This document shows, one piece after another, positions 1 through 64,000 of a DNA stretch of 64,000 nt. The notes below the pieces were generated by a model. It had not been told where the DNA came from. It did not search any database and was given only the letters and a program-made list of their open reading frames with translations. The number at the start of each line of letters is the position of its first letter. Position 1 is the stretch's first letter. The stretch is from the sequence record MT611523.1. One strand, 5' to 3'. The DNA comes from Escherichia phage DK-13. A program made the translations under genes and the position numbers.

Positions 1-202
1 TACTATTCAGGATGGTACCATCTTTCATTTCAACTTTTTCAACAAAATAATCACCTTCAATATAACACATATCCAGGACTTTGAAGGAACTACCATGTTG
101 TTCCATCAACTTGACCATGCACGAATTATCATCAGGACTACCAGCGATGAATTGTTTTTTAGCAGCAGGGTCTAATACGTAAAATTTACCAGTTTCCATC
201 AT
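1..202 (-). CDS. hypothetical protein, N-terminal part only (gene runs off window start)
   Basis: ATG at 202 with GAGGAA SD 8 nt upstream; frame open to window edge; translation MMETGKFYVLDPAAKK...; lies downstream of gene 32 where T4 has frd-side small ORFs. Confidence 0.4.
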   Translation of the reverse strand, partial: MMETGKFYVLDPAAKKQFIAGSPDDNSCMVKLMEQHGSSFKVLDMCYIEGDYFVEKVEMKDGTILNS

Positions 203-260
203 TTTAATTTCCTCATTTTTGTTGAGGGAACATATTATCATGTTCCCGTTGGTTTGTATA

Positions 261-488
261 CTAAGCTTGAATCAAGCCCATATAAAATTCAGCGTCTTCC
301 GGGTGCATCCCTTCGCAATATTCATTTTGCATAAAGCGGGTAAGGTCTTCAAGAGGACCTTGAACTTCAATTTGAATACTAAAGAATTGGGTATCTTTAA
401 TGTAAGTCATACACAAAGAAGGATACCGATTACGAATAACTTCGTAAGTGTATTCAAAATCAACGATATCAATATTAACCTTAGCCAT
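261..488 (-). CDS. hypothetical small protein (75 aa)
   Basis: ATG ORF preceded by GAGGAAA SD and an early-type promoter; no recognisable domain. Confidence 0.5.
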
Positions 489-547
489 TTTATTTTCCTC
501 ATGTAGTTGATAGGTCTATAGTATCTCAACCATAGACCGTTGTAAAC
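489..547 (-). promoter_or_regulatory. sigma70-like early promoter with stem-loop and conserved leader
   Basis: minus strand reads GTTTAC (-35), inverted repeat ggtctat/atagacc spanning the -10 region, leader TATCAACTAC, then SD and ATG at 488. Confidence 0.4.
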
Positions 548-549
548 TG

Positions 550-912
550 CTATTTGAAAGCTTTTTGTAGAAGTTCAATGATTTGGTCGACGTTATTAGC
601 ATCTACAACACAATTAATAGAAACCGCCCCCGAAGGTGTTTTTGTATAATTGGAGTATTCACGGAAGCAATAAAACTCTTCTTCACTAAGTTCAAAATAA
701 TCATCACCCATGCCATCATCATTATAGATTGCACCATTAGCACAAATGATTTCGGTTACATAATCATAGCCGTCTAAACTTGATATTGATTTAACTTCAA
801 ACCAACCGCCATTTTCTTGGATGATGTCGACCATACTAGCATTCGATGAACTAATATCAATGAAAGATTTAATACGATGTGGATTGAACTCATATTTTTT
901 GCCGATTTCCAT
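550..912 (-). CDS. hypothetical protein (120 aa)
   Basis: ATG ORF with GAGGAA SD; preceded by promoter/terminator cassette; no recognisable domain. Confidence 0.55.
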   Translation of the reverse strand: MEIGKKYEFNPHRIKSFIDISSSNASMVDIIQENGGWFEVKSISSLDGYDYVTEIICANGAIYNDDGMGDDYFELSEEEFYCFREYSNYTKTPSGAVSINCVVDANNVDQIIELLQKAFK

Positions 913-949
913 TTTTATTTCCTCAGTTGTTATCAGTAGTTGATGGAAT

Positions 950-985
950 CATTATGCCTTAGCTCAAGGGGATTGTACACTACTT
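950..985 (-). promoter_or_regulatory. sigma70-like early promoter
   Basis: minus strand GTGTAC (-35-like), about 18 nt spacer, CATAAT (-10), then leader ATCAACTACTGA and SD GAGGAA before ATG at 912. Confidence 0.4.
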
Positions 986-990
986 TTTTA

Positions 991-1016
991 AAATAAAAAA
1001 GGGACCCGAAGGTCCC
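991..1016 (-). terminator. rho-independent terminator after gene 32
   Basis: minus strand GGGACC-UUCG-GGUCCC hairpin followed by U-run, directly after gp32 stop at 1023. Confidence 0.6.
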
Positions 1017-1022
1017 CTTATA

Positions 1023-1934
1023 TTAAAGGCCAGCCAGAAGGTCGTCAAGACCATCATCAGAAGGCTCTGGAGTGCTTGGAGCAGTCGCAGTGCGTTCAGA
1101 CTTAGCAGGTTTGCTGGAAGTGAAGTCTTCCATATCTTTATCAAAATCGTCCAGGTCAGCACCCAGTTTATCGGCTTGTGCAGCGGCTTTAGAAGCAGCA
1201 CCACCGAGAGCAGCCGTACCCATTACTTTAGAGAATTTCTTCTGATTCTCTTCAAGGGATTTAAACACCAGCAATTCATTCAGGTCAGACATTTCGTCCC
1301 AAAGTTTTTTCTGGAATGCTTCATCATTGATACCAGCGATTTCAGACTGGTTCATGAATTTGGAATCATCGTAGTTTTTATAACCGGAAACCATTTTAGA
1401 TTTCAGTACGAAGTTCGCACCTTCAAACGGACAAGTTACATCGATAGCAGTTTCACCCATGTCAACATCGACTTCAACCATCTGGTTGATTTTGTCCATG
1501 ATTTTCTTACCAAAGCGATATTTGAATACTTGGCCTTCGTTAGACGGAACTGCAGGGTCTTTAATGACCAGGATGTTAGCCCAGTAAGAAGTATTACGCT
1601 TCAGTTTACGATATTCGGATTCGTTTGTATTGTACAGGTCATTCTTATTCATGTACGCACACACAGGGCAGTTTTCATAATCGCCGTGAGTAGAAGTACA
1701 GTTTTCAATATACCATTGACCAGCATTTTTAAAGCCGTGGTTAACGAGCTTGATGAATGGAGATGGATTTTCTTCATTCTTAGAAGGCAGGAAACGAATA
1801 ACCGCAGAGCCGACACCATCAGTATCTTTCAGTTTCCATTCTTTTTTATCGTCAGAAGAGAAACCAGCACCACCTTTCAGTGCATTAAGGGAAGCAGCCA
1901 GGTCAGCAGGGTTTTTACGTTTAAACATAGACAT
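1023..1934 (-). CDS. 32: single-stranded DNA-binding protein gp32
   Basis: 303 aa; N-terminus MFKRK...[20 protein letters not shown]...AVIRFLPSK and acidic C-terminal tail resemble T4 gp32 as I recall it; synteny next to gene 59. Confidence 0.93.
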
Positions 1935-1983
1935 ATGATTTTCCTTAGATTATTTGATTTTTAGCAGTTGTTTTGATTACGTA

Positions 1984-2622
1984 TTAATTATACTTCAAAG
2001 TGATTGAAGCGATAAACTTTTGAAATTCAGAATCAAGATGGGGATTCCATCCTAATTTGAATTTATTTATAATGGAAATACCGGTCGTGTGTGTACACGG
2101 TAAACCAGTTTCTCTTGCCATAATAACTGGACCAAGTCTGGAAGTTCTATGCGGTCCTATATACCAGTCATAATATATTCCAGCATTTAACCAAACTAAA
2201 TGAGCACCTTTAGCTATTGTATTAGGATGTTCCCAAGGCAATAAACCTTTAAGGTGAGAATTTAATTTCATATTTATTTTATGTGATTCTGATTTTGGTT
2301 TACCTTTTAATGAAGACTTAAAGGTTCCACGAGCACTCGCCTTATTGAAAAACAATGGCGATTTAACCACATTATAGTGTTGATGGTAAAACTCTTCTTC
2401 TGACAACACATCGTCACACACATGCAGAATTTTAACGGTTGGTTTTTCAGACAATGCCTCAATAAAACGAGATTGTTTGCATGAAGACCAGTATTCTTTA
2501 TTATGTGAATCAATTATAACACCATTTTCAAAAGCACAATTATGCTTTGACCCAATGTAAAAATAAGGAGGCGTTTTATTTTTCAGACGAGTTTCAAATG
2601 TAAACCAATATACAACATTCAA
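1984..2622 (-). CDS. hypothetical protein (212 aa) inserted between genes 59 and 32
   Basis: ORF-track start is TTG overlapping the gp59 stop (TTGA); no internal ATG near start; weak GIY-YIG-like features (VVY...TRLKNK...YFYIGSK) that I cannot confirm. Confidence 0.5.
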   Translation of the reverse strand: MNVVYWFTFETRLKNKTPPYFYIGSKHNCAFENGVIIDSHNKEYWSSCKQSRFIEALSEKPTVKILHVCDDVLSEEEFYHQHYNVVKSPLFFNKASARGTFKSSLKGKPKSESHKINMKLNSHLKGLLPWEHPNTIAKGAHLVWLNAGIYYDWYIGPHRTSRLGPVIMARETGLPCTHTTGISIINKFKLGWNPHLDSEFQKFIASITLKYN

Positions 2623-3272
2623 AACTTACACCCTTTAACAGTCTCGATGAACAATTTACGGGCTTCAAGAGAATCGATATTTAAGATTTTCTTATAAGCA
2701 TTTAGTTTAGTTGAATACTTTTCCCAAACCAAGTCGTTAGTCTGTTCATCATGTTGGTCTATTATACCTAAAAATGAATCAAGCAAACAAAACGTTTCAA
2801 ATGAAATAACATTCGATTGGAGAAGTTTGAAAATATAACTTGTATTCACTTTAGTATTATACTCGAAAATCTCTTGGAGCGATTTGACTTCGACTTTCTT
2901 ACTGAAGTAATAGATGTTCTTTATATCATCTTCGTATACTTGTCTAATTCTTTTAAGTCGGCCAATGTATTCTCTATAAAATATCAGAGCATCGGCATCA
3001 CTTATATCGCCTATCCATGCATCCTGGTTCGCAACCAGGTTTGACATGAATATTAACGTTAATTCTTTAAGAGTGTACTTATCGCTAAGCTTTTCGAAAA
3101 AATACTTATCGCGACGTTTTTGATAAGCACTATCGGAGATTCGCATGGTCCAGTTATATTTGATAATATCATAACGACCCGAAAAATGCTGTTTGATGGA
3201 TAAGTACAGTTGGTATACTGATTTACCATTTATATATCGGTTGTTATTTGGAGGCATGCGAATCGTAATCAT
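2619..3272 (-). CDS. 59: helicase loader gp59
   Basis: 217 aa; sequence closely resembles T4 gp59 as recalled (MI.IRMP...YI.GKSVY.LYL.IKQH..G.YD.IKYNW.MR.SD.AYQKRRDKYFF.KLS.KY.LKEL); synteny. Confidence 0.93.
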   Translation of the reverse strand: MITIRMPPNNNRYINGKSVYQLYLSIKQHFSGRYDIIKYNWTMRISDSAYQKRRDKYFFEKLSDKYTLKELTLIFMSNLVANQDAWIGDISDADALIFYREYIGRLKRIRQVYEDDIKNIYYFSKKVEVKSLQEIFEYNTKVNTSYIFKLLQSNVISFETFCLLDSFLGIIDQHDEQTNDLVWEKYSTKLNAYKKILNIDSLEARKLFIETVKGCKF

Positions 3273-3562
3273 AACAAAAAGTCCAGCGTATTAGTTTTCT
3301 GTGTACGAGACATACTTGGGCGAAGCAGGTTATCATCATATGCTTCATTCATAATCTTATCAATGATTCCCGCAGGAATGTATCGTGCAAAATTACCTTC
3401 AGGAATTCCACGTTCTTCCAACCAGGCGGTCGCAGCTTCCAGATAAGACATTTCAGTTGACTCAACCATGGCTTCAATATCAAGCCCATTTTGCTGCTTA
3501 CTAATCGCCCCGGAAGGCGATTCAGTTTTCTGTGTATCGAAATTAACTAAAGAGGACATCAT
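3269..3562 (-). CDS. 33: late-transcription accessory protein gp33 (start uncertain)
   Basis: ORF-track frame 3269..3655; I place the start at ATG 3562 (MMSS...) because of GGAG SD 4 nt upstream; C-terminal ...TNTLDFLL tail; position between dsbA and 59 as in T4. Confidence 0.55.
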   Translation of the reverse strand: MMSSLVNFDTQKTESPSGAISKQQNGLDIEAMVESTEMSYLEAATAWLEERGIPEGNFARYIPAGIIDKIMNEAYDDNLLRPSMSRTQKTNTLDFLL

Positions 3563-3812
3563 AGAGCTCCACAGCTTCGGTTTTTTCATCTTCAAAACGT
3601 TCACGAGTGCCTTTATGATACAGGCCGAGCTGTGTATTGAACATCTTACCGTCAACGCCTAATTCAGTTTTTGCCTTATCTTTAAGGTCTTTAATTTCGT
3701 CTGCATATGCTTCCATTTTTAATTTGGTATCGGAAGCAGCTTTAATCAGCTTGGCTAGTTCAGCACCATGAGTATCAGGACAAAATTCAACTTTCACTTT
3801 TTTCTCTTTCAT
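3543..3812 (-). CDS. dsbA: dsDNA-binding protein DsbA-like (89 aa)
   Basis: 89 aa ORF between rnh and 33, matching T4 dsbA position and size. Confidence 0.7.
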   Translation of the reverse strand: MKEKKVKVEFCPDTHGAELAKLIKAASDTKLKMEAYADEIKDLKDKAKTELGVDGKMFNTQLGLYHKGTRERFEDEKTEAVELYDVLFS

Positions 3813-3820
3813 AATATACC

Positions 3821-4765
3821 TTAATAAAATTCAGCAATATTTGCAGTTAGTTTAGACAGACCAGACTTAACAAAGTAAGGATAAACTTTACTTTTGGCTG
3901 GGATAACGTAGTTATTATATCGTTCTAATATTGAAGCGGATATTTCCGTTGGGATAAAGTCCATATCAATCAACAATTGGTTTTCACAGAATCTATTATA
4001 TTGCTCTTCTGTTAAAAGCGTTTTCAAAACGTCATGGTCGTAATAGTTGAGTGCAATTTGTTCAAGCTCAGCTGCACGGGTTGGCGGAGTACGTTCACCT
4101 TCTTCATGAGTGTAATAAAAATCACCACGAACCTTGATGCTCGACACGTTATCTTTTTTGTCGCCTTTAACAACCTTTGTCACGCAATCCATAAGGGCAT
4201 CGCCTGATTTAGTTTTGACATATTTTTTCTGCATCGGGGACCATTGTTTCACCCCAGGGAATTTATGCAACTGGGTAAAGTCACCATCCGAAGAAACAAC
4301 CATAACCGGATGTCCGAGACTGGTGAGCAACTTCGTTAATACTGCAATATGGTCGTCTGCCTCGACTTTATCAATATTCATCACGATGTAAGGCATGTAT
4401 TTTTCCATTTCATCGATGATGATGTGCATGGCAGCATGTAGACCTTCCCAATCGAATTGAGACTCTTCACGAGCCTTTGCACGGTTTTTCTTATAATAAT
4501 AAGATTTAGTCCGGCGCCAATAGCCATTCTTCGAGTTATCAACACAAATAATTGGAATTGTATAACCAAGCTTTTTGAACTGTACGATATTTTTTCGGAT
4601 AGAGTTCAGAACCAAGTGTCTGGTCATTGCAGTTGTTACTTTCGGAAAGCCTGCGTCTTTGCCGAATTCCTGAAAGGCTGCAGCCATGATAAGCTGACTA
4701 AAATCGAGTAACTGAAAACCTTCTTTTTGACGGTCTTCTTCAGGGAGTAAAAAATCTAAATTCAT
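3821..4765 (-). CDS. rnh: RNase H (5'-3' exonuclease / flap endonuclease)
   Basis: 314 aa; motifs YYKKNR.KAREES.WDWEG, DKYEADDHIAV, SSDGDFTQLHK resemble T4 RNase H; synteny upstream of gene 34 on opposite strand. Confidence 0.9.
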   Translation of the reverse strand: MNLDFLLPEEDRQKEGFQLLDFSQLIMAAAFQEFGKDAGFPKVTTAMTRHLVLNSIRKNIVQFKKLGYTIPIICVDNSKNGYWRRTKSYYYKKNRAKAREESQFDWEGLHAAMHIIIDEMEKYMPYIVMNIDKVEADDHIAVLTKLLTSLGHPVMVVSSDGDFTQLHKFPGVKQWSPMQKKYVKTKSGDALMDCVTKVVKGDKKDNVSSIKVRGDFYYTHEEGERTPPTRAAELEQIALNYYDHDVLKTLLTEEQYNRFCENQLLIDMDFIPTEISASILERYNNYVIPAKSKVYPYFVKSGLSKLTANIAEFY

Positions 4766-4822
4766 ATGAACCTCTGTTCAATTAGTTGACTCGATTATAT
4801 TAGCATAAAAATTTTAAAGCAA

Positions 4823-4830
4823 TATAAATA
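4823..4830 (+). promoter_or_regulatory. T4-type late promoter motif upstream of gene 34
   Basis: exact TATAAATA about 30 nt upstream of gp34 ATG. Confidence 0.6.
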
Positions 4831-4861
4831 CACATATACCAAATCAATAAGGATAAAGCAC

Positions 4862-7800
4862 ATGGCCGATATTTTAAAACCAGCATTCAGAGCAACATCC
4901 GGTCTCGATGCTGCTGGTGAGAAAGTCATTAATGTCGCAAAAGCTGATTACTCAGTTTTATCAGACGGCGTTAACGTAGGTTTCTTTATAGAAGAAAACA
5001 CAATTCAACAATATGATGCGACGCGCGGATACAAAAAGAACTTTGCGGTTATTAATGATAACCGTATTTGGGTTGCTCAACGTGATATTCCGGCACCAGC
5101 TGGAGCATTTACCCCTCAGTATTGGTTAGCAACTCGTACTGACCCTAAATGGGAAACTGTTGCATCTCCAACTCGTCAGCTTAGCTCCGGGGAATTTATC
5201 GCAGTCGACTCAGCTGCAAGCTTTACCACATTTACATTGCCTCCGAACCCGACTGATGGTGATACCATCGTTATTAAAGATATCGGCGGTAATACCGGTT
5301 ATAATGAAATTAAAGTTCAATCGAGCAATGTGCCTGGTCAAGGTAACCAAAAGATTGTTCGCTTTGGTAATCAGTATTCAGAAGTTTTAATTACCAAACC
5401 ATTCTCTTATAACATGCTTATCTTTTCAAACCGCTTATGGCAATTTTGGGAAGCAGGTAACGAAGAACGTGGTATCAGAGTAGAACCGTCGACCGGACGT
5501 TTCCATGCACAAGCTGGCGACTTTATTATGCGTCGTTATACAACTGGTGCACCGATTACTTTCATTCTTCCTAAGTATGCAAACCAGGGTGATATTGTCA
5601 AATCTGTTGATATCGATGGTATGGGACCAACGTTCCACCTGATGGTTGAAACCTTTGACACTAGTTCCAGTCTTGATAAAGCTGGTCAGCATCAAATGGA
5701 ATTCCGCACCACAGGTGATGGTTTCTTCGTTTATGATGCTGCCGAAAAACTCTGGCATGTTTGGGACGGTGATTTTAAAACTCGTCTTCGCGTTATTCGC
5801 GACAGCGTTAAACTTTTACCAAACGAAAGTGTCATTGTATTTGGCGAAGATAACTCAACTCCGGCAACGATTAATATCGATTTGCCAACTAATGTTTTGC
5901 AAGGCGATATTGTTAAGATTGCGCTGAACTATCTCCGTAAATCGCAGACTGTTAATATAAGAGCTGCTGTTGGCGATAAGATTGCAACTGACATTAAATT
6001 GCTGCAATTCCCTAAACGTTCCGAGTATCCACCAGATACAACTTGGGTGATGGTTGATTCATTGACCTTTAATGGCAACATCAGTTATACTCCGGTTATT
6101 GAATTATCATATGCAGAAGATGCAGTGTCTGGAACAAGTTATTGGGTTGTCGCTCAGAACGTCCCGACTGTCGAACGAGTTGACTCATTAAATGATTCCA
6201 CGCGTACACGTCTTGGTGTTATTGCTCTGGCAAACCAGACTCAGGCAAACGTTGACCATGAAAATAACCCAGAAAAAGAACTCGCAATTACCCCTCAGAC
6301 TTTAGCCAACCGTGTTGCTAAAGAGAACCAACGAGGCATTGCCAGAATCGCAACGACTGCCCAAGTAAATCAGAACAGTGATTTTGCATTTGTTGATGAT
6401 GTAATTATTTCTCCGAAAAAACTCAATGAACGTACGGCAACAGAAACGAGACGCGGGCTCGCAGAACTCGCCACACAGCAAGAAACCAATGCGGGTGTAG
6501 ATGATACCACAATTATAACTCCAAAGAAACTGCAAGCTCGCCAGGGCTCAGAATCGCTATCCGGTATTGTAACTTACGTTTCAACAACCGGTGCAACTCC
6601 TGCTGCTTCGCGTGAATTAAATGGTACAAACGTTTATAATAAAAATACGGTTAATCTGGTTGTTTCTCCGAAAGCTCTTGACCAGTACAAAGCTACTTAC
6701 ACCCAACAAGGTGCGGTTATTCTTGCGGTTGAAAGTGAAGTAATTGCTGGTACTTCTCAATCTGGCTGGGCAAACGCAGTCGTTACTCCAGAAATGTTGC
6801 AGCGCAAAACTGCTCTTGATTCCCGTATCGGTTTAATCGAGATTGCAACTCAAGTAGAAACAGATGCAGGAACCGATTATACCAGAGCTGTGACTCCTAA
6901 AACGTTAAATGACCGTAAAGCATCAGAAACGTTAACCGGCATAGCCGAGATTGCTACGCAATCAGAATTTGATACTGGAACTGATGATACTCGTATCTCA
7001 ACTCCATTAAAAATTAAAACTAGATTTAATAATACTGCTCGCACTTCTGTTAATGCATTAAGTGGTTTAGTAGAAACAGGGACGCTCTGGGACCATTATA
7101 GCCTGAATATTCTTGAAGCAAATGAGACTCAACGCGGTACGGCAAGATTAGCAACTCAGGGTGAAGTCAATACCGGCACTGACGATAAAACAATCGTTAC
7201 TCCGCTTAAATTGATGTCGAAAAAAGCCACTGAAAATGCCGAAGGTATTGTTCGCATCGCGACAAACGCAGAAGCAACAGCAGGCACATCAAAAGTCTTG
7301 GCCATCAGTCCGTCGGCGCTGAAATATATTGCACAAACGGAAACAACCTGGGAATCATCTGAAACACTGCGTGGATTTGTTCGTTTATCTTCTGGTACAG
7401 CTACTTCGGCCGCAACTACAACGACTGGTGCAGGATTTACATATGCAAATGGTGTGTATACTCCGGACCCAAGTAAACTGGTTAGCTATTCAAAATCTGG
7501 TTATGCAGTTTCACCTTACGAATTAAACCGCGTATTGCAAAACTTCTTACCGATAAATGCGATGGCTGTTAATGCTGAAAAACTGGATAACCTTGATTCG
7601 ACCCAGTTTATTCGTCGTGATATTGCTCAGACTGTTGAAGGTGTGTTAACTCTTACTAAACAGACAAATATATCTGCTCCGGTTGTATCGACGAGCACTG
7701 CAGTGTTTACTGATGTAACGGCTGGCACTTCGACGTTCGGAACTGTGAATGTTGTTAACGGAACTAACAAGTGGAAAATCACCGCTCCTTCCGCCGGAAC

Positions 7801-8818
7801 GACAATGACTATTGGCGATACGACTAACGTATTGACATTAAACACCGCCTCGGGTAATGCTGCTGTATTGAACAACCTTAGTGCCGGAAATGATGTTCAA
7901 GCCAAAAATAATTACGTTCTAAATGGTCGTACTATCGCAACCACAACGGGTGAAGCTTCTGGCGCAACTCTGGCTCTGGGTGATAACTCGCAGAATTTAG
8001 TGCTTAAAACTCTTGATGCTGGCAATATCATAGCAAATGGTGGCGGCGCATTTAAAGTCCTGACCGAGAAAAACGCTGTTGAGATTGTAGATAGAAACTT
8101 TGTTAACCAAGCCGGTGATACAATGTCTGGTGTGCTCCGTGTGAATGCTCCGGTCCGTGTATTCGGTACGAAACCAAGTCTTATCGCACAAGCTCCGACT
8201 GCAGATACTGTTGGCTTCTGGTCTGTCGATATCAATGATGAACCGACTTATAGCCAGTTCCCTGGTTATTGGACAATGAAGTTAAAACGTCAGGTAAACA
8301 TTGATACAGTTCAAACTAAACCTGCTGGGGTAACTGATGAAGTTTGGAATGCTTCTGGTTGGTTAACTGAAAATGGAACTTTCGCCTCGCCTGTTATTCG
8401 TTATCGTAATGACGATGGTACACTCGGTGATGAAGTATTAGGTAGCTCTGGCCAAAAACTGCGCGGAACCTGGTTTGACTATTCGGTTCGTGATAAGGAA
8501 GTTAAATACCCTGGTACGTTAACTCAGTTTGGTAATACATTGGATTCATGTTATCAGGATTGGGTGTGTTATCCAACTGGATTGAACGGTGGTACTATTC
8601 GTTATACTCGTACATGGCAGAAAAATAAATCTGCATGGACGACTTTTGCAATGGTTTACACCGCGGATAACCCTCCGTCTGCAGAGGATGTTGGTGCATT
8701 ACCGGCCGACAACACAACAATGGGGAACTTAACCATTCTCGATTGGTTGCGTATCGGTAACGTGCGCATCATCCCAGACCCGACCACTAAATCCGTTAAG
8801 TTTGAATGGGTTGAATAA
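4862..8818 (+). CDS. 34: long tail fibre proximal subunit gp34
   Basis: 1318 aa ORF with ATG and AAGGA SD; size and position (after rnh, before 35/36/37) match T4 gp34; repetitive fibre-like sequence (multiple ...E.LRG.A..AT... repeats). Confidence 0.9.
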   Translation: MADILKPAFRATSGLDAAGEKVINVAKADYSVLSDGVNVGFFIEENTIQQYDATRGYKKNFAVINDNRIWVAQRDIPAPAGAFTPQYWLATRTDPKWETVASPTRQLSSGEFIAVDSAASFTTFTLPPNPTDGDTIVIKDIGGNTGYNEIKVQSSNVPGQGNQKIVRFGNQYSEVLITKPFSYNMLIFSNRLWQFWEAGNEERGIRVEPSTGRFHAQAGDFIMRRYTTGAPITFILPKYANQGDIVKSVDIDGMGPTFHLMVETFDTSSSLDKAGQHQMEFRTTGDGFFVYDAAEKLWHVWDGDFKTRLRVIRDSVKLLPNESVIVFGEDNSTPATINIDLPTNVLQGDIVKIALNYLRKSQTVNIRAAVGDKIATDIKLLQFPKRSEYPPDTTWVMVDSLTFNGNISYTPVIELSYAEDAVSGTSYWVVAQNVPTVERVDSLNDSTRTRLGVIALANQTQANVDHENNPEKELAITPQTLANRVAKENQRGIARIATTAQVNQNSDFAFVDDVIISPKKLNERTATETRRGLAELATQQETNAGVDDTTIITPKKLQARQGSESLSGIVTYVSTTGATPAASRELNGTNVYNKNTVNLVVSPKALDQYKATYTQQGAVILAVESEVIAGTSQSGWANAVVTPEMLQRKTALDSRIGLIEIATQVETDAGTDYTRAVTPKTLNDRKASETLTGIAEIATQSEFDTGTDDTRISTPLKIKTRFNNTARTSVNALSGLVETGTLWDHYSLNILEANETQRGTARLATQGEVNTGTDDKTIVTPLKLMSKKATENAEGIVRIATNAEATAGTSKVLAISPSALKYIAQTETTWESSETLRGFVRLSSGTATSAATTTTGAGFTYANGVYTPDPSKLVSYSKSGYAVSPYELNRVLQNFLPINAMAVNAEKLDNLDSTQFIRRDIAQTVEGVLTLTKQTNISAPVVSTSTAVFTDVTAGTSTFGTVNVVNGTNKWKITAPSAGTTMTIGDTTNVLTLNTASGNAAVLNNLSAGNDVQAKNNYVLNGRTIATTTGEASGATLALGDNSQNLVLKTLDAGNIIANGGGAFKVLTEKNAVEIVDRNFVNQAGDTMSGVLRVNAPVRVFGTKPSLIAQAPTADTVGFWSVDINDEPTYSQFPGYWTMKLKRQVNIDTVQTKPAGVTDEVWNASGWLTENGTFASPVIRYRNDDGTLGDEVLGSSGQKLRGTWFDYSVRDKEVKYPGTLTQFGNTLDSCYQDWVCYPTGLNGGTIRYTRTWQKNKSAWTTFAMVYTADNPPSAEDVGALPADNTTMGNLTILDWLRIGNVRIIPDPTTKSVKFEWVE

Positions 8819-8826
8819 GAGGTAAT

Positions 8827-9957
8827 ATGGAAAAATTTATGGCAGAGTTTGGACAAGGATACGTCCAAACGCCAGTTATATCAGAAAATAATGCCGTTAA
8901 ATTTAAAATGAGTATAGCAGGGAGCTGTACTCTTTCCACGGTGAAATCGTATATCAAATTTCAGGATGAACAAATCGGACCAACTACTTTTGGCAATGGT
9001 TTGACTCTATTAGAAATTGATACAACTACGAATAAAATTGTTAACACGAAAAACTATTCATTGACCAGCACACATGATGTAATCAGTCAGGCATTAATCA
9101 CCTTTGTGGAATCTGTTCCAGCTGGAAGATTGATTGCTTTTATTTCTTCTGGGAAACTAAATGCCTCGCAAACATTAATTGACTGGCTTCGTAAATGTGG
9201 CTCAAGAGCATTCCCCGAGAAATGGTTGATTGATAAAGTTGATACATCGTACTCGGCTTTTTACATAACCGGCCGGAACGTAATTGTTTCGGAGCATGTT
9301 AAGTATAATGACGGAATGTTAGTTGAGGATGTTTCAACTCCGCTTGAAGTCATTTATGATACCTTTAGTGATATAGGAGCAACAGGCTATCCTGTGCGCA
9401 TAACGGAAGACGAGAGCACGTATTCATCAACAGGTGATGGAACATCAACCGCGATTAGAAGGTTCCCCACAGAGGACCTGGTGACTCCTATGAGCACCTA
9501 TAACCTTTTACCTTTGGATGTGCTTTACTTGAAGTTTCAGATGTCATTTGACGCTGCACTGAAAGCCGCCGGGACTGTAAGGACTTCGGTTCGATTCTTT
9601 AAAAGCCCCAGCACTTCTCCAATATCAAATACAAACATCGATATTGCAGCGAACGTTCCAGCTGGTGCATGGGCAAGTTTCGAAAGATATGTCGAGATTC
9701 CAGCGGAAGCCGATGGCTTTACGGTAGTAACATCAAGGACTGTAGCTGTGGGAACTGGGTCAATACGTAATATTGTTATTGGTGAGATAACCAGAGGTGA
9801 CTCGGCATTCAAACCAGCTGAATTTGGTGTCAACGGCATAAGGATGTCATATGCAAACGATACAACAAATACAGGCAATACAATTGTAACATTACCAGAT
9901 GCGCAAGCTCCGAGAGCCGGCAAGATATATGCGGCCGAACTACGAGAAAAACAATAG
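8827..9957 (+). CDS. 35: long tail fibre hinge connector gp35
   Basis: 376 aa ORF immediately after gp34; size and position match T4 gp35. Confidence 0.8.
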   Translation: MEKFMAEFGQGYVQTPVISENNAVKFKMSIAGSCTLSTVKSYIKFQDEQIGPTTFGNGLTLLEIDTTTNKIVNTKNYSLTSTHDVISQALITFVESVPAGRLIAFISSGKLNASQTLIDWLRKCGSRAFPEKWLIDKVDTSYSAFYITGRNVIVSEHVKYNDGMLVEDVSTPLEVIYDTFSDIGATGYPVRITEDESTYSSTGDGTSTAIRRFPTEDLVTPMSTYNLLPLDVLYLKFQMSFDAALKAAGTVRTSVRFFKSPSTSPISNTNIDIAANVPAGAWASFERYVEIPAEADGFTVVTSRTVAVGTGSIRNIVIGEITRGDSAFKPAEFGVNGIRMSYANDTTNTGNTIVTLPDAQAPRAGKIYAAELREKQ

Positions 9958-9979
9958 GACTCTTCGGAGTCCTTTTTTC
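9956..9979 (+). terminator. rho-independent terminator after gene 35
   Basis: AGGACUC-UUCG-GAGUCCU hairpin followed by UUUUUU. Confidence 0.6.
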
Positions 9980-9981
9980 GT

Positions 9982-9989
9982 TATAAATA
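9982..9989 (+). promoter_or_regulatory. T4-type late promoter motif upstream of gene 36
   Basis: exact TATAAATA directly after the terminator and about 35 nt upstream of gp36 ATG. Confidence 0.6.
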
Positions 9990-10024
9990 CAAAATATCAT
10001 ATGCCGGTTGAAGAGGACTTATAA

Positions 10025-10672
10025 ATGGCAGATTTAAAACTAGGCTCAACAGCCGGAGGTTCGGTCCTCTGGCACCAAGGTAATTTCCCATTAACACCAG
10101 TCAGTAATGACTTATATTTCAAAACTTATAAAATTTATTCCGAATATAACAAGCCACAAGCAGTCGATAACGATTTCGTTTCTAAAGCTCTTGGCGGTAA
10201 TTATAAAGCAAATGTATATTTCGAACAAGGCTTGACATTTAACGATTCAAATGGTTATGGAATTAAGTTGGGAGCGAGAACGGGCGGTGCACCATTTACA
10301 GCATCTTTCCGTATTAAAGGACCGTTTGGATTTGAGACTGAAACGGGAACACCATTCGTTATTTTTGACCCTGACACTACAACAGGAGCAAAACGTCTTA
10401 CTGTTATGGGTGATACGTTAGCTCGACAAATTTATGATGAAACAGGTCGTGTATTTTCTCCAGGAAATACTCCGTCAAAAGCTCAAGTTGGTCTTGGTAA
10501 TGTAACTAACCAGCGACAGGTGGAACTAAATAATAGTACATTGCAAACAATGACAGGTAACTTGTCAGCACCTAATTTCTTCTCTAGGAACCCAGCATCA
10601 GACCCGGCCCACGTGCCCCGTTTTGACCAAATCGTTCTTAAAGACTCCGTACAAGATTTTGGATATTATTAA
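10025..10672 (+). CDS. 36: long tail fibre distal connector gp36
   Basis: 215 aa; MADLKLGSTAGGSVLWHQGNFPL... and C-terminal ...APNFFSRNPAS.P.HVPRFDQIV.KDSVQDFGYY resemble T4 gp36. Confidence 0.9.
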   Translation: MADLKLGSTAGGSVLWHQGNFPLTPVSNDLYFKTYKIYSEYNKPQAVDNDFVSKALGGNYKANVYFEQGLTFNDSNGYGIKLGARTGGAPFTASFRIKGPFGFETETGTPFVIFDPDTTTGAKRLTVMGDTLARQIYDETGRVFSPGNTPSKAQVGLGNVTNQRQVELNNSTLQTMTGNLSAPNFFSRNPASDPAHVPRFDQIVLKDSVQDFGYY

Positions 10673-10680
10673 GAGGCATT

Positions 10681-13600
10681 ATGGCTACTTTAAAACAAAT
10701 ACAATTTAAAAGAAGTAAGGTTGCCGGCGTTCGTCCGGCGCCAACAGTTCTTGCTGAAGGTGAACTGGCTATCAACCTGAAAGACCGCTTACTTTTTACT
10801 AAAGATGACACCGGCGCCATCATCGACCTTGGCTTTGCTAAAGGTGGTAATATTGACGGTAACGTTATTCATAAAGGAAATTACAATCAAACCGGCGCCT
10901 ATACTATAGCCGGAGATATTTCACAAACGTCTGGACATTTTACTACTACTGGTAATATAACAGCAAATGGTGATATTACTGCAAAAGCCCGTTTAATGAC
11001 AGATAACGGTGAAGTTCTTGTACGAGGTACAGGAACCACTCATGTTCGATTCCAGGATTTGGCTGATGCTCGCGAAAGAGGTATAATTTATTCTCAAAAC
11101 CGTACTGGGGATACCAAGCAAATCTTGAACGTTCGTGTCCAGGATTACACTAATTCAACATCTAATATTTTTGCATTCAACGGCGACGGTTTATTTTATG
11201 CTCCATCTATTTCCGGTGGAACATCGGTAAAATCTCCGGTAATTTATACTAATACCGTTGATACCGGTAATAAATCAGCTCTTGATTATGATATATCTTC
11301 ATTAGCAAATAATAATCCTGCAAGTTCAAGCGCAACAGCTATTAACTATCTTAGAATAAGTAGACACGCTGTCGATGGAATTAGGTATCGTGAACTTAAT
11401 AATGTAAATGGTATTTCATGGCATTCTATTTCTACAGCCGGAACAGCTAAGTATCTTTGGTCATTTAATGCAGATGGAGATGTCAAAACATCAAATTCTC
11501 TTTCCGTTGGCCTACCTGGGGATAGCTCAGGATACTCAACATTAGGTCCGTCTGCTATCGCACTTGGCGACAATAACACAGGTTTGAAATGGAGACAAGA
11601 CGGCCAGTTCCATATAGTTAATAATGGAGCTTATACTTTACTTACAACTCCGACTGAAGTTACAAGCCTTAAACAGTTAGTTGCGGGTTATTCAACCAAC
11701 GGTTCTGATTTAATTCTCCCTACAACCCAAAACTATCCATTAGTTATTGTTAATACTACTAATGATAAAAACGGCTTCGGTGACGGTCAAACTCTTTTAG
11801 GATATCACCAAAGCGGCAAATATCACCATTATTTTCGTGGCAAAGGTGTAACAAACGTTAACACCGATGGTGGGTTGTTGGTTACTCCTGGTAACGTTGA
11901 AGTCCGTGGTGGTTCGGTTAATATTGATGGTCTCAGTAATGCTTCGACAGTGCTTTTTAAAGGAAATACTACAGGTTCTAGTTCAGTTGATAATATAGAG
12001 CTCAAAGTTTGGGGTGACACTTTTAATACGGTAGATGGTTCTCGTAAAAACGTAATGGAAACATCTGATGCTACCGGCTGGATGCATTATATTCAACGAA
12101 CTACAGCAGGTAAAGTCGAATCCTATTTAAATGGTACCATGAATGTAATTGAAGGATTGACTGTCAATCAAGATACATCCTTAAAACGCAATCTGTATGT
12201 TTCTAATGAAATTAAAGTTCGCGCTGCTAGTGGTCTTCGTATTTGGAACGATAAGTACGGTGTTATTTTTCGAAATTCGGAAGACCAGCTGCATATTATC
12301 CCGACCAATGTTAATGCCGGCGAAAGTGGCGGATTAGGCCCATTACGCCCATTAAGTATTACGTTAGACACTGGTCAAGTTAAAATCCCTAATTTAGCGG
12401 CTGACCAAGTTTCTTTTATTGCTAACAGCGTATTAGAATTCCCTGCTGGTAATGGTGCATCTTATGCCAACCAGAATACGACTAAAGCTCCGTTGTATCA
12501 AACACTTGGTGCAGCAACCCAAGCATTCTATCCAATTACCAAGCAGAAAAATACAGTTTCTAATGTAACTATTACTCAAGGTATGGACCGCGCTACGAGC
12601 GAATACCGAATTGTTGCTCAAGGTGATTTGCTTGGTAATGGTGATGTTACAGGATTAAAATACTGGCGCTTTACCAAAGAAGGTAACTTCATAGCTCAGA
12701 ACCGCTTATATGCCGGTACAGCTTATATGAATACCGATGGTAATATTGCAGGTTCTATTTGGAAAAAGTATAGCGGTGCTACTAACCTTGATTCTGCGGT
12801 GAATACTCGTGTAGGTAAAGGCGGCGATACAATGACAGGCCGTTTAACTCTTAATGCAAACTCGGATGCTATTGTTATTAACAGTGCTGCAACCGAATCT
12901 GGTTATATGAAAGGACAAAAAGCTGGTATTGATAACTGGTATGTAGGTAACGGCGGTGCCGATAATGCTGTATCAATTTATAGTTTTCAAACTAATTCAG
13001 GTGTTAATATTAATGCAGGTGGTGATATTGCTTTAAACCCACAAGGTTCAGCCACTTTTAATTTTAATAGGGACAGACTTTTTATTAATGGCTCTGTCTG
13101 GGCGGCTCACCAAGCTGGCGATTGGGGAACCCAATGGAAGCAAGAAGCTCCGGTATTTGTAGATTTTGGTAATGTTGGTAATGATAGTTATTATCCGATT
13201 ATCAAAGGAAAATCTGGTATTACTAATGAAGGATATGTATCGGGTGTTGATTTCGGTATGCGTCGTATTACTAATACATGGGCCCAAGGTATTATTCGTG
13301 TAGGTAACCAGGAAAACGGTTCCGACCCACAAGCTATATATGAATTCCACCACAATGGAGTTATGTATGTTCCTAACATGGTTAAAACTGGAGCAAGATT
13401 ATCAGCTGGTGGTGGTGACCCTGTATGGACCGGCCCGTGTCTTGTTATTGGTGATAATGATACAGGATTAGTTCATGGTGGTGACGGCCGAATCAATATG
13501 GTTGCCAATGGTATGCATATTGCATCTTGGTCTAGCGCTTATCATATCCATGAAGGTCTTTGGGATACCAATGGTGCTTTGTGGACTGAGCAAGGAAGAG

Positions 13601-14010
13601 CTATTATGTCTTATGGTCATCTTGTTCAGGCAAACGACAGCTATTCTACATATGTTCGAGATGTTTATGTCCGTTCTGATATTCGTGTTAAAAAAGACCT
13701 TGTTAAATTTGAAAATGCTTCTCAGAAGCTTTCTAAAATCAACGGTTACACTTATATGCAGAAACGTGGCCTGGATGAAGAAGGTAATCAGAAATGGGAA
13801 CCTAACGCTGGTTTAATTGCTCAAGAAGTTCAATCTATTTTACCTGAATTGGTTGAAGGCGACCCTGATGGTGAAGCTTTACTTCGTTTAAACTATAACG
13901 GTGTAATTGGTTTAAATACAGCTGCAATCAATGAGCATACTGCAGAAATTGCAGAACTTAAGTCAGAGATTGAAGAACTTAAAGCATTAATTAAATCATT
14001 GTTAAAATAA
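10681..14010 (+). CDS. 37: long tail fibre distal subunit gp37 with C-terminal intramolecular-chaperone-like domain
   Basis: 1109 aa; N-terminus [48 protein letters not shown] resembles T4 gp37; last ~110 aa (SDIRVKK...[15 protein letters not shown]...coiled-coil) resemble S74-type auto-cleaving chaperone domains. Confidence 0.9.
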
Positions 14011-14013
14011 TAA

Positions 14014-14031
14014 GAGGGGCTTCGGCCCCTT
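14014..14031 (+). other. C(UUCG)G-type hairpin between genes 37 and 38
   Basis: GAGGGGC-UUCG-GCCCCUU directly after gp37 stop and before the gp38 SD (GGAGG); no long U-run. Confidence 0.45.
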
Positions 14032-14041
14032 GGAGGTTTAT

Positions 14042-14839
14042 ATGGCAGTAGTAGGACCATGGGTTGGAGGGTCTGCAGTAGCTAATACAGGACAAAACTG
14101 GATGGGTGGCGCGGCCCAACGATTAAGAATGGGTGCTCCGTTTTGGATGAGCAATATGATAGGTCGGTCTGTTGAAGTAATTCATACTTTAGGTGGAGAC
14201 CATAACTTTAATGGGCAATGGTTTAGAGACCGTTGTTTTGAAGCCGGCGCTGCGCCTATTGTGTTTAATCTTACAGATACATTAGTATCTTATACCCCTG
14301 ATGTTCCATTGTTCTTTATGTATGCGGATACTCCAAACGAATACGTTGTTTTGAATATTCATGGTGGGGTTCATATGTGGGGACGTGGTGGTCACGGCGG
14401 TTGGACCCACTCAGGTGGAGACGGTAACGGCCAACGGGGTGGTGATTGTATAGTCAACCATATAGGTCATAGACTACGTATTTGGAACTATGGGGTTATC
14501 TGCGGCGGTGGCGGAGGCGGAGGCGGTATTGCTTATCGACCTCACTCAGGTGCTAACTGGCAAGATATCGGCGGTGGCGGCGGACGTCCATTTGGTCCAG
14601 GTGGTGGTGGCGGGTATTCCGGCGGCGGCGCTTCTTATGAAAGCCCTGGCGGTGGATACGATTATGGTAACGCCCACTCAGGTCGTGGCGGGGATGCCGG
14701 CGGTGCAGGCCAGAACGCATGGTCTGATGGTGGTAAAGTTCTAAAAGTCGGAGCCGGTGGCGGTTCTGGAGCTGCTGTTGCCGGTTATGCTCCTGCATGG
14801 GGCGCGACAGGTACGATTTACGGTCCTTGGCTTAGTTAA
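14042..14839 (+). CDS. 38: T2-type receptor-recognising adhesin gp38 with glycine-rich motifs
   Basis: ORF-track start 14030 is TTG; ATG at 14042 has GGAGG SD; MAVVGPW..GSAV...[28 protein letters not shown]...PLFFMY.DTPNEYV.LNIHGG followed by poly-Gly tracts resembles T2-like gp38 as recalled. Confidence 0.8.
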
Positions 14840-14844
14840 GAACT

Positions 14845-14852
14845 TATAAATA
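14845..14852 (+). promoter_or_regulatory. T4-type late promoter motif upstream of holin gene t
   Basis: exact TATAAATA about 22 nt upstream of ATG 14875. Confidence 0.6.
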
Positions 14853-14874
14853 TCTTTAAAGTTAAGGAGAAAGT

Positions 14875-15528
14875 ATGGAACCAAAAGTAGGAATATCAAT
14901 ACCCGACCTACTTTTTGGACTTCTTGATAGAATTTTTAAAGATAATGCGACCGGGAAAGTTGTTTTTTCCCGGGTACTAGTTATTGTTCTATTATTTTTA
15001 ATGGCGGTAATCTGGTATAAAGGTGATGCAATTTTAGATGCGTACAGGGATGCTTCATATGCCTCGTACACAGAAATGATAAGGCAAGACCAGGATAACA
15101 GATTTAAAATTGCAGCTATCGAGCAAATCCAGATAGTCCACTCGTCAAGTGGAGCAGACTTTACAGCAATATATTCTTTTAGACCAACTAACCTTAACTA
15201 CTTTGTGGATATGGTGGGATATGAGGGGATATTGCCTGATACTGTCGACGAAAAAAATTTGGGTGGGTTTCCAATAGATAAAACTTCAGCAGAATATTTG
15301 GCGGGGGTTAATGGTAATTATTTTGAATCCAGTACGGAATCTGTATTCTTACCAACAAAGAAAAAAAGCAGCTTCTCATATATGTTCAGCTGCCCATTCT
15401 TTAATTTGGAAAACGTTTATGCAGGTACAGTCTCGCTGTACTGGTATAAGCAAAAACCTATCCTTGGTTTTGATAGGCTTTCTGCTATGTGTGGACAAGC
15501 AGGTCGTACGCTTGGGCGTACACGTTAG
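14875..15528 (+). CDS. t: holin T
   Basis: 217 aa; ...DLLFGLLDRIFKDNATGKV...YSFRP.NLNYFVD...YMFSCPFFNLENVYAGT...YWY resembles T4 holin T; N-terminal TM segment; position after gene 38. Confidence 0.93.
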   Translation: MEPKVGISIPDLLFGLLDRIFKDNATGKVVFSRVLVIVLLFLMAVIWYKGDAILDAYRDASYASYTEMIRQDQDNRFKIAAIEQIQIVHSSSGADFTAIYSFRPTNLNYFVDMVGYEGILPDTVDEKNLGGFPIDKTSAEYLAGVNGNYFESSTESVFLPTKKKSSFSYMFSCPFFNLENVYAGTVSLYWYKQKPILGFDRLSAMCGQAGRTLGRTR

Positions 15529-15800
15529 AATCCGGAGGTATACATCATAAGATAACGGTGTATATCTTCGAATCCTTCGTTAAATTGTTCAATGATTTGT
15601 TCAATTTCATCTTCAGATAAACTTTTAAACAACTTGTTAAACGATACATTGTTTAACTCATTCCCATTCTCATTCCGTAATCCTAACTCATTCAAAAACG
15701 CGATAAACACATCACGCTTCATCGTAATATCTTCCCGGTCGGTTTTAATCAAAATTGAAGTTACAGTAACAATTTCAGAAACGATTTCAAATTTAGTCAT
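15525..15800 (-). CDS. asiA: anti-sigma70 protein AsiA
   Basis: 91 aa; ...EIVTVTSILIK..REDI...FIAFLNE.G...FNEGFE...RYL.MYT resembles T4 AsiA; converges on holin t as in T4. Confidence 0.88.
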   Translation of the reverse strand: MTKFEIVSEIVTVTSILIKTDREDITMKRDVFIAFLNELGLRNENGNELNNVSFNKLFKSLSEDEIEQIIEQFNEGFEDIHRYLMMYTSGF

Positions 15801-15858
15801 TTTAATTTACTCAAGTATTCAATAAGACATTCAATTATTCAGTAAGGATATTGTACTA

Positions 15859-16023
15859 TTATTCCTCTGGGTTGTACACATGATTTTTCATCTGTACAAC
15901 ATATTCCTGATACATCTGTTCAACTGGTTCCTGGAACTTAAAATCAGCTCCAAGGAATTCCTCAAAGCAAGACTGTTCGTGTGTACGCTGGCCAGTAATG
16001 GTGTTCTCTAAGTTATGACTCAT
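15859..16023 (-). CDS. small hypothetical ORF (54 aa)
   Basis: ATG ORF below the track size cut-off, found by manual translation (MSHNLENTITGQRTHEQ...); weak support. Confidence 0.3.
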   Translation of the reverse strand: MSHNLENTITGQRTHEQSCFEEFLGADFKFQEPVEQMYQEYVVQMKNHVYNPEE

Positions 16024-16112
16024 AACGATTCCCCTTGTGCTTCTGCTTACGTTTGGACTGCATTTCAGTTTTCTTCTTATCCTTATGGACAGACGCCTTA
16101 TTGAAATCGTGC

Positions 16113-16391
16113 TTAGCTACCAGATTGTTCATGCAATTTCCTTAATTGATATTCAAGAGAACTGATAATTTCTTTATTAGTTGCAATATACATATCACGT
16201 AGGAAGGGTTTCAGACCTTCTCTAACTCTATACGTGTTATCACTAATATCCTTTATATATTCATGGTCTAAAGCATCCCAAGCCGGCTGGTTAACATAAG
16301 TTCCCCAGTTGTCTTCCATCATAGTGTTCAGACGTTTGATATGATTGATATGAGTTTCGATTGCATCAATCTGGAGTTGTTTAAGGTTCAT
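16113..16391 (-). CDS. hypothetical protein (92 aa), at the T4 arn position
   Basis: ATG ORF between asiA and motA; same length as T4 Arn, but I cannot verify similarity. Confidence 0.45.
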   Translation of the reverse strand: MNLKQLQIDAIETHINHIKRLNTMMEDNWGTYVNQPAWDALDHEYIKDISDNTYRVREGLKPFLRDMYIATNKEIISSLEYQLRKLHEQSGS

Positions 16392-16879
16392 TAATAAAGG
16401 TCCTCTGAATAAAGTTCTTTTTCACTACCGCCACGACGTTCAATACGCACTTGATTTGCATAAGTCGCAATAATCATTGCTTCTTCGCGGGTCCAGTAAT
16501 TGCTGTACTGGTCAATGAATCCTTGATTATCACCACAAACATGGTCTGACACAAGTTTATCACTTACTTGGTCAAGCACTTCTGCCATATCCTTGGAATA
16601 ATGTCTGGCACCAGGAATAACCAGAGTCCCACCATCTTTTAACTTAAATCGGTTGGCTGCACATACAATCCGTCGCTGATATTTTTCATTATTGTTCCAA
16701 TGAGCAATCTGCCAACAGATTTCAGGAACTTCTTCTAAAACATCCTCTTCCGTATATTCGGTGTATCCATAAGCCTGTAATTTAGCTGCTAGACTTTCTA
16801 GAGTTTCACGAGAAAGAGCTTTATCTAATAAAGCCATACGGTCTTTAAAGGATAATTCTTTACCTTTTAATGGATTCAT
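16391..16879 (-). CDS. hypothetical protein (about 163 aa)
   Basis: start placed at ATG 16879 overlapping upstream stop (ATGA); no recognisable domain. Confidence 0.5.
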
Positions 16880-17208
16880 TTGAACCAACCTTTAACACGT
16901 TGCCACAGACTTTTCTGTTGAGCTTTATTAACACCAATTGAGCGAATAACTGGTTGTGATTCCTGGTATTCTTTGTAGTCAGCTTTATATACTTCATATG
17001 CTGCTGGAACAAAGGCACCAATCGCTGCCATGAAGTTCTTGCGTGCACCAAACGGAGCTACTGCATCATCCTGACGATGGATAAGATACTGACCAGCTTT
17101 GACCTTGACAATAGTTCCAAGGTAAGCGCCATGATACCAAACATCCCAACCCTCTTGAGTAGGTTCTACACAAGCGCGCAATTCATTAACAATATTCAGC
17201 TTATTCAT
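16876..17208 (-). CDS. hypothetical protein (110 aa)
   Basis: ATG with SD (GAGGAAA) ; no recognisable domain. Confidence 0.5.
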
Positions 17209-17215
17209 AATTTCC

Positions 17216-17824
17216 TCACTTTAAGATGTTAATAACATGTTGAATGTTTTCAGTTGACATAACATTGTCAATGTAGGTATTCAATCCACCCACTTTAACG
17301 CTAAATCCCACATCTGTAAACTGTTTTACTATCTTTTGTTCAGTATTATACGCATGTACGCGAATCTGACCATCACGCCGCACATCAATCTGTTTTAATG
17401 TCTTGATACGCTTGAACTTCACAATCAGATTGCTGCGGTCTTCTGAAATGCTCTTAAAGTCAATACCAATAGACAATAATTGCTCTTTGATATATTCTGC
17501 AGTCGCTTCCATTTCATCAGTAACACCGCGTTTTGTTCTTGTCTTCTTCACTTCCAGAAGGTCGGGATTATTTTCATTCGCCCAAAGTTCAGCTGCATCC
17601 AGAATAAGGTCAACACCCTTTTCTGTAATCATCAAACCATCACCAGAAGCTTCAACATAGTTGTTATTCAACAATGTCTGCACGCTATCAATTGACGTGT
17701 TCTGCTGGCCTAAAACAACCTCAGGACGCACGAAGTTGTTTTTGTATACAAACACCAGAGCATTAACATCAGTCTCATGTAGAGCGTTCTGGGAGCATTT
17801 AACGATATAATTTAACTTGTTCAC
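17216..17824 (-). CDS. motA: middle-promoter transcription activator MotA
   Basis: 202 aa; start codon GTG with AAGGGA SD; N-terminus M.K..YI.K.S and overall pattern resemble T4 MotA; synteny between asiA and 52. Confidence 0.8.
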   Translation of the reverse strand: MNKLNYIVKCSQNALHETDVNALVFVYKNNFVRPEVVLGQQNTSIDSVQTLLNNNYVEASGDGLMITEKGVDLILDAAELWANENNPDLLEVKKTRTKRGVTDEMEATAEYIKEQLLSIGIDFKSISEDRSNLIVKFKRIKTLKQIDVRRDGQIRVHAYNTEQKIVKQFTDVGFSVKVGGLNTYIDNVMSTENIQHVINILK

Positions 17825-17826
17825 AA

Positions 17827-18042
17827 TTATCCCTTAATAGATTTCATATAATTTGATGCATATGATTGTACCACAGTACGTTTCATATGGGAAGTAGAAA
17901 CAATCACATCAATCGCTTGTTTACGTTCTTCTTTAGAGTTTGCCAGTTTGAACATGTCAAAGTAGTAATAACAAGCTTCTTTATTAGATTTGAATTTAGC
18001 GTTAATGTATTCTTGACCTTCATTCTGTTGTGCAGTAAACAT
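17827..18042 (-). CDS. hypothetical small protein (71 aa)
   Basis: ORF-track start 18054 is TTG; ATG at 18042 has GGAGA SD. Confidence 0.45.
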   Translation of the reverse strand: MFTAQQNEGQEYINAKFKSNKEACYYYFDMFKLANSKEERKQAIDVIVSTSHMKRTVVQSYASNYMKSIKG

Positions 18043-18085
18043 TTTATTCTCCAAAGTTTTTGTGATTCATTGTGTAACTCAGTAT

Positions 18086-18121
18086 GGAATCATTATGCAG
18101 CGGGTCAAGGGGATTGTACAC
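18086..18121 (-). promoter_or_regulatory. sigma70-like early promoter
   Basis: minus strand AAAAAAAGTAGTGTAC (A-tract and -35-like), CATAAT (-10), leader GATTCCATACTGAGTTAC. Confidence 0.4.
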
Positions 18122-18130
18122 TACTTTTTT

Positions 18131-18159
18131 TAAAATAAAAAAGGACCCCGAAGGGTCCT
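18131..18159 (-). terminator. rho-independent terminator downstream of gene 52 region
   Basis: minus strand AGGACCC-UUCG-GGGUCCU hairpin followed by U-run. Confidence 0.6.
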
Positions 18160-18252
18160 AGTCTTTATCTATCTTATTACCAATAAACATACCAACAATC
18201 ACACCTGCGATTGCCGCGAAAATACAAAGCAATGCAAACTCAACTCCAAAAC

Positions 18253-19632
18253 TCATAGAGCCTCCAGGTCATTAAGGTATTCAGTTTTAACATCAGTTGT
18301 CTTCCAGTACTCATGCTCAGCTTTCTTAGCCTTTGCTTCGTCTGCAAGCTTCTTGGCTTCATCAGAGGTCATATGGTAGATGTTCATCGCCACTAACTTC
18401 TCTGCATAATCGCCATATATTTCACTCGCCTGGAGTTCCTCAATCAACTTCTTACGAGGTTTCCCCTGGATAACAACCTTGCCATCAATCACTTCTTTAA
18501 TAAAGAAGACTTTTGCTCGGGCCAGTTTAAATGCTGCTTCAGTTTCTTTAATCTTACTGTCAATTCGCACTTGAACATAAGTCTTACGGACATCAACGAA
18601 ATCGCGAATCAGGTCAAGCGTGTTTGTGTATTCAGCCAGCTTGCCTTTGTGATTAAGCACTGTTAAGTTCTGGGAGAGCTTCTCAATCAGACCAAAGTCT
18701 TTCATGATTTTCTCATGATTTTCTTCTTCAGTACCATCCAACTTGTATTCTTTGCGGAATTTAATCTTAAACCCAAAACCATGCTCGCCACAGTTATCTT
18801 TCCAGGTGATAAAACCTTTCTCTTCCAGCGGGTCCAGGATTTTACTTGTATACTTTTCCAGGTTCCATTGGACCGGGATTTCAGTAATTTCCATTTGGGT
18901 CCTGGAAGTCATTTTGTATGTGCCATGAAGCTCATACTTACCAGGCTCTTCCAGCTCAACCACTTTACCGCGGAATTCTGGATATTTTACTTTCGGAGCA
19001 ACCGGCTCCCGACCTTCCACGATAGCTTTAACAGCTTCCTTGACGTCCTGGAACGAATGAGGAAGAATATCAGTAGCGAAGCCAACAGCAATCCCAGAAG
19101 TGGCGTTAAGTAATACAGTAGGAATAACAGGAAGATAAAAAGCAGGAGGCTTATGTTCTTCATCAGGATGGACCGGAGCATATTCTGTATCCTTAAACAA
19201 GTTATAAAAGTTCTTTGAAACCCTTGCGAATACATAACGAGCTGATGATGCTTCTGGAACCATTCTGGAACCAAAGTTACCTTGCCCATCAAACATGGGG
19301 TATTCATTTTTATATGTTGCGACCAAACCAGAAGTTGCTTCTTCCGCTGATGCTTCGCCATGGTGATAACCATAATCAGCTACGCCACCTGCAATGGAGG
19401 CAACCTTATGGAATTTATTCTTATCGCCACGAGCCAGGTCTAATGCTCTCGCCATAACAAATCTGTGAACTGGTTTAAAACCATCAATCATGTTTGGGAT
19501 GGCACGACCTTCCACAGTGTAGATAGCATATGACAATGCTTCCACATCAATAATGTCTTTTAGACTGCGTGGGTTAAGGGACCCCATGGAATCACTGAAC
19601 TGTTTGGACATCATACTTAAAACGTCAGACAT
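18253..19632 (-). CDS. 52: DNA topoisomerase II medium subunit gp52
   Basis: 459 aa; GyrA/ParC-like N-terminal region (RAIPNMIDGFKPV.RF...ARVSKNFYN) resembling T4 gp52; ATG with GGTGA SD. Confidence 0.93.
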   Translation of the reverse strand: MSDVLSMMSKQFSDSMGSLNPRSLKDIIDVEALSYAIYTVEGRAIPNMIDGFKPVHRFVMARALDLARGDKNKFHKVASIAGGVADYGYHHGEASAEEATSGLVATYKNEYPMFDGQGNFGSRMVPEASSARYVFARVSKNFYNLFKDTEYAPVHPDEEHKPPAFYLPVIPTVLLNATSGIAVGFATDILPHSFQDVKEAVKAIVEGREPVAPKVKYPEFRGKVVELEEPGKYELHGTYKMTSRTQMEITEIPVQWNLEKYTSKILDPLEEKGFITWKDNCGEHGFGFKIKFRKEYKLDGTEEENHEKIMKDFGLIEKLSQNLTVLNHKGKLAEYTNTLDLIRDFVDVRKTYVQVRIDSKIKETEAAFKLARAKVFFIKEVIDGKVVIQGKPRKKLIEELQASEIYGDYAEKLVAMNIYHMTSDEAKKLADEAKAKKAEHEYWKTTDVKTEYLNDLEAL

Positions 19633-19640
19633 ATATCACC

Positions 19641-19781
19641 TTACCAGATTAACGAATGTACTGCCATTATAGCATCAGAAATAAAAAGCACAACCTGTAC
19701 TAATGCAAACATAACTCCATAATACAACGCTACCAATAAGGTAGCAAGGGCTAACGAGTAGCCCAAGATTTTCTTAATCAT
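19641..19781 (-). CDS. small hydrophobic peptide (46 aa)
   Basis: manual translation MIKKILGYSLALATLLVALYYGVMFALVQVVLFISDAIMAVHSLIW; ATG overlaps upstream stop (ATGA); sits where T4 has ac/stp-type small genes before gene 52. Confidence 0.35.
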   Translation of the reverse strand: MIKKILGYSLALATLLVALYYGVMFALVQVVLFISDAIMAVHSLIW

Positions 19782-19942
19782 TTATTAATAGCCGATTCAA
19801 GAAATTTAACTAAGGCATCCAGTACAAACCATGTGCAAATAAATCCTGCAAAAAGAGTACTTGGGACCCATACACCTGTAGCAAAAAGAGTCACAGCAAC
19901 GATAACAGCTACGAGCCAGATAAAAGTAAAAACTGATTGCAT
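19778..19942 (-). CDS. small membrane protein (54 aa)
   Basis: track ORF 19778..19963; start moved to ATG 19942 with GAGGAA SD; hydrophobic; hairpin ggcgtc-tttg-gacgcc just upstream. Confidence 0.45.
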   Translation of the reverse strand: MQSVFTFIWLVAVIVAVTLFATGVWVPSTLFAGFICTWFVLDALVKFLESAINK

Positions 19943-20031
19943 GTTTTCCTCACAGGCGTCCAAAGACGCCAGTTAATTTCAGATTATGACGATGCCATTG
20001 CATCACATGTTCGTTATGGAAATTACTCATA

Positions 20032-20481
20032 TTAATAGCTCTGTAAAATGAATTTAAAGTTATCAGCAAGCATGCGATTCATTTCTGAAAGGGTCTGGCA
20101 ATCAGAACTATGTGAGCGAGTGAACGCCATCGCAATTTGACCTTTACCATAACCAGTTGTCAGAGGTTTCATTTTAGAAACTGGGACAAACAGGACTTCA
20201 TAGATAACCCCATTGTTCGCCATTGTGCGAGACAGTTGCGAACGCTGTTTGCGGATGTGACTTAATACAGTGTCAAACCCTTGTTGTGAACGTTGGTTAC
20301 CAACATAAAAACGTGCGGCAACAATACGTGATTCGCCTTCACCTTTGACCACGAAATAAAAACCTGGTTGGGTGACAGCTTCTTTAGTTGGACGCCCTGC
20401 AACATAATTGCCATTATGGATGTGAGCAACAGTGGTAGCGCCAGCATTCAGTACGTCACGACGGGTCATGTAAGTAGTCAT
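20032..20481 (-). CDS. ndd: nucleoid disruption protein Ndd
   Basis: 149 aa; ...[28 protein letters not shown]...Y.V...[39 protein letters not shown] resembles T4 Ndd. Confidence 0.88.
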
Positions 20482-20520
20482 ATTAATTTCCTCAGTAAGT
20501 TAAAGTTTTGTGCTCCAGTG

Positions 20521-20556
20521 GGGGTCATTATACTCTGACCCCAAGAGTTTGTACAC
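20521..20556 (-). promoter_or_regulatory. sigma70-like early promoter with stem-loop (PeSL-like)
   Basis: minus strand GTGTACAAACTCTTGGGGTCAGAGTATAATGACCCC: -35-like, TATAAT, inverted repeat GGGGTCA/TGACCCC flanking the -10. Confidence 0.45.
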
Positions 20557-20900
20557 TATTTTTGAAGTTGTTCTAAAATAAATCCGCTGGTGTAAAGGCT
20601 TGCATTATACAGGCGGTCAAGAGACAACGAATCCAATCCATAAGCTTCGCGAATTGCATTGATAACACTCTCATAACTTGTATAATAAACATCACGATAA
20701 TCGCGGTCCATAGTCATGCGGAACTTAATAAATTTGTAGAAACCAGTTTCAGGGTCCTGATAGAATGCAAATTCTGCAGACATCAAATTTTTAAGGTTAA
20801 CAGCTTTTGTACCACCTGAATAACTTAAATCAAATGCTTCTGATATGCTAATCTGTTTAAAGAACATAATGTTGCGATTACCAAAAAATACTTTAGACAT
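20556..20900 (-). CDS. hypothetical protein (114 aa)
   Basis: ATG ORF with SD; flanked by promoter cassettes. Confidence 0.5.
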   Translation of the reverse strand: MSKVFFGNRNIMFFKQISISEAFDLSYSGGTKAVNLKNLMSAEFAFYQDPETGFYKFIKFRMTMDRDYRDVYYTSYESVINAIREAYGLDSLSLDRLYNASLYTSGFILEQLQK

Positions 20901-20932
20901 AATATTTTCCTCAATTAAATTTTATTATCCAC

Positions 20933-20968
20933 GGGAACATTATACTCTGCTCCCAAGAGTTTGTACAC
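20933..20968 (-). promoter_or_regulatory. sigma70-like early promoter with stem-loop (PeSL-like)
   Basis: near-identical copy of the 20521-20556 cassette (GTGTACAAACTCTTGGGAGCAGAGTATAATG). Confidence 0.45.
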
Positions 20969-21213
20969 TATTCTACATCTACTGCGCCATCCCACAAGTC
21001 AACTTCTTCTGATGATTCCATCAGTTCATCAACTGTGAAGCACTCAGTATTATTTTCAATTGCAAAACGCTTCTGATAAAAAGGATAATCCAAACAGTTT
21101 TCAGTGCGCACGGGGCGTTCACTGTTATCCATTAAAGGCGAAATGCGAATCAGTTGTTGACCATTACCCAGGACAAATTTTTCACCAACTGCAATGTCTT
21201 TAAAAAGTTTCAT
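20968..21213 (-). CDS. hypothetical protein (81 aa)
   Basis: ATG ORF; no recognisable domain. Confidence 0.45.
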   Translation of the reverse strand: MKLFKDIAVGEKFVLGNGQQLIRISPLMDNSERPVRTENCLDYPFYQKRFAIENNTECFTVDELMESSEEVDLWDGAVDVE

Positions 21214-21416
21214 TGCTTAGCTCCATTCCAAATTACATCAACAACAGACTTCAAACCATTATCCTGGATTTGTGTGAATACTTCAGCAGCAATCCAGAGC
21301 TGGAAACCAATCATTGCAATGGCACCAATGAAAATCAGGATAATCATTGCCACAATAAACTTGAACATAAAGTCAAAGCGACGATTGGATTTCTGAAAGT
21401 GTGAATTGTAATTCAT
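21210..21416 (-). CDS. small membrane protein (68 aa)
   Basis: track ORF 21210..21464; start moved to ATG 21416 with GAGGATAA SD; one predicted TM segment. Confidence 0.45.
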   Translation of the reverse strand: MNYNSHFQKSNRRFDFMFKFIVAMIILIFIGAIAMIGFQLWIAAEVFTQIQDNGLKSVVDVIWNGAKQ

Positions 21417-21426
21417 AATATTATCC

Positions 21427-21543
21427 TCAAAAGAAATAGTTAAAGTAAACACGCACATGGTCAATCATAAAAACAATTGGGAAAATGCTCAGGACAACAA
21501 ACAGTACAAACATGTTCCAAATGGCTTTAAGTAACTTTTTCAT
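21427..21543 (-). CDS. small hydrophobic peptide (38 aa)
   Basis: manual translation MKKLLKAIWNMFVLFVVLSIFPIVFMIDHVRVYFNYFF; preceded by the conserved leader and SD. Confidence 0.3.
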   Translation of the reverse strand: MKKLLKAIWNMFVLFVVLSIFPIVFMIDHVRVYFNYFF

Positions 21544-21688
21544 AATCATCTCCAGTAGTTGATAGGTTCATTATACTACAACCACTGGAGATGTATACTC
21601 TTTTATGCAAGTTTCATTAATAATAAACTAAAACAAACGCAAATTACTGGGATACACAATATCCAGATAAGACACCAGGTTTTGCTGC

Positions 21689-21955
21689 TCAAAATATCAC
21701 CTCTTTGATTTCAATCAGACCACGGTGCAATGCAGTGCGAAGGTCATAAAGAATATCTATGCCATCAACATTATCCAGTTTTCCATCAATAAGCTTTTTT
21801 AAATCACGCTTTGATGCAACTAGCGGGCGAAGAAATTTACATTCAGAAAGAGACAACTCTGTAGTAACATCATCACCATCACCTGACGCATCATACATGG
21901 CGGCAACAACCATACCTGTAACTTTGTGCTTGGCGTAATATAATTTGATATCCAT
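21689..21955 (-). CDS. hypothetical protein (88 aa)
   Basis: ATG ORF preceded by promoter cassette. Confidence 0.5.
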   Translation of the reverse strand: MDIKLYYAKHKVTGMVVAAMYDASGDGDDVTTELSLSECKFLRPLVASKRDLKKLIDGKLDNVDGIDILYDLRTALHRGLIEIKEVIF

Positions 21956-21984
21956 TTTGTTTCTCCAGTTTGGTAACTCAGTAT

Positions 21985-22020
21985 GGAATCATTATACATA
22001 GACTCCATACTGATGTACAC
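21985..22020 (-). promoter_or_regulatory. sigma70-like early promoter
   Basis: minus strand GTGTACAT (-35-like), 17 nt spacer, TATAAT, leader GATTCCATACTGAGTTAC. Confidence 0.45.
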
Positions 22021-22030
22021 TACTTTTTAA

Positions 22031-22306
22031 TTAATTTTGCATTTGTTCTTTAACTTCTTTATATGCGCCAACTGCATTCACGACCCCAGTAAAATCTGCA
22101 GTCCCACGATAGAGATAGAAAGCAATTTCAGTCAGGTGGTAGACTTCAAATTCTGAAAGATAAACGATAACGTCATAATATGCAACTTGACCCTGGACTT
22201 CGTTGAATACCACATCAAAAATTTCATGGGTTGGAAAATTGATGTTGTTGTTTTTGAGTGCTTGGATAAGAATTTGTTTGATGTTGTGAGTAGTAACGTG
22301 TTCCAT
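22031..22306 (-). CDS. hypothetical protein (91 aa)
   Basis: track ORF 22031..22396; start moved to ATG 22306 with GAGGA SD; SD lies inside an 11-bp perfect inverted repeat. Confidence 0.45.
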   Translation of the reverse strand: MEHVTTHNIKQILIQALKNNNINFPTHEIFDVVFNEVQGQVAYYDVIVYLSEFEVYHLTEIAFYLYRGTADFTGVVNAVGAYKEVKEQMQN

Positions 22307-22353
22307 GATAATGTCCTCATTTGTTGGTATGAGGACATTATTACACAGTTGGT

Positions 22354-22947
22354 TCAGCTTGTAAACCGGTGATAGGGAAATTTTTCTTCTGAACAAGAAC
22401 GGAGGTACCAGCCATCCCCTTGTGACTTCTGCACAAGACCAGACTCAGGAACGAAAGCACCAGGCCCAGCAAGGAATTTTGGTTTAAATCTATAACCTTT
22501 GAGAGTCTCTTTTACATCGAGCATAATCATAAGGTCAGCAAGTTTGTGTTGCATAAAGGGACCAAGATTAACCCCGTAACCATGTGGATAATCGCCCTGG
22601 TGACCAGTATGCACGGATATCCATTTGGAACCAGACTGGTGGGTCTTGACTTCGATTCTTACCCCTTCCTTCGAAACTACATCAAATGCAAAGGAATAAG
22701 GATTATCGTAATCTTCATCACCGCCACATAAAAAACCGGAGGTCCATTTGGCAATAGCTTGTTCAGCCATTGTGGCCACCATACATCTTTGCATGACTTG
22801 CTCACGGTCCTGACCTGGGTCTTTACGCAATGAATACCGGGCAGTGTCTACAATCTTTTGCAGGGATTCGGGGGTTAAGTCTTCCTTTGTATAAAGGAAG
22901 GAGGGCATCTTTTTCAGATGCTCCCATGTTTTACTCTTCTGAATCAT
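22354..22947 (-). CDS. denB: DenB-like endonuclease (start uncertain)
   Basis: track ORF 22354..23031; start moved to ATG 22947 with AAGGA SD just after upstream stop; first ORF downstream of rIIB region as denB in T4; possible D-x(n)-E-V-K nuclease motif (AFDVVSKEGVRIEVK). Confidence 0.4.
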   Translation of the reverse strand: MIQKSKTWEHLKKMPSFLYTKEDLTPESLQKIVDTARYSLRKDPGQDREQVMQRCMVATMAEQAIAKWTSGFLCGGDEDYDNPYSFAFDVVSKEGVRIEVKTHQSGSKWISVHTGHQGDYPHGYGVNLGPFMQHKLADLMIMLDVKETLKGYRFKPKFLAGPGAFVPESGLVQKSQGDGWYLRSCSEEKFPYHRFTS

Positions 22948-22951
22948 CAGC

Positions 22952-23272
22952 TCATCCTTTAAAATACATATCGGATTTTTCGACAATATCCAAAGAATTT
23001 TGCTCAGCTTGCTCTTGATAATCACTGCCAATATAAACTTTGTCTACATGAACGACGCCATAATAAATTCTGGCACTTTCGGCTAGAGTAGAATGGTCCA
23101 GACTACGAAGTTCTTCTTTCGTTGCAAGAATGATGTCTCTCGCATATAACCGGCCAGTTGACTTTGTAGAAGCATAATGACAATCAACACAATAAACAAT
23201 ATCCGCAACATGATTACCATGCAACCGAATTTCATTAATAGATTCATCGCCAACGTTCATATAGTTAATCAT
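22952..23272 (-). CDS. hypothetical protein (106 aa) with Cys/His cluster
   Basis: ATG ORF; HGNHVADIVYCVDCH could be a small metal-binding site; not in T4 at this position to my knowledge. Confidence 0.45.
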   Translation of the reverse strand: MINYMNVGDESINEIRLHGNHVADIVYCVDCHYASTKSTGRLYARDIILATKEELRSLDHSTLAESARIYYGVVHVDKVYIGSDYQEQAEQNSLDIVEKSDMYFKG

Positions 23273-23275
23273 AAT

Positions 23276-23473
23276 TTATTCACCAAAATAAGAGATACGA
23301 GTTGCCAGAATATGAGCATATGCGCCCATCGCATCTAACTGGGCAATCAAAAGACCTTGTTGACGAGCATCGAGAGTTTCAAAAACACCACCCTTAATAA
23401 ATTCTTCAAGAGCATTGATTTTCAAAACCAGCTGGTCATGTTCTTCAACTACACGTGCTTGGAAACCTAACAT
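23276..23473 (-). CDS. hypothetical protein (65 aa)
   Basis: ATG ORF immediately preceded by a GGGGC-UUCG-GCCCC hairpin. Confidence 0.4.
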   Translation of the reverse strand: MLGFQARVVEEHDQLVLKINALEEFIKGGVFETLDARQQGLLIAQLDAMGAYAHILATRISYFGE

Positions 23474-23506
23474 AAAGCCTCATTAGGGGCCGAAGCCCCG
23501 ATTAAT

Positions 23507-24481
23507 TTAGAATTGTTCAGTTACATCGTCAAGGACTAAGTAACCACAGACCCGCATTTTGGAATCATTATAATCCACCGGGATACTTACAACATCACGC
23601 GGGTGAACTTTACAGGATACGATGCGTCCATCACCATGACCAAAACCACTTCCGATATAACCTTTAGAGCAAACATGCAGCCCGGTTGAACAGGTCTGTT
23701 CGTCATTATCGTTCACACGAGAGCGCGGCATTTTAACATATTGGCCAGGGCTGTTGTCGAATGTATTTGAGTGACAATCTTTGTAAGTTGCACGAACCAT
23801 TTTCCATGTGATGAAATGACCGTCTTCGGTGATTTCAATATCGTTCGCAACCAGGAAGTCAAACAAACGCTGTACAGCTTTTTCACTCGGGTTCTCAAGG
23901 AGATTCTCAAGGAACGGCAGATAGAATTCAAAGTCTTCGCCATTTTGCATTGAATCAATGATACGAGTAACCAGGCCGGAGCGCAGTTCAATTCCCTGAT
24001 AGAACAAACTACCACCTTCAATACGCACATCACCTTTCACATATTTTTGTACTGCAGCTTTGATTGAGATAAACTCGATAGCATCATCAAAACGAGATTC
24101 TTTGAGTGCCTGAATAATATCATCAAAGTGTTTATGGTCTTTTGTTGCGTTCCAGACTGTACGACCTTCAGTGATGGAAACGAATTTGCTTGATGCGTTC
24201 CATACGATTTCTGGACGGCTACCGCCGATTGTATCTTCAACAACCGGGACTTCAACCGTTACTGTCACCGGAGCATTAATCGCCACCCCGACAGCGGCTT
24301 TCAATGATGCAGAAATGGTTTTAGATAATTTTGATTCTTTATCATTTTTCAAAACACGGCGAATGGTGTCAACCGATACACCGAAATTATCTGCTAGTTC
24401 CTGTTGGGTATAATTACCAGTTTTATAAAGAGAAACTACCTGGTTTTGGTCAAATTTGGATAAAGCTTTAATATTAAACAT
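23507..24481 (-). CDS. rIIB: rIIB protein
   Basis: 324 aa; N-terminus M.NIK.L.K..Q..VV.LY..GNYTQQELAD..GVSVDTIRRVLKN resembles T4 rIIB; directly downstream of rIIA. Confidence 0.93.
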   Translation of the reverse strand: MFNIKALSKFDQNQVVSLYKTGNYTQQELADNFGVSVDTIRRVLKNDKESKLSKTISASLKAAVGVAINAPVTVTVEVPVVEDTIGGSRPEIVWNASSKFVSITEGRTVWNATKDHKHFDDIIQALKESRFDDAIEFISIKAAVQKYVKGDVRIEGGSLFYQGIELRSGLVTRIIDSMQNGEDFEFYLPFLENLLENPSEKAVQRLFDFLVANDIEITEDGHFITWKMVRATYKDCHSNTFDNSPGQYVKMPRSRVNDNDEQTCSTGLHVCSKGYIGSGFGHGDGRIVSCKVHPRDVVSIPVDYNDSKMRVCGYLVLDDVTEQF

Positions 24482-24482
24482 A

Positions 24483-26717
24483 TTATTCCTTATTGGCCGC
24501 TTCCACGGCCTTCATGATTTGAGCAACGTTCTGTACTTGTTCAGTTGACATGGCGTTACGGTTATATAAAAAGTGTGAAACAATCGGGTGATTCTTTTCA
24601 AATTCAAAAACCATTTTATCGCTTGTTACCGAAGCGTTTTTGGTCAGGTCGTCATAAATCTTATTACAAAGGACCAGAGTTTCCTGCATGGTCTTATCAA
24701 CTGTTCCACTGTTATATGCATTATAAGCAAAGAACTTATTGAACTGCATTAGTTCAGCATAGTCAGTGTTCACATCTTTCTGAACATCTTTCGCATAAAA
24801 ATACTTGAACATAAAATTCAGTTCTGCATATTCAGACAGGATAGGAATATAATAACGCGAACGGCTTGAAGCGGCAATGTACTGGTCCGCATCAACTGAA
24901 TCAATCAATTCCACATAACCATTGACTGCAGCTTCAATCAGACAATCACACTGCGCCAGCTTGGTAACCTTTTTCTGAAGCTGTGGACGAATAACACAGA
25001 ATTCATTGATTTCCAACAGGTTTGCCAGTTTACACAATGTCTGGGTCCCGAAGGTCGTGGTGCCATATTCTTGATTCAACGGGGAAATGCTGCTGCGGTT
25101 AATGAATACAGCATAACCATCGATTTCCTCTGCATCAGCAGCACACGTAAATTCTTCAACAGCCTGCCATCGACCATTGGTTTTAGTCCAACGAATCACC
25201 GATGGAGTCTTTGACTTAACACGCTCTTTCGGGTCCGCAACCGGAATCCAGTCTTTTACAAGGGCGGTCAGTTCAGACGTACGATAGATATTAACTGTAT
25301 CGCCTTTAAATCGTTCTTGAAGTTGAACCATCAGACGTGTTTGAATTTCGCTGGTTGGGTCAACGAACAATAGACTACTACCCTGCACAGTCGGAACTTT
25401 ACCAGATGCTTTGAGCTTTTTGGCTTTCGCGCTGGTGTCATACAGCATTGAACTGATACCACGAATCATCGCAATTCGCCCTTTAGCATCGTCAATAACA
25501 ATATTCAAGGTATCATTATGAATACCAAACATGCTTGTCAGGCTTGCAGTATTCGTGTTCGAGCTTGAGTTACGCAGACGTTTCAGACGGGTGGTGCTAT
25601 AGATATCATAGACAACCCCGGCATTAATAAGGTCTTTGTCCAGCTCGAACATTTCGTACATCTGGTTAAAAGTCAATTGTGATTTTGTAAATTTCGTTTC
25701 AGCATTACGAGCTTTCAGAAAATTACGAGCTTCATAACTCAGACTCTGCAATTCGCGATACGTATGGCGGATACATTCTGATTCCTGCCATTTCTTACAA
25801 TCATCTTCCATGACCTTCTTATCAAGCGATTCAATACGTTCAACGATATTTGCGACCGTACGTTTGTCCAGTGATAATGCTTCGCGAGAAGGTGCAATAT
25901 CCAACGAACCCATCGGGAACTTAATAAAGACAACATCATTTTTGGCAGTCATCCAGGTTTTCTTTGTATAACCATCACCAATCGGATAAACAATACCGCC
26001 GTAAATTGCATAAAGTCCATAACGTTCTGGGCTGCTATAATCAATACGCGCTGGAGCATAATAATCATCAAATTCTGGGAAGTAATTAATTTCGCCTACG
26101 CCTTGCACTTCAGCCAGTCCAGCAAATGGACGCATGATATACGCAATCTCGTAGCGGAACTTACCAAAATCATTACTATCAACCGGGACAACAACTTCAA
26201 TCCCTGTGCGGTCACCAGGTTTCATTGGTTCGCTAAAGGTTGGCTTAATCTGTGGACCATCGCCGTCCATATAAGCGACATATCCATTAACTTGACCATC
26301 ATGATATGAAATCAGGCTAAACGTCTCGGTATAACTGAACGGAGATTTAGAACCCAGACCAAAGCCACCAATAAAATCATTGGATTCAGCCTTGGATGAT
26401 GCAAAGAAACTGTTATACAGACCTGGAGTGTTTTCATCACCACGAATCTGGAAATCACTCATACCTGGACCAAAGTCACGACACACAAAACGTGGGTCCA
26501 GTTCACCAGGAGCTTGAACAATGAATTTATCCTGACAGCCATTGAGCATATGAGCATCAATCATATTGGTAATCAACTCACGAACAACTGCACGCACCTT
26601 ATTTGTGTAAAGGTCGCTGGTCAGAATCTTAAACACCTTTGGAGATGCCTGGATTGTGAATGCTGATGCCTTGGCACCATTACCAAGGATTGTTTCCTTT
26701 TCAGTTTCTAAAATCAT
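24483..26717 (-). CDS. rIIA: rIIA protein
   Basis: 744 aa; N-terminus MI..TEKETILGNG.K...F.I.ASPKVFKIL.SDLYTNK.RAVVRELITNMIDAH.LNG (GHKL-like ATPase region) resembles T4 rIIA. Confidence 0.93.
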   Translation of the reverse strand: MILETEKETILGNGAKASAFTIQASPKVFKILTSDLYTNKVRAVVRELITNMIDAHMLNGCQDKFIVQAPGELDPRFVCRDFGPGMSDFQIRGDENTPGLYNSFFASSKAESNDFIGGFGLGSKSPFSYTETFSLISYHDGQVNGYVAYMDGDGPQIKPTFSEPMKPGDRTGIEVVVPVDSNDFGKFRYEIAYIMRPFAGLAEVQGVGEINYFPEFDDYYAPARIDYSSPERYGLYAIYGGIVYPIGDGYTKKTWMTAKNDVVFIKFPMGSLDIAPSREALSLDKRTVANIVERIESLDKKVMEDDCKKWQESECIRHTYRELQSLSYEARNFLKARNAETKFTKSQLTFNQMYEMFELDKDLINAGVVYDIYSTTRLKRLRNSSSNTNTASLTSMFGIHNDTLNIVIDDAKGRIAMIRGISSMLYDTSAKAKKLKASGKVPTVQGSSLLFVDPTSEIQTRLMVQLQERFKGDTVNIYRTSELTALVKDWIPVADPKERVKSKTPSVIRWTKTNGRWQAVEEFTCAADAEEIDGYAVFINRSSISPLNQEYGTTTFGTQTLCKLANLLEINEFCVIRPQLQKKVTKLAQCDCLIEAAVNGYVELIDSVDADQYIAASSRSRYYIPILSEYAELNFMFKYFYAKDVQKDVNTDYAELMQFNKFFAYNAYNSGTVDKTMQETLVLCNKIYDDLTKNASVTSDKMVFEFEKNHPIVSHFLYNRNAMSTEQVQNVAQIMKAVEAANKE

Positions 26718-26724
26718 GTTTTTC

Positions 26725-26928
26725 TCACTTTATGTTACGTTTGATTAATTCTGCAACTTCAAGAAGTTCATCCTTTGTTGCGGTGTCTGAAGCTATTTTA
26801 ATACGGATTTCTTTGAAGCGTTCTTTAAACTCTTCAGCTTCTCTTATATCAAAAAATCGTTGGATAACACGGTATTCTTTATGGACGGCTTTATCAAACA
26901 GTTCCATATTCACTTTGAAGTTCGTCAT
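26725..26928 (-). CDS. hypothetical protein (67 aa)
   Basis: track start 26934 is TTG; ATG at 26928 has GGAG SD; position corresponds to T4 rIIA.1-type ORF. Confidence 0.4.
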   Translation of the reverse strand: MTNFKVNMELFDKAVHKEYRVIQRFFDIREAEEFKERFKEIRIKIASDTATKDELLEVAELIKRNIK

Positions 26929-27193
26929 TTCCAATCTCCTGCAATATTTTTCTCATACTACGCATGGTAGCTTTATGTTCTTGGTCATGGTATATCAATG
27001 CAAGGAGTGCTTCAATTCGCTCCTCAGGGACCTTCTGGCCAGCCTTAATGCTCATGGCTGTTGCTCTTACAGCCAACAAGTAACTTCGCTTCCTGTCGCT
27101 ATCTGGGAGCTCCTGTACCTTCCTCAGGCCTGCTTCCATAATACAACGAGCAACATTCTGCAGATTAACTAAACTTCCATCAGACATAATCAT
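26894..27193 (-). CDS. hypothetical protein (99 aa)
   Basis: ATG ORF between gene 39 region and rIIA. Confidence 0.45.
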   Translation of the reverse strand: MIMSDGSLVNLQNVARCIMEAGLRKVQELPDSDRKRSYLLAVRATAMSIKAGQKVPEERIEALLALIYHDQEHKATMRSMRKILQEIGNDELQSEYGTV

Positions 27194-27241
27194 ATTTTCA
27201 CCTCAAAGACATCTTAACGCAATTTTTATGGCTTGTACATA

Positions 27242-27265
27242 ATAAAAAAGGACCCGAAGGTCCTT
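27242..27265 (-). terminator. rho-independent terminator
   Basis: minus strand AAGGACC-UUCG-GGUCCUU followed by UUUUAUU. Confidence 0.55.
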
Positions 27266-27269
27266 TTGG

Positions 27270-27422
27270 CTACTCAACTTTATAGACTTGCCCATACGCG
27301 GTATAGTATTCACCATCCCAGGTCTCGCACATAATGGTGACAAAGGATGCAAACAGGGGTTTAGTATCGGCCCACAGATAACCGTATTCGCCATTTGACA
27401 ACGTAACCCACCACTTTTTCAT
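27270..27422 (-). CDS. small hypothetical protein (50 aa)
   Basis: manual translation MKKWWVTLSNGEYGYLWADTKPLFASFVTIMCETWDGEYYTAYGQVYKVE; AGGAGA SD 6 nt upstream; ends just before the terminator. Confidence 0.4.
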   Translation of the reverse strand: MKKWWVTLSNGEYGYLWADTKPLFASFVTIMCETWDGEYYTAYGQVYKVE

Positions 27423-27464
27423 GGACTTCTCCTATAAGACGGGAGAATATTCTCCCACATCTAT

Positions 27465-29297
27465 TTATAGCGTCGCATTCATCCAGTCTTTACGCTGCTG
27501 GGAATCTTTACCGAATAGCATTTCGAACAGTTCTTTCCAGTTGTCGGGCAATTGAACAACTTCGAATACCGGTTCGAGCAATACACGTTTATACTCGGCA
27601 TCTTCCAGAGAACCAAGCCCCTTGATATATCGGATGGTGTGCTTCGGAAGTTTATCCTTAGCTTCTTCATAGTCAGGGAGAGAATAGAACCATTCTTGTT
27701 TATCTTTGAGCTGTGCAATAATAACAGGAGTTTTCACAAAGCGAATTCGTCCTTCATGGAACAACTCTGGCCAGTTACTGAAAAACGCCAATAATGATGG
27801 ATAGATACTACCGACACCATCCACATCCGCATCTGTCATGATAGCAATGTTTCGGTAATTCATATTCTCGGCCGGTTGTCCAATCGTTAATCCAGTAATT
27901 GCACACACATCAAAGGCTTCAGCGTTCTTCATAACTTCAACAGCTTTCAGACCCCATGTGTTTTTAAACTTACCACGTAATGGATAAGCACCTTGCAATT
28001 CACGGTCACGAACCTTGATAAATGGACCGGTTGCAGAATCACCTTCAGTCAGGAACAGAGTTGTTTCCAACTTATCATTGCCCCATTCGTTGGCTTTGAT
28101 ATGCTTTTGTACCTTGGCCTTTGAAGCTTTCTTATTTGCTTTAGTCTCTGCTGCTTTCTCTGCAGCCAATTTACGGGCTAATGCAGCTTCAACAATCGGC
28201 ATAATCAGCGGTTCATTTTTCAGAATAGCTTGCGCGATTTTCTTGGCATCAATCTTAATGTGATTTCGAATTTCGCCAGCCGGAGAAGTCAATCGCTCCT
28301 TGGTCTGGGAATCAAATCGCATGTTGCTCATATCGCGGATGAACATAAGCATGGTGAGACATTCTTTAACTCGTGCCTTGGTCACCTCGATGCCTTTATA
28401 TTTGCGCTTAATCGCAGGCTGAAGGTATTCACAGATATCATCCATAACACATTCAACGTGGTGTCCGCCATTCTTTGTATGAATATTGTTGACATAAGTC
28501 AGCTGACGGAAACCGTCCGGGCTGGTCGTAAAGGCCATCGATACTGTATCAGTTTCCTGGATAACAACTTCAGTTCCGAATTGCTTGGAGAACTTCTTGA
28601 AATTACCATCAACCTTTTTACCATTAAAGGTGAACTGAATATCCGGATAAACAACCGCGAGAGTCTGTAAACGGTCTAATGTAATATCCAGATAAATCTG
28701 GGACAGACTATTTTCTTCAAAGTGACTAAAATCTGGAACAAATATAACAGTTGTACCTTTGCCCTTAGATTTCTTGGTGGACCAACCTTTGTTTTCCATA
28801 CCGTTGGAGCAGTTAACAGTAATTTCATTTGTCCCATCAGCGGTAATCCCGGTGAACAATACAGAGAAAATATTGGTCAGAGAAGACCCGACACCATTCA
28901 TCCCGCCAGTTTTACGTTCAGCATCATCACCGAAGTTGCCACCGGCTTTTGGAATAGTCCATGCTGCAACAGGGCCAGGGATTTGTTCACCGTTTTGGTC
29001 TGTAACCATTGCTTGTGGAATACCACGGCCATTATCAGAAACCGAAATCTGATTATCTTTAATTTGGACATCAATTTTATTGGCAAATTTAAAACTGGTG
29101 CGAATTGCTTCATCAACAGAGTTATCGATAATTTCATCAATCAGTTTTACAATACCAGGAACATAGCTTACGGACTTATATTCACCAAACAAGAATCGCT
29201 CATGCGCTTCATTTGAACTGGAACCAATATACATCCCGGAACGTTTTTTGATATGCTCGACGTCCGAGAGTACTTTAATTTCATTATTAATCATCAT
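27465..29297 (-). CDS. 39: DNA topoisomerase II large subunit gp39, single long ORF covering T4 gp39 plus gp60 regions
   Basis: 610 aa; GyrB-like ATPase N-terminus and TOPRIM-like region (LTEGDSA, DADVDG); T4 has 516-aa gp39 plus 160-aa gp60 with a bypass, here one uninterrupted ORF. Confidence 0.93.
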   Translation of the reverse strand: MMINNEIKVLSDVEHIKKRSGMYIGSSSNEAHERFLFGEYKSVSYVPGIVKLIDEIIDNSVDEAIRTSFKFANKIDVQIKDNQISVSDNGRGIPQAMVTDQNGEQIPGPVAAWTIPKAGGNFGDDAERKTGGMNGVGSSLTNIFSVLFTGITADGTNEITVNCSNGMENKGWSTKKSKGKGTTVIFVPDFSHFEENSLSQIYLDITLDRLQTLAVVYPDIQFTFNGKKVDGNFKKFSKQFGTEVVIQETDTVSMAFTTSPDGFRQLTYVNNIHTKNGGHHVECVMDDICEYLQPAIKRKYKGIEVTKARVKECLTMLMFIRDMSNMRFDSQTKERLTSPAGEIRNHIKIDAKKIAQAILKNEPLIMPIVEAALARKLAAEKAAETKANKKASKAKVQKHIKANEWGNDKLETTLFLTEGDSATGPFIKVRDRELQGAYPLRGKFKNTWGLKAVEVMKNAEAFDVCAITGLTIGQPAENMNYRNIAIMTDADVDGVGSIYPSLLAFFSNWPELFHEGRIRFVKTPVIIAQLKDKQEWFYSLPDYEEAKDKLPKHTIRYIKGLGSLEDAEYKRVLLEPVFEVVQLPDNWKELFEMLFGKDSQQRKDWMNATL

Positions 29298-29339
29298 CTT
29301 TCCTCTTGTGTATGGAGGTATTATAAGTCACATATTTTA

Positions 29340-29363
29340 AAGCAAAAAGGCCCGAAGGCCTTT
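29340..29363 (-). terminator. rho-independent terminator upstream of gene 39
   Basis: minus strand AAAGGCC-UUCG-GGCCUUU then U-rich tract. Confidence 0.5.
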
Positions 29364-29761
29364 TATTTGAATCGAAGCTGCTCTAACATTTTAATAGCTT
29401 GTAGACGTCCGGCTTCAGTTTTAACCGTAATAATAACATCACCGCCGGTAACAACGATATCCTCTTTTGATTCCTGTTCGGTTATTTCAGAATCACATTC
29501 CGGGACTTCTTCAAAATATTTAAATTCATCACCAAAAATAAGACCGGTTCCATTACGACTATGGAAAGAAAACCCAGTTCCATCGATAGTACTAAATTCC
29601 GTAACAACATTTGCTTCCATCTTAGTGACTGAAAACTCTTTGGTAGTAACCAAATCAATGATAGAGGTTCCTTGTTGGTTCAAAATGCTACCAGGCATAC
29701 CGACATGTTTAAGGAAGCCATCTAAATCTTTAATGCAATAACTCTTTCCAATTTTAAACAT
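29363..29761 (-). CDS. hypothetical protein (132 aa)
   Basis: track ORF 29363..29938; start moved to ATG 29761 (MFKIGK...) with GAGGA SD, which removes overlap with the lipoprotein gene. Confidence 0.45.
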   Translation of the reverse strand: MFKIGKSYCIKDLDGFLKHVGMPGSILNQQGTSIIDLVTTKEFSVTKMEANVVTEFSTIDGTGFSFHSRNGTGLIFGDEFKYFEEVPECDSEITEQESKEDIVVTGGDVIITVKTEAGRLQAIKMLEQLRFK

Positions 29762-29768
29762 AATATCC

Positions 29769-30029
29769 TCATTCGAATCGGATGGTTGAATTCTTAAACA
29801 GCAATCCAGAACAAACGGTTCCTTCAACTTTCTTACCAGTTGGGCCCACGGCTGTAAAACCTGTGTGTTGAAAATCATCTTTACCACAAGAGAACCAGTT
29901 ATAACCGGTGATTTGGATTTGCTCATAGCCGTTTGCATCTAATACACGAATGGCATTATCTGCATCAGTACAACCAGCCAATGAAACCGCCAGTACCAGT
30001 GCTGCAATAGAACGATTAATGTATTTCAT
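29769..30029 (-). CDS. small putative lipoprotein (86 aa)
   Basis: N-terminal signal peptide with lipobox LAGC (MKYINRSIAALVLAVSLAGC...). Confidence 0.55.
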   Translation of the reverse strand: MKYINRSIAALVLAVSLAGCTDADNAIRVLDANGYEQIQITGYNWFSCGKDDFQHTGFTAVGPTGKKVEGTVCSGLLFKNSTIRFE

Positions 30030-30035
30030 AATTCC

Positions 30036-30212
30036 TCACTTAGTCAGCAGGTCGTAAAAACCGCCATTAACATGTTTAGGAGCCGAGACTAACCGAACAG
30101 CCAGCCGATGGCAATCAGGACAAACATCATTATCTCTTTCAGAGATTTTCTTGATTTTTTCGTATTCTTTTGCGCAGTCATTGGATTGGCATTTGTAATC
30201 ATAAAGTGGCAT
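30036..30212 (-). CDS. small zinc-ribbon protein (58 aa)
   Basis: manual translation MPLYDYKCQSNDCAKEYEKIKKISERDNDVCPDCHR...; two CxxC pairs; AAGGA SD. Confidence 0.45.
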   Translation of the reverse strand: MPLYDYKCQSNDCAKEYEKIKKISERDNDVCPDCHRLAVRLVSAPKHVNGGFYDLLTK

Positions 30213-30213
30213 G

Positions 30214-30588
30214 TTATTCCTTAAAATGTGCTTTCAACATCTGGTACACGGTCCAGGCTTCAGAGTTATTAGAAATTGTGATTTTAGTCAAAGGGAATTC
30301 GCTTGGTTCAAATGCTTCATCAGCGTCTTCGCATTCATCTTCAGTATCGTCATCTTTTTCTTCTTCAAAGAAACGACGCTCATCTTCCTTTATGAATATT
30401 CTCTCTATTCCACCGGTCGAAAATTCTATCCGATATACATCACCACCTTCAATTCCGACTGGTCTAAATCCTTCACCATTGATTATAGCATCAGCTATAT
30501 TATCATTATCAGAGCATAACAAACGAAATCTGCTTTCAGCAACATTATCTTTAAAATAATACCATTTATCAGTTTCAAATTTCAACAT
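30214..30588 (-). CDS. hypothetical acidic protein (124 aa)
   Basis: track ORF 30214..30729; start moved to ATG 30588 with GGAG SD; acidic tract EEEKDDDTEDECEDADE. Confidence 0.45.
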   Translation of the reverse strand: MLKFETDKWYYFKDNVAESRFRLLCSDNDNIADAIINGEGFRPVGIEGGDVYRIEFSTGGIERIFIKEDERRFFEEEKDDDTEDECEDADEAFEPSEFPLTKITISNNSEAWTVYQMLKAHFKE

Positions 30589-30805
30589 GATAAGTCTCCT
30601 TCCAAAAATCTGTACCATCTTCTGATTCTTCGCGGAACAGCGCATAGCTAGGTAATTCCGCACCTTCATACGCATACACATAAATGATATCAGTGGTGCA
30701 AAGAAATTCATTGATGTTTTTCTTAACAATCACTTTATCACTTTCAGCGGTTTCCCAGAACTCTTCAGCGGTCAGGGAAGTGGTCACACAATCTTCATTA
30801 AACAT
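30575..30805 (-). CDS. hypothetical protein (76 aa)
   Basis: track ORF 30575..30841; start moved to ATG 30805 with GAGGAG SD; hairpin gataggg-N5-ccctatc just upstream. Confidence 0.45.
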   Translation of the reverse strand: MFNEDCVTTSLTAEEFWETAESDKVIVKKNINEFLCTTDIIYVYAYEGAELPSYALFREESEDGTDFWKETYHVEI

Positions 30806-30850
30806 AATATTCTCCTCATTGATAGGGCAAAACCCTATCATTTTTATAAT

Positions 30851-31342
30851 TTAGGCACGATGAATATCAGCATACTCAACGATAAAGCTTTCAGGAACCA
30901 CCTTAAAGGTTCCAAGGAACACGATGTTATAGAGCTTAACGCCTTTTTCAACCCACTGGTCTGTGATGTAACCAGACATGCTAGTGGTTTCATAAGTACC
31001 AAAAGGTTCGTCAACATATTCAAACGGTTTAGGTGAAACAAAAAAGACACCTTTGCCCAATTTCCATTTAAAATCAACCCCAACATGAGACTGGTCAATG
31101 GTTTCAACTTCTTCGGTCACAGGAGCGATGTACCCAGTAAATTCGGTTGATTCCAGGAATTTAGGATGTACATAAGCCAATTGAGTTTCAGTCTGGCCAT
31201 TTTTAGGAATAATACGCACTTTAACTTCTTTAATTCCACCTACTAAATTAGTGCGAAGACCCACAACCTCAACAAAACGACCAGCAGCTTTAGAACGAGA
31301 TTCTTTAGAAACACGTGCAATATCACCAACTTCAACTTTCAT
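30851..31342 (-). CDS. hypothetical protein (163 aa), paralog of the next gene in its C-terminal module
   Basis: C-terminal GYITDQWVEKGVKLYNIVFLGTFKVVPESFIVEYADI matches GWVTDQWIEDGVELLNVVHAGEFTVVPRSMAVEIFN of ORF 31419..32171; size and position similar to T4 motB region. Confidence 0.55.
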   Translation of the reverse strand: MKVEVGDIARVSKESRSKAAGRFVEVVGLRTNLVGGIKEVKVRIIPKNGQTETQLAYVHPKFLESTEFTGYIAPVTEEVETIDQSHVGVDFKWKLGKGVFFVSPKPFEYVDEPFGTYETTSMSGYITDQWVEKGVKLYNIVFLGTFKVVPESFIVEYADIHRA

Positions 31343-31378
31343 AATTTTCTCTCTTGGTTAATAAGTTTATTCTCCAGT

Positions 31379-31414
31379 GGGGCCATTATACTCCGGCCCC
31401 AAGAGTTTGTACAC
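31379..31414 (-). promoter_or_regulatory. sigma70-like early promoter with stem-loop (PeSL-like)
   Basis: minus strand GTGTACAAACTCTTGGGGCCGGAGTATAATGGCCCC; inverted repeat GGGGCC/GGCCCC flanks the -10. Confidence 0.45.
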
Positions 31415-31418
31415 AAAT

Positions 31419-32171
31419 TTAATTAAAAATTTCAACAGCCATGGAACGTGGTACAACAGTAAATTCACCAGCATGGACAACGTTCAGGAGTTCAACACCA
31501 TCTTCAATCCACTGGTCTGTTACCCAACCACAAATGGAACTATTAAATGGACGTTTGATTTGAACTGGTTTACACAACAAGTCAATAGGGTCACCCAGCT
31601 CGCTAACTTCTTCCAGCAGTACAGATTCACGCGGATAAAGGATAGCTTCAAGATTGTCACCTGATTCATTGACTGCAGTAAATTCAAAAATGCTTTGGTG
31701 ATTGTGGTACTTAACTGTTTTAACGGTAAATGGAGCAAATCCAAAAATACCTTTCAGTACCCGCCAACCGGCATTCAATGCATTAGTATTATCAAAATCA
31801 CCATATCCAACAAGTTGATAGGTTTTGTCAACTTTGATAGGAGTTTCTTCAACTTCTTTGAAGAGTTCAATCTCAGCTTCATAAACCATAATTTTTTCTA
31901 CTTCATTTGTATCAAGGCGACGTGCATGTAGAATATATGCTTTATCAAACCAGTTACTTTTTACAAAAGTTTCAACAATAAATTCACCTTCACCTAAAGC
32001 ATCAGTCAGAGTATTATACCCAGAAACCATAGCTGCGTTTTGAGTAATAGGTTCAATCAGTTGATAAGTTTTGTTAATTTCAATAGTCATATTTTGTTTC
32101 TCAAGTTTTAATGGTTTAATTGGGCGAACATACATACTTACAACATCAAAGTCAATAAATTCTGGTTTCAT
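31419..32171 (-). CDS. hypothetical protein (250 aa), shares C-terminal module with ORF 30851..31342
   Basis: see paralogy above; ATG start. Confidence 0.55.
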   Translation of the reverse strand: MKPEFIDFDVVSMYVRPIKPLKLEKQNMTIEINKTYQLIEPITQNAAMVSGYNTLTDALGEGEFIVETFVKSNWFDKAYILHARRLDTNEVEKIMVYEAEIELFKEVEETPIKVDKTYQLVGYGDFDNTNALNAGWRVLKGIFGFAPFTVKTVKYHNHQSIFEFTAVNESGDNLEAILYPRESVLLEEVSELGDPIDLLCKPVQIKRPFNSSICGWVTDQWIEDGVELLNVVHAGEFTVVPRSMAVEIFN

Positions 32172-32428
32172 TATGCAACCTTATTGAACATCGCCAGTTG
32201 ATTAGGTTGTACAACCATAATTTCACGACGACCTTTTGCATTTGACACGTTCAGGTAGATGCCTTTGTTCATATCAGTTTCTTTATCATATACCGCAATT
32301 TTATTGACAGTAAAGATTTTACCACGAATATTTGTAAATGCACATTCAAACGCTTTAGTCAGACCTGCTTCAGCAGCTTGAAGAGCAGACATTTCATATT
32401 GTTGGCCAATTTCAAAAGAAGTAATCAT
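32171..32428 (-). CDS. hypothetical protein (85 aa)
   Basis: track ORF 32171..32476 begins inside the promoter/leader motif; start moved to ATG 32428 after leader TCAACTACTGATGAGGATAA. Confidence 0.45.
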   Translation of the reverse strand: MITSFEIGQQYEMSALQAAEAGLTKAFECAFTNIRGKIFTVNKIAVYDKETDMNKGIYLNVSNAKGRREIMVVQPNQLAMFNKVA

Positions 32429-32495
32429 TTTGTTATCCTCATCAGTAGTTGATGAGATGATTATGTCTCTTTCCATTGGCCTTGTACACTACTTT

Positions 32496-33179
32496 TTATC
32501 GTTTTTTCGGTAAAGATAACGGGTCTGCATCTTCTTCGGAAGGAACTTCATCTAAACCAAGAGCATAGCGCTGGGCATACTTTAACATCAAAATATCTTT
32601 CGCGCAGTCATGTACCGAATCGTGCGCCACAAATCCATCTAAAGTCCCTTTCGGTAATGGGGTTTCACACATCTTACGGACGAGTGATAGGGCTTCGATG
32701 GCTGTCCTAATATCTCGCTGGTTCCAGAATACAACCGGCTCCAGGTTATAGGTATTCAATTCACGCTCAGGAATCCCCTCATTGCGCTGTAGGTCGCGGA
32801 TAAGGTCAACAAACAACGGGAAGTCAAAAGACATCCCACGGCACCACATAAGGCTTTCGTATTTGTTAATTCCATTGCCATTCAGATAGTCAATCGCCTG
32901 TTGGATACCGGTCAGAGTATCAACATCTTGCGCAGAAGGAGCCAGGTTAACACGGGCTTCTGCTGATTGCTTTTTCCACCAACCCATGGTTGTTGTATCA
33001 AACAGACGTTTTCCTTTTTGGTATTCGAGACTGAACTTAATACGTTTGCCGCGATTAACCAGAGTTTCGAATGATTCCACAATAGCAGGGTCAGATTCGA
33101 ACGTAATCAGGGCCAGGTCAATAACGGCTCCCTTCGAGCCGTTTCCCAGAGTTTCAAAGTCAATAATAGCATCAATCAT
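32496..33179 (-). CDS. dexA: exonuclease A (DEDD-type 3'-5' exonuclease)
   Basis: IIDFET.G.G.K.AVIDLA.I.F, WC.GMSFDFP..VDLIRD.QR, DGFVAHDS.HDCAKDI.M.KYA resemble T4 DexA; track start 33182 is GTG, ATG at 33179. Confidence 0.9.
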   Translation of the reverse strand: MIDAIIDFETLGNGSKGAVIDLALITFESDPAIVESFETLVNRGKRIKFSLEYQKGKRLFDTTTMGWWKKQSAEARVNLAPSAQDVDTLTGIQQAIDYLNGNGINKYESLMWCRGMSFDFPLFVDLIRDLQRNEGIPERELNTYNLEPVVFWNQRDIRTAIEALSLVRKMCETPLPKGTLDGFVAHDSVHDCAKDILMLKYAQRYALGLDEVPSEEDADPLSLPKKR

Positions 33180-33447
33180 CACACATCTCTTTTAATTTCT
33201 GAATTTCACCAGCAACATAATCAGAGATAAAAATCCCTGGCTCTTCATTGTTAAAATATTCAATCGCGGCCATACGTTTCCGAATAAGATTCAGTTCCAG
33301 TAAAACGTAATTACCCTGCACGACGATAGTCGAATTATCTTCGAAAAATTCAACCGCGTCTTTAATACCGTAGATAAGATTATCTAAATCTTCTTTATGT
33401 ACTTTATACATAATATGCGTCGTACCTCGCTCGTGTGATTCCAACAT
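33172..33447 (-). CDS. hypothetical protein (91 aa, start uncertain)
   Basis: ATG ORF between dda and dexA; overlaps dda 3' end. Confidence 0.4.
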   Translation of the reverse strand: MLESHERGTTHIMYKVHKEDLDNLIYGIKDAVEFFEDNSTIVVQGNYVLLELNLIRKRMAAIEYFNNEEPGIFISDYVAGEIQKLKEMCDD

Positions 33448-34732
33448 AAGCCAACTGGCTCGCTAATGAAGCTTCGGCCATATGGATGCATGGGGTATAG
33501 ATGAATGCTTTGTCTACTGAAACGCCCTGGGCCTTGTGGATTGTACTGACCGGAAGAGCACGAACTTTCAAGAAGGTCCGGCGAGCTTTCCAGAAGTCTT
33601 TCCACTCTGGACGTTTGCCAGCGGCTTTCATCTGTTTGTATGTGTCAGCAACTTTCGCCAGGTATGCCTGGAATTTTGGTTGCTGGTCTTCAGGTAAAAC
33701 TTTGATGCGGTCAACCTGATATTCTTCATCTTCATCAATTGACTCAACTTCCAGGTCCCAGTAATTAATCACCAACTGGTGCGATTCACCTTTACAACGG
33801 AGAATGGTGGAAGTGTATTTGCAATCCTTGATGCGAACCAACTGACCATTATTAAAAATGGTTTCGCTGAATTTCTTGCCTTCAAATTCCAGCTCTTTCA
33901 TGTGTGGCTCTTGCATAACCAGGACTTCATACGGTAAAAATGCTTTATCCGTTTCATAGAGCTTGCGACGAATAATATTGTTCAGTTTTTCAACTGATTT
34001 ATTCGTGTACGCGTACATCCTGTTTTCCATCAGCATATCAGCATCTTTTACAATACTGAAATAGTTTGCCATGAAATCCTTTAAAGCGGTTTGTGAGGTG
34101 AAACCCTGTACACCATGACCCTCATACATACAGTCACGGAACCAACCACCATTACGAATTTCTGTCGCCACTTCAATGATAGGAGCATTGCTTCGCATGA
34201 CCTCAGTCAGATGAATCTGTTTGAACTTAGGATGCGTAAAGAATGGGCTTATCTTTTGTTGTGTGCTTCCTGGGTCAACTGGCTGCAGCTGGTGCATATC
34301 ACCAATCCCAAGAATAGTACACCATTCTGGAACAGAGTTAAGAATAATCTTAAACAGAGACCCGTCATACATACTTGCTTCATCACAAACCAGAACATTA
34401 CATTTTGACATGTCAGGCATTTCGCGCTGTTCAAAAACGTTTTGGTCTTCATATGTGGTCGGGTTAATCTTCAGGATACTATGGATTGTATTCGCCGTTT
34501 GACCAGACAATTTAGATAGAACCTTTTTTGCCTGGTGAGTTGGTGCGGCAAGCACAATTCCCATAACTCCATTACGCACTAAGTGGTCAATGACAAATTT
34601 TGTCAGAGTAGTTTTACCTGTACCAGCTGGACCATTCAGAGTGATACATTCCCCTGAACGTCGTTGAATAGCTTCAGTGATATAATCAAAAGCTTCTTTT
34701 TGTCCTGTGTTCAAGTCTTCAAATTTAATCAT
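33404..34732 (-). CDS. dda: DNA helicase Dda (SF1)
   Basis: 442 aa; Walker A GPAGTGKTTLTKF, ILAAPTH.AKK.LSKLSG..A.TIHSILKINP resemble T4 Dda. Confidence 0.93.
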   Translation of the reverse strand: MIKFEDLNTGQKEAFDYITEAIQRRSGECITLNGPAGTGKTTLTKFVIDHLVRNGVMGIVLAAPTHQAKKVLSKLSGQTANTIHSILKINPTTYEDQNVFEQREMPDMSKCNVLVCDEASMYDGSLFKIILNSVPEWCTILGIGDMHQLQPVDPGSTQQKISPFFTHPKFKQIHLTEVMRSNAPIIEVATEIRNGGWFRDCMYEGHGVQGFTSQTALKDFMANYFSIVKDADMLMENRMYAYTNKSVEKLNNIIRRKLYETDKAFLPYEVLVMQEPHMKELEFEGKKFSETIFNNGQLVRIKDCKYTSTILRCKGESHQLVINYWDLEVESIDEDEEYQVDRIKVLPEDQQPKFQAYLAKVADTYKQMKAAGKRPEWKDFWKARRTFLKVRALPVSTIHKAQGVSVDKAFIYTPCIHMAEASLASQLAYVGITRARYDAYYV

Positions 34733-35025
34733 GCCAATTTTACTCGCTTAACATATAAAGTATCTAAAACTAATTTCAATTCTCGTGCGTGTTCTTCAGT
34801 AGGAAAAACAGTTTTTGTTTCCCGCTTATCAAACCACCATTTTCTGGGAATATACCGTGTTTCAATACGTCCCATGCGTAAATAGCGGTTTGTAGTATAT
34901 GAATAGTTGGCAAGTTCATACTCTGCGCCCGGTTTTGTGGTGTATAAGGTAACCTTTCCATCATACTCCAATGGGCGTTCAAAACCATCTTTATCTTTGT
35001 GAACCAGCACATATGCGTAGTACAT
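34729..35025 (-). CDS. hypothetical protein (98 aa)
   Basis: track start 35028 is GTG; ATG at 35025; position corresponds to T4 dda.1. Confidence 0.45.
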   Translation of the reverse strand: MYYAYVLVHKDKDGFERPLEYDGKVTLYTTKPGAEYELANYSYTTNRYLRMGRIETRYIPRKWWFDKRETKTVFPTEEHARELKLVLDTLYVKRVKLA

Positions 35026-35029
35026 CACA

Positions 35030-35776
35030 TTAACCTCTAATCAGTTTAAAAATTGACGCGTTCAAAGGTAGACCACGTTTCAGTTTTAATTTACCAATAA
35101 AACCAATCTTCTCAAAACGCTCAAGACCTTGAATGATTTTATCATAGCAATCAAAAAGCGTTTCAGCATCAGTTAATTTCTTGGTAACTTTCCAGTCATT
35201 ACCTTTGAGCAGGACATTCAATTTAGTAAGCTCATGTCCTTCCGCAACACGGGAACCATCAATGCGAGCCTTCAGAGCAACCATTTTTAATTGGTTTTCT
35301 TTGGACTGCTCTGATTTACTCATTTGAGCATAATGCTTAACGCGATTATCACGTTTGTGCTGGATGTTCTTGATATGAGTATATGACTTTTTAATCTGTT
35401 CCCATTTCTCTGAAGTCAGATTTAACTTTTCAATCTTCTTGGCAGAGGGGCGAGCAATTTTTACAGCAACATCATCGCGACGTTGTTTAAGCTCATCCAG
35501 GGACCAATCAGAACGCATGGTATTGTATTTCTTTTTAACAGGAATAACATTACCCTTGATATAACCAATATCATTGTTAAAACGCTCTAATGATAACTTC
35601 TCACCTTCAATAGAGTTATTAAATGCTTCACCAGAATAGGCACAAACTTTTTGGTCAAGAATGTTAACCAGGTAATTGAAATCCAGGTTAAAGTCTTTAC
35701 CGCGGCGTTTAGCGGAAGCTTGAGTGTGTTCCAAACGACGTTTAACTTTCAGCGTTTTGGTTTTTGATAAAGTCAT
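35030..35776 (-). CDS. hypothetical basic protein (248 aa), at the T4 srd position
   Basis: ATG ORF between dda and modA-like gene; Srd assignment is by position and size only. Confidence 0.5.
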   Translation of the reverse strand: MTLSKTKTLKVKRRLEHTQASAKRRGKDFNLDFNYLVNILDQKVCAYSGEAFNNSIEGEKLSLERFNNDIGYIKGNVIPVKKKYNTMRSDWSLDELKQRRDDVAVKIARPSAKKIEKLNLTSEKWEQIKKSYTHIKNIQHKRDNRVKHYAQMSKSEQSKENQLKMVALKARIDGSRVAEGHELTKLNVLLKGNDWKVTKKLTDAETLFDCYDKIIQGLERFEKIGFIGKLKLKRGLPLNASIFKLIRG

Positions 35777-35932
35777 GATATTTTTCTCATCTTACGGACG
35801 ATTGAAAACTCAGTATGGATTCATTATATACTATTCATCTTTTATGTACACTACTTTTTCACCTTTAACGCTTTTATTTTTACTGTGTATAATGGTTCTA
35901 AGGTCTTTGGCCTTTTGTTAACCCAGAATACT

Positions 35933-36547
35933 TCAGTAAGAAAGAACGGAAAGATTCCATAATTTATAGTCTTCCCATCTATAAATGCTCTCAATAGAGT
36001 CCACGCGTAGCGTAGTTCCCGCAGGGAACATCATCTCATCTTCATCATTTACTAATTGCAAGTTTGAAGAACGAGTTATTTCAGGATATAGTCCGTTGAA
36101 CTCTTCAGGAGGTGCCGCACAAATCATTTTAAAAATCGCTTCCTGATAATCAAATGCGAATGGTGCATCATTAATACAGAAAATATTTTTGGTTCCATAG
36201 AAGCTAAAGGAAGCAAAGTTACGCGCAACACTGAAATCTTTGGAGAAACTCATTACACGGTCAAACTCAATCGTAGCACCAACACATCCTACGGTTTCAA
36301 GATATGCCAAAGTTTTCTTAGAAATCCCGCGATATAACTTACCAGGCACAGCAGAAGTCAAATTCTTACGAATAATTTTGTTCAAAGTTTCCTGGATAGT
36401 GTCTGGCTTATTTTCCATACACTGCCAGAGTGTACTCTGTTCCAACTCAGAGTAAATTTCATCAATTTCAATCTGGGTATTTTCACGAAAATATTCACAT
36501 TTAACTGCATTGATGTACTCTGCTAATTGGTGACTTGCGTACAGCAT
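35933..36547 (-). CDS. modA: ADP-ribosyltransferase ModA-like
   Basis: track ORF begins inside leader motif; ATG at 36547; R-S-E-class ART-like motifs (GKLYRGIS; MSFSKDFSVA); tandem with paralog; position as T4 modA. Confidence 0.55.
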   Translation of the reverse strand: MLYASHQLAEYINAVKCEYFRENTQIEIDEIYSELEQSTLWQCMENKPDTIQETLNKIIRKNLTSAVPGKLYRGISKKTLAYLETVGCVGATIEFDRVMSFSKDFSVARNFASFSFYGTKNIFCINDAPFAFDYQEAIFKMICAAPPEEFNGLYPEITRSSNLQLVNDEDEMMFPAGTTLRVDSIESIYRWEDYKLWNLSVLSY

Positions 36548-36591
36548 TTTATTATCCTCATCAGTAGTTGATAGGAACATCTTAACGTGTC

Positions 36592-37152
36592 TTATTGCTC
36601 TTGTACACAGTCAAGAACATAATAATCACCAACAAATCCAGCATCAACTATCACGAATTTCTGGTCAACTGGAACAAACCATTCAAGCTCAGAATCAATC
36701 ATGTCCATGTATTCTTCACGTCTTAACGTTGCCGCCTGTTCGGAACCAGAAGCTGTATTGAAGAATTCCAGTGGAACATCAAGCGCGAGCTTACGCATTA
36801 CATCATGGTAACAAAAAGCTTTTGTCTGATTCAATCTGACGATAGTCCTTGTCACATATTCCATTGCAGCAAAATCCCTGGCAATACCATAGTCTTCTGT
36901 AAAGGAGGTTATCCTTCCAAATTCAAAAGGTTGCATTGATTCTTTTGCTTCATCTAACAAATCAATCTCTTGCTGGGTCACCCCACGATACAAGACTGTA
37001 TCAGGTATAGACAACCTTGACTTGATGATTGAGTTAACGTTTGAATGCAAGGTCTTATCAACCTTTGATGTGCGGCATTCAAATAATGAAGCTATCTCCA
37101 TTTCACTAAATTTTAACTGGTTGGGTTCGGTATCAGATTTGATGATGTTCAT
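36592..37152 (-). CDS. modB: ADP-ribosyltransferase ModB-like
   Basis: 186 aa; ART-like motifs (VLYRGVT; RITSFTEDYGIA; DSELEWF); paralog of adjacent ORF; position as T4 modB. Confidence 0.55.
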   Translation of the reverse strand: MNIIKSDTEPNQLKFSEMEIASLFECRTSKVDKTLHSNVNSIIKSRLSIPDTVLYRGVTQQEIDLLDEAKESMQPFEFGRITSFTEDYGIARDFAAMEYVTRTIVRLNQTKAFCYHDVMRKLALDVPLEFFNTASGSEQAATLRREEYMDMIDSELEWFVPVDQKFVIVDAGFVGDYYVLDCVQEQ

Positions 37153-37208
37153 AATGGCCTCTCTGTTGTAAGAAAGACCATTATGTCATTAGGAGGGGAG
37201 TAAGTAAA

Positions 37209-37442
37209 CTACTTAAATACTCCAAGTGGGACGCCAAAGACTGCAATGTCTACGGCCATGCCAATCGGAGATTGATATGATGAGTAAGAACTTTTCGATT
37301 CTGTCGGGCGTTTGACTTTAATTGTCTCGGATTCAGTCTTAAGCCTTTGTAAGCGATTAATTTTTTGTTGCTCAATTTCCTTATGATCGTGTTTACGGTC
37401 GATATCCAGCGTCGATGTGGGGATATTTGTTAACCAGTTCAT
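37209..37442 (-). CDS. hypothetical protein (77 aa)
   Basis: track ORF 37209..37463; ATG at 37442 overlaps upstream stop (ATGA). Confidence 0.4.
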   Translation of the reverse strand: MNWLTNIPTSTLDIDRKHDHKEIEQQKINRLQRLKTESETIKVKRPTESKSSYSSYQSPIGMAVDIAVFGVPLGVFK

Positions 37443-37618
37443 CGTTTCACCCATGGTGCCCATGGAGGTGGGTCGTCGTAATATGAGGCCAGGTCGCGTA
37501 GAACTTCCATTGGAAGACTAAAACCATGCTTCTGTATAATCGCATCAAGTTCGTCAACTAGGTCCACACGGGCTTCTGCGGGAGCTTTAGGCTCTTCAAA
37601 AAGTTCAAATAAATCCAT
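37439..37618 (-). CDS. small hypothetical protein (59 aa)
   Basis: manual translation [59 protein letters not shown]; start overlaps upstream stop (TAATG). Confidence 0.3.
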   Translation of the reverse strand: MDLFELFEEPKAPAEARVDLVDELDAIIQKHGFSLPMEVLRDLASYYDDPPPWAPWVKR

Positions 37619-38106
37619 TAGTAGCCACCGATAGGACCGTAACCATACATACGAGCACGCATTTTAGTATCTTGAATAGCTTCTTCTGTTAAAGTAAAGC
37701 GCAAGCCGATATCAAAGTGCTTCCAAATCTGACGTTCGACTTCAGCAAGGTCGTCGGTAGTGGAAATCAGATATGTGCGACCTTGAAGACGTTCAGTGGC
37801 CATTTTATCTCTATCTTTATAGAAAATATCCGCAGTACCTTCTGCATATGGGTCCGGGTGACGATAGCCTTTGATGTGCAGAGCTTCAGAAACAGTAAAC
37901 GGACACCCTTCGGCAACATCAACGTTTTTTCTATGAAATACCTTCAGCATAACGTTTTCTGGCATCGTCAGGTTCATTAATTTTGTTTCCAATGCAGTGA
38001 CCGAATCCATGCCATTGTAAACCATGATAAGGCATGCGGTAGCATCGTAAGGTCGTGTTTGACCTGCCGAATCACGGACATAGAATTCTAATTCATATAC
38101 TTTCAT
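37618..38106 (-). CDS. hypothetical protein (162 aa), at the T4 mrh position
   Basis: ATG ORF between soc and modB-like gene; Mrh assignment by position and size only. Confidence 0.5.
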
Positions 38107-38252
38107 AATGTTTTCCTCTTACCGACTAATGGACCATCAGGAACTTTATTTTCCTTGATGTACTTTTCGTTTTCTTCCATCATTTTACTGCCAATTTTCA
38201 AAAGCAAATCCAGTGCTTCTTTTGCTCGGCGTTCAGCATCTTCTTGTGTCAT
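38103..38252 (-). CDS. small hypothetical protein (49 aa)
   Basis: manual translation [49 protein letters not shown]; ATGA overlaps at both ends. Confidence 0.3.
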
Positions 38253-38443
38253 GATTTATCTCCGTAGATATCACGCATCAGTTTAAGCGCTGCTCGTTCA
38301 GTCTTCTTTTCCTGCATGGCTTTAAGCCCGTTAACGGCCCATTCTTCAGCTTCGCGCTGCATTTCTTCCTCGGCCCTGGCTACCCAGGAATCATCAATCC
38401 CTGGAGTAACCAACCAATCTTTAAGCCAACTTGTAATTCTCAT
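38249..38443 (-). CDS. hypothetical protein (64 aa)
   Basis: ATG ORF; N-terminus [10 protein letters not shown] resembles N-terminus of next ORF. Confidence 0.45.
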
Positions 38444-38785
38444 TTAATCACACGAGCTGGAAGACGAATCACAGCTTCCCGAATCATAGGAGGAATAAGA
38501 CGAATCACCGGTCCACGAACTAACTGCGGCAGCGGTGACCACAATCGAAGTAGTATCGATACTGCTTTGCGCTTGGGCTCTTTGTTCTTGCAGTCGAGTT
38601 AAACGTTTTTGTAAGTCTTCTTCTGACATTGTAGAATATAGGTCTTTTGATTTCGATTTGACCACTTCTTCCATCATGCCATCACCCATGTAAACATATT
38701 CTCTTAGCTTGACATCTGGTATGCTAACAGGAACCACACCTTCACCCGGTTTGGTCTTGAATAAATTCTTGAGCCAACTAATCAT
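38444..38785 (-). CDS. hypothetical protein (113 aa) with Ser-rich C-terminal tail
   Basis: ATG ORF; N-terminus MISWLKNLFK; C-terminal SSWTGDSSYSSYDSGSCDSSSSSCD. Confidence 0.45.
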   Translation of the reverse strand: MISWLKNLFKTKPGEGVVPVSIPDVKLREYVYMGDGMMEEVVKSKSKDLYSTMSEEDLQKRLTRLQEQRAQAQSSIDTTSIVVTAAAVSSWTGDSSYSSYDSGSCDSSSSSCD

Positions 38786-38979
38786 AGGAAACCACGTTTA
38801 AATTCAACTTTACCATCATCACAACGGATTTCAATATTGAATTCTAAAGAATCATCATCGTGCATCATAAACGAGTGCACGACAACCTCGTCAAACACAC
38901 CCAGACCATACTTAAAATGTACATCATGGGCAATAACTTCGTCTAAAGTTTTGTTCGGTTTAATCCAACGGTTTAACAT
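38782..38979 (-). CDS. hypothetical protein (65 aa)
   Basis: ATG ORF preceded by TATAAT and leader TATCTCAACTACAGAGGAG. Confidence 0.45.
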   Translation of the reverse strand: MLNRWIKPNKTLDEVIAHDVHFKYGLGVFDEVVVHSFMMHDDDSLEFNIEIRCDDGKVEFKRGFL

Positions 38980-39024
38980 AGTATTCTCCTCTGTAGTTGA
39001 GATAATTATACCATCTCTATTAAA

Positions 39025-39050
39025 AGCAAAAAGGGAACCCGAAGGTTCCC
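39025..39050 (-). terminator. rho-independent terminator after soc
   Basis: minus strand GGGAACC-UUCG-GGUUCCC followed by UUUUUGCUUUU. Confidence 0.6.
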
Positions 39051-39055
39051 TATAA

Positions 39056-39289
39056 TTAAACTACTGGGGTAGGCGTAAACATCGCCGCGTTCTTAGTTCG
39101 CCAATCAGCTGCACTAGACGCTACGGTGACATAAGCGGCCTTTTCGGAAGGAAAAGTCTGATAGTGTGCATTAGCAATACGGTGCTCGTTCGAATAGATT
39201 TCAAACGGAACAGATACTTCAACACCTTTAACTTCAACACCTTCACCAGCTGGATGCGTAAAGGTTTTGATATTAACGAAACCACCCAT
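39056..39289 (-). CDS. soc: small outer capsid protein Soc
   Basis: 77 aa; ...VNIKTF.....G...KG.E.SV.F..YS..H.I..AHYQTFPSEKAAY.TV resembles T4 Soc. Confidence 0.85.
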   Translation of the reverse strand: MGGFVNIKTFTHPAGEGVEVKGVEVSVPFEIYSNEHRIANAHYQTFPSEKAAYVTVASSAADWRTKNAAMFTPTPVV

Positions 39290-39332
39290 AATTAACTCCT
39301 TTGTTGTTTAATTACAGGTGTATTTATACTGC

Positions 39333-39566
39333 TTATTTTATCATAACCTTTTTAGTTAAAAGCTCGTCGGGATGCCTTCTGGCGTATGAAGGGCTTTCTT
39401 TTACTGGGGTATTTGAAATAACATCACTTAATTTATCAGCTCTAGCTTTTAATTCTACGTGTTCTTTTGAATCTTTAAAAGGATGACTAATTATTTGCAA
39501 ATTAAGACCATGTAATTCATATTTAAGCCCTTCCATAAATCTTGCTGGGCACCCGTAATTATTCAT
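39333..39566 (-). CDS. hypothetical protein (77 aa)
   Basis: ATG ORF abutting the 3' end of the HNH gene; could be a separate gene or a frameshifted C-terminal part. Confidence 0.35.
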   Translation of the reverse strand: MNNYGCPARFMEGLKYELHGLNLQIISHPFKDSKEHVELKARADKLSDVISNTPVKESPSYARRHPDELLTKKVMIK

Positions 39567-40392
39567 TTTCGAACCTCTTTACCATGTTTATATAATTTTC
39601 GTCTGGATAACCTAAACTAACTGCTAACTTTCTAAAATTCACATATTTAGGTTTGTTATTACTAAGCCATAAATCTCTAAGCTCAATTTCATAATTCCAT
39701 TTAAGCTGGTTTCCTCTAGCAGTTTTGCTCAAAGTTTTTCCTTTATCTTTTAGAGCTTTTTCCGAAGACTGTTTTAATTTTTGGAGATTTAAAACTTCCT
39801 CAACAGATAAATTATTTTCTTCTGCATAGCGCGCACAAAAATCTTTTACTGTAGCTATTAGACAGTTTTTGTGGGTACCTAAAACTTCCGGATTATTTTC
39901 TTCAACCAAAACTCCCCAGTATCTTCGATAGCGAGGCATATCCCGCGAAATCCAGTCATTATACCAGAAATCAAAATTAGAATACATAAAGGATTTTCTT
40001 TTACGGAGAATGTCTTGCTCTATCCACTCCCCGCGTTTATCGGCCCATAACTTAATAGTAAGGTCTTTCTCTAAATCAGAAAGCTTCTTAAACTGGGCAC
40101 TATTTGTTAGTGTCATTCTCTGGAATGCATTAAGCAAACCCAACACCCGAGTTGAGCACAAAAGATAATGAACATATATGTGTTGGTATATAGGAAGATA
40201 CACCCTATTCCAAGGAGAGATTTTAAAATCGCTGTATTCTGGAAATGCACACTTCGGAAGTATATGATGAGCTTCCGTTTTAGATTTGGTATGGACGTTT
40301 AGTTTATACTTATCTATAATTTTTAAGTAATCATCTAAAAGTTCCCATTGCGGGAACTTTTCTTTAAGAACGGATTTGAAATTAATATCCAT
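39559..40392 (-). CDS. HNH-family homing endonuclease-like protein
   Basis: track start 40407 is TTG; ATG at 40392 with AGGA SD; HNH motif EAHHILPKCAFPEYSDFKISPWNRVYLPIYQHIYVH; inserted between 56 and soc. Confidence 0.7.
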   Translation of the reverse strand: MDINFKSVLKEKFPQWELLDDYLKIIDKYKLNVHTKSKTEAHHILPKCAFPEYSDFKISPWNRVYLPIYQHIYVHYLLCSTRVLGLLNAFQRMTLTNSAQFKKLSDLEKDLTIKLWADKRGEWIEQDILRKRKSFMYSNFDFWYNDWISRDMPRYRRYWGVLVEENNPEVLGTHKNCLIATVKDFCARYAEENNLSVEEVLNLQKLKQSSEKALKDKGKTLSKTARGNQLKWNYEIELRDLWLSNNKPKYVNFRKLAVSLGYPDENYINMVKRFENE

Positions 40393-40897
40393 TGTCCTGA
40401 CGTTCAAAGTTGTGTTTATTTTTCAAATAATAAAGTTTAAACATTTCTTCGGCTGACATATTAAGACCAATAGCCATATTGAATACAAAGTGCATAATGT
40501 CAATTAATTCAAATTTAATTTCGAGTTGGTCTTCAGGAGACATTTCTGAAATAGGTTTAGCTTGTGCTTCCAGATAACGAGCTTTCCATTTTTTCCAGAC
40601 ACCTGAAGCATCTTTTTCACCTTTAGACATTTCACCGAGAGAAGTCAAAAGTTCACGGAATTCATCATCAATACAGTCTTTCTGTTCGCGCATCCAGGCA
40701 ACTACATCGCCTGCAGTGGCCAGTTTATCCGGATGGTAGCAATAATCACGGTCATTAGCCAGACGAACCTGCAATGATTTCTGCATATCAAGCATAACTT
40801 GCAGTGGGTCAGTGCCTTCAAAAATTGCATTATCATAAGCGCCTTGAGCTTTATCAACACCAGCAATCAGTTGAGAACACTCGTTAAAATGAGCCAT
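40382..40897 (-). CDS. 56: dCTP pyrophosphatase gp56
   Basis: start moved to ATG 40897 (MAHFNEC...); ...DPLQVMLDMQ..LQ.RLAN.R.YCYHPDKL.TAGDVV.WMREQKDCIDDEFRELLTSLGEMS.GEK.AS.VWKKWKARY.EAQ resembles T4 gp56. Confidence 0.9.
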   Translation of the reverse strand: MAHFNECSQLIAGVDKAQGAYDNAIFEGTDPLQVMLDMQKSLQVRLANDRDYCYHPDKLATAGDVVAWMREQKDCIDDEFRELLTSLGEMSKGEKDASGVWKKWKARYLEAQAKPISEMSPEDQLEIKFELIDIMHFVFNMAIGLNMSAEEMFKLYYLKNKHNFERQDNGY

Positions 40898-40981
40898 TAT
40901 ATTTTTCCTTATCAATTCATGTTGTTTGTATGTTAATTATATCGTATTGGTTTAAAGCATAAATACACGGAAGGAGGATAT

Positions 40982-41179
40982 ATGCTCAAACTATCTAGTC
41001 TAATTCAAGCCATCAAAGGCAGTCGTAAGCGAACGATTCTGGTCCTTTCGATACTCTGTTTAGTTCTACTCTGGAACTTCGTTGTTGCCCCTATTGCATT
41101 GGCACATGGTGTTATATTGCCAGTCGTCGCGCTCGAATCAGTTGTAGATGTTTCACTGGCATTAATCGGCCTTATATAG
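40982..41179 (+). CDS. possible small membrane protein (65 aa) on the opposite strand
   Basis: ATG with strong AAGGAGG SD 4 nt upstream; CATAAATA (late-promoter-like) at about 40958-40965; two hydrophobic segments; all neighbours are on minus strand. Confidence 0.35.
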   Translation: MLKLSSLIQAIKGSRKRTILVLSILCLVLLWNFVVAPIALAHGVILPVVALESVVDVSLALIGLI

Positions 41180-41358
41180 GTGGAACTATGTGAACATTAT
41201 TCTATCAGATTTGGAAATTAACCAGTAAGAAAAGCCCATGATGTTTCTCTGTGGAACTTACTGGTTGTGCCTATCGCTGCAACACAAGGGGTGCACTTAC
41301 CTCAGGTCACAACGGAACATATCCATTCCATCATCGGTTACTTTACCGGAATCCCTTC

Positions 41359-42108
41359 CTAAACTTTTGCGTACTTCCAAAAATGGCCGTTTGACCTATA
41401 CATTCGGCCTGTCTTTTTATTTCTTTTACAAGCTGTGTATATATTTTGAGTATTGCCCGCCAATTGTAATAATTCCTTTGCCTCAGCTCCCGAATTATAC
41501 TTTTCAAGTATATTACCAAATTCATCGCATCTACAAACCGGTGTTCCAGTTGCCTTTCGGCATGCTTCTCGGCGCAACTTTTTCGTTTCTTCGGTTTGCG
41601 GATTTTCTTTAAATCGTCTCATTTGTGCATCGCGATTCTTTTGCCGTTGTTCATCAGTAATTGGATTATTTTGATAATACAATTTTAATGAGTTGGCTAT
41701 TTTGCTTTTGGTTTTATCAGACGCAGGGTGGTCGTTATGTCGCTTGTGTAAAGCAATTAACATTTTGTCTTTAAACTCGGATTGACTCCATAAGTTTGAC
41801 ATATGTTCACTAACGGCTTTACTATGTTCTTTTCGCATCCATTCATATTTTGCGCTATCAAATTTGTCACCACACATCCGGTGTATAGCAAACATTAATT
41901 TAGAAAGTCGATAAATTTTAAAAAGTAACAAATGCGCAATAAAATGTTCTCTTGCTGATAACAATACCAAATTATCTTCGGTGTCAGGCCCACCCAAACA
42001 CCTTGGTAGTATATGATGGGACTCCGTATAAAATGGGATATTCTTTTTGTTTAGGCCCCTTGCGAGGCCTTTGTCTATTAATTTATTATATAATTTTAGA
42101 TAATTCAT
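41359..42108 (-). CDS. HNH-family homing endonuclease-like protein
   Basis: 249 aa; HNH motif ESHHILPRCLGGPDTEDNLVLLSAREHFIAH; N-terminus paralogous to plus-strand HNH ORF at 56212; inserted between 61 and 56. Confidence 0.75.
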   Translation of the reverse strand: MNYLKLYNKLIDKGLARGLNKKNIPFYTESHHILPRCLGGPDTEDNLVLLSAREHFIAHLLLFKIYRLSKLMFAIHRMCGDKFDSAKYEWMRKEHSKAVSEHMSNLWSQSEFKDKMLIALHKRHNDHPASDKTKSKIANSLKLYYQNNPITDEQRQKNRDAQMRRFKENPQTEETKKLRREACRKATGTPVCRCDEFGNILEKYNSGAEAKELLQLAGNTQNIYTACKRNKKTGRMYRSNGHFWKYAKV

Positions 42109-43133
42109 ATTTTTGCATATTTGGATAATCGAAGTTTTGCCATTAAACCTTGTGCAATATTATCATTCATATAGGCTTCAATTTGCTCAGGCGTTGCTCC
42201 TTCCGATTTAATCATTTCATTTATATCTTTCGTATGCCACGGTGCATTGTCCCAGAACATAACAGCTTCTCCTGCATCGACTAATTTCTTCATACGTTTA
42301 ATTGTATCAGGATGTCTTGCTTCTGAATCCATCACCCATACTCTGGTTTCTGGATAAGGAACAGCTTCCAATGACAATGTTCCACCAGTTATCGCAATGC
42401 TGTTAGGGATAAACAAACTATCAATCGGACCTTCCATTACCCATACACGTTTACGCTCATCAATCTTGTCTACGCCATAGACTTTGGAAGCTTCTGGGTG
42501 AGCTTTGATTGTGATATATTTTTGTGGTGCATCTTTGCGAAGAGCTCGTCCTTGGAAAGATTCGATTTCTTTTTTGCCGTTGAAGATAGGAATAACCAAG
42601 CGTGGTTCATTCGTTTCATTCTTATACGTCCCAGGATTAACGGAGTTAACTAATGCGGGCCATTGGTTTGTAAACCATAACCGGTTCCAAACATTGCTCG
42701 GAATACACCGACTTTTTACATACTTAACTATCGGATGCGCTTCTGGTAAAGTATCGAGTCTTTCACAAAAAGCAAGCTGCTCAATAACCGGAGTTTTTTC
42801 TGGTTCTTTCGGAGTTTCAATGACTTCATTGCGTTGTCGCCCGAAGGCGTTCTCCTTATACTTCTCAACCATATATTCCCGGTGTAAATCCGGCTCAAAC
42901 TCTTTTATGTATTTGCTTATATGCGTGGAGTAGTCACAGTTAAAACATTTCACGTAAACCGCACCATCAGCCGGATTAGTATACGCCCAGAATCGAGCCT
43001 TGTGTGAATCTTTCTGGGAGTCCCCACAAACCTTGCAACGACAGTTTGCTTTAAATGTGCTCCCGGTGACTTCTCTATAACGTGGTTGATACGATAAAGC
43101 TCTGACTGCAAATTCTTTATCAATATATGACAT
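42105..43133 (-). CDS. 61: DNA primase gp61
   Basis: 342 aa; zinc-ribbon C.VCGDS...C.NC then TOPRIM-like region (...EGPIDSLF..N.IAITGG...); C-terminal IAQGLMAK.RLSKYAKI resembles T4 gp61. Confidence 0.9.
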   Translation of the reverse strand: MSYIDKEFAVRALSYQPRYREVTGSTFKANCRCKVCGDSQKDSHKARFWAYTNPADGAVYVKCFNCDYSTHISKYIKEFEPDLHREYMVEKYKENAFGRQRNEVIETPKEPEKTPVIEQLAFCERLDTLPEAHPIVKYVKSRCIPSNVWNRLWFTNQWPALVNSVNPGTYKNETNEPRLVIPIFNGKKEIESFQGRALRKDAPQKYITIKAHPEASKVYGVDKIDERKRVWVMEGPIDSLFIPNSIAITGGTLSLEAVPYPETRVWVMDSEARHPDTIKRMKKLVDAGEAVMFWDNAPWHTKDINEMIKSEGATPEQIEAYMNDNIAQGLMAKLRLSKYAKI

Positions 43134-43165
43134 AGTTTCCTCATTTCAATGGCCCCGAAGGACCA

Positions 43166-43333
43166 TTATACTGTAGGTTTATCGTCTTTGTTCTTACGCT
43201 TTTTTGATGGGATTTGTTCAGGGCCTTTATTGACAACTGCCCCGGAAGTGGTACCTGTTGCGATATTAGTTGGGTTTCCACCTGCATCACCGGCAACCAT
43301 ATTTTCGTTGATAAAATCTTTGAATGTTTTCAT
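43166..43333 (-). CDS. small hypothetical protein (55 aa)
   Basis: manual translation MKTFKDFINENMVAGDAGGNPTNIATGTTSGAVVNKGPEQIPSKKRKNKDDKPTV; strong SD AGGGGGTG. Confidence 0.4.
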   Translation of the reverse strand: MKTFKDFINENMVAGDAGGNPTNIATGTTSGAVVNKGPEQIPSKKRKNKDDKPTV

Positions 43334-43352
43334 AACACCCCCTTTCCGCTAT

Positions 43353-43544
43353 TTATACAACGAAGATAGCTTTATCACCATTTGCATCAGTCACTTCATA
43401 AGTGTCTTCATGATACAATGGAATAATCCAGGTAACACCATCATCAGCGATAACATGGATTGCTTCTTGGTCTTGCGACACGATTTCATATTCTTCAAAA
43501 ATCTGGAAGACGGAAATCTTAGAGCCCGTACACATTGCACTCAT
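43353..43544 (-). CDS. hypothetical protein (63 aa)
   Basis: ATG ORF. Confidence 0.4.
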   Translation of the reverse strand: MSAMCTGSKISVFQIFEEYEIVSQDQEAIHVIADDGVTWIIPLYHEDTYEVTDANGDKAIFVV

Positions 43545-43740
43545 ATTGTTCCCTTCTTTTAATCAGTTGGCGATGTGCCTTTTTAAGTTTACGAATCTGA
43601 CGTTTAGTCGGTCGAGCAACGTAAGCTTGAGTAGTTACTCGTCCAAAAACTCCATACTTGGGAGACGGAGTATCAATAAAGACTTCCCATTGACAAGAGT
43701 AACTATATATTGCTTTAGAGAATTGGGTCAAAACAAACAT
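43519..43740 (-). CDS. hypothetical basic protein (73 aa)
   Basis: ATG ORF; basic C-terminus. Confidence 0.4.
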   Translation of the reverse strand: MFVLTQFSKAIYSYSCQWEVFIDTPSPKYGVFGRVTTQAYVARPTKRQIRKLKKAHRQLIKRREQYECNVYGL

Positions 43741-43741
43741 A

Positions 43742-44095
43742 TTAACCTCGCTTCATGAAGGCATTAAAAATCTGGTCGTCAACAGACTGTTCTTGAGCTT
43801 TGACCCAAGCTCCTTCCAGAATGTCATTCGCTTCAGTAGATATCATGACCCCAATTTCAGGGTTTCCTGTTATCCATGCTGCACAATCGCGCACATTCTT
43901 TTTATCAAATGGGTAGCCGCGAGTATCTTCATAAGGTCCATTCATTACCATAAATGAGCGAGCCTTTATGATAACATCATCTTTAACGATAATATAACCA
44001 ATCGCCTGATTAAACCGAGGCTCACGGAATTCATAATGAGCATTACCGTCATTATTGCTCGCTAGTTCAAAATTCAGAAAATTATAATAACTCAT
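43742..44095 (-). CDS. hypothetical protein (117 aa) ending in VDDQIFNAFMKRG
   Basis: ATG ORF; last 12 codons encoded by a 37-bp sequence repeated at the end of the next gene. Confidence 0.5.
   Translation of the reverse strand: MSYYNFLNFELASNNDGNAHYEFREPRFNQAIGYIIVKDDVIIKARSFMVMNGPYEDTRGYPFDKKNVRDCAAWITGNPEIGVMISTEANDILEGAWVKAQEQSVDDQIFNAFMKRG
43747..43783. repeat. 37-bp direct repeat, copy 1
   Basis: ctcgcttcatgaaggcattaaaaatctggtcgtcaac, identical to 44102..44138. Confidence 0.7.
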
Positions 44096-44096
44096 A

Positions 44097-44534
44097 CTAA
44101 TCTCGCTTCATGAAGGCATTAAAAATCTGGTCGTCAACTGAATATACAGGGGTTTCCAGAATTTTCAAAAGACTGTTTTTGATGTACTTACCCGGGATAC
44201 CCATATTAACAATACTGTCATTCAATTCATTGTCAGGGTTGATGTCTTTAAATTCAAACCCGTCAAACTCAACCTTGTCAGGAATACCATCAGCGAAAAA
44301 ATAAACCAATTGGTGCATTGTATTGCACGAAAATAATTTGGACTTGACCGCAATAAGTTCTTTCCAATGGTTTAATTCTTTGTTAAGAAGCTTATGAGCA
44401 AACGTAATTCTATCATCACTATCAACAAGAAAATAACCCAGGTATTGAATGTCGTCGCTCCAAAACACCCGGTATGCCTGTGCATTTGGATTTTTACAGC
44501 GAAGTTTTTTGATAACTAAATTTCTGTTAATCAT
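44097..44534 (-). CDS. hypothetical protein (145 aa) ending in VDDQIFNAFMKRD
   Basis: track ORF 44097..44621; start moved to ATG 44534 with AGGTGA SD directly after sp stop. Confidence 0.45.
   Translation of the reverse strand: MINRNLVIKKLRCKNPNAQAYRVFWSDDIQYLGYFLVDSDDRITFAHKLLNKELNHWKELIAVKSKLFSCNTMHQLVYFFADGIPDKVEFDGFEFKDINPDNELNDSIVNMGIPGKYIKNSLLKILETPVYSVDDQIFNAFMKRD
44102..44138. repeat. 37-bp direct repeat, copy 2
   Basis: identical to 43747..43783. Confidence 0.7.
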
Positions 44535-44535
44535 T

Positions 44536-44829
44536 TTATTCACCTGTAACCCATTGAACAATTTTGCTATTGTCAAATGAAGCATCGCAATACAGAACAT
44601 AGTTATACTGCATAACGTCACCAGAAGTCAATTTGTCAGATACTTCTTTAACCATATCAGGGCGGTCACGTTTAGTTATGTTCATAATATCAGCATAAAT
44701 CTGATGTTCAACATCAGTCTGGTCGGCAGTCATAGACCACTCACAAAGGTCTTTATCAAGTCCAGCAGTAACTGGAGCTGTACCACATGATGCTACGGTA
44801 AGAATTGCCGCGATTAATAACTTTTTCAT
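44536..44829 (-). CDS. sp: periplasmic superinfection-exclusion protein Sp (spackle)-like
   Basis: 97 aa with N-terminal signal peptide MKKLLIAAILTVASCGTAP; same length and position (between 61 and 41) as T4 sp. Confidence 0.55.
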   Translation of the reverse strand: MKKLLIAAILTVASCGTAPVTAGLDKDLCEWSMTADQTDVEHQIYADIMNITKRDRPDMVKEVSDKLTSGDVMQYNYVLYCDASFDNSKIVQWVTGE

Positions 44830-44886
44830 TTCAATCTCCTCAGTAGTTGATAGGGATAATATACAGCATTATCCCTTTGTTGTACA

Positions 44887-45126
44887 CTATTTTAATGCAT
44901 CTTCCAGATAAATTTTGCGGAATTTGCGTTTTGTCTGACGAATCTGACGCTTGGTAGGTTTCACAGGAAATTCGAAGAACTCTACGTATTCTTGTTCATA
45001 ATCATTGTGGCCGACTGAAAGAACTAGTTCCCAGCTGCTTACGGTGCGTTGGATAAACATATTATGCTTACCAAAAGATTTATTCCAAAAAGAACTAGGG
45101 GTAGGTTTCATTAATGCGATATTCAT
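44887..45126 (-). CDS. hypothetical protein (79 aa)
   Basis: ATG ORF; basic C-terminal tail. Confidence 0.4.
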   Translation of the reverse strand: MNIALMKPTPSSFWNKSFGKHNMFIQRTVSSWELVLSVGHNDYEQEYVEFFEFPVKPTKRQIRQTKRKFRKIYLEDALK

Positions 45127-45330
45127 TTAAATTTCCTCAATGCGGGCATCATATTCAAAAACTTTATTGTCATTAACAAAGGCTTTAACCAGCGCATTAT
45201 TCACTTCTGCATACTGCACTGTAACCCATTCAATCATATTTTTGTCACTAACATCCAGCGCGGTTTCTTTGGTAAACATATTACCGTTTTCAAACCAACC
45301 AATAAATACTACGTTCTCTAATTTATACAT
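45127..45330 (-). CDS. dmd: Dmd-like antitoxin (discriminator of mRNA degradation)
   Basis: 67 aa; pattern V.F.GWF.N..MFTKE...W.T.QYAEVN.ALVKAF..D.KV matches my recollection of T4 Dmd; position near gene 41. Confidence 0.5.
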   Translation of the reverse strand: MYKLENVVFIGWFENGNMFTKETALDVSDKNMIEWVTVQYAEVNNALVKAFVNDNKVFEYDARIEEI

Positions 45331-45648
45331 TTAGATTTCCTCGCAGAAGGCCCAGGCAGCGTGATAAACTGTTGCGCCTTTAGTATCATTTAAACAAACC
45401 ACGTCAACCGGTGCAATCACACGATAAAGACGGGGTTCTCCTCCATATGAGCGAGCTGCTCTTCCTGCATAGATACGTGCCAAACCAATATCTTCAGTAA
45501 AAAACACACGCCCTAAATTTTTCTTACGCCCAACTTCTGACAGAACACCAGTTGCATCAGGAGGGCAAAGCATATTTTGGATTCCAGCATTAGAGCTTGA
45601 CCCATGATAATAAACTTTGTATTCTGCCTTGCAATCAATGGTTTTCAT
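45331..45648 (-). CDS. hypothetical protein (105 aa) with PARP-like NAD-binding signature
   Basis: YYHGSSSNAGIQNMLCPPDATG...GRVFFTEDIGLARIYA resembles the H-G-S and Y-F-A-D blocks of H-Y-E-class ADP-ribosyltransferases; ATG with leader/SD. Confidence 0.5.
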   Translation of the reverse strand: MKTIDCKAEYKVYYHGSSSNAGIQNMLCPPDATGVLSEVGRKKNLGRVFFTEDIGLARIYAGRAARSYGGEPRLYRVIAPVDVVCLNDTKGATVYHAAWAFCEEI

Positions 45649-45685
45649 TTTATTCTCCAGTAGTTGATAGGGTCATTATAACATA

Positions 45686-45710
45686 AGAAAAAGGGGCTGT
45701 AAGCCCCTTT
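45686..45710 (-). terminator. rho-independent terminator after gene 41
   Basis: minus strand AGGGGC-UUACA-GCCCCU followed by UUUUUCUU. Confidence 0.55.
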
Positions 45711-45719
45711 TAAAATATT

Positions 45720-47159
45720 TTAAAATTTCATTTGAGCAGCAAGGTCGTCCAGGTCGCTCCTGTTGACCCTGGTTTGTCGATTCATTTCAGCCTGGCGATT
45801 CATCTCACCGGTGGCTTCTTTAACTGTAGGGCCTTGTTTAGGAGCCGAATCATCATCAACCTCATACCAGCGCTGATTACCTTTCTTAACACCCATCTTG
45901 AATTTATTATAGTAGTTCTTATCACCATAACGAGACTTAAGCTGTTTGATTAACTGCAGCCCCATTTGAGCGAATTCTTCGGTCTCAACAACACCCAACA
46001 TAAAGTCAGCTGTATGAGCAATACCAAAGGATTCTGCGATGTCAGCCATATCAATCTCAGCTGCAACGTTCGCGCCCCTGGTTGTCTGCGCTGCAGTCCA
46101 CAGGACCACATTTTTCTCGACTGCCAGACCACGAAGTTCTTCTGCAACCATCTTAATCAGACCGTAACTATTTTCGGTAAACGTTTTCAGTCTTGAGCTT
46201 GCACAGATTGCCAGGTAGTCAACAATAATCACATCTGGTACAAACCCTTGCTTCAGCTTGTACTCGTTCAGTAATGCACGGAAGGTGTCCGCATGAGCAC
46301 CGCCAGTTGGATATTGTTTTATCTTCAGAGTCCCAAGAGTCCCGGAAGCACGCCATTTTTCCATCTTAGCTTTATATTCCGCCCATGACACATGACCTTC
46401 ATCAATATCATCCAGAGATACATCCAGCAAGTTGGCATCAATACGTTTGGCACATACTTCTTCAGCCATTTCCATGCTTATATAAAGCACATTATGACCA
46501 GTCTGAAGATAGTCAGCGGCTAACGAACAAAGTCCAAGGGATTTGCCGACGTTCGTCCCGGCCAGTAAAACGTTCTCTGTACCGTACTCAACCCCACCCT
46601 TTGTGATTTTATTCAGGATGTTAATACGGAACGGAACCTTCTTCGATTTGTTCAGATAAGTCTGGAATCGAGCTTCGTAATCGTTTAACCAGTCATGGCC
46701 CAGAGCGGAGTCAAAACAGATAGACAATGCATCGCGCATGATGTCGGGGATAGCACCAATATCCGGGATTCGTTTATCACGTTTATCTTTAGGAAGTTCG
46801 GCATTACTCTGGATTTCGATAATCCTGGATGTGGCATTGAACATCGCAGACTTCTGTACATACTTCTCGGTTTCTTTAACCAACCAGTCCTGGTCTTCTG
46901 GAGTATCGGCCAGGACTCCTAAGAGTTTCTTTGTGCCTTCATATTCGACTTCAGAAAGGTCAGAACTGTCGAGCGCGATATCAAGTGCAGTCTTAGTTGG
47001 TACCGCTTGATATTCTTTTACGTGTTCGTTAATCGTATTAAAAAGGGTCTTTGCAGGACCCTTTTCAAAATATGTGTTATTCAGATATGGCCAGACTTTA
47101 ACAAAATATTCCTTGTTAAAGAGTAGCTGGGATAAAATAGTTTCTACCACTTCCACCAC
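45720..47159 (-). CDS. 41: replicative DNA helicase gp41 (DnaB-like)
   Basis: 479 aa; N-terminus MVE...LS.L.F...YF.KVWPY; Walker A GTNVGKS; resembles T4 gp41; track start is GTG. Confidence 0.93.
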   Translation of the reverse strand: MVEVVETILSQLLFNKEYFVKVWPYLNNTYFEKGPAKTLFNTINEHVKEYQAVPTKTALDIALDSSDLSEVEYEGTKKLLGVLADTPEDQDWLVKETEKYVQKSAMFNATSRIIEIQSNAELPKDKRDKRIPDIGAIPDIMRDALSICFDSALGHDWLNDYEARFQTYLNKSKKVPFRINILNKITKGGVEYGTENVLLAGTNVGKSLGLCSLAADYLQTGHNVLYISMEMAEEVCAKRIDANLLDVSLDDIDEGHVSWAEYKAKMEKWRASGTLGTLKIKQYPTGGAHADTFRALLNEYKLKQGFVPDVIIVDYLAICASSRLKTFTENSYGLIKMVAEELRGLAVEKNVVLWTAAQTTRGANVAAEIDMADIAESFGIAHTADFMLGVVETEEFAQMGLQLIKQLKSRYGDKNYYNKFKMGVKKGNQRWYEVDDDSAPKQGPTVKEATGEMNRQAEMNRQTRVNRSDLDDLAAQMKF

Positions 47160-47485
47160 CTCTTTTTCATTTTAATCTTATCAATTTCATCTTGTATTTG
47201 CATTGTAACACACTTTTCTACATGCACAGCAAGCTCCGCTTTGCGGTCTTCGGAAGGGGTACCGAAATCAACTGAAACTTTTCCAGATGGTTCAATTTTA
47301 ATTCCGGTTACGTACACAATGTGACTGGACCCATCAGGGAGTGATAACAGAATTTCCTGTCGTACAGTTCCCATGGATTGCCGGATAATCTCCAAACTTT
47401 TTTCGTAGTAAGGTACAGAAGGAGCCTTAGCTCCCTCCGCATCTTTCTCGAAATTATCTAAATCAGATAAATCGATATCATTCAT
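47144..47485 (-). CDS. hypothetical protein (113 aa), at the T4 gene 40 position
   Basis: track start 47488 is TTG; ATG at 47485; between uvsX and 41 as T4 gene 40. Confidence 0.45.
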   Translation of the reverse strand: MNDIDLSDLDNFEKDAEGAKAPSVPYYEKSLEIIRQSMGTVRQEILLSLPDGSSHIVYVTGIKIEPSGKVSVDFGTPSEDRKAELAVHVEKCVTMQIQDEIDKIKMKKRWWKW

Positions 47486-48656
47486 CAAGGTCTTCCATCA
47501 TATCTAAATCGTTTTCGATATCTGCAGCGGACGGTTTTGTCTTACCTTCAGGAGCAGAGTATTTTTCAACCTTGGAGGCAATAAGCGCATCAACTTCGGC
47601 ATCAACAACAGCATTGCTATCGATTGCACCCAGTTGGTAATGGCGTTTGATTGCATCACGGAAAGGTTCGTGTTTAAACAGCGGCCCCCAGAATTCGGTG
47701 CAGTTAGTATCTTTTGCGCGCCATGATTTTTCTTCGCGGACCATTTCCCCGGTCTCAACATCAAGATATTCACGGTTATACCAACCAACTTTTGGTTTAA
47801 CCACAAATCCGATTTCTATTGCCATATCAAGCAGGCCAGAATACGGGTCAATACCACCATCGAATTTTACATCAATGAAGAATTTACTTTTCTCTTTGAC
47901 CATACGAGATTTTTCGGCGTTCAGAACAAATTGGAAGCCTTCAAGTTCTTTACCAGTTTCTTTAATCTGACGTTTACCGATAATGAATACAGTGTCCGCG
48001 GAATACATAACACCTGTGCCACCGGTCATAACGGTTTTACTGTACATCTCAATCGTCTCGATTGTATGGTTAACCGCGACACAAGGAATATCCTTGATAC
48101 TAAAATAAGGGGTAACAATACGGAACAGAGATTTCAGGGATTTAGCACGAGTCATATCGCCAACGACTTTTTCGTTCATCGCATCTTCTGTTTCTTTTTT
48201 CGACGCCATGTTACCGATTGAGTCAATAAAGATAATGACTTTTTCACCACGCTCAATTGCTTCAAGCTGGTTAACCATATCAACTTTCAATTGTTCAACC
48301 GACTGGATTGGTGTATGGATAACACGCTCCGGGTCTACTTTCATTGCACGAAGATATGCTTCTGTGATACCAAATTCTGAATCATAGAACAAACAGATTG
48401 CGTCGGGGTATTTGTTCATATATGCAGAGACCATCGTTAAACCCATATTGGATTTAAAGTGTTTTGACGGACCAGCAAAAATAGTCAAACCTGACTGCAT
48501 ACCACCATCTAGTGCACCGCTGATTGCAATGTTCAGCATCGGGATTTTTGTACGAACTACATCTTTATCATTAAAGAACTTGGACTTGGTAAGAGTCGCA
48601 GTCATTTTGGATGTAGAAGCTTTAATCAAACGGGATTTCAAATCTGCAATAGACAT
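47478..48656 (-). CDS. uvsX: recombinase UvsX (RecA-like)
   Basis: 392 aa; MSIADLKSRLIKAS..K....L..SKFFN.KD...T..P.LN.A.SG; Walker A-like GPSKHFKS; resembles T4 UvsX. Confidence 0.93.
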   Translation of the reverse strand: MSIADLKSRLIKASTSKMTATLTKSKFFNDKDVVRTKIPMLNIAISGALDGGMQSGLTIFAGPSKHFKSNMGLTMVSAYMNKYPDAICLFYDSEFGITEAYLRAMKVDPERVIHTPIQSVEQLKVDMVNQLEAIERGEKVIIFIDSIGNMASKKETEDAMNEKVVGDMTRAKSLKSLFRIVTPYFSIKDIPCVAVNHTIETIEMYSKTVMTGGTGVMYSADTVFIIGKRQIKETGKELEGFQFVLNAEKSRMVKEKSKFFIDVKFDGGIDPYSGLLDMAIEIGFVVKPKVGWYNREYLDVETGEMVREEKSWRAKDTNCTEFWGPLFKHEPFRDAIKRHYQLGAIDSNAVVDAEVDALIASKVEKYSAPEGKTKPSAADIENDLDMMEDLDE

Positions 48657-48735
48657 TCATTTTTTCCATAGGCACCATTATATTTTTCTCACAGGTTTAA
48701 GATAGGATAATTATATCACTGTATTTTCAGAGCAA

Positions 48736-48864
48736 TTAACGATTGAATCCACGATTAATTGCACGTTCAACAATCTTCCGGGTCTGACGTTTGTCCCACC
48801 AGTACATAAAACCAATACCAAATGCAGACAACAGCCATAGGCTAATCAATAACATACCAATCAT
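48736..48864 (-). CDS. small hydrophobic peptide (42 aa)
   Basis: manual translation MIGMLLISLWLLSAFGIGFMYWWDKRQTRKIVERAINRGFNR. Confidence 0.3.
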   Translation of the reverse strand: MIGMLLISLWLLSAFGIGFMYWWDKRQTRKIVERAINRGFNR

Positions 48865-48885
48865 AATATTCTTCTCGCAGTTTGT

Positions 48886-49389
48886 TTAGTTAATACCTTG
48901 GCGTGCTTTCTCTTTAGCTACACATTTATTAATATAGCTCAGACGGTTTTGAGCAGAACGCTGATACATATCGCGGTACTCATTAGCTTTTGGAGAACCC
49001 GTCTCTGCTGCCTGATAAGCTTCTGCGCGCATGATGTTTATCTGCATATTGATGTATGACATGCAGACCTGTGAAATCTGGTTAACAGTATCCAGGTCAT
49101 TTTGTCGCTTGGTTTCTGCTTCCAGCTTGGCAATGATTTCGTCATGCTTCGCAGCTTGCTCGCGTTTGTACTCAATTTCTTGTTGAGCATATTTCGCGCA
49201 GTTGTTTCCACATTGATTGTTGTCGCGTTTGTAGATAAGTCCAGTACCACCTTTGAAATCAAAGGAACCATTATGCACCTGACGGTCTGCAGCAATTCGC
49301 GCTTTACCAATCTCGTTGGCATTAACAACATCACCCTGGTAAGCACAACCAGATAGCAGCATAACAGCTGCGATAGCTAACTTTTTCAT
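48886..49389 (-). CDS. putative lipoprotein (167 aa)
   Basis: signal peptide plus lipobox MKKLAIAAVMLLSGC; coiled-coil-like remainder; occupies the interval where T4 has beta-gt and gene 42. Confidence 0.55.
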   Translation of the reverse strand: MKKLAIAAVMLLSGCAYQGDVVNANEIGKARIAADRQVHNGSFDFKGGTGLIYKRDNNQCGNNCAKYAQQEIEYKREQAAKHDEIIAKLEAETKRQNDLDTVNQISQVCMSYINMQINIMRAEAYQAAETGSPKANEYRDMYQRSAQNRLSYINKCVAKEKARQGIN

Positions 49390-49537
49390 TTTGCTTCCTA
49401 ATTAAAACATTCATAGCGGGCTTGGAGCCCCAAAAATACCCAACCCAAAATTAAAGTTGGAATCATATGTGGAGTCATTATTGCCCAGTAGATTGACATA
49501 CTAAAAAATGCAATCAGTACAATAATTGTAATTATCT

Positions 49538-49780
49538 TCATTTTGATTCCTTGATGATAATTACTTGTGCGTTTGATTTACGTTCAGCAACGAGTGCCCA
49601 GATAAATGCAATAAACCATCCGACCATTGTCCAACCTAACAGAAGGTTAACAAAGAAGATTCCGCAATTACTTTTGGTACCACGCAGCAGCGCGATAATC
49701 CACGGCAGAAAATATGCCAGTGCAGCCAGGAAGAAAGAACCAGCCCCAAGAACAACAGTACCCGCAATTAATGTTTCCAT
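49538..49780 (-). CDS. imm: immunity protein Imm-like (superinfection exclusion membrane protein)
   Basis: 80 aa with two hydrophobic segments; immediately downstream of gene 43 as T4 imm. Confidence 0.55.
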   Translation of the reverse strand: METLIAGTVVLGAGSFFLAALAYFLPWIIALLRGTKSNCGIFFVNLLLGWTMVGWFIAFIWALVAERKSNAQVIIIKESK

Positions 49781-49817
49781 TTTAATATCCTTAAGTTATT
49801 CATCAGTTGATGAGGTA

Positions 49818-49847
49818 ATCATACGGCAATCCATTGCCGTTGTAAAC
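49818..49847 (-). promoter_or_regulatory. sigma70-like early promoter with stem-loop
   Basis: minus strand GTTTAC (-35), inverted repeat ACGGCAAT/ATTGCCGT in the spacer, TATGAT (-10), leader TCATCAACTGATGA. Confidence 0.45.
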
Positions 49848-49849
49848 AC

Positions 49850-52564
49850 TTAAAAGTCAAACATGTCAAAAAGAGTTGCTTTCTTTTCGTAATCAACCTT
49901 TGCAGCTTCAGAGAAACCTGTTAATGGCTTAACAAAAGTCTTCTGGAACAGTGTGTTGTAGTCCATCCACTGCAGAACCTGGTCACGGATTTCAATCGGG
50001 AGTTCAATCCCAGATGGCCATGCAATCACGGTTTCACCAAACGGGTTGCCGACTTTAAGAGGAAGTACATACACCTTTTCCCCTTCCATGATTTGCGGAA
50101 CAGTCTTCAGACCTTTAGTTGCACGCATATAAGCAAGCACACCTTTGATATGAGCCGGGCACTTAAATCCAGGGAAACCACCTTCATTATATTTCTGGAT
50201 GTTGTTAACCGATGATACACCTGCGATGGTCATGTAGTTAAGCTCATTAAATTCCTTATTGAATTCCTTGAAGTATGTCTGCAGAGATTCTTCACCTTCT
50301 TGCAGCATGCGGCGGATACATTCTTTCAGAGCTTTCTGACATGCCTTTGGAGTACTCGACTTTTGAGTTTCCAGACCCATAATTTTCAGTTTCGGAACAG
50401 CATAACGTGTGCCTTCCATATCGTACACGTTCAGCGCATAACGCTTCTTCGCCGTCCAGAATCCACCCACACCTTTAGAACCCAGCGGAGGACATGCAAT
50501 CGCCTCACGGTCCATAAACATAAGGTGCTGTTTGTTGTTCATGTATTCAGCCAGCTCACGGAAAGCTTTATCGATTGCCGGTTCCAGACGGTCTTTCGCA
50601 AACTTGTCCATGAAGTCAACCAGGTGGTTTGTATCACGGAATTTAGATTCGCCACCAACCTTTTTAATCAGGTTATCACACTGGATATAAATGGAGTCAG
50701 TATCGCCATAGAACACATAAGTTTCGCCGCTTGTCCCACAAACACTATCGAAGTATTCGTTAACTTTACGCTCAATCCACTGCAATGCAAGTTGTCCGAA
50801 AGATGTAATCGCGGTTGCATTTCGCAGGTCAAAGTAACGGAACCAGATATTGCCCAGAGCGCCATAACAGCTGTTGATAAGCAGCTTACGGTTAATCTGT
50901 GCGGTCATGCCTGCAACTTCTTCCATCTGCGCTTTATACAACATACCATTTAGGACTGTTTGATTCAGACCATGCAAGGTTGTTTTCATATTGTCATCAA
51001 AGTCATGACGATAATCAACTTCAGGTTCGGTTGTACCAGTTCCTGGATTGCGCAGAGCTTCCTTAATCAGTTCACCATTACGTTGAGCCGCAAGCATATA
51101 GCCTTTGTGCTCTTTACGCTGATTAAACACCTTGGTGACTTCTGTCGGAATAATACCCGCAACATCTTTAAAATACATCATACCATTTGGAGCACAACTA
51201 AATGTATCAGATGGACGGTCAGCAGTTCCGGCGATGTATTCATGCATTTGCGCAGGAGCAAATGAACCGGCAATCGTTTCTGGACTGATGTTAATCTGTC
51301 GGATAATGCTCGGATACAGAGATGTTAAGTCACAGCTCATTACATATTTGTACGCGTTCGGAATAGGTTCCTTAACAAATGCACCAGGGAACGATTGACG
51401 AACATGCGATTTGGTTTCCGGAATGACTTTGTTTTGAGTCTTCAGGCTGTTAAAGATAATCGCATCCCAAGTTTTGATTGGGCTGAATACAGACTGAATC
51501 TGCATTTTTGCGTAATAACCCATTGACTGACTCAGGTTAATAAACTGCCGCTTACGGTCAATCTGCACAACACGATAAACGTCGATGATGTTATAAGAAA
51601 TATACCGCTGGTGATTTGATTCGCGCAGTTTAGAAATCGGGCCATCATACGGGAGTTTACCAACACCCAGTTCAGATTCCGCAACATAATCCAACGAATA
51701 AGACGGTTGGTTTGTGAAGCTGAACTTTTTATACAGGTCCAGATAATCCAGAACAGAGATACCCAGAATCTGAATGATTTCTTGTTCTTCACCAAAGCCA
51801 TTGTTAATGACCTTAACTTTTGTACGACGATGTGGGCTCAGACGTTTTGCCGTAGCTTCACCAAATACATTTTTAAGGCGGTTGTAGATATATGGAATAT
51901 CAAATTTCTCGATGTTCCAACCAGTTAACATAACCGGAGTTTTCTCGTTCCAGAATACCAAATACTGCTGGAGCATTTCTTCTTCTGAATCGAAAGCCAT
52001 ATAAACAATTTTTTCCAGGATTTCTTCAGGGACTTCATCACCGCCGTCTTCCTGCAGCTTAGCAGCAATATCAATAGACCATTGCTCCACAGTGGCGTAT
52101 GGTGAGCCCAAAAGGTCAAAGACATAGAATTTATCGTCTACCGAATCATAGTGCGTCAGGGCATCAATAGGGTGACGTGCTTCAGACGGTTCAGGGAACC
52201 CATCAGGAGATGTCACCTCGATATCGAAGTTAGCAACACGGATTTTACTTGAATCATATTTGATTTCGTGTGGGTAACGGTCGGACAAGTATGCGAGTTT
52301 AAAGTCATCCATACCCATAGCTTCGAGACCCATGTCATTCATTCGCTTCATCCACTGGGATGCATCACGCATGGAATCGAATTCTTTTTTCACACAACCT
52401 TTATTATAGATGTCTGTATACTTTGCAGCCTGGCCTTCCCGGGCGTGCATAAACAAGCATGGGGCATAAGGGATTTCACGAACACGTTCATGACCATTCT
52501 TGTCAATATATCGTTCGAGTAGGTTGTCACCGATTTGTTCGATAGTTAAATAAAATTCTTGCAT
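49850..52564 (-). CDS. 43: DNA polymerase gp43 (family B)
   Basis: 904 aa; N-terminus M.EFY..IE..G.N..ERYID.NG.ER.RE; family-B motifs incl. YGDTDS; resembles T4 gp43. Confidence 0.95.
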   Translation of the reverse strand: MQEFYLTIEQIGDNLLERYIDKNGHERVREIPYAPCLFMHAREGQAAKYTDIYNKGCVKKEFDSMRDASQWMKRMNDMGLEAMGMDDFKLAYLSDRYPHEIKYDSSKIRVANFDIEVTSPDGFPEPSEARHPIDALTHYDSVDDKFYVFDLLGSPYATVEQWSIDIAAKLQEDGGDEVPEEILEKIVYMAFDSEEEMLQQYLVFWNEKTPVMLTGWNIEKFDIPYIYNRLKNVFGEATAKRLSPHRRTKVKVINNGFGEEQEIIQILGISVLDYLDLYKKFSFTNQPSYSLDYVAESELGVGKLPYDGPISKLRESNHQRYISYNIIDVYRVVQIDRKRQFINLSQSMGYYAKMQIQSVFSPIKTWDAIIFNSLKTQNKVIPETKSHVRQSFPGAFVKEPIPNAYKYVMSCDLTSLYPSIIRQINISPETIAGSFAPAQMHEYIAGTADRPSDTFSCAPNGMMYFKDVAGIIPTEVTKVFNQRKEHKGYMLAAQRNGELIKEALRNPGTGTTEPEVDYRHDFDDNMKTTLHGLNQTVLNGMLYKAQMEEVAGMTAQINRKLLINSCYGALGNIWFRYFDLRNATAITSFGQLALQWIERKVNEYFDSVCGTSGETYVFYGDTDSIYIQCDNLIKKVGGESKFRDTNHLVDFMDKFAKDRLEPAIDKAFRELAEYMNNKQHLMFMDREAIACPPLGSKGVGGFWTAKKRYALNVYDMEGTRYAVPKLKIMGLETQKSSTPKACQKALKECIRRMLQEGEESLQTYFKEFNKEFNELNYMTIAGVSSVNNIQKYNEGGFPGFKCPAHIKGVLAYMRATKGLKTVPQIMEGEKVYVLPLKVGNPFGETVIAWPSGIELPIEIRDQVLQWMDYNTLFQKTFVKPLTGFSEAAKVDYEKKATLFDMFDF

Positions 52565-52649
52565 TTGATTTCCTTTATAGTCGAGTGATTGACTTTTGTT
52601 TTATGACTTGACGCTATTATACTACAAAAGGGACCGAAGTCCCTTTGCT

Positions 52650-52865
52650 TTAAATTTCTATTATACGACGTTCGATAGTCGGATTACCATTTTCATCTTT
52701 AGTTCTAACCATAGCCTGGAAGACTCTCTGTCCAGGATGCAATAATTTATTGAGTTCCTTTTGAAATTCTATTTGAAGTTCTTCGGAAAGGTCAAAAATG
52801 GTTTGAGTTGGGGAAAGTCCATATATTTCTTTAAGGCGTTCACATGTTTCAATTTCATGCTTCAT
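52650..52865 (-). CDS. hypothetical protein (71 aa)
   Basis: track start 52877 is TTG; ATG at 52865 right after regA stop; C(UUCG)G-type hairpin downstream. Confidence 0.4.
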   Translation of the reverse strand: MKHEIETCERLKEIYGLSPTQTIFDLSEELQIEFQKELNKLLHPGQRVFQAMVRTKDENGNPTIERRIIEI

Positions 52866-52866
52866 A

Positions 52867-53235
52867 TCAATTACCAATTGTATATTTGGCTACGAGCTTC
52901 CAGTCATCTTTTTGTTTGAATGAGATAACACGGAAGTTATTTGTTACTGCGAACAATTCATTATGCTCTTCTTCTTTGATAGCGATTAAGCCCCAGTCTT
53001 CGAGCAATTGGGCGATGGAATCACGGCGCTGATAGTCTTCGCCGTCAATATCCACCTGACGACCATCCATGCGCAGCATTTCTTTGAAGTGAACAATATA
53101 ATAACGACCTTGCTTCTGGAGGATGTGGCAGCTCTGGTACAGCACACGGTCTTTATTATTTGCGATGCCCATACGGGTCAGAGTTTCTTTAACTTTCAGG
53201 AAGTCTTCAGGTTGCTTTAATGTAATTTCAATCAT
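52867..53235 (-). CDS. regA: translational repressor RegA
   Basis: 122 aa; MIEITLK.PEDFLKVKETLTRMGIANNKD.VLYQSCHILQK.G.YYIVHFKEMLRMDGRQV resembles T4 RegA. Confidence 0.9.
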   Translation of the reverse strand: MIEITLKQPEDFLKVKETLTRMGIANNKDRVLYQSCHILQKQGRYYIVHFKEMLRMDGRQVDIDGEDYQRRDSIAQLLEDWGLIAIKEEEHNELFAVTNNFRVISFKQKDDWKLVAKYTIGN

Positions 53236-53236
53236 T

Positions 53237-53815
53237 TTACCATTCCAATATTTGTTTTTTAATTTCTTTTTGTTCTTTCACATTACTGGTAACGGTCTTT
53301 AAGAATTCATCCGTCACCAGACCTTTTGTCTTTTTCAAAACATCTTTAAGACTACCTTTGACTTTCAATGTTTCCATATACATCAAAGCATCATCTGCAT
53401 TAATTGTATAATATTTCATTAAAAGCTTTAACACAAGCTGGACGCTGACTACATCCGGCTCAGCCTTCGCCCATTTACCATAACGCTTGCCTTGCGGAAC
53501 CGCATGCAGCAAATAATTATAATGCTGTTGGTCTGTTAACCCGGAACCAATTAAGTTCATCACGTTCACCTGCATGATGCAATCGACATGTTGGCTCAAT
53601 GCGTTTTCTAACCAGAATTTATTGTAGTTTTCCGATTGAATCAGGTTCCGTGGTTTTTTACTAACGGTTATGTCATTAAGAATCGCGAACAATTCATTTT
53701 CTGCTTTCTCTTTGTATGAATCGGACAATTCCTGAATTTTGTTAAAGTCGCGTGATTTCCACGCAACCTCATGTTCGTTTAATTGAACGTCATCATCAAA
53801 GAGACTTACAGCCAT
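53237..53815 (-). CDS. 62: clamp loader small subunit gp62
   Basis: 192 aa; ...F.DD.QLNEH.VAW.S.D...AVP.GKRYGKWAK...LVTD.FLK.VT.NVKEQK resembles T4 gp62. Confidence 0.88.
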   Translation of the reverse strand: MAVSLFDDDVQLNEHEVAWKSRDFNKIQELSDSYKEKAENELFAILNDITVSKKPRNLIQSENYNKFWLENALSQHVDCIMQVNVMNLIGSGLTDQQHYNYLLHAVPQGKRYGKWAKAEPDVVSVQLVLKLLMKYYTINADDALMYMETLKVKGSLKDVLKKTKGLVTDEFLKTVTSNVKEQKEIKKQILEW

Positions 53816-54765
53816 TTCATTTCCCCAGCCAGTTGAGCAAACAGATAAGTCAAGTGAACTTCGGTATTGGCTGCAATGCCATGATACTGATTATTCTCAC
53901 CCACAATCTCATACATACGGATGATGCTTGCACCAGTCAGTTTGCCATACATTTCATCAGCCAGCTTTGCAATGAAGCTTGAATAATCATTTGCATGCTT
54001 AGGAGCCAGCCCACGGAGAACTTTAAAGTTACGGTCCTTAAGGGCATCAATCACATCATCAATTGGTGTGCGATTGTTTGTCACGATGCTCAGAATACCG
54101 GAATCGATAACACCTTTTGCAGAGTAACGGTCAAGCTCATTAATTGTCTTACGCAGGTCCGGGAAGTTATGCTTAACCAGAGCAGCAACAACTTTCAGGT
54201 CTTCGATTTCAACGCCTTCGTTTTTACATATCGCGACTGCACGATGAATCATCTCTTTCATCATAGTAGTCTGGTCAGCTGGAGTTGCTTCACCAAACTT
54301 AATTACGCGGCAACGAGACTGCAACGGAGTGATGATACCATCGATATTGTTCGCGGTCATAATGATTGAACAGTTGCTCGAATAAGCTTCCATAAAGCTA
54401 CGAAGGTGTCGTTGTGATTCAGCCAGACCCGCACGGTCAAACTCATCGATAACGATTACCTTACGGCGTCCTTCGATTGATTTAGATGATGCAAAGCGAG
54501 TCAATTCATTACGCACAAAGTCAATTCGACAATCGGAGCCGTTAACAAACAGCATATCAGAATTCGTATCCGCACACATAGCTTTTGCAACTGTTGTCTT
54601 ACCAGTACCAGGGGAACTACTGACCAGAATCAAGTTAGGAATCAAACCTTTTTTAACAATCGCCTCTAATGTTTCTTTATCATGAGCCGGAAGAATACAC
54701 TCTGATAATGTACCTGGACGGTATTTTTGTTCCCACATGAATTCTTTGTCATTAACCGTTAACAT
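53806..54765 (-). CDS. 44: clamp loader large subunit gp44 (AAA+)
   Basis: 319 aa; Walker A SPGTGKTT, Walker B VIVIDEFD; position between 62 and 45. Confidence 0.93.
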   Translation of the reverse strand: MLTVNDKEFMWEQKYRPGTLSECILPAHDKETLEAIVKKGLIPNLILVSSSPGTGKTTVAKAMCADTNSDMLFVNGSDCRIDFVRNELTRFASSKSIEGRRKVIVIDEFDRAGLAESQRHLRSFMEAYSSNCSIIMTANNIDGIITPLQSRCRVIKFGEATPADQTTMMKEMIHRAVAICKNEGVEIEDLKVVAALVKHNFPDLRKTINELDRYSAKGVIDSGILSIVTNNRTPIDDVIDALKDRNFKVLRGLAPKHANDYSSFIAKLADEMYGKLTGASIIRMYEIVGENNQYHGIAANTEVHLTYLFAQLAGEMKWL

Positions 54766-54821
54766 ATATTTTCCTCATATTAGTTTCTACTTTGTACTCC
54801 ATGGGGCCGAAGCCCCATTTA

Positions 54822-55517
54822 TTAATCTTGGAATTCGTGGCTAGAACCTTGTTCCATTGCAATCACATAGCTTGCTTGTGTACCTTCAAACTTCGTAGCA
54901 AATTTATCGTCTTTCGCCCAAAGCATAACACGGTAATCAGCCGGAATCATTTTCATGTTCAGTTTGTTAATGATAAATTTAAACGCTGCATCACCTTCGT
55001 AATCGCCACACACCAGGGAATACAATGGACGCGCTAACTCTTTATCTTCGAGCTGATTATAACCATGGATAACAATCTTACCGTCTTTGTTGGTGATTGC
55101 AAAAGTATCCAGTGACAAACCACCAGCCACACGCAGAAGTTGCTGCAGGTCACTACCTTTCAGGTCGAAGATAACCTTAGCTACCGGGAAAGGAATCTTC
55201 TTAGCAGGGAACACGATAGTGCTCGGGTCAGCCGCTGGCCAGTGAATCGTTGAACGTTGGTCTTTGATAATGATATTCGATGCATCTTCAGCCAGAGATA
55301 CTTCGGCTTGGTCAGTTACCAGGCCCAGGATACTTAAGAAGCCGTTCAGGTCATAAATTGCAGCTTCAAAGTCGATTGTATCATTGATTTCAGATTCACC
55401 ATATGACGCTCCAGTCACAGAACGAGTCAGGATGGTATTACCTGGCTTAAGCATAATGCCAGAGTAAATGGAAGTGAAGTTTTTCAGAACTGCGATAGTG
55501 TCTTTAGAGAATTTCAT
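54822..55517 (-). CDS. 45: sliding clamp gp45
   Basis: 231 aa; MK.SKDT.A.LKNF..I.SGIMLK.G...TR.V.G..Y.E..I.D.IDF..AIYDLNGFL.IL.LV resembles T4 gp45. Confidence 0.93.
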   Translation of the reverse strand: MKFSKDTIAVLKNFTSIYSGIMLKPGNTILTRSVTGASYGESEINDTIDFEAAIYDLNGFLSILGLVTDQAEVSLAEDASNIIIKDQRSTIHWPAADPSTIVFPAKKIPFPVAKVIFDLKGSDLQQLLRVAGGLSLDTFAITNKDGKIVIHGYNQLEDKELARPLYSLVCGDYEGDAAFKFIINKLNMKMIPADYRVMLWAKDDKFATKFEGTQASYVIAMEQGSSHEFQD

Positions 55518-55547
55518 TTAATTACCTTTTATTCAAATCAAAATTAA

Positions 55548-55955
55548 TTAAGCAACAACTGCCATTTGTTTGCGGATAGCTTCCGGAAGAGATTCAATAT
55601 ACTCTGGAAGTTGCGCAGCAATAATAGAACCAGCTTGGACCAGGTGGTCGTCGAAGTCAACACAGTAATCATCTTCGAGACGTTCGGAACCGTCACGGTC
55701 GATAACCAGTTTAGCACCAGCAGCCAGTGAATCGTTGTAGTGATTACGCATCAGTTCAATCCACTTATCAGATACATCAGTATCAATCACACCGTACAGC
55801 ATGAATTTAATTTCTTGCGGCAGAGACTGCAGACGGGCAGCAGATGCTTCATCACATGCCAGGACCCAGGATTTGCGGATGCGGTTTTGGTTGTGTGGGT
55901 TGGCGTCGGTGCGGATGGTTTTAACTTGGATATCTTTAGCAGTTACGTTGTTCAT
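55548..55955 (-). CDS. rpbA: RNA polymerase-binding protein RpbA-like (start uncertain)
   Basis: track start 55979 is TTG; ATG at 55955 chosen; position between 45 and 46 as T4 rpbA; similar size. Confidence 0.45.
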   Translation of the reverse strand: MNNVTAKDIQVKTIRTDANPHNQNRIRKSWVLACDEASAARLQSLPQEIKFMLYGVIDTDVSDKWIELMRNHYNDSLAAGAKLVIDRDGSERLEDDYCVDFDDHLVQAGSIIAAQLPEYIESLPEAIRKQMAVVA

Positions 55956-55979
55956 AATATTCTCTCTATTCATTATCAA

Positions 55980-56198
55980 TTAATCAAAGTATTCATATGC
56001 AAACCAGGCATTGTGTCTGTTCGCGATTATTTTAACATATTCTTCACCGAAAGCGTTTTGTAAGTCACGTTCAGTAACAAGGTGTTCATCTTTCGAAAAG
56101 GTATTAACTAACACATATCGTTTAATTTCAGGGACAGCCAGTAAATGCTGCCCGGTTAAAAAATTGCTCATAAATAATATTATCCGTTGCAGTATCAA
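55980..56198 (-). CDS. hypothetical protein (72 aa or shorter)
   Basis: track start is TTG; internal ATG at 56171; position as T4 45.2. Confidence 0.4.
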   Translation of the reverse strand: MILQRIILFMSNFLTGQHLLAVPEIKRYVLVNTFSKDEHLVTERDLQNAFGEEYVKIIANRHNAWFAYEYFD

Positions 56199-56211
56199 AC
56201 AAGGGTCTGAT

Positions 56212-56928
56212 ATGAATTATAACATCATTTACCAAAAGCTTATTAGCAGAGCATTGAATCGCAAATTAACCACATACTCTGAAAGTCATCACATTATACC
56301 CCGTTGCATGGGTGGGGCAGACGACGCTTCAAATCTTGTTGATTTAACTCCCGAGGAACATTTCGTTTGTCATCAACTGTTGGTCAAAATGCATCCAAAT
56401 AATGCTTCTTTGGTCTATGCCGCGCGCATGATGACAGTTTCCTCACCAAACGCCGACAGAAGCAAAAACAAATTATTTGGATGGCTTCGTCGTAAAAACT
56501 TGGAAGCTCAACAAAATAAAATTTTCTCCGATGAAACCAGAAAGAAAATGTCAGAATCCGCCAAATTAAAACCGAGAGTTGAATGTCCACACTGTGGAAA
56601 AACCGGTCTCGTTGGCAATATGAATCGTTGGCATTTTGATAACTGTTCCAAAGGTCCAAACAAGGTTGTTCATACTATTCCAGAAAAACAAAAGCAAAAA
56701 ATTTCAGTAGGATTAAAACAAGCTAAACATGAAATTTTAACTTGTGAATTTTGTGGTCTTGAAGGTAAAAAGTGTGTTATATCCACTCACCAACAATTCT
56801 GCAAATCCAATCCAAACCGGAAGAAAAAGGTGGACCCCAAAATTCAGTGTCCACATTGTAATGTAGTCGGTACGCCAGCCAATATGAAACGTTGGCATTT
56901 TGATAACTGCAAAATGAAGCCTCAATAA
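56212..56928 (+). CDS. HNH-family homing endonuclease-like protein with three C-terminal zinc-finger-like repeats
   Basis: track ORF 56011..56928; start moved to ATG 56212 (MNYNIIYQKL...); HNH motif ESHHIIPRCMGGADDASNLVDLTPEEHFVCH; repeats CPHCGKTGLVGNMNRWHFDNC, CEFCGLEGKKC, CPHCNVVGTPANMKRWHFDNC; only plus-strand gene in this early block. Confidence 0.75.
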   Translation: MNYNIIYQKLISRALNRKLTTYSESHHIIPRCMGGADDASNLVDLTPEEHFVCHQLLVKMHPNNASLVYAARMMTVSSPNADRSKNKLFGWLRRKNLEAQQNKIFSDETRKKMSESAKLKPRVECPHCGKTGLVGNMNRWHFDNCSKGPNKVVHTIPEKQKQKISVGLKQAKHEILTCEFCGLEGKKCVISTHQQFCKSNPNRKKKVDPKIQCPHCNVVGTPANMKRWHFDNCKMKPQ

Positions 56929-56933
56929 GAGGC

Positions 56934-58616
56934 TCATTCCAGAACAGTAAATCGACCGACTTTTTTCATTTGAAGATGCTGTCCATATGCTTCTGGGTCG
57001 TGTTCACGATGGCTAATGATAAACACGTTTTGACCTTCCAATTTATTAATAATTGCCTGGATAGCTTTGATGCCTTCGGCGTCAGTGGCTGAATCCATGA
57101 CCTCATCCAGAATCAACGTACTAATTTGCACACCAGATACTTTCGCAGCAATATCACGCCATGTAAACAGCAATGCGATATCGATACGAGCTTTTTCACC
57201 CTGGCTAAATGATGCATAGCTGAAGTCTTCACGTCCACGAGATTTAATCGTTTCGTTGAACTCTTCATCTAACGTAAAACTATAATCAGCTTCCATAACT
57301 TTAAGATAAGCGTTTATCTGCTTATTAAAGATAGGAATATATTTCTTAATAATCGCGCCCTTAATACCAGAATCTTTCAACATATCCGTTAAGATACCAC
57401 GTTGATATTTTTCCATCACAAGGTCGGATTTTTGTTTGACTATTTTATCAAGCTGGTCTTGAAGCATTTTAATGTCTGCTGCATGGTCAATAAATTCCGA
57501 CTTAGCTTGCTCGATTAATGCTTTAACCTTTTTAGCTTTTTCGACAGTCTGGACTAAGGTTTGTTTCTTAGTTTGAATGTCTTGAGCTATTGTACGCTGG
57601 TTTTGTCTTGCCTTGGTATACGCATCAAATTGCTCTTGAACAGCATTCTGGCGAGCTTTATGCTTATCAGCTGATGCATTACATTCTTCAATCTTTGACT
57701 CAATCCTGGCGACAATGGGGTCTCCTGGATGCAACTGACTGGCACAAGTCTGACAACAACCACCTTTCTCGTACAGACCAACAACCTTTCGGTAATCGTC
57801 TATCTTCGACTTAATCAGGAATGATTCCTGCTTTAACTTCGTGAGTTCATGCTCAGGGTCTTCTCCCAAGATTATCTCGGTCAGTCTTGTTGTTGCTTCT
57901 TCGATAGTCGTCTTGATTCCACGTGCTTCTGTGGCAAGTTCATCATACATCGTTTGCAGCCGCAACAGATTATCACCTGATAATTTTCTTTGACGGTCTT
58001 CGTTGTCCTGATAGATTTTAATCTGTTGAACAATACCATCATGCTGCACATCCATCACCTGGATTTGACTATTGACTTCACGGATAAGAGATTTGTTCAG
58101 CTTATCCATATCGGCCAGTACAGAAACCTCTAAAAGGTCTTCGACGAGTTTTCTTCTTGCAGGAGTGGATAGGCCCATAAAAGGGGTATATCCAGCTGTG
58201 CCGAGTACGACAATCTGTTTGAAGCTTGCGTAGGACATTCCAATGAGCTGTTCAAATTCCGCTTGGAAGTCTTTACTGCTGGCAGATTCATCAAGACGTT
58301 TACCGCCACAAGAGATTTCAAAAACATTGGGTTTTTGCCCGCGTTTGATATAGTATTCTTTTCCATCATATTCCATCCACAATTCAACGAGCATATCTTT
58401 TTTGTTGCTCGAGTTAATCAACTGGCCTTTCTTTACATCACGGAAAGGCTTACCGAACATAGCAAAGGTAACCGCTTCAAGGAACGTAGATTTACCCGCA
58501 CCATTCTTGCCGGTGACCAGAGTTTTTTGGACTTTATCCAGTTCAACAGTAATCGGTTGAGCACCAACCGACATAATATTTTTATAGATAACTTTCTTAA
58601 GCTTAAAAGTCTTCAC
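56934..58616 (-). CDS. 46: recombination endonuclease subunit gp46 (SbcC/Rad50-like ATPase)
   Basis: 560 aa; Walker A GKNGAGKST; coiled-coil middle; C-terminal ...LILDEV.D...; resembles T4 gp46; track start is GTG. Confidence 0.93.
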   Translation of the reverse strand: MKTFKLKKVIYKNIMSVGAQPITVELDKVQKTLVTGKNGAGKSTFLEAVTFAMFGKPFRDVKKGQLINSSNKKDMLVELWMEYDGKEYYIKRGQKPNVFEISCGGKRLDESASSKDFQAEFEQLIGMSYASFKQIVVLGTAGYTPFMGLSTPARRKLVEDLLEVSVLADMDKLNKSLIREVNSQIQVMDVQHDGIVQQIKIYQDNEDRQRKLSGDNLLRLQTMYDELATEARGIKTTIEEATTRLTEIILGEDPEHELTKLKQESFLIKSKIDDYRKVVGLYEKGGCCQTCASQLHPGDPIVARIESKIEECNASADKHKARQNAVQEQFDAYTKARQNQRTIAQDIQTKKQTLVQTVEKAKKVKALIEQAKSEFIDHAADIKMLQDQLDKIVKQKSDLVMEKYQRGILTDMLKDSGIKGAIIKKYIPIFNKQINAYLKVMEADYSFTLDEEFNETIKSRGREDFSYASFSQGEKARIDIALLFTWRDIAAKVSGVQISTLILDEVMDSATDAEGIKAIQAIINKLEGQNVFIISHREHDPEAYGQHLQMKKVGRFTVLE

Positions 58617-58831
58617 AAAAGATTCCTTTTAATGTATCTTTTAGACCATTCTATCATATCATCATAATCTAAAAAGCATTCATCAAATTCAGCCATGTAA
58701 ACCACTCCCTGCGCCGTTTTTGATGTGATATAAATTATTCCGACATATCTAGAATCTTCTTCGGTATAATCAATATTTGCTACAAATTCATCATCAAGAT
58801 TAAATTCAAAAGTCTTCATCATAATAAGCAT
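58613..58831 (-). CDS. hypothetical protein (72 aa)
   Basis: ATG ORF between 47 and 46, as T4 46.1/46.2. Confidence 0.45.
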   Translation of the reverse strand: MLIMMKTFEFNLDDEFVANIDYTEEDSRYVGIIYITSKTAQGVVYMAEFDECFLDYDDMIEWSKRYIKRNLL

Positions 58832-59069
58832 CCTTGATGCATGATTCAGCCATATGAATTAATGTCTCTGGAGTATCATCTTCCATTACATTAAAGCTAA
58901 ATTCCACGGCCCAATCGGTGACTACATAGACTTTGATAAGTTGACCAGTTTCCCGGTCAGTGATAGCTTCAAACCAATACTTAATAGTATTCGGTTGATT
59001 ATCGTCGTCAACCACAGCACATTCGCGGATATGTTCAAGACCCGCTTCATTAAAATCATAAAGTCTCAC
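58806..59069 (-). CDS. hypothetical protein (87 aa)
   Basis: track start is GTG overlapping gp47 stop (GTGA); between 47 and 46. Confidence 0.45.
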   Translation of the reverse strand: MRLYDFNEAGLEHIRECAVVDDDNQPNTIKYWFEAITDRETGQLIKVYVVTDWAVEFSFNVMEDDTPETLIHMAESCIKDAYYDEDF

Positions 59070-60085
59070 GGTTGCACCTCAAGGTATAATTTGTTGGCCA
59101 ATGCTTTGAGAGCTTTTGATTCTTTCTCATTGGCGTCAGGTAATGCATCGATATATTCTGCCATCATATCTGTTAAGCGTTTTATGTCTAACTCTTCATC
59201 AGAGTCTGATGTGTCAACACTGTTATCAACCTTATTGACAACACGCAATTCATGCACACGCTTTTCTAATTCAGATTCGAACTTGGTCAGGTCTTTATCG
59301 ACTTTTTCTACAATAACACGGACTGATAAGTCTTTGAAGTCGTCGTAGTTAATAGTTTCGTTTGGATAGAAAATCTTCCGATGCCAGGTGGTTTCATTCG
59401 GAATAAATTTCATCTCTTCGGTTTCGGTATCAAATTCCCAGAACCCGCGCGGGTCGTTCTCGTCACCTGCTGTTAATGTCCATGGTGTCCCGATGTACTT
59501 AACGTTTGCAGCTTCTGAAATTGTGTGGAAGTGACCAGACCAAACTTGCTTGTACTTCTTAAGGAAATCAGGCTCAAGTCCGTGGGATTTCAATCCTTTA
59601 TAGAAATAAAACCCGGTTAATTCCCAGTGACCGATGCAATATTCAGCCCCAGAAGTTTTGATATGTTGGTGAATGTCAGTTGCGTTCTCGTCACACATCC
59701 ATGGAATCATATCAATCTGACAACCGTCAAAATCAACAGTCGTTGGCTTATCGTAGATTTTAACATGGTCATACTTATTCAGGAGTTCAGTGATAGCATT
59801 AGGATGAATCTTATTCTTCAGATTCATGTCATGGTTCCCGACTATCGTGTGCATAGTAATTCCTGCTTCACGAAGGAGTTCCATAATCTCACGGCTGAAT
59901 TCCATCGTCTTATGCGTTACGGCCTTACGGACGTCAAAAATATCACCATATTGAATCCAGACTTTAATCCCATTCGCTTTGGAATATGCAATCGCCTGTA
60001 AAATACCATCGCGTTGAATGTTTTGAGCCCATGGGTCGTCAGCTTTGACACCTAAGTGCCAATCACCTAAATTTAAAATTTTCAT
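59066..60085 (-). CDS. 47: recombination endonuclease subunit gp47 (SbcD/Mre11-like)
   Basis: track ORF extends to 60112; start moved to ATG 60085 (MKILNLGDWHLG...) matching T4 gp47 N-terminus as recalled; phosphoesterase motifs GDIFD, GNHD. Confidence 0.92.
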   Translation of the reverse strand: MKILNLGDWHLGVKADDPWAQNIQRDGILQAIAYSKANGIKVWIQYGDIFDVRKAVTHKTMEFSREIMELLREAGITMHTIVGNHDMNLKNKIHPNAITELLNKYDHVKIYDKPTTVDFDGCQIDMIPWMCDENATDIHQHIKTSGAEYCIGHWELTGFYFYKGLKSHGLEPDFLKKYKQVWSGHFHTISEAANVKYIGTPWTLTAGDENDPRGFWEFDTETEEMKFIPNETTWHRKIFYPNETINYDDFKDLSVRVIVEKVDKDLTKFESELEKRVHELRVVNKVDNSVDTSDSDEELDIKRLTDMMAEYIDALPDANEKESKALKALANKLYLEVQP

Positions 60086-60225
60086 AAGCCAAGCGCCGTT
60101 ATCGCAGTGCAAAATAAAATTATTGAAATGAACCCGTCAGGAGTGGAAAAGAATCCTATCCAACAAGCTCTTGTGAATGTGTAGAATGCCATGAATAGCA
60201 CGACATATCCTAAAAATAATTCCAT
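60082..60225 (-). CDS. small membrane peptide (47 aa)
   Basis: manual translation MELFLGYVVLFMAFYTFTRACWIGFFSTPDGFISIILFCTAITALGL; GAGGAG SD; stop overlaps gp47 ATG (ATGA). Confidence 0.35.
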   Translation of the reverse strand: MELFLGYVVLFMAFYTFTRACWIGFFSTPDGFISIILFCTAITALGL

Positions 60226-60514
60226 ATACTCTCCTCAGTTGGTTCATTTTATCATCCCGAATATAAAGCAAAAAAGGAAGCACTAGGCTTCCTTTCCAAT
60301 TAATACACCATACAGAGGTTCATGAGAAGACCTGAACTTGATAGGCTTATAGGTAATAGTACCTTCATTTTCTGCTTTAATACGAGCAGCTTCAAATTGA
60401 AGAATCATCTCGTTTTTGTCAGATTTAATCTTATCAAAATCCGTCGAATTCGTCATTCATATGACCTCTTAAAAATCTGGATGTTCGTCGTTCATTAGCC
60501 ACCTGTCCATGTTA

Positions 60515-60715
60515 TCATCGTTGCCACCATTTCTTAAGTTGATGAGAATCGACCCAAACCTTGGCTACAGGCTCAATCTGAAAAATACCATCAGAATATT
60601 GGCCCATCATTTTGTATTCGGTTTCGGTTTGCTTGATACAGATATTACCGTATGAGCGAAGTCTGAAAGCGGCTCCAACAAGAAGCCGTTTAAAAGGTTT
60701 ATTTACTAATGCCAT
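60515..60715 (-). CDS. hypothetical protein (66 aa)
   Basis: ATG ORF in the 47-55 interval. Confidence 0.4.
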   Translation of the reverse strand: MALVNKPFKRLLVGAAFRLRSYGNICIKQTETEYKMMGQYSDGIFQIEPVAKVWVDSHQLKKWWQR

Positions 60716-61010
60716 TTACGATTTCCCAAATTTGTTTGCGAGTAGAATCCCACATCAACTTAATCAGGTCTTCCGTAACTGGTTGGCGGTAAATTCCACG
60801 CAGTTTAACAAGAGCATATTTGTATGCTTCAAAATTGTTTTCCAGCACTGCCCCTTGAGCATGCTTATTCAGTCGTGCAATTTCACGAGCATTCTTTTTC
60901 AGAATCTTCGCTGCTTGACTGGTTGCTTCGAGTGCGTTCGCTTCTTCGAGACGTTCCTGTGCTTCTTCAATCTGCTTATCGGTCAGTTGAGAAATATCTG
61001 GAGCTTGCAT
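60699..61010 (-). CDS. hypothetical protein (103 aa)
   Basis: ATG ORF in the 47-55 interval. Confidence 0.45.
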   Translation of the reverse strand: MQAPDISQLTDKQIEEAQERLEEANALEATSQAAKILKKNAREIARLNKHAQGAVLENNFEAYKYALVKLRGIYRQPVTEDLIKLMWDSTRKQIWEIVNGISK

Positions 61011-61011
61011 A

Positions 61012-61281
61012 TTAATCCTTGGGAGTTAACTCAATTGTAAAATATAGATTAGCATTATCCACATGATAACGGTAATCAACGTTATTGTCCGGAGAAGTAA
61101 ATTCCAGATTCCGGACGTTTAAAGGGTCGATATCAATTGGAAGACCTTTTATGTCTCGCAGATAAAGTTTAATGAAATATGGGAGAGCCGTAAAGTCTTC
61201 CTCGATTTTATCTAAAAAATCGGTAATATCAAATTGATGTTCCATATAAAAAATCCAAATCACCCTCTTTATCTTTGGCAC
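61012..61281 (-). CDS. hypothetical protein (89 aa, start uncertain)
   Basis: track start is GTG; internal ATG at 61245; overlaps 3' end of gene 55. Confidence 0.35.
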
Positions 61282-61786
61282 TCTTATCAGACCCTGGCGC
61301 TTTAACTAAGGAGGATTCGTACTGTGTCATTTTGTCATAGATGTCCTGGATAAATGTTTCATCAGCCAGAGCCACCATATCGTCATCACGTGAATCATAT
61401 ACGTTATGGACGAAGTAGCTATATTTCTTTGCCATTTCTTTACGTTCTTTTTTGATACGCTGAACGAAAGCATTGAAGCAAGCCATTGTTATGTAAGCAT
61501 GTGGATTATCGTATTTTGTTTCGTCGAAGTTGTGAAGACCTTTTATTGCGGCCTCAATACCGTCAGCAATCATTTCTTGCTTCCAGGATTGGGTATATCC
61601 GGAGAAGTTGAAACGTTTGCTAAGACCTTCGGCTATAAGCATAATCGCCAGACCAATAACATCGTTCTGGCGAATAATTTTGTTCGGGTCGGTGTTCGCA
61701 TTCAGCTTCTGTTTCCACTCCGAAATAGCTTTCAAAAGCTCTTTATTATTTACATAGTTATTCTTGGTTAATTTAATTTCGTTCAT
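61229..61786 (-). CDS. 55: late-transcription sigma factor gp55
   Basis: 185 aa; ...[129 protein letters not shown] resembles T4 gp55. Confidence 0.93.
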
Positions 61787-61834
61787 ATCGCCTCACTTAG
61801 TATATGAATATTATATCATCCTTTATACAAAGCA

Positions 61835-62101
61835 TTAGCGAAGTAAACAGTAAGCCTGAAAGACCTTCTCCATAATTGCCTTAAATTCATGGATGTCAAT
61901 ATAAGGGATAACCTCGGCATCACTAATGAATTCCATCAAACGGTCATGCTCGTTGCGGTATTGTCCTTCATTCAACATGCCGATATGGGACTCCCAAGAG
62001 CCATACCCTTCTACGTGTGGGAAGAATGTTATTTTCATGAATTCATCCACCCAAAACGTTCCCAGGTCCTGGATGGATATCATTGTATGATTGATGTGCA
62101 T
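61835..62101 (-). CDS. hypothetical protein (88 aa)
   Basis: ATG ORF upstream of gene 55. Confidence 0.45.
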   Translation of the reverse strand: MHINHTMISIQDLGTFWVDEFMKITFFPHVEGYGSWESHIGMLNEGQYRNEHDRLMEFISDAEVIPYIDIHEFKAIMEKVFQAYCLLR

Positions 62102-62367
62102 CAGTACACCAATTGGGCAGCTTCTAAAACATCATCAAGCTTATCAAACTGGTCAATATAATCAATCCCACCAACTTCATCTTTAGCATACAACCAATAT
62201 TGGTGAAATTCATATTCAATAATAAAGTGGTCACCTTCAATCTGGAGAACGCCAGCATTATTAAATTGAACTGCATAACCCGTAAAGCGAACATCATTCA
62301 GGAGTTCTTCTTTCATAGTAATCATTTCCAAGTTTTTATCGTAATTAGAGAGTTTTATTTTAATCAT
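62101..62367 (-). CDS. hypothetical protein (88 aa)
   Basis: ATG ORF; tightly packed with neighbours. Confidence 0.45.
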   Translation of the reverse strand: MIKIKLSNYDKNLEMITMKEELLNDVRFTGYAVQFNNAGVLQIEGDHFIIEYEFHQYWLYAKDEVGGIDYIDQFDKLDDVLEAAQLVY

Positions 62368-62623
62368 TTAAGTAGTCCAGGAATTCGTCTAATGTCATGC
62401 CTTCCGCCCAAGCTTCCCAAGCATCGATTTTAGTGTACTTGGTTTTAGTACACATAGGATAGATTTTGAATTCATATCCCATTGAAATGAAATAATTTAA
62501 AGTCCTTTGTAAATAGTAACCTTGACTAATTTTATGAGCTCGGCGAATTCCATTAGCATACGTATGTTTGTATGATACTATTACCGCAACACCTTCAGGT
62601 AATTCAATAGCAGGACACATCAT
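62360..62623 (-). CDS. hypothetical protein (87 aa)
   Basis: ATG ORF. Confidence 0.45.
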   Translation of the reverse strand: MMCPAIELPEGVAVIVSYKHTYANGIRRAHKISQGYYLQRTLNYFISMGYEFKIYPMCTKTKYTKIDAWEAWAEGMTLDEFLDYLND

Positions 62624-62946
62624 TTCGCACCCTTAACAATTTTCAGGTCAACAAAACCTTTCTTACGTTGGGAATTCATACGCTTGATGGCTTTGTCAGA
62701 AACTTCTTTGTTTTCACGTGGAAGCGGCAGACCAAACGCTACTACATCAAATTCATTCAGGATATACTGAACAAGACTTTCACGAATACGCGCTTTACCC
62801 ATTGTCTGACCTTCTGCAATAATCAACTTCTGTACATCGCCTTCCCACTGGTCCAGAATCTCAGGGGTAACGAAACCAGATTTCATCAGAGTGTTAACTT
62901 TAGCAAATGCGAAATTAGCGATGATGTTAGTGATAGATGCAGTCAT
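62620..62946 (-). CDS. hypothetical protein (108 aa)
   Basis: ATG ORF; start overlaps upstream stop. Confidence 0.45.
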   Translation of the reverse strand: MTASITNIIANFAFAKVNTLMKSGFVTPEILDQWEGDVQKLIIAEGQTMGKARIRESLVQYILNEFDVVAFGLPLPRENKEVSDKAIKRMNSQRKKGFVDLKIVKGAK

Positions 62947-63018
62947 GATATATTCCTCAGTCTCATTAAATTAAAATTTTATTATCCTGGGGCCATTATA
63001 CCATGACCCCGTTGGTTT

Positions 63019-63216
63019 TTACTGCGCTTTAGCGCCTTTCCAACCTTCATACATCATCGCGGCGGAAATTAATATTGCTCCTGCACATTTTGAATAATAG
63101 AGATTCCAAAACCAGTTTAGAAAAACTTCATCATCAATACCTTGAGCTATCATATTTTCAAAGAACTGACGACGAGATTCAGCAATTCGCTGTGATAATT
63201 TAGATTGTGGATTCAT
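63019..63216 (-). CDS. hypothetical protein (65 aa)
   Basis: track ORF 63019..63309; start moved to ATG 63216 with GAGGAAA SD, removing a large overlap. Confidence 0.4.
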   Translation of the reverse strand: MNPQSKLSQRIAESRRQFFENMIAQGIDDEVFLNWFWNLYYSKCAGAILISAAMMYEGWKGAKAQ

Positions 63217-63223
63217 ATTTTCC

Positions 63224-63517
63224 TCAGCTGTAACGATAACACTCGTTTGATTTACGTTTTGCAACACGATGAGAAGTATTATAATCCAAATCATCCTCAA
63301 CGTATACATCTTTTTTCAACTGACGAACTTCTTTACGCAGTTGACGATTCATCTCATTCTTGACTTCTGAATCAACGCCACGCATACGCTTCCATTTGTC
63401 TGAACGGAAGATATTTTCTTCAACTTGTTCTTGACTTACACCATCAGGCGCCTGACGACGCCCTGAATAATAAAAATCTTTTACAGACAATTCTTTGCGA
63501 CGAATAGTTTTACCCAT
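63224..63517 (-). CDS. hypothetical basic protein (97 aa)
   Basis: ATG ORF; Lys/Arg-rich. Confidence 0.45.
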   Translation of the reverse strand: MGKTIRRKELSVKDFYYSGRRQAPDGVSQEQVEENIFRSDKWKRMRGVDSEVKNEMNRQLRKEVRQLKKDVYVEDDLDYNTSHRVAKRKSNECYRYS

Positions 63518-63519
63518 AG

Positions 63520-63774
63520 TTACCTCAGCAGTTTGTATCCAATAAGATTTTTAATGTACTGGATATCTTTGACATCCAAATCCAACTTAAGGTCTTTCAG
63601 ACGGTCACCCAGGGTCAAAAAGGTTACATGTTTCCAATTCTTCACTGGGCAACAATAAGTCTTAGGACCATTTGCAATTTCAATATTCTTATCAGTGACG
63701 GTGAGAAAAATCAGGCGCTCATCATCCAGATTAAGGGTAATGATATTTTTCATTGAGTGTAATTTCAGGCTCAT
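63520..63774 (-). CDS. hypothetical protein (84 aa)
   Basis: ATG ORF; start overlaps upstream stop (ATGA). Confidence 0.45.
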   Translation of the reverse strand: MSLKLHSMKNIITLNLDDERLIFLTVTDKNIEIANGPKTYCCPVKNWKHVTFLTLGDRLKDLKLDLDVKDIQYIKNLIGYKLLR

Positions 63775-63947
63775 AATTTAATTTCCTTAGCTACTGAACA
63801 AAATACACCACGGTCACAAATCATTTTAATATTAAGGTCAATTATGGTATACCACACATCCAGGCTAGATATTTCAGTTACTAGAACAGCTTTGCCGTTG
63901 ATTGAATAATACTGGTTGACTTTAATTTCTTTATCTTGGATAGTCAT
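63771..63947 (-). CDS. small hypothetical protein (58 aa)
   Basis: manual translation MTIQDKEIKVNQYYSINGKAVLVTEISSLDVWYTIIDLNIKMICDRGVFCSVAKEIKL; preceded by conserved leader CATCAACTACTGATGAGGAAAAC. Confidence 0.35.
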   Translation of the reverse strand: MTIQDKEIKVNQYYSINGKAVLVTEISSLDVWYTIIDLNIKMICDRGVFCSVAKEIKL

Positions 63948-64000
63948 TATGTTTTCCTCATCAGTAGTTGATGGGATAATGATACATCATTCAAAGGGGC

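Follow-up and report, generated by a model that had tools for sequence, protein, structure and literature searches.

A probable Gaprivervirus version of the T4 homing endonuclease gene segG between genes 59 and 32 of Escherichia phage DK-13

What occupies the interval between genes 59 and 32 of Escherichia phage DK-13, and is it a working gene? The 64,000-nucleotide stretch analyzed here (MT611523.1; the window) carries at this place a 212-aa open reading frame (ORF) on the same strand as its two neighbors. A sequence-only reading had located this ORF at 1984-2622 between the two genes, in agreement with the ORF list, and had left it unassigned, as a decayed or divergent endonuclease or possibly something unrelated. 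The three genes lie as follows.

1023..1934, minus strand: gene 32, ssDNA-binding protein, downstream of the ORF, with its probable promoter within the seg 3' end
1984..2622, minus strand: probable seg gene, SegG-family free-standing homing endonuclease, 212 aa, with a TTG start and a TAA stop at 1986..1984
2619..3272, minus strand: gene 59, helicase loader, 217 aa, the upstream overlap partner

The ORF is very probably the Gaprivervirus counterpart of T4 segG, which encodes a free-standing homing endonuclease; the gene is placed between the stop codon of gene 59 and the promoter of gene 32. T4 SegG matches it at 40.4% identity over aa 1 to 200 (tblastn, E 9e-36) in an alignment that spans both domains, and the two proteins are close in length (212 aa in the window, 210 aa in T4) and nearly identical at the N terminus (MNIVYWFTFEDRVKNKTPPYYYIGSK in T4, (M)NVVYWFTFETRLKNKTPPYFYIGSK in the window). 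Slot and strand are shared as well, and in T4 segG does lie between genes 59 and 32, as the sequence-only reading had stated, the gene order in both phages being 59, SegG, 32. Among 50,697 phage records, 364 matched the ORF (tblastn), and PHROG 7504, labeled "homing endonuclease," matched it end to end (E 2.9e-91). The comparison of the 59-32 interval across T4-like phages that had been proposed for this locus located seg homologs in the same slot in T4, Moonvirus KM16, Marfavirus Potts1, and Dhakavirus VR5. The sequence-only reading had treated the ORF as something other than segG; at 40% identity over the full length, it is the SegG homolog.

T4 SegG (gp32.1) is a demonstrated GIY-YIG site-specific endonuclease, free-standing between genes 32 and 59 (PMC2988022; PMC2330249). 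It cuts in gene 32 and causes the exclusion of T2 gene 32, according to the same two papers, through which the T4 SegG study (Liu et al. 2003, J Mol Biol 334:13) is cited here.

The gene is already known from near-identical phages. The records nearest to positions 1000 to 3300 of the window (megablast) are those of vB_EcoM_RZ (98.7%) and SP18 (98.2%), which belong to the genus Gaprivervirus and its SP18/VR7/VR20 group. The Shigella phage SP18 protein, 99.5% identical, is annotated as "segG homing endonuclease," the RZ and UPEC07 records name the same gene "homing endonuclease," and VR7 carries the annotation "32.1 putative homing endonuclease, GIY-YIG family." The label "unassigned" was therefore wrong. 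SP18 segG and the genes of RZ, UPEC07, TH22, and TH55 are the same gene as that of the window, identical at the junctions and in the 180-nt gene 59 block described below; their annotations rest on similarity. Elsewhere, SegG-like genes of approximately 32% identity adjoin gene 49 (endonuclease VII) in the T-even phages Lutter, 348Ecol098PP, JK42, G10400, and fPS-2, so the SegG family has at least one other genomic slot.

The protein divides into two domains.

2329..2622, minus strand: predicted N-terminal GIY-YIG nuclease domain, aa 1-98, with VVY at 3-5, YIG at 22-24, YWSS at 44-47, Glu76, and Asn93
2008..2238, minus strand: C-terminal helical domain, aa ~129-205, the presumed DNA-binding or target-recognition module

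The N terminus had been thought to resemble, loosely, a GIY...YIG block, and VVYWFTF...YFYIGSK is such a block: the family alignment and the structural model place V-V-Y (3-5) in a strand spanning aa 3-8 and Y-I-G (22-24) in a strand spanning aa 21-26. The alignment-based AlphaFold (AF2) model has a mean pLDDT of 84.9; both aa 1-98 and aa 130-210 reach approximately 90, aa 99-110 form a disordered linker, and its N-terminal part forms the three-stranded sheet with flanking helices of the GIY-YIG alpha/beta fold. Foldseek searches of viral models (BFVD) returned phage homing endonucleases only, several of them named GIY-YIG; against the PDB, the I-TevI structure 1LN0 ranked third at a nonsignificant E value of 3.2.

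Direct searches of the ORF against Pfam and NCBIfam gave no match at E<=10, and PDB sequence and profile searches with the ORF and its family returned noise only (RC-RNase2, E 1.1). When 1.84 billion representatives were searched exhaustively with a profile, 413 relatives emerged, most of which join the same N-terminal domain of about 100 aa to different C termini. When 136 relatives were scanned singly, NUMOD3 was found in 97, SegE_GIY-YIG in 25, and GIY-YIG in 7, with best E values of 3.3e-4 for SegE_GIY-YIG and 1.4e-3 for GIY-YIG (the curated models being Pfam PF01541 and PF19835), and no other nuclease family appeared among those scanned. A match to a curated model is a criterion of detection and not a defining property of the GIY-YIG superfamily. 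As judged from these comparisons, SegG is a divergent GIY-YIG branch that the Pfam models largely miss.

Conservation within the family follows the expected nuclease core. Y22, G24, and N93 are invariant across the 136 relatives, and Y5, P19, I23, S25, K26, Y44, S47, and E76 are conserved in at least 90% of them. The catalytic residues of I-TevI are R27, on the helix after YIG, E75, and N90. E76 and N93 of the window protein pair with I-TevI E75 and N90 in an hhalign alignment (E 0.017, probability 2.7%) that compares a 161-sequence N-domain profile with the single I-TevI sequence and is too weak for reliable residue mapping. The search for diverse I-TevI relatives gave only nine close, fragmentary sequences, and no canonical profile was built. 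No conserved Arg stands at the place corresponding to Arg27 in the family alignment, a comparison made without residue-level superposition; conserved candidates are K26 and Y44-x-x-S47, and R12 is kept only in close relatives.

The sequence-only reading had called the motif spacing atypical. GIY-YIG proteins usually have 10 to 11 residues between the two motifs. In the window protein the spacing is 16 to 17 residues, and the distance from Tyr to Tyr is 17 versus 11 in I-TevI, because a helix is inserted at aa 10-15; T4 SegG is likewise wide. The likeness to I-TevI (1LN0) otherwise lies in the GIY and YIG tyrosines on adjacent strands and in the order of nuclease, linker, and DNA binder. The two proteins differ in sequence (14% identity), in their DNA-binding domains, in a beta-hairpin at aa 30-37 after YIG that the window protein has in addition to its extra helix, and in setting, the window ORF being free-standing whereas I-TevI is intron encoded.

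The C-terminal domain resembles winged-helix/HTH DNA binders and also an F-LimI-type module of other homing endonucleases. The model thus shows a two-domain build in which a nuclease of GIY-YIG fold is joined through a disordered linker to a helical module presumed to bind DNA. Strong divergence of this domain from its T4 SegG counterpart makes a different target sequence probable.

Homologs of 209 to 214 aa are intact in the same slot in five genera, and the ORF is 99.5 to 100% conserved among five carrier phages. The dN/dS values against Potts1, KM16, T4, and VR5 range from 0.09 to 0.53 (Nei-Gojobori; dS saturated). A reading frame open by chance is ruled out by these ratios and by the intact homologs in five genera, and, on the substitution pattern, the seg gene is under purifying selection.

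How the gene is started can be read at its 5' end.

2619..2622, minus strand: TTGA, the seg TTG start over the gene 59 TGA stop, read directly
2629..2635, minus strand: Shine-Dalgarno-like AAGGGTG, 8 nt 5' of the TTG, including gp59 codon Gly214

Direct reading confirmed the earlier observation that TTG (2622..2620) is the only available start and overlaps the gp59 stop (TGA, 2621..2619) as TTGA. On the coding strand, gene 59 ends GGG TGT AAG TTT TGA (G-C-K-F-stop), and the seg frame runs across the junction as TAA GTT TTG AAT GTT GTA TAT TGG. With an in-frame TAA at 2628..2626, two codons 5' of the TTG, and the next in-frame Met at residue 118, the TTG is the sole start that keeps the conserved N terminus, whose GIY strand begins at codon 3. 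In alignment, it matches the ATG of T4 segG codon for codon. The start of T4 segG also abuts the gene 59 stop but does so as TGA-T-ATG-AAT, where the window has the 4-nt overlap (T-TGA-AT) and is 5 nt shorter. The TTGA junction recurs in SP18, VR7, TH15, and Dhakavirus VR5. In VR5, the seg coding sequence (1201-1830 of the compared segment) is annotated from an internal ATG at 1219; when the frame is read from the TTG 18 nt 5' of it, which overlaps the gene 59 stop as TTGA, the conserved NIVY (GIY) strand is regained, and the annotated start is therefore probably wrong.

The Gly codon and its AAGGG are found in the phages with a TTG start (the window, VR7/TH15, and VR5) and are absent from T4, KM16, and Potts1, which start with ATG; ORF-less relatives have AAAAACTG in place of AAGGGTG. 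A weak UUG start helped by the Shine-Dalgarno-like element, by ribosomes terminating on gene 59, or by both would fit these features of the junction, and coupling of seg to gene 59 translation is plausible from the overlap. In T4, free-standing endonuclease genes use AUG starts, except for mobA with GUG, and overlaps of their starts with the stop of the upstream gene have been taken as suggestive of translational coupling or reinitiation, which would limit nuclease levels (PMC2988022). The starts of mobE (behind nrdA, UAAUGA), segC, segF, mobA, and mobC in T4 similarly overlap the stop or end of an essential upstream gene (PMC2988022), differing from the window gene in that its UUG is preceded by a Shine-Dalgarno-like element. 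A hairpin that would sequester the ribosome-binding site and start codon was considered and rejected: its 12-bp stem appeared in one sequence context only, was not significant, was gone in another context, and had no counterpart in T4, KM16, Potts1, or VR5.

The 3' end of seg overlaps control elements of gene 32, as does that of T4 segG.

1987..2010, minus strand: MotA-box-like GCTTCA-N12-TATAAT, probable middle promoter of gene 32, its TAT AAT forming the last two seg codons
2064..2071, minus strand: TATAAATA, T4 late-promoter consensus, candidate late promoter 130 nt 5' of the gene 32 ATG

The pattern GCTTYA-N12-TATAAT occurs three times in the window against 0.09 expected, a count reached in 0 of 100 shuffles. 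The two further exact sites, at 3914-3937 and 29320-29343 on the minus strand, which is the early/middle-gene strand, are probably MotA-dependent middle promoters as well. In the seg-less phage KIT03, TTGCTTA-N12-TATAAT directly follows the gene 59 stop, and seg thus sits between that stop and the gene 32 middle promoter. The late-promoter motif TATAAATA has seven sites in the window versus 5.2 expected, a number indistinguishable from chance, and the site at 2064-2071 is therefore listed as a possible late promoter only. An Rfam search of 1800-2800 gave chance-level matches only, and a generic sigma-70/terminator scan was uninformative. Unlike in T4, no pseudoknot arms of T4/T2 type overlap the seg 3' end, and none are seen in the window gene 32 leader (1935-1983, minus strand), which has no Rfam match; this leader has the sequence CAACUG[C/U]UAA in common with the T4, VR5, KM16, IME08, and Potts1 leaders. 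T4 segG is described as a promoterless cassette in which the middle and late promoters of gene 32 are embedded and within which RNase E processing stabilizes the gene 32 mRNA (PMC2988022).

The gene is present in some members of the genus and absent from others, as is also the case for segG among the relatives of T4, and the boundaries of the insertion and of a linked flanking block can be given.

2012..2627, minus strand: 616 nt confined to ORF-carrying phages, in place of which ORF-less Gapriverviruses have the 7 nt CAAATAA
2623..2805, minus strand: ORF-linked 3' part of gene 59, putative co-conversion tract, marked by fixed differences and haplotype identity

The window-type allele is carried by five Gapriverviruses (RZ, SP18, TH22, TH55, and UPEC07) and a variant allele by two (VR7 and TH15), and at least 18 have no gene at this place. 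The indel was mapped by base-level alignment of the window, SP18, VR7, VR20, and CJ20, and the resulting length difference of 609 nt is in line with a query coverage of 73% in at least 20 records. The gene is thus polymorphic for presence and absence, with clean junctions, despite flanks that are 96 to 99% identical.

Over approximately 4.8 kb compared between five phages with and eight without the ORF, all eight clean fixed differences lie within the 3' end of gene 59 (2640-2805), and none lies in gene 32. Within nt 463-642 of gene 59 (180 nt), the ORF-carrying phages are 100% identical to one another and the ORF-less phages are about 92% identical to them, whereas directly upstream the two groups are 99.4 to 99.6% identical. 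A co-conversion tract or tight historical linkage would give a block of this kind; it represents linkage in a population and not an observed conversion event. The linked flanking haplotype suggests a recent spread of the ORF, and together with the presence-absence pattern it counts as evidence that the gene is mobile. Outgroups did not tell which of the two 180-nt haplotypes is foreign, since both are equally distant from IME08 and VR5. With no fixed differences in gene 32, a gene 32 target is not indicated in the window group. The enzyme of T4 cuts in gene 32, but the haplotype linked to the window ORF is in gene 59, and the T4 target is not simply transferable.

The variant allele shares the slot, the TTGA junction, and the GIY-YIG N-terminal domain (approximately 90% identity across ~35 residues at the start of the nuclease domain) but has an unrelated C-terminal half with NUMOD3-like repeats and a CxxC...HxxxC zinc finger, and it is flanked by another gene 59 haplotype. 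It is intact in TH15 (223 aa) and frameshifted in VR7 (1425-2170 of the compared segment), where the zinc-finger tail lies downstream in another frame.

The empty sites also differ in the end of gene 59. In the seg-less outgroups IME08 and KIT03 and in all seg-carrying phages, gp59 has 217 aa and ends in ...CK[FY]. In the ORF-less Gapriverviruses VR20, CJ20, P479, UPEC01, PSD2001, 212, P8, and VR25, it has 222 aa and ends in NCQITLQ[S/A/T]L, its frame reading through the MotA box into the promoter region; the empty site of VR20 (1496-1540 of the compared segment) corresponds to window positions 1995-2636. Because seg-less outgroups and seg carriers alike keep the 217-aa form, the empty site is the derived allele. 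It may be the scar that a deletion left when the endonuclease was lost, or it may stem from a small deletion at the point of insertion. The possibility that the cassette itself supplied the C terminus of the window gp59 was discarded, as the seg-less outgroups already end in ...CK[FY]. In the record of phage 212 (PQ765507.1), product names appear to be shifted by one gene, with the gene 32 coding sequence labeled "helicase loading protein" and rnh labeled "tail fiber protein proximal subunit."

Three alternative accounts of the gene were weighed against these observations. The frame might be a decaying or catalytically dead remnant of segG, barely translated from its weak TTG and kept for the gene 32 middle promoter that it contains. 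TTG does stand where T4 has ATG, the ORF has no Pfam GIY-YIG match and no identifiable equivalent of Arg27, the gene 32 promoter does lie within it, and the frameshifted sister allele of VR7 shows that decay occurs in this slot. However, the frame is intact in five genera with dN/dS below 1, all of the conserved family residues are present, including Y5, Y22, E76, and N93, and the spacing and residues that had suggested a decayed endonuclease are common to the SegG family, including the active T4 SegG. The near-perfect conservation in the five carriers and the signs of recent spread likewise speak against decay, and a remnant of this kind is unlikely. Taken together with the purifying selection, the retained positions predicted to be catalytic indicate that the protein is an intact GIY-YIG enzyme, and activity is predicted for it.

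A second account would make the gene domesticated and mainly beneficial to its host, either by excluding the gene 59/32 alleles of competitors or as a spacer that tunes the transcription or mRNA processing of gene 32. The marker exclusion of T2 gene 32 by T4 SegG, the RNase E processing in T4 segG, and the embedded promoter are all in keeping with such a role. The gene is nevertheless dispensable, since most Gapriverviruses do without it, marker exclusion is homing at the level of the population and not a separate mechanism, and no sequence feature tells a domesticated from a selfish gene; we consider this account very unlikely. That the ORF encodes a non-nuclease protein with a fortuitous GIY...YIG resemblance, for which the missing direct match to curated nuclease models might be cited, is effectively refuted by full-length homology to an experimentally verified endonuclease and by structural and sequence neighbors that are all homing endonucleases, with no clear non-nuclease homolog among them.

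On the preferred reading as a homing endonuclease, and by analogy with T4 SegG and SegF, the enzyme would, in a mixed infection, cut the genome of a seg-less relative near the 59-32 junction. Recombinational repair off the seg-carrying genome would then copy seg and neighboring markers into the cut genome. Presumably lacking a promoter of its own, seg would be read from the gene 59 message and translated from the weak TTG by way of the Shine-Dalgarno-like AAGGGTG, of ribosomes ending at the gene 59 TGA, or of both, which would keep the nuclease low. Because gene 32, which is essential, has its MotA box and -10 element within the last seg codons, clean deletion of seg would be disfavored. The window holds other possible free-standing endonuclease genes at 41362-42159, 39562-40422, and 35033-35791, all on the minus strand: a 266-aa ORF carries the motif ...ESHHILPRC and matches Pfam HNH weakly (E 9e-4, short of the curated cutoff), a 287-aa ORF has ...EAHHILPKC and no Pfam match, and the third candidate ORF also has no Pfam match.

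A more specific reading can be proposed for the group of the window, though we hold it, taken as a whole, to be doubtful. The target would be unlike that of T4 SegG and would lie not in gene 32 but at the 59/32 junction or within the final ~190 bp of gene 59, and the 222-aa gp59 would mark either an empty site that is "immune," being resistant to cleavage, or the scar of a lost endonuclease. As part of the same reading, a small deletion would have formed the ...NCQITLQSL end, removing the ancestral ...CKF end together with the insertion point. If this is true, the continued predominance of empty sites would be explained, the TTG with a compensating Shine-Dalgarno element drawn from a gp59 Gly codon would be an evolved setting of dosage, and a selfish gene would have altered the essential helicase-loader gene.

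For the locus itself, an apparent gap in annotation is closed by the expected homing endonuclease of segG type, intact, and this adds little that is new. For automated annotation, it is relevant that the SegG branch escapes the Pfam GIY-YIG models. The genus may offer a small natural setting in which to follow a homing endonuclease through its life cycle, as several states of the locus are seen within Gaprivervirus: intact and domain-swapped alleles, a frameshifted copy, and empty sites with a remodeled end of gene 59.

Follow-up and report, generated by a model that had tools for sequence, protein, structure and literature searches.

The long-tail-fibre locus

The stretch of DNA analysed here (the window) comprises 64,000 nucleotides of Escherichia phage DK-13 (MT611523.1) and carries its fibre genes in the canonical T-even order 34-35-36-37-38-t. 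Genes 34 (4862–8818), 35 (8827–9957) and 36 (10025–10672) precede gene 37 (10681–14010, plus strand), which encodes the distal long-tail-fibre subunit as a precursor of 1109 aa (119.3 kDa); gene 38 (14042–14839, plus strand) and the holin gene t (14875–15528) follow. Gene 37 was identified from its ORF, from homology to T4 gp37, from Pfam and from a match to PHROG 1699, 'long tail fiber protein distal subunit' (E = 2.9e-274). Pfam recognised the holin, the gp38 adhesin and the gp34/gp37 trimerisation domains in the locus; in gp37 itself Gp34_trimer was matched and gp37_trimer fell slightly under the cut-off. NCBIfam returned no family for gp37 or gp38.

Over positions 13300–14900 the closest deposited relatives are the Tevenvirinae Escherichia phages UPEC07 (genus Gaprivervirus) and TH55, with 92.4% DNA identity, and the remainder of the window is 93–95% identical to other coliphage genomes. 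Neither tRNA genes nor Rfam families at gathering score were found across the 64-kb window (1–64000). The product of gene 35 matched the Pfam family ILEI (PF15711, 'Interleukin-like EMT inducer') with E = 1.5e-6, barely over the gathering score. T4 gp35 also matches ILEI (E = 1.1e-8), and the match therefore characterises the gp35 family in general, not the present phage in particular.

The C-terminal Peptidase_S74 module of gp37

The last ~110 residues of gp37, quoted in the initial annotation in a form identical to the ORF translation, had been described there as chaperone-like. Comparison with S74 and chaperone domains gave matches in both Pfam and PDB. The module spans Ser999 to Lys1109 (111 aa, 12.3 kDa, pI 4.9; 13675–14007, plus strand) and is delimited by Pfam, PDB, alignment, PHROG and heptad evidence; the stop codon of gene 37 directly ends it. 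Since the Ser999 codon (TCT) begins at nucleotide 13675 and the stop codon ends at nucleotide 14010, the interval singled out at the start, 13675–14010, bounds the domain exactly. Residues 999–1058 matched Pfam PF13884 (Peptidase_S74, "Chaperone of endosialidase") over profile positions 1–57 of 58, with E = 4.8e-12 and 46.4 bits, well above the curated gathering cut-off of 22 bits. The final 190 residues of gp37 align end to end with PDB 6F45 chain A, the distal gp37 fragment of Salmonella phage S16 (E = 6.5e-43). Judged by these sequence matches, the C-terminus of gp37 is a Peptidase_S74 intramolecular chaperone (IMC) domain.

When the single sequence was searched against PDB with phmmer, 6F45 and a weaker match to the autocleaving domain of human MYRF (7DC3) were the only hits. 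A 12-sequence alignment of the module was also built; it included sequences from T2, JS98, EcS1 and Klebsiella, Salmonella (T5-like), Tlsvirus, Vibrio, Synechococcus, Nonagvirus, Erwinia and Burkholderia phages, and covered Straboviridae, Demerecviridae, Drexlerviridae, Kyanoviridae and Queuovirinae as well as a Burkholderia phage. The profile made from it returned five PDB chains: 6F45 (S16 gp37, E = 1.7e-28), 7DC3 (MYRF autocleaving domain, E = 1e-10), 8JOV (a tail fibre, E = 4e-8), 3GUD (the GA-1 neck-appendage chaperone domain, E = 3e-5, matched from its residue 1, a Ser) and 8HQZ (an L-shaped tail fibre, E = 7e-3). The last three were reached only through the profile, not by single-sequence phmmer, and the K1F (3GW6) and T5 (4UW8) structures were reached by neither of these sequence searches of PDB. 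A single-sequence AlphaFold2 model of residues 966–1109 was of low confidence (mean pLDDT 57, pTM 0.39), with a helix at model residues 97–143 whose end had a pLDDT of 72–88; for likeness to the solved IMC folds, the profile matches to 3GUD, 7DC3 and 8HQZ serve in its stead.

Eight positions of the module are invariant in the 12 sequences: Ser1, Asp2, Lys6, Gly46, Ala49, Gln50, Pro57 and Glu58, corresponding to S999, D1000, K1004, G1044, A1047, Q1048, P1055 and E1056 of gp37. Ser999 and Lys1004 form a candidate catalytic dyad, in which the Ser opens the domain on its N-terminal side and the Lys follows five residues later (S999-D-I-R-V-K1004), and this segment aligns with SDRRIK of S16 and SDERHK of GA-1. 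The sequence GLIAQEV occupies residues 1044–1050. The Ser-Asp...Lys arrangement and the G-x-I-A-Q-E-V motif pointed out in the initial annotation are thus both present, and because S/D/K and G-x-x-A-Q are invariant in the alignment, they represent the conserved core of the family. The terminal coiled coil proposed there likewise agrees with the sequence: over the final ~35 residues, five successive Ile residues fall at heptad position 'a' and Leu at 'd', a pattern that fits a coiled coil.

The module is widespread. By tblastn it was found in at least 1444 phage records (E ≤ 1e-3), in 178 of which it is at least 90% identical, UPEC07 being 100% identical; the deposited gp37 of one Vibrio phage already carries the annotation "Peptidase_S74 domain-containing protein". 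It matched 32 PHROG families, and in the best 25 of these 32, which were checked, the match lay at or near the C-terminal end of the profile; 22 of these 25 are annotated as tail proteins.

The predicted cleavage site, the fibre tip and gp38

Ser999 aligns with residue 1 of the Pfam S74 profile, with the Ser that follows the S16 cleavage point and with residue 1 of 3GUD, which places the predicted autocleavage site at Arg998^Ser999 (13672–13677, plus strand; DVYVR^SDIRVKK). In S16 the last 113 residues of gp37 constitute the IMC, which cleaves itself off at DLNVS^SDRRIKK and so exposes the docking surface for gp38 (PMC7917993, citing Dunne et al. 2018), and sites closely similar to the present one have already been predicted in Yersinia T4-like phages. 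C-terminal cleavage of gp37 followed by capping with gp38 has likewise been described for T2 and T6 (PMC3157838, citing Drexler et al. 1986), in agreement with the processing and subsequent gp38 attachment that the initial annotation had mentioned for T2. By homology to S16, T2, K1F and T5 we infer that gp37 is cleaved, where it is cleaved and that gp38 docks on the resulting end; since P1 is occupied by Arg here but by Ser in S16, the exact scissile bond is predicted from the alignment. The predicted mature gp37 would comprise residues 1–998 (107 kDa) and end in ...DVYVR998.

Ahead of the site lies the distal beta-helical tip of mature gp37 (~residues 920–998; 13438–13674, plus strand), the predicted docking platform for gp38. 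In a search with a 211-aa gp37 fragment, query residues 22–100 aligned with residues 27–92 of 6F45_A, that is, with the triangular and interdigitated tip domains of S16, with one 12-residue insertion. The role of the S16 tip region ahead of the cleavage site has been described (PMC6851490, PMC7917993). The insertion relative to S16 gp37 lies at window positions 13555–13590 (gp37 residues ~959–970), and it could change the shape of the docking platform.

The downstream gene 38 encodes a tail-fibre adhesin of the T2/S16 type (265 aa), as had been noted at the outset. It matched Pfam GP38 (E = 1.3e-62) and Gp38_N (E = 3.4e-20) and, in PDB, 6F45_D (S16 gp38, E = 1.5e-51) and 9V85 (E = 2.8e-60), and it is 40% identical to T2 gp38 over the N-terminal 150 aa. 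An N-terminal attachment domain carries W7, W20 and W35, which the alignment to 6F45_D pairs with Trp residues of S16 gp38; the remainder is a polyglycine-rich receptor-binding domain. The S16 gp38 tryptophans plug into pockets of the gp37 tip (PMC6851490). The mechanical ORF call puts the start of gp38 at a TTG at 14030. We take the ATG at 14042 as the true start, because Gp38_N aligned over positions 1–40 of 40 from there and the spacing after GGAGG is right.

Comparison with T4 sets the present fibre apart. T4 gp37 (NC_000866), served by the chaperones gp38 and gp57A, aligns with the present gp37 over residues 1–691 only (34% identity), and the position of the locus and its gene order are shared, but beyond these homologous N-terminal ~690 residues the two proteins differ: Pfam finds no Peptidase_S74 match in T4 gp37 even at E ≤ 1, as the initial annotation had held, and T4 gp37 ends instead in a Collar domain and phage-fibre repeats. 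The needle domain of T4 gp37 is itself the adhesin, whereas T4 gp38 is an unrelated assembly chaperone (PMC3157838; PMC12892980). T4 gp38 is not of the adhesin type, and neither Pfam GP38 nor Gp38_N matched it.

T2 gp37 (AP018813), in contrast, ends in VYIR^SDIRLK followed by a 99-aa IMC, an adhesin-type gp38 comes next, and the gene order 34-35-36-37-38-t is the same. It differs in being longer (1341 aa) and in having only ~30–35% identity in the tip and IMC, and the identity between the gp38 proteins (40%) is confined to their N-terminal part. S16 has the same succession of beta-helical tip, S-D-x-x-x-K, G-L-I-A-Q-E-V, coiled coil and three-Trp gp38 adhesin (6F45; Dunne et al. 2018), with an IMC of 113 aa (PMC7917993) against 111 aa here; apart from the P1 residue and the tip insertion, the hypervariable loops of gp38 differ from those of S16, so receptor specificity probably differs as well.

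More distant systems share the module in other settings. The chaperone domains of the K1F/K1E endosialidase tailspikes and of the GA-1 neck appendage (3GW6, 3GUD; Schulz et al. 2010) belong to the same Pfam family and have the Ser/Lys(+5) dyad, but the client domain that they fold belongs to a tailspike or appendage and not to a long tail fibre, and the cleaved end receives no separate adhesin cap. The likeness to T5-type L-shaped fibres suggested earlier is borne out by the profile match to 8HQZ and by the C-termini of Tequintavirus fibres, relatives of the T5 pb1 IMC (4UW8), which match at 36–43% identity (~42% in the comparison bearing on that suggestion) with E down to 4e-19. In T5, however, receptor binding falls to the cleaved fibre tip itself, which acquires no adhesin of the gp38 type. 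A helical bundle with extended 'tentacles' is common to the solved IMCs of T5, K1F and GA-1 (PMC9608196).

According to the authors of the S16 structure, S16-like fibres occur in most T-even phages and T4 represents the less common type (PMC6851490). The initial reading of the gp37 tail holds on every point open to sequence analysis and needs correcting only in that this is no unusual departure: the arrangement is the published majority one among T-even phages, and T4 is the exception. With T2 gp37 processing reported in 1986 and S16 chaperone autocleavage in 2018, the chaperone tail of gp37 is an already published property of T2/S16-type fibres and no new biology.

Proposed self-cleavage and its alternatives

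The best overall explanation, which we consider very probable, is that gp37 carries a self-cleaving IMC and that its tip is subsequently capped by gp38. The C-terminal helices of the IMC would form a trimeric coiled coil that aligns three nascent gp37 chains in register and seeds the triple beta-helix ahead of the IMC, which would fold starting from its C-terminal end. After the trimer has folded, Ser999, activated by Lys1004, would attack the Arg998-Ser999 peptide bond; the acidic 12.3-kDa IMC would be released, leaving mature gp37 (1–998, 107 kDa) ending in ...DVYVR. The exposed blunt tip would then be capped by one gp38, whose N-terminal helices would insert W7, W20 and W35 into pockets.

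Instead, the S74-like module might have lost its catalytic activity and stay permanently attached to mature gp37, serving only as its C-terminal trimerisation domain or coiled coil; gp38 would then bind at another place or not bind. The Arg at P1, where S16 has Ser, could be read in this way, but T2 gp37, for which processing is reported (PMC3157838), shares the R^SD context. Moreover, Ser, Asp, Lys(+5), G-x-x-A-Q and P-E are all intact and invariant in the family, and gp38 retains its N-terminal attachment domain with the three Trp prongs, whose S16 equivalents require an exposed gp37 tip (PMC7917993). With the conserved residues all intact and the docking prongs of gp38 kept, we regard a dead, retained domain as improbable.

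About equally improbable is an extension of the self-cleavage reading, in which the released IMC trimer has a second role in the Gaprivervirus-like lineage, for example in gating or timing the loading of gp38, or in which the Arg-Ser bond and the 12-residue insertion define a distinct gp37-gp38 lock-and-key subtype with an interface not predictable from S16. There is no positive pointer to either.

Cleavage at Arg998^Ser999 could also occur in trans, by a host or phage protease and not by the domain itself. Drexler and colleagues are said to have established the processing of T2 gp37 without identifying the protease, which would leave room for such an enzyme. K1F endosialidase, the T5 fibre pb1 and MYRF, on the other side, cleave themselves via a Ser-Lys dyad when expressed alone, and the dyad is conserved in the present gp37. 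The homologous domain of S16 gp37 is reported to autocleave (PMC7917993). Cleavage in trans is thus disfavoured by the autocleavage reported for homologous domains, and we consider it very unlikely. The last alternative, that the resemblance is due to chance or composition and reflects a generic amphipathic helix or coiled coil, might draw on the spurious similarity that coiled-coil tails can produce and on the poor single-sequence structure model, but it was ruled out as next to impossible because the match found by Pfam lies in the first 60 residues of the module, its non-helical, non-coiled-coil part, and both the S16 gp37 match and the number of phage records carrying the module also speak against it.

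Under the preferred reading, self-cleavage followed by gp38 capping, the predicted mature C-terminus (DVYVR998) would be the attachment surface of gp38, and the boundary is useful for annotation and fibre engineering. For gp38 swaps or chimeric retargeting fibres the boundary is needed, and the IMC must stay in the expression construct.

Between the stop codon of gene 37 and the GGAGG ribosome-binding site of gene 38 lies a GC-rich 7-bp hairpin with a UUCG tetraloop (GAGGGGCUUCGGCCCCUU; 14014–14031, plus strand). A terminator that uncouples gene 37 from gene 38 was considered, but for want of a T-run on the plus strand the hairpin does not resemble an intrinsic terminator of the fibre operon; in a 66-nt context its fold z-score reaches only -1.6. 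The hairpin might be an RNA-stability or processing element.

Follow-up and report, generated by a model that had tools for sequence, protein, structure and literature searches.

Gene 38 of a Gaprivervirus coliphage: a mosaic tail-fibre adhesin gene whose loops resemble those of OmpA-dependent phages

The reading frame at 14042-14839 of the window (the whole 64-kb stretch of phage DNA analysed) is very probably gene 38, encoding the adhesin of a T-even-like coliphage of the genus Gaprivervirus, and we place high confidence in the following account of its docking, loops and exchange, with OmpA as its likely receptor. On each long tail fibre, monomeric gp38 would cap the tip formed by the gp37 trimer. 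Its N-terminal ~44 residues, with Trp7, Trp20 and Trp35, would dock on gp37 (a role known from phage S16), while residues ~45-113 and the C-terminal strands are predicted to build a small beta-helix. Glycine-rich motifs would fold into a polyglycine-II lattice that presents hypervariable loops distally for contact with an outer-membrane protein. The loops appear to be of the "type 1" OmpA-binding group, and adsorption is predicted to begin with reversible binding to OmpA. Gene 38 evolves by homologous segment exchange among related phages, also across genera. The allele is ordinary and already catalogued: the exact 265-aa sequence is recorded as the tail fiber adhesin of Escherichia phage DK-13 (QMV33886.1; Gaprivervirus, genome MT611523.1), with no difference found, and the architecture, structure and evolutionary behaviour of such adhesins are well described in the literature.

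Gene 38 and its neighbours

Gene 38 lies on the plus strand, with an ATG at 14042 and a TAA at 14837-14839, and is predicted to encode the receptor-recognising adhesin of the tail fibre. A GGAGG ribosome-binding site can be read directly from the plus strand at 14032-14036, 5 nt 5' of the ATG, and all aligned homologues have the N-terminus MAV.G. These two observations fix the start at 14042, where the preliminary description had put it, and rule out the TTG at 14030 that the ORF tool had given. Reading frames in other frames of the G+C-rich 3' half (14490-14744 on the plus strand, 14553-14798 and 14741-14899 on the minus strand) are deemed artefacts, because GGN-rich sequence is poor in stop codons and because family, structure and synteny all back the gp38 frame.

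Upstream of gene 38 are gp35 (8827-9957), gp36 (10025-10672) and, on the plus strand, gene 37 (10681-14010), which encodes the distal long-tail-fibre subunit to which gp38 would attach. Holin t (14875-15528) follows and is recognised by the Pfam family Phage_holin_T. The order gp35-gp36-gp37-gp38-holin t is common to phages UPEC07, WG01 and PSD9. Further downstream, on the opposite strand, are asiA, arn-region genes, motA and a topoisomerase subunit, arranged as in UPEC07, WG01, PSD2002 and PSD9. Over 25 kb, the window shares 96% identity with the Gaprivervirus phages UPEC07 and TH55, and UPEC07 is the nearest genome in the phage collection.

The spacer between gp37 and gp38 is 31 nt long. It holds a potential hairpin on the plus strand (14014-14031; 7-bp G+C stem, UUCG loop, folding energy -13.8 kcal/mol), which is not significant against shuffled sequences (z-score only -1.4). 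The T4 late-promoter consensus TATAAATA occurs on the plus strand at 9982-9989, 5' of gene 36. From this position and the gene organisation of T4, it is the probable start of a 36-37-38 transcript; the count of this motif in the 64-kb window is not above chance (7 observed vs 5.2 expected). Searches of the window for Rfam families and tRNAs gave no match.

Family, predicted fold and domain layout

The preliminary description identified the product as a T2-type gp38 adhesin, and its identity as a gp38 adhesin of the T2/T6/S16 type is upheld by Pfam, PHROG, PDB alignment, structural modelling and homologue alignments. Pfam GP38 (PF05268) matches residues 45-264 with 212 bits (cut-off 25, E 1.3e-62), Gp38_N (PF21721) matches residues 1-40 with 72 bits (cut-off 25, E 3.4e-20), and no other Pfam family matches gp38 at E <= 0.01. 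PHROG 2056, "tail fiber protein; host specificity", was matched at E 3e-101. A PDB sequence search returned only two entries, PP01 gp38 (9v85, E 2.8e-60) and S16 gp38 (6f45_D, E 1.5e-51); the alignment with 6f45_D is full-length, pairing gp38 residues 1-264 with S16 residues 1-249. Every testable feature of the T2/T6/S16-type adhesin family, in sequence, structure and gene context, was found in this protein.

Structural modelling had been proposed as a check. An AlphaFold2 model of gp38 was built from 50 homologues (mean pLDDT 86.4, pTM 0.77), and Foldseek retrieved the same two adhesins as its neighbours. Against 9v85 the match had E 2e-26, a target-normalised TM of 0.87 and 57% identity over 224 columns; against 6f45_D it had E 1e-22 and a target-normalised TM of 0.78. 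There was no further significant PDB neighbour of the model, the next match having E > 1. Published gp38 structures consist of a helical N-terminal attachment domain, a beta-helix and a "polyglycine-II sandwich" with distal hypervariable loops (PMC6851490, PMC12892980). By its likeness to 9v85 and 6f45_D, the predicted structure has both the beta-helix and the polyglycine-II sandwich.

The N-terminal attachment domain comprises residues 1-44 (14042-14173, + strand), as indicated by Gp38_N and tryptophan conservation. W7, W20 and W35 are invariant or nearly so in alignments of 16 and 50 sequences; in S16, three conserved gp38 tryptophans enter pockets of the gp37 trimer (PMC6851490). Model confidence is low over the N-terminal 40 residues (pLDDT 47-65), and two of the three expected helices are present there (residues 10-16 and 18-27) with low to moderate confidence. 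The central beta-helix part is encoded at 14174-14380 (+ strand; residues 45-113). Its modelled strands (46-113) have pLDDT > 90, and it aligns to the beta-helices of 9v85 and 6f45_D.

In the C-terminal specificity region (residues 114-265; 14381-14836, + strand), glycine-rich motifs alternate with hypervariable loops and are followed by closing beta-strands. Most of this region has a pLDDT of 89-97; two blocks have 82-83, and the last residues have 77. Glycine accounts for 71 of the 265 residues (27%), and 57 of these are in the last 155. The first glycine-rich motif, GRM1, is encoded at 14381-14401 (+ strand), and the first hypervariable segment, HVS1 (residues 120-132, 13 aa), at 14399-14437 (+ strand). 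GRM2 (14504-14527, + strand) consists of eight consecutive glycine codons specifying GGGGGGGG at residues 155-162; the corresponding helix 3 of S16 gp38 is 151-GGGGGGGG-158 (PMC6851490). HVS2 (residues 163-176, 14 aa, including Arg166) is at 14528-14569 (+ strand). The GRM3 block (residues 177-191, 15 aa) is at 14570-14614 (+ strand), with G177-G181, P183, G185 and G188 invariant or nearly so. The HVS3 region, interspersed with short glycine motifs, covers residues 192-238 (14615-14755, + strand), and a 10-aa motif at residues 239-248 (14756-14785, + strand) has nearly invariant G239, G240, G243, A245 and V246.

Across 50 homologues, GRGG (114-117), G8 (155-162), G5RPFG (177-185) and the later glycine columns are invariant. 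The segments between the motifs range from 0 to 100% identity across the adhesins compared. The layout first suggested for the protein, a conserved N-terminal attachment region followed by glycine-rich motifs that part variable segments, is thus confirmed by Gp38_N and by both alignments, and the peptide motifs then named are present at residues 155-162, 177-191 (which contains the quoted string) and 239-248.

Several characterised adhesins share this plan. The S16 gp37-gp38 tip (6F45; Dunne et al., 2018) has the same three domains, attachment tryptophans, G8 helix and order of glycine-rich motifs, and the C-terminus of its gp37 is homologous to that of gp37 here. Identity to S16 gp38 is 46-50%, with unrelated loops and with a longer HVS1 and HVS2 in the present protein; S16 binds Salmonella OmpC. 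The receptor-binding domain of PP01 gp38 (9V85; PMC12892980) is the best structural match, with the same beta-helix and polyglycine-II sandwich; the receptor of PP01 is the OmpC of E. coli O157, and the two proteins have different loop sequences. The gp38 proteins of T6, M1 and Ac3 have the same succession of five GRMs and four HVSs (Trojet et al., 2011, PMC3157838). They share the attachment domain and are 41-46% identical in the C-terminal region, and T6 and M1 have a different variant of the N-terminus, with MAVVGVPGWIGSS replacing the 11-aa stretch found here.

In the T4 type, gp38 is a chaperone only. A gp38 of that type would help gp37 to fold without becoming part of the virion, and receptor binding would fall to gp37 itself. 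In favour of this reading, the gene lies where gene 38 lies in T4, and the orthologue is called "distal long tail fiber assembly catalyst" in several database records, including that of UPEC07. Against this reading, Pfam and PHROGs assign the protein to adhesin families only, and its alignment with S16 gp38, whose crystal structure was solved in complex with the gp37 tip, is full-length. In gp37 here, the C-terminal 190 residues (920-1109) match S16 gp37 (6f45_A, E 3.8e-42), and a search of all PDB chains gave no other match and no T4-type receptor-binding tip. Besides Gp34_trimer, Pfam finds in gp37 its own Peptidase_S74 chaperone (residues 999-1058); a gp37_trimer match is below threshold (19.9 bits vs cut-off 21.7). 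Judging by these matches, gp37 appears to belong to fibres that carry a gp38 adhesin as their cap and not to the T4 type. In relatives, amber mutations in T6 g38 are reported to abolish adsorption though fibres are still assembled (PMC3157838), and antiserum to GP213, the gp38 homologue of phage LHE83, blocks adsorption (PMC10987938). A chaperone role is therefore extremely improbable, and gp38 is best regarded as an adhesin. Its place in the virion would be the fibre tip, where presence of the protein and its need for adsorption have been shown for relatives.

Glycine-codon tracts and the origin of local divergence

The gene had been described as a likely host-range hotspot, with GGC/GGT repeats as substrates for slippage or homologous exchange. 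As a hotspot of local divergence and recombination it was confirmed. Identity to UPEC07 is 96-100% in the flanks and only 88% in gene 38. In sliding comparisons it stays at 96-100% across gp36, across most of gp37 and beyond 14800 on the 3' side, and it falls to 71-88% at 14050-14350 and 86-92% at 14450-14750. The first dip corresponds to a recombinant patch (14050-14347, + strand) that resembles Dhakavirus (PSD9/PSD2002) in a UPEC07-like background, as indicated by site counts, sliding identity and split BLAST. Of the 50 informative sites in the patch, 43 are PSD9-like, and of the 125 outside it, 104 are UPEC07-like; the maximum chi-square of 73.7 was reached by none of 300 permutations. With split BLAST, the closest sequence to 14020-14400 is Dhakavirus PSD9 (92.5%, vs 84.3% for UPEC07), and the closest sequences to the 3' part are UPEC07, TH55 and TH22 (92.0%).

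On its 3' side the patch ends somewhere from 14347 to about 14410, shortly before the GRM1 codons or inside them. This position fits published remarks on exchanges in or near conserved gp38 motifs (PMC3157838); it is a single event and lies away from the glycine tract flagged earlier (14504-14526), in which no mapped breakpoint falls. [quoted passage not shown] The gp38 proteins of UPEC07 and TH55 (Gaprivervirus) and of WG01, QL01 and MX01 (Dhakavirus) fall in the same 90% cluster, end in the same ...GPWLS and are 95-97% identical in the C-terminal specificity region. Their residues 45-113 are only 75-83% identical to those here, because 14050-14347 is PSD9/PSD2002-like in this phage.

The proposed role of the repeats fared differently. 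Tandem glycine codons could act as a hypermutable DNA device, with slippage or unequal exchange altering glycine codons or loops and causing rapid host-range variation. The flagged string GGCGGTGGCGGAGGCGGAGGCGG does exist, once in the window, but at 14504-14526 within GRM2, 7 nt 3' of the place first given (about 14497-14519). Imperfect short direct repeats (families D3, D4 and D6) connect the glycine-coding blocks, and in 97 homologues the longest polyglycine run is between 4 and 9 residues long. However, the repetition does not exceed what the protein sequence alone produces. In 2000 shuffles of synonymous codons within gene 38, with the protein held fixed, the longest exact repeat was 11.6 +/- 1.8 nt (12 nt observed), the longest perfect tandem was 18.5 +/- 1.8 nt (17 nt observed), and repeated 9-mers numbered 11.5 +/- 4.6 (19 observed, a value reached or exceeded by 7% of shuffles). 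TRF found 3.8 copies of the 6-nt unit GGCGGA in the flagged tract (score 39), and the repeat search gave only short imperfect direct-repeat families and no inverted repeats.

Comparison with relatives also argues against slippage. All of UPEC07, WG01, PSD2002, PSD9 and LHE83 have eight glycine codons in the tract, with no indels, despite differences at up to 6 third codon positions. The "near-perfect repeat" is therefore specific to this allele, and the amino acids are conserved and not the DNA repeat. Among distant homologues, protein alignments show that differences in polyglycine length come from substitutions at run edges and not from gaps. In T6, deletions of individual GRMs yielded no viable phage (PMC3157838), so changes in tract length are probably selected against. 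With no repeat excess, a low-copy tract and a fixed length, the gene does not look like a slippage-prone contingency locus, and a hypermutable device is very unlikely. Slippage at the glycine-codon tracts, and the repeats as substrates for exchange, are thus not supported by the shuffles, by the fixed length or by the breakpoints, which lie elsewhere. The GGN tracts reflect the need of the fold for glycine, and the same codons account for the high G+C of the 3' part of the gene (58%, vs 40% for the window). The hotspot itself appears from these comparisons to arise by homologous exchange and not by repeats.

Predicted receptor and wider meaning

Variable segments between the glycine motifs had been proposed as the determinants of specificity. 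Following the check suggested with that proposal, gp38 was aligned with adhesins of known receptor, and identity was scored segment by segment. The classical adhesins compared were those of T6, M1, Ac3, PP01 and S16, with T2, K3 and Ox2 gp38 left out, and the set scored beside the FL08 group was T6 (Tsx), M1/FL18 (another OmpA type), Ac3, S16 (OmpC) and Bp7 (LamB/OmpC). The loops group with those of FL08, AV119 and LHE83, all OmpA-dependent. HVS1 is 92% identical to these three and 15-23% identical to T6, M1, Ac3, FL18, S16 and Bp7. The corresponding values are 86-93% and 0-14% for HVS2, and 100% and 6-19% for residues 223-238. Segments of the HVS3 region are 67-100% identical to OmpA type-1 adhesins and 0-50% identical to other classes. 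The C-terminal region overall is 81-82% identical to the FL08/AV119 type, and 41-46% to other classes. The segments therefore track receptor class, which agrees with published work (PMC3157838, PMC12032242, bioRxiv 10.64898/2026.04.02.716166) and supports their proposed role.

OmpA is required by FL08 and AV119, which belong to the broad "type 1" group (PMC12032242; Lutz et al., 2025), and is used by LHE83 (PMC10987938). In FL08 gp38, R165 was modelled as a main OmpA contact (PMC12032242). The modelled FL08 contacts R165, R181 and D217 are conserved here as R166, R182 and D218; a fourth, R262, is replaced by Trp263, and tryptophan is likewise present in LHE83, UPEC07 and WG01. Because the loops are near-identical to those of three OmpA-dependent adhesins, OmpA is the likely receptor of this gp38. 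The literature search on receptors of DK-13, Gaprivervirus or Dhakavirus gp38 yielded LHE83 only, with no receptor or host-range study of DK-13, and no receptor assignment was found for the closest alleles (UPEC07, WG01 and MX01).

A primary receptor other than OmpA (Tsx, OmpC, OmpF, LamB or FadL), or two receptors used jointly, is a less probable reading that still deserves some weight. One substitution in HVS3 can switch a gp38 from OmpF to OmpW (bioRxiv 10.64898/2026.04.02.716166), so identity of about 82% is not a safe basis for naming the receptor. The gp38 proteins of FL08, AV119 and LHE83 are 82-83% identical overall to this one, with HVS1, HVS2 and residues 223-238 at 86-100%, and they differ in the last 27 residues (52-67%). 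Over this segment (residues 239-265) identity to FL08 and AV119 is only 52%, Trp263 stands in place of the modelled FL08 contact R262, and the protein here ends in WLS rather than PRV. For the related Dhakavirus Bp7, LamB and OmpC are the reported receptors. In BL21 lacking ompA, LHE83 adsorption is still about 50% (PMC10987938), which hints at a second receptor in the group. Against another receptor, HVS1, HVS2 and most of HVS3 are near-identical to three adhesins with experimental OmpA dependence, the loops are unrelated to the Tsx, OmpC and LamB/OmpC types, and published work finds that the receptor can be predicted from gp38 phylogeny. OmpA is accordingly preferred by the loop evidence. 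There is a small chance that the ...GPWLS group, with its Trp263 and distinct residues 239-265, contacts other OmpA loops than FL08 and AV119 do, or uses a second receptor beside OmpA. In that case the cross-genus patch at 14050-14347 would show that gp38 can swap its beta-helix "scaffold" half without its loop half.

The overall significance of this analysis is modest; the identification is correct and the gene is ordinary. The null result for the GGN tracts corrects an intuitive, unsupported idea, pointing to structural need (polyglycine-II helices) and not to a mutational device. The mapped patch is a clean natural case of segment exchange between genera within gp38. Published surveys of gp38 receptors treat Tequatrovirus, Mosigvirus and Krischvirus and do not cover Gaprivervirus, and placement of this adhesin in the OmpA type-1 group provides a testable receptor prediction for a member of that genus. 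Host range in most T-even-like phages is determined mainly by gp38, which is also a target in therapeutic phage engineering.

Transcription and RNA features around gene 38

The T4 late-promoter consensus TATAAATA is present on the plus strand at 4823-4830, at 9982-9989 (35 nt upstream of gene 36), and at 14845-14852 (22 nt upstream of holin gene t). Over the window as a whole, the motif occurs no more often than expected by chance. Because none of these three sites lies immediately 5' of gene 38 (14042-14839), genes 36, 37 and 38 probably share a transcript. The 31-nt spacer between gp37 and gp38 contains a predicted hairpin (14014-14031) with a 7-bp G+C stem and a UUCG tetraloop, which stops 1 nt 5' of the gene 38 GGAGG. 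Its free energy is -13.8 kcal/mol, with a z-score against shuffles of only -1.4. Neither tRNA genes nor Rfam families at the gathering threshold were found in the entire 64-kb window (1-64000).

Three ORFs of 52-84 aa are located inside or overlapping gene 38 in other frames, at 14490-14744 on the plus strand and at 14553-14798 and 14741-14899 on the minus strand. These are likely artefacts of the glycine-coding DNA there, which is stop-poor and G+C-rich.

Domain matches in fibre proteins

Residues 57-128 of the hinge protein, a gp35 homologue (8827-9957), marginally match the Pfam family ILEI (interleukin-like EMT inducer), scoring 29 bits where the cut-off is 27 (E 1.5e-6). The search for gp38 homologues identified one 303-aa database protein, annotated as "tail fiber domain-containing protein [Escherichia coli]", that has Peptidase_S74 and GP38 domains within a single chain. 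This protein may be a gp37-gp38 fusion, or the gene may have been mis-called across the short spacer.

Patchy divergence and a conserved 3' end in gene 37

Along gene 37 (10681-14010), identity with the Gaprivervirus phage UPEC07 falls from 97-100% to 82-92% in three stretches (12500-12800, 13050-13300, and 13450-13650). In the second and third of these, toward the 3' end, there is a rise to approximately 87-93% in identity with PSD9 or PSD2002, both Dhakavirus phages. Together, these drops and rises in nucleotide identity suggest that the distal fibre has undergone change in several small gene-conversion-like patches in gene 37.

At the extreme C-terminus of gp37, a 21-nt tandem repeat (13943-13982; 1.9 copies, 89% match) codes for a heptad-like stretch of 14 residues.

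The segment encoding the gp37 C-terminus, including the Peptidase_S74 chaperone region (13650-14000), has 91-98% identity with Dhakavirus phages WG01, PSD2002, and PSD9, compared to just 46-90% for most of the DNA on either side. Judged from these alignments, 13650-14000 may be a conserved border that enables transfer of the gp38 cassette between genera.

Follow-up and report, generated by a model that had tools for sequence, protein, structure and literature searches.

Some twenty T4-type early promoter cassettes, often with an RNA hairpin or terminator, precede early genes of a VR7/SP18-group phage

We analyzed a 64,000-nt stretch of DNA (hereafter the window) of a T4-like phage that belongs to the VR7/SP18 group (Gaprivervirus); it is ~95% identical to its nearest relatives. 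As shown in Table 1, early genes in the window are preceded by about 20 repeats that are T4-type early promoters, often accompanied by a terminator or an RNA hairpin. The elements of these cassettes follow a fixed order: an A-rich upstream tract, a -35 box GT(G/T)TACA, a 17-nt spacer, a -10 box, the leader ATCAACTACTG, a Shine-Dalgarno sequence (SD) and an ATG. The AT-rich tract begins at the stop codon of the upstream ORF; the stem-loop lies between or over the promoter boxes and is often of the GGGG...CCCC type, while the SD and start codon form the 3' end of the cassette. Very probably, we are dealing with immediate-early promoters, each combined with a standard 5' leader and a hairpin or a terminator, that is, with regulatory cassettes of the PeSL type. 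The original prediction had likened the repeats to PeSLs, and this reading holds because the AT-rich tract, the sigma70 -35/-10 boxes with a 17-nt spacer, the stem-loop, the SD/start codon and the clustering among small ORFs were all found, which are the sequence-level features given in the PeSL papers.

The motif GTGTACA-N17-TATAAT, with up to two mismatches, occurred 16 times in the window as compared to 2.15 ± 1.46 times in shuffled sequences (0/100 shuffles got 16), and 16/16 matches were on the minus (early-gene) strand. Seven exact copies of ATCAACTACTG were present in the window, each on the minus strand and immediately 3' of a -10. When an nhmmer profile of 19 cassette copies was used to scan the window, nine relatives and the VR7 locus, we detected 20-21 cassettes in the window, 13-16 per relative in the set of nine and seven in the VR7 locus (a shorter sequence than the other relatives), on the minus strand without exception. 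Cassettes 910..1016 and 18040..18159 were near-identical across ~70 nt. The copies lie between a stop codon and the following SD-ATG, and they form clusters among small ORFs whose function is unknown. The architecture and leader of the cassettes recur in T4, in the early promoters of the orthologous ndd-denB and motA regions; those at 163673, 166807 and 167086 of T4 read GTTTACA-N17-TACTAT-N4-6-CTATCAACTA.

This survey, which the original prediction had proposed as a check, bore out its claim of at least a dozen copies: 15/15 listed sites were recovered on the minus strand at their coordinates, and cassettes 261, 15879, 22366, 27240, 37209 and 45704 (each numbered by the first base of its -35 heptamer) were added. 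Some details required correction. The site at 38980-39050, listed as an early copy, has no -35 but a MotA box (TGCTTT-N12-TATAAT) and is therefore a middle promoter; at 63948-64000 a cassette is indeed present, but the window edge cuts part of it away. The UUCG terminator, said to occur often, accompanies only ~5 copies (1011, 18153, 27259, 29357 and 39044). The C(UUCG)G hairpins, found intergenically at nine minus-strand and two plus-strand sites with or without a U-run, are a separate component and less frequent than the original wording suggests.

Table 1. Cassettes and related sites of the window (new, missing from the original list; z, hairpin stability against dinucleotide shuffles)
Coordinates	Strand	Element	Details
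200..261	minus	Cassette	New; hairpin GGGAACAT/ATGTTCCC around -10, z -3.1
486..547	minus	Cassette	GTTTACA; hairpin GGTCTAT/ATAGACC overlaps -10, z -3.2; leader ATCAACTAC
910..1016	minus	UUCG terminator + T-run + early promoter	Top profile match, 40.8 bits
15798..15879	minus	Early promoter cassette	New; no significant hairpin
18040..18159	minus	Cassette downstream of gene 52	Terminator scan + profile match; terminator AGGACCCTTCGGGGTCCT + T-run at 18142-18159, followed by A-tract; -35 GTGTACA 18115-18121; -10 CATAAT 18092-18097; leader contains GGAGAATAAAA; ATG 18042
20479..20556	minus	Cassette upstream of ndd	Stop TAG of upstream ORF overlaps -35 GTGTACA; hairpin GGGGTCA/TGACCCC with -10 TATAAT in loop, MFE -15.5, z -3.1; ATG 20481
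20898..20968	minus	Cassette	Hairpin GGGAGC/GTTCCC (one G.U) around -10, z -3.1; sense -12.8 vs antisense -6.2; 48-aa ORF in its place in relatives L003, L010
21541..21600	minus	Cassette	17-bp hairpin ATCTCCAGTGGTTGTAG.../...CTATCAACTACTGGAGAT enclosing -10, MFE -22.1, z -6.8; pairs with SD of 38-aa ORF
21953..22020	minus	Cassette	13-bp hairpin, core arms GTATGGAGTC/GATTCCATAC, around -10, z -5.2; extra ORF inserted at SD/ATG in seven relatives (51 aa in six; longer divergent paralogue in L002)
22304..22366	minus	Cassette	New; GTTTACA ... AATAAT; leader hairpin GTCCTCAT/ATGAGGAC over SD
27191..27267	minus	UUCG terminator + T-run, then weak early-type promoter	New; ATGTACA ... TAAGAT
29295..29362	minus	UUCG terminator + MotA-box middle promoter	New; similar to 38975..39055; adjoining 392-nt ORF missing in three relatives
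31340..31414	minus	Cassette upstream of motB	Hairpin GGGGCC/GGCCCC around -10, z -4.2; compensatory changes among orthologues
32426..32489	minus	Cassette, region upstream of dexA	Leader stem CTCATCA/TGATGAG
35774..35851	minus	Cassette 3' of modA homologue, upstream of srd homologue	ATG 35776; 16-nt spacer; hairpin degenerate in window, intact (TGGAT/ATCCA) in L006, L007
36545..36608	minus	Cassette between modB and modA homologues	ATG 36547; no significant hairpin
37150..37209	minus	Cassette	New; -10 (CATAAT...) pairs over 14 bp with SD + AUG of next ORF; upstream ORF deleted in L002, junction at -35
38975..39055	minus	UUCG terminator + MotA-box middle promoter	Leader CTCAACTAC; originally listed as early cassette
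44827..44887	minus	Cassette	Hairpin AGGGATAAT/ATTATCCCT over -10, z -2.9
45646..45710	minus	Cassette	New; -35 GCTTACA in loop of terminator-like hairpin GGGGCT/AGCCCC + T-run; crossover site of cassette-ORF insertions in five relatives
49778..49847	minus	Cassette	Profile match; hairpin z -3.7
63948..64000	minus	Truncated cassette	Only -10 region, leader ATCAACTACTGATGAGG and ATG within window

From their sequence and from what is known of T4, we infer the start sites, termination and RNA ends of the cassettes as follows. Host sigma70 RNA polymerase would bind the A-rich, UP-like tract together with -35 GT(G/T)TACA and -10 TATAAT, and transcription would start ~7 nt past the -10, near the conserved ATCAACTACTG. 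A leader of 15-40 nt would then lead to a GGAG/GAGG Shine-Dalgarno and the ATG; several of these Shine-Dalgarno sites appear to fit the RegB cleavage consensus, GGAGRAYARAA (PMC3014915).

A hairpin with z <= -2.9 relative to dinucleotide shuffles was found in 9/19 cassettes (range -2.9 to -6.8), with the -10 in the loop in 8 of these nine. Cassettes 15879, 35851 and 36608 had no significant hairpin by the same comparison; overall, about one-third of the cassettes are devoid of a hairpin. The 6-bp stem bracketing the -10 was 99.2% paired (vs 86.8% in shuffles), with changes on both sides, i.e., compensatory, in 3/6 pairs; its covariation score was matched by 0/500 shuffles, and slid registers gave 37-74% pairing. 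Nine cells of this stem were G.U and none A.C, an asymmetry that amounts to ~5 independent events (p about 0.03). The sense strand was the more stable in 9/9 window hairpins and in 29/36 unique hairpin sequences, even though the sense-vs-antisense energy difference across all 19 cassettes was not significant. The covariation and the nine G.U cells without any A.C indicate that selection probably acted on the stem as sense-strand RNA.

The -10-bracketing hairpins have no U-run and are therefore not canonical intrinsic terminators. Because all early genes run one way, the cassettes would also be transcribed through from upstream promoters, and it is in this read-through RNA only that the two arms flanking the -10 could pair, the transcript from the cassette's own promoter being presumably without the 5' arm. 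Most likely, the hairpins would end or attenuate the upstream transcripts, or give them a stable 3' end; the 3' ends of T4 early RNAs are viewed as stable RNA ends and not as termination sites (PMC6024815). Neighboring ORF modules would be insulated in this way, at ~5 junctions through canonical UUCG + U-run terminators and elsewhere through U-less hairpins. In three cassettes the same design may also conceal the SD/AUG in the read-through RNA.

Could such concealment be the general function? The hairpins would then be a switch setting translation by transcript origin: read-through RNA would hide the SD/AUG of the next ORF, or its RegB GGAG site, so that each ORF would be expressed only from its own promoter. 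Predicted SD accessibility, own vs read-through transcript, does behave in this way in cassettes 21598 (0.57 vs 0.26), 22366 (0.55 vs 0.09) and 37209 (0.64 vs 0.13), in 20556 and 31414 the GGAG is taken up in an outer CTCT/GGAG helix, and there is precedent in the T4 genes e, soc, 49 and I-TevI (reviewed in PMC3014915). However, accessibility was predicted to be unchanged in the other 15 reliably scored cassettes (a set leaving out 18121, whose ATG was mispicked), and in 20556, 20968, 22020 and 31414 the true SD is located 12-30 nt past the end of the stem, making a general switch unlikely. We regard as even less probable that the inverted repeats work as DNA, either as a palindromic operator at which a dimeric regulator of the phage or the host would bring about early shut-off, or as a cruciform/hairpin nuclease target in recombination. 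The center of the repeat is the -10, so that a protein bound there would stand in the way of RNA polymerase, a loose GGGRNC...GNYCCC pattern is common to the arms, and Arbiol et al. speculated that GGGG...CCCC may be a protein target (PMC2839356). Yet the arms vary widely within one genome (GGGGTCA, GGGAGC, GTATGGAGTC, GGTCTAT, AGGGATAAT, ACGGCAAT) while compensatory changes keep them paired, and the departures from Watson-Crick pairing are sense-strand G.T (nine cells) and never A.C, an asymmetry predicted neither by duplex DNA nor by a symmetric operator. Furthermore, cruciforms are energetically unfavorable when the stems measure 6-10 bp and the loops 8-10 nt.

The original prediction also held that the cassettes can serve as recombination substrates, and that breakpoints in related genomes should reveal it. 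In this respect our results are mixed. Clusters of indel breakpoints fell within cassettes in 11/36 cases, although cassettes make up 5.1% of the region (p = 1.2e-6); the other 25/36 were chiefly at tight SD-ATG junctions, in gene interiors or beside a homing endonuclease. At the level of junctions, 8/17 cassette junctions vs 14/44 other gene junctions were used, which is not a significant enrichment (p = 0.21). One event, at 45710-45719, is a clean cassette-ORF-cassette exchange, with the crossover within the GGGG[-35]CCCC hairpin, two cassettes bounding the inserted ORF and an identical upstream flank; this two-cassette signature was seen in only 1 of ~20 events. Upstream flanks change exactly at the -35 in groups 44887, 45704 and 37209, and among relatives three unrelated flanks abut the same -35 nucleotide of 44887. 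In L005 and L007, cassettes 26 kb apart have a paralogous spacer in common, a signal of spacer conversion.

These data partly support the proposal, the cassettes accounting for only part of the gene shuffling among relatives. Since stretches of 35-70 nt are near-identical between copies, the phage recombination system may occasionally cross over within cassettes, whereby a cassette + ORF unit would be gained or lost. A less probable alternative is that the cassettes are simply strong conserved promoters, whose overlap with indel boundaries reflects selection, in that only events sparing promoters, SDs and ORFs survive, as well as the modular nature of gene junctions in general, and not recombination within the cassettes. 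Consistent with it, besides the nonsignificant junction-level enrichment, most events join at cassette-free SD-ATG sites (16876, 17210, 20025, 21420, 22950, 23270, 29767, 43545, 43740 and 45126), and no events occurred at cassettes before the conserved genes motB, dexA, modA and modB. Two of the cassette-associated events, 20908-20978 and 21953-21962, join at a short (10-16-nt) SD-spacer-ATG repeat and not at the promoter core. Mere selection is at odds, however, with the crossover inside the hairpin/-35 at 45710-45719, with the three flanks meeting at one nucleotide, with the spacer-conversion signal and with the PeSL mini-circles found experimentally in RB49/phi1 (PMC2839356). Crossover within cassettes would accordingly be one among several routes of gene shuffling.

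To judge from the shared features, this kind of cassette is already known from the published PeSLs of RB49/phi1 and T4/PST. The window's intergenic C(UUCG)G hairpins show no notable difference from the extra-stable tetraloop hairpins reportedly described by Tuerk et al. in 1988 in T4 intercistronic regions. The RB49/phi1 PeSLs (Arbiol et al. 2010, PMC2839356) are likewise intergenic and share the order of their parts with the window cassettes, from the AT-rich tract through -35, 17-nt spacer, -10 and stem-loop to the SD and ATG. Their stem-loop, too, is mostly placed between the two boxes or across the -10, frequently as GGGG...CCCC with G-T pairs; they are clustered near small ORFs of hyperplastic early regions and go together with indels that distinguish close relatives, with a crossover inside the stem-loop. 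In RB49, lacZ assays showed activity of PeSL promoters and of one stem-loop, and mini-circles were detected. The window cassettes differ in having the T4 leader and a T4-type GT(G/T)TACA instead of a near-perfect TTGACA, and only ~30% of breakpoints fall within them.

Among the T4/PST and nt-1/KVP40 PeSLs, which include PmSLs (Comeau et al. 2014, PMC4122927), the T4/PST consensus TTTACW-N17-TAYWAT is close to that of the window, terminator + MotA-box middle promoters occur in the window (29346, 39030 and 60272) as in PmSLs, and the ndd.x-denB locus, the worked example of PeSL-mediated exchange in that study, bears cassettes here too. In T4/PST, though, the stem-loops are AT-rich (AGNA...TCNT) and just upstream of the promoter, whereas the commonest window class resembles that of RB49 in being G/C-rich and enclosing the -10. 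T4 early promoters, which comprise UP/-35/TGn/-10 elements plus extra consensus regions (Hinton 2010, PMC2988021), have the same hexamers, spacing, A-rich upstream tract and conserved start-site region, but the window cassettes prefer GTGTACA over GTTTACA and most lack the TGn extended -10. Finally, cassettes 21598, 22366 and 37209 resemble the SD-hiding hairpins of T4 e, soc, 49 and I-TevI (PMC3014915), in that the 5' arm lies upstream of the internal promoter start so that folding, and with it concealment of the SD/AUG, would be limited to longer transcripts; expression is delayed by the structure in T4, where the internal promoter is of the late or middle class, whereas in the window an early promoter lies within an early operon and, in most cassettes, the SD is uninvolved.

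The 15 sites at which the original prediction had placed a repeated promoter/stem-loop cassette all carried the element as described, in minus-strand orientation. A profile HMM of 19 copies, run as the prediction had proposed, retrieved 20–21 cassettes in the window. Six copies had escaped the initial list (261, 15879, 22366, 27240, 37209 and 45704; cassettes are named by the coordinate of the first base of their −35 heptamer). When applied to nine related phage loci of roughly 30 kb each, the same profile found 13–16 cassettes per locus; the VR7 locus, which is shorter, had 7. All matches, in the window and relatives alike, lay on the early strand.

The pattern GTGTACA-N17-TATAAT, allowing up to two mismatches, matched 16 times, always on the minus strand, against 2.15 ± 1.46 times in shuffled sequences, and the leader ATCAACTACTG occurred in exactly 7 copies, each on the minus strand and immediately 3′ of a −10 box. 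This excess over shuffles, the leader copies and the z-scores of the hairpins (below) rule out a chance origin of the repeats. A generic σ70 consensus scan of the window returned 71 sites versus 57.6 ± 8 in shuffles and did not discriminate; only the phage-specific pattern did. An Rfam search across the whole window gave no family matches, and a scan of IMG/VR for the GTGTACAAACTCTTGGG... subtype yielded six stretches only, on three contigs, with no sign of spread beyond the genus.

The cassettes have the anatomy of promoter-early stem-loop (PeSL) elements. They are intergenic, their 5′ edge being the stop codon of the upstream ORF, which overlaps or abuts the −35; at 20556, 20968, 37209 and 44887 the stop shares the first G of this box (TAG|TGTACA). 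An A-rich tract, such as aaaaagta, lies 5′ of the −35. The σ70-type boxes, recognized in 19–21 copies, consist of GT(G/T)TACA and a TATAAT-like −10 separated by 17 nt (rarely 16 nt). Then come G-N-N-C-C and a conserved start region, (C)TATCAACTACTG, CCATACTGAG or CCCCACTGGAG, in a leader of 11–43 nt ending with a GGAG/GAGG/AGGA Shine–Dalgarno (SD) sequence and ATG.

In T4, the early promoters of the orthologous motA and ndd–denB regions read GTTTACA-N17-TACTAT-N4-6-CTATCAACTA, which makes the conserved leader a component of the extended consensus of T4-type early promoters mentioned in Hinton's review (PMC2988021). Promoter features are not annotated in the examined parts of the T4 records NC_000866 and AF158101, so orthology to the mapped T4 promoters was established by sequence. 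Several leaders also fit the RegB cleavage consensus, GGAGRAYARAA (PMC3014915). In the motB (31414) and ndd (20556) cassettes, GGAG does not serve as the SD; the sequence there looks like a degenerate version of the ACTGGAGAATAAAATG with which leaders usually end, as though an entire cassette had been joined to the 5′ side of another leader.

Features of the window and their coordinates
Feature	Position	Strand	Detail
Hairpin over −10	261, 547, 20556, 20968, 21598, 22020, 31414, 44887	minus	by folding
Hairpin between boxes	49847	minus	by folding
Hairpin over −35	45704	minus	with U-run
Hairpin upstream	980, 18121, 27240	minus	UUCG terminator
Hairpin downstream	22366, 32489	minus	in leader
No hairpin	15879, 35851, 36608	minus	by folding
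Hairpins predicted to mask SD/AUG of next ORF	37150-37209, 21541-21600, 22304-22345	minus	5′ arm in or upstream of early promoter core, 3′ arm over SD/AUG
Leaders with RegB consensus	18041-18051, 45649-45659, about 31360-31375	minus	GGAGAATAAAA at the 18121 and 45704 cassettes
Terminator hairpin, then MotA-box middle promoter (PmSL-like)	29295-29362, 38975-39055, 60225-60290	minus	TGCTT-N12-TAnnnT
MotA-box promoters without hairpin	40961, 4823		listed among minus-strand sites
Gene 52	18253-19632	minus	
ndd	20032-20481	minus	preceded by stp in listed order, followed by a run of small ndd.x-like ORFs
Genes after the ndd.x-like ORFs, in order		minus	denB, rIIB, rIIA, 39, motB, dexA, dda, srd, modA/B, soc, 56, 61, 41, uvsX, 43
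Insertion 1	39333-40392	minus	277-aa homing endonuclease (phrog_655; gene 39559-40392) and 77-aa ORF, between soc and gene 56
Insertion 2	41232-42111	minus	134-aa ORF without family match

Stable stem-loops occupied five alternative positions relative to the boxes, as known for PeSLs. In 9 of 19 cassettes the spacer/−10/+22 segment folded with z ≤ −2.9 relative to dinucleotide shuffles, and in eight of these nine the −10 lay inside the loop. Six (261, 20556, 20968, 21598, 22020 and 31414) shared a common register, with 4 nt separating the 5′ arm from the −10 and the 3′ arm following the box without a gap. Three cassettes have no hairpin, and the UUCG terminator, expected to occur often, was present at only about five. 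In the leader, an apparent stem (ATCA...TGAT) was dismissed as a conserved structure, as what is conserved there is the primary sequence. The PeSLs of RB49/phi1 fall into the same position classes, most commonly 'between the boxes' and 'overlapping the −10', with typical GGGG...CCCC stems containing G-T pairs (PMC2839356).

We followed covariation in an alignment of 20 distinct sequences, paralogues and orthologues, that share the common register. The 6-bp core was 99.2% paired, versus 86.8% with partners shuffled. Three of the six core pairs varied on both sides, as in the motB-cassette orthologues (G-C to G·U to A-U, and C-G to U-A); the covariation score was reached by no shuffle, and registers slid along the sequence paired to only 37–74%. 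The non-Watson–Crick cells comprised nine G·U, one U·U and no A·C, and the sense fold was more stable than the antisense fold for all 9 window hairpins and for 29 of the 36 unique sequences. Phylogenetic correlation reduces these counts to about five independent events (p ~0.03). On balance a structure in sense-strand RNA is favoured, and the covariation adds to the case for selection of the PeSL stem at that level. A DNA-level operator or cruciform appears unlikely, given the diversity of the arms, the compensatory changes and the G·U-only asymmetry. Because transcription from a cassette's own promoter should begin downstream of the 5′ arm (a matter of geometry, with an inferred start site), the stem could form in read-through RNA from upstream promoters alone.

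As to what the stem does, the published view is that it terminates or attenuates upstream transcripts, based on a lacZ assay of one RB49 stem; early promoter activity, too, has been demonstrated with lacZ reporters for elements of RB49/phi1 alone (PMC2839356). The −10-bracketing stems described here lack U-runs, and the 3′ ends of T4 early RNAs are regarded as stable ends rather than termination sites (PMC6024815). For these reasons the stem is most likely, if unproven, an attenuator and/or a 3′-end stabilizer insulating the modules. Rather doubtful is a broader proposal, by which selection would maintain the −10-in-loop hairpin, at its fixed register, as an RNA element present solely in upstream-derived transcripts, a general insulator that ends, trims or silences foreign read-through where the module's own transcript begins. 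If this were true, each unit of promoter and ORF would be expressed autonomously and could move between genomes without mis-expression, tying cassette structure to mobility more directly than does the published 'terminator plus homology patch' view.

Occlusion of the next SD was also considered as a general role. Predicted SD accessibility was 0.55–0.64 in the own transcript of cassettes 21598, 22366 and 37209, versus 0.09–0.26 in read-through RNA, and the 37209 orthologues keep the pairing through G·U/Watson–Crick switches. No such drop was predicted for the other 15 of the 18 cassettes scored reliably (18121 was set aside, its ATG having been mispicked), and with only 3 of 18 behaving in this way, a general role was rejected. 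Masking of SD/AUG would hold as a second role for these three cassettes only, on the same principle as in T4 e, soc, 49 and I-TevI, but here with early promoters. Attenuation and/or 3′-end stabilization remains our preferred reading for the stem over the −10.

The region 18055–22030 is 93–97% identical to the Gaprivervirus phages P896, VR20, UPEC01, VR7 and SP18, and none of the records matched it exactly. Its small ORFs matched solely phage families (PHROG or DUF) of unknown or non-specific function, and between 20.5 and 22.4 kb five cassettes sit among ORFs of 38–114 aa. This is the setting typical of PeSLs, namely hyperplastic early regions beside small ORFs of unknown function. In the window, the early genes lie on the minus strand and in the same order as in T4. 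The profile scan of the window found no cassette in the plus-strand tail-fibre block (4.8–15.5 kb).

The element at 38980–39050, originally taken for an early cassette, has a MotA box in place of the −35, as does the one at 29346, and both are for this reason middle promoters. The TGCTT motif about 12 nt upstream of the −10, replacing the −35 as in the middle-promoter version of the element (PmSL), was found at 39030, 29346, 60272, 40961 and 4823, and not at the other 20 cassettes. Elsewhere on the minus strand, C(UUCG)G hairpins without U-run or promoter separate a stop codon from the SD that follows it (23476–23507, 43140–43170 and 54790–54820); the first site (23473–23515) doubles as an indel junction in the relative L004. 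In the late tail-fibre block, on the plus strand (9950–10000 and 14010–14040), a C(UUCG)G terminator with U-run is directly followed by a late promoter, TATAAATA, and a second UUCG hairpin is located just 5′ of an SD. Judging from these motifs, the terminator-then-promoter layout would exist for late genes too.

Alignment of the window to the nine relatives (L002–L010) over 16–47 kb revealed about 20 distinct indel/replacement events, with 36 breakpoint clusters. The cassette footprints, 5.1% of the region, held 11 of these clusters (p = 1.2e-6 under a uniform null); at the level of single junctions, breakpoints used 8 of the 17 with a cassette and 14 of the 44 other gene junctions, a difference that is not significant (p = 0.21). 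The cleanest exchange was at 45710–45719, where the window has a single cassette after gene 41, L004 has cassette–ORF–cassette with an identical upstream flank and a switch inside a GGGG[-35]CCCC hairpin, and L005 has three cassettes and two ORFs. At 44887, 45704 and 37209, one and the same −35 adjoins different upstream genes from phage to phage. In two relatives, L005 (2121 vs 28444) and L007 (1946 vs 28241), the gene-52-side cassette has as its spacer cttgtcttagga, which belongs to a paralogous cassette at a distance of 26 kb, whereas in other relatives the two spacers differ; this sharing hints at ectopic gene conversion between dispersed cassettes. Mini-circles of cassette plus ORF have been detected in RB49/phi1 (PMC2839356).

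The remaining 25 clusters fell at tight SD–ATG junctions, in gene interiors (srd, motB), around the homing-endonuclease gene and at the second insertion; both insertions are missing or replaced in all nine relatives. Moreover, two cassette-associated events join at a short repeat, TGAGGAAAATATTATG / GGAGAA(A/T)(C)AAAATG, not at the promoter core. Given these joins, the 25 clusters elsewhere and the lack of a significant per-junction excess, the cassettes mark the borders of modules and serve as crossover sites now and then; in this sample, shuffling is not driven mainly by them. Their proposed role as recombination substrates is partly supported, by one clean two-cassette exchange and 11 of 36 clusters, but not as a general explanation.

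Other differences among the relatives were recorded as well. L002 (the relative CJ20) has, at 5900–6170, an insertion between cassette 22020 and the window ORF 21689–21955 (MDIKLYYAKHKVTG...): a divergent paralogue of this ORF (MKFKFYYVKHKVTG...), in tandem with it. Within srd (35180–35485) and an 88-aa ORF (21714–21915), both on the minus strand, some 200–300 nt are swapped in some relatives for equally long divergent sequence; these replacements are intragenic mosaics unrelated to any cassette. A minus-strand 131-aa ORF (29375–29767), missing from L007, L009 and L010, ends with CGATTCAAATAA, nearly repeating the end of the preceding gene, CGATTCGAATGA; this 12–14-nt direct repeat lies at the indel junction beside the terminator.

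The literature searched contains neither a description of such cassettes nor transcript data for the VR7/SP18 group; on the early promoters of VR7, SP18 and JS98 it has no more than a brief mention of 'PeSL-like sequences' near g43 of JS98. No promoters are annotated in the records of relatives that were inspected. The present analysis gives a predicted map of early-region promoters and terminators for this Gaprivervirus group, whose records have none. It also quantifies the shuffling ascribable to cassettes across nine relatives, about a third of the breakpoints, most of the others being accounted for by tight SD–ATG junctions and homing endonucleases; this tempers the published claim and leaves the picture of T4-type genome organization unchanged.

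The reading of the repeats as PeSLs agrees with every sequence-level trait of these elements; their association with indels exceeds a uniform null but not, significantly, a gene-junction null. The cassettes fit this known type, are useful for annotation, call for a modest adjustment of the shuffling claim in quantitative terms and will not surprise a T4 specialist. They unite a T4-type −35 and leader with an RB49-type G/C-rich stem over the −10.
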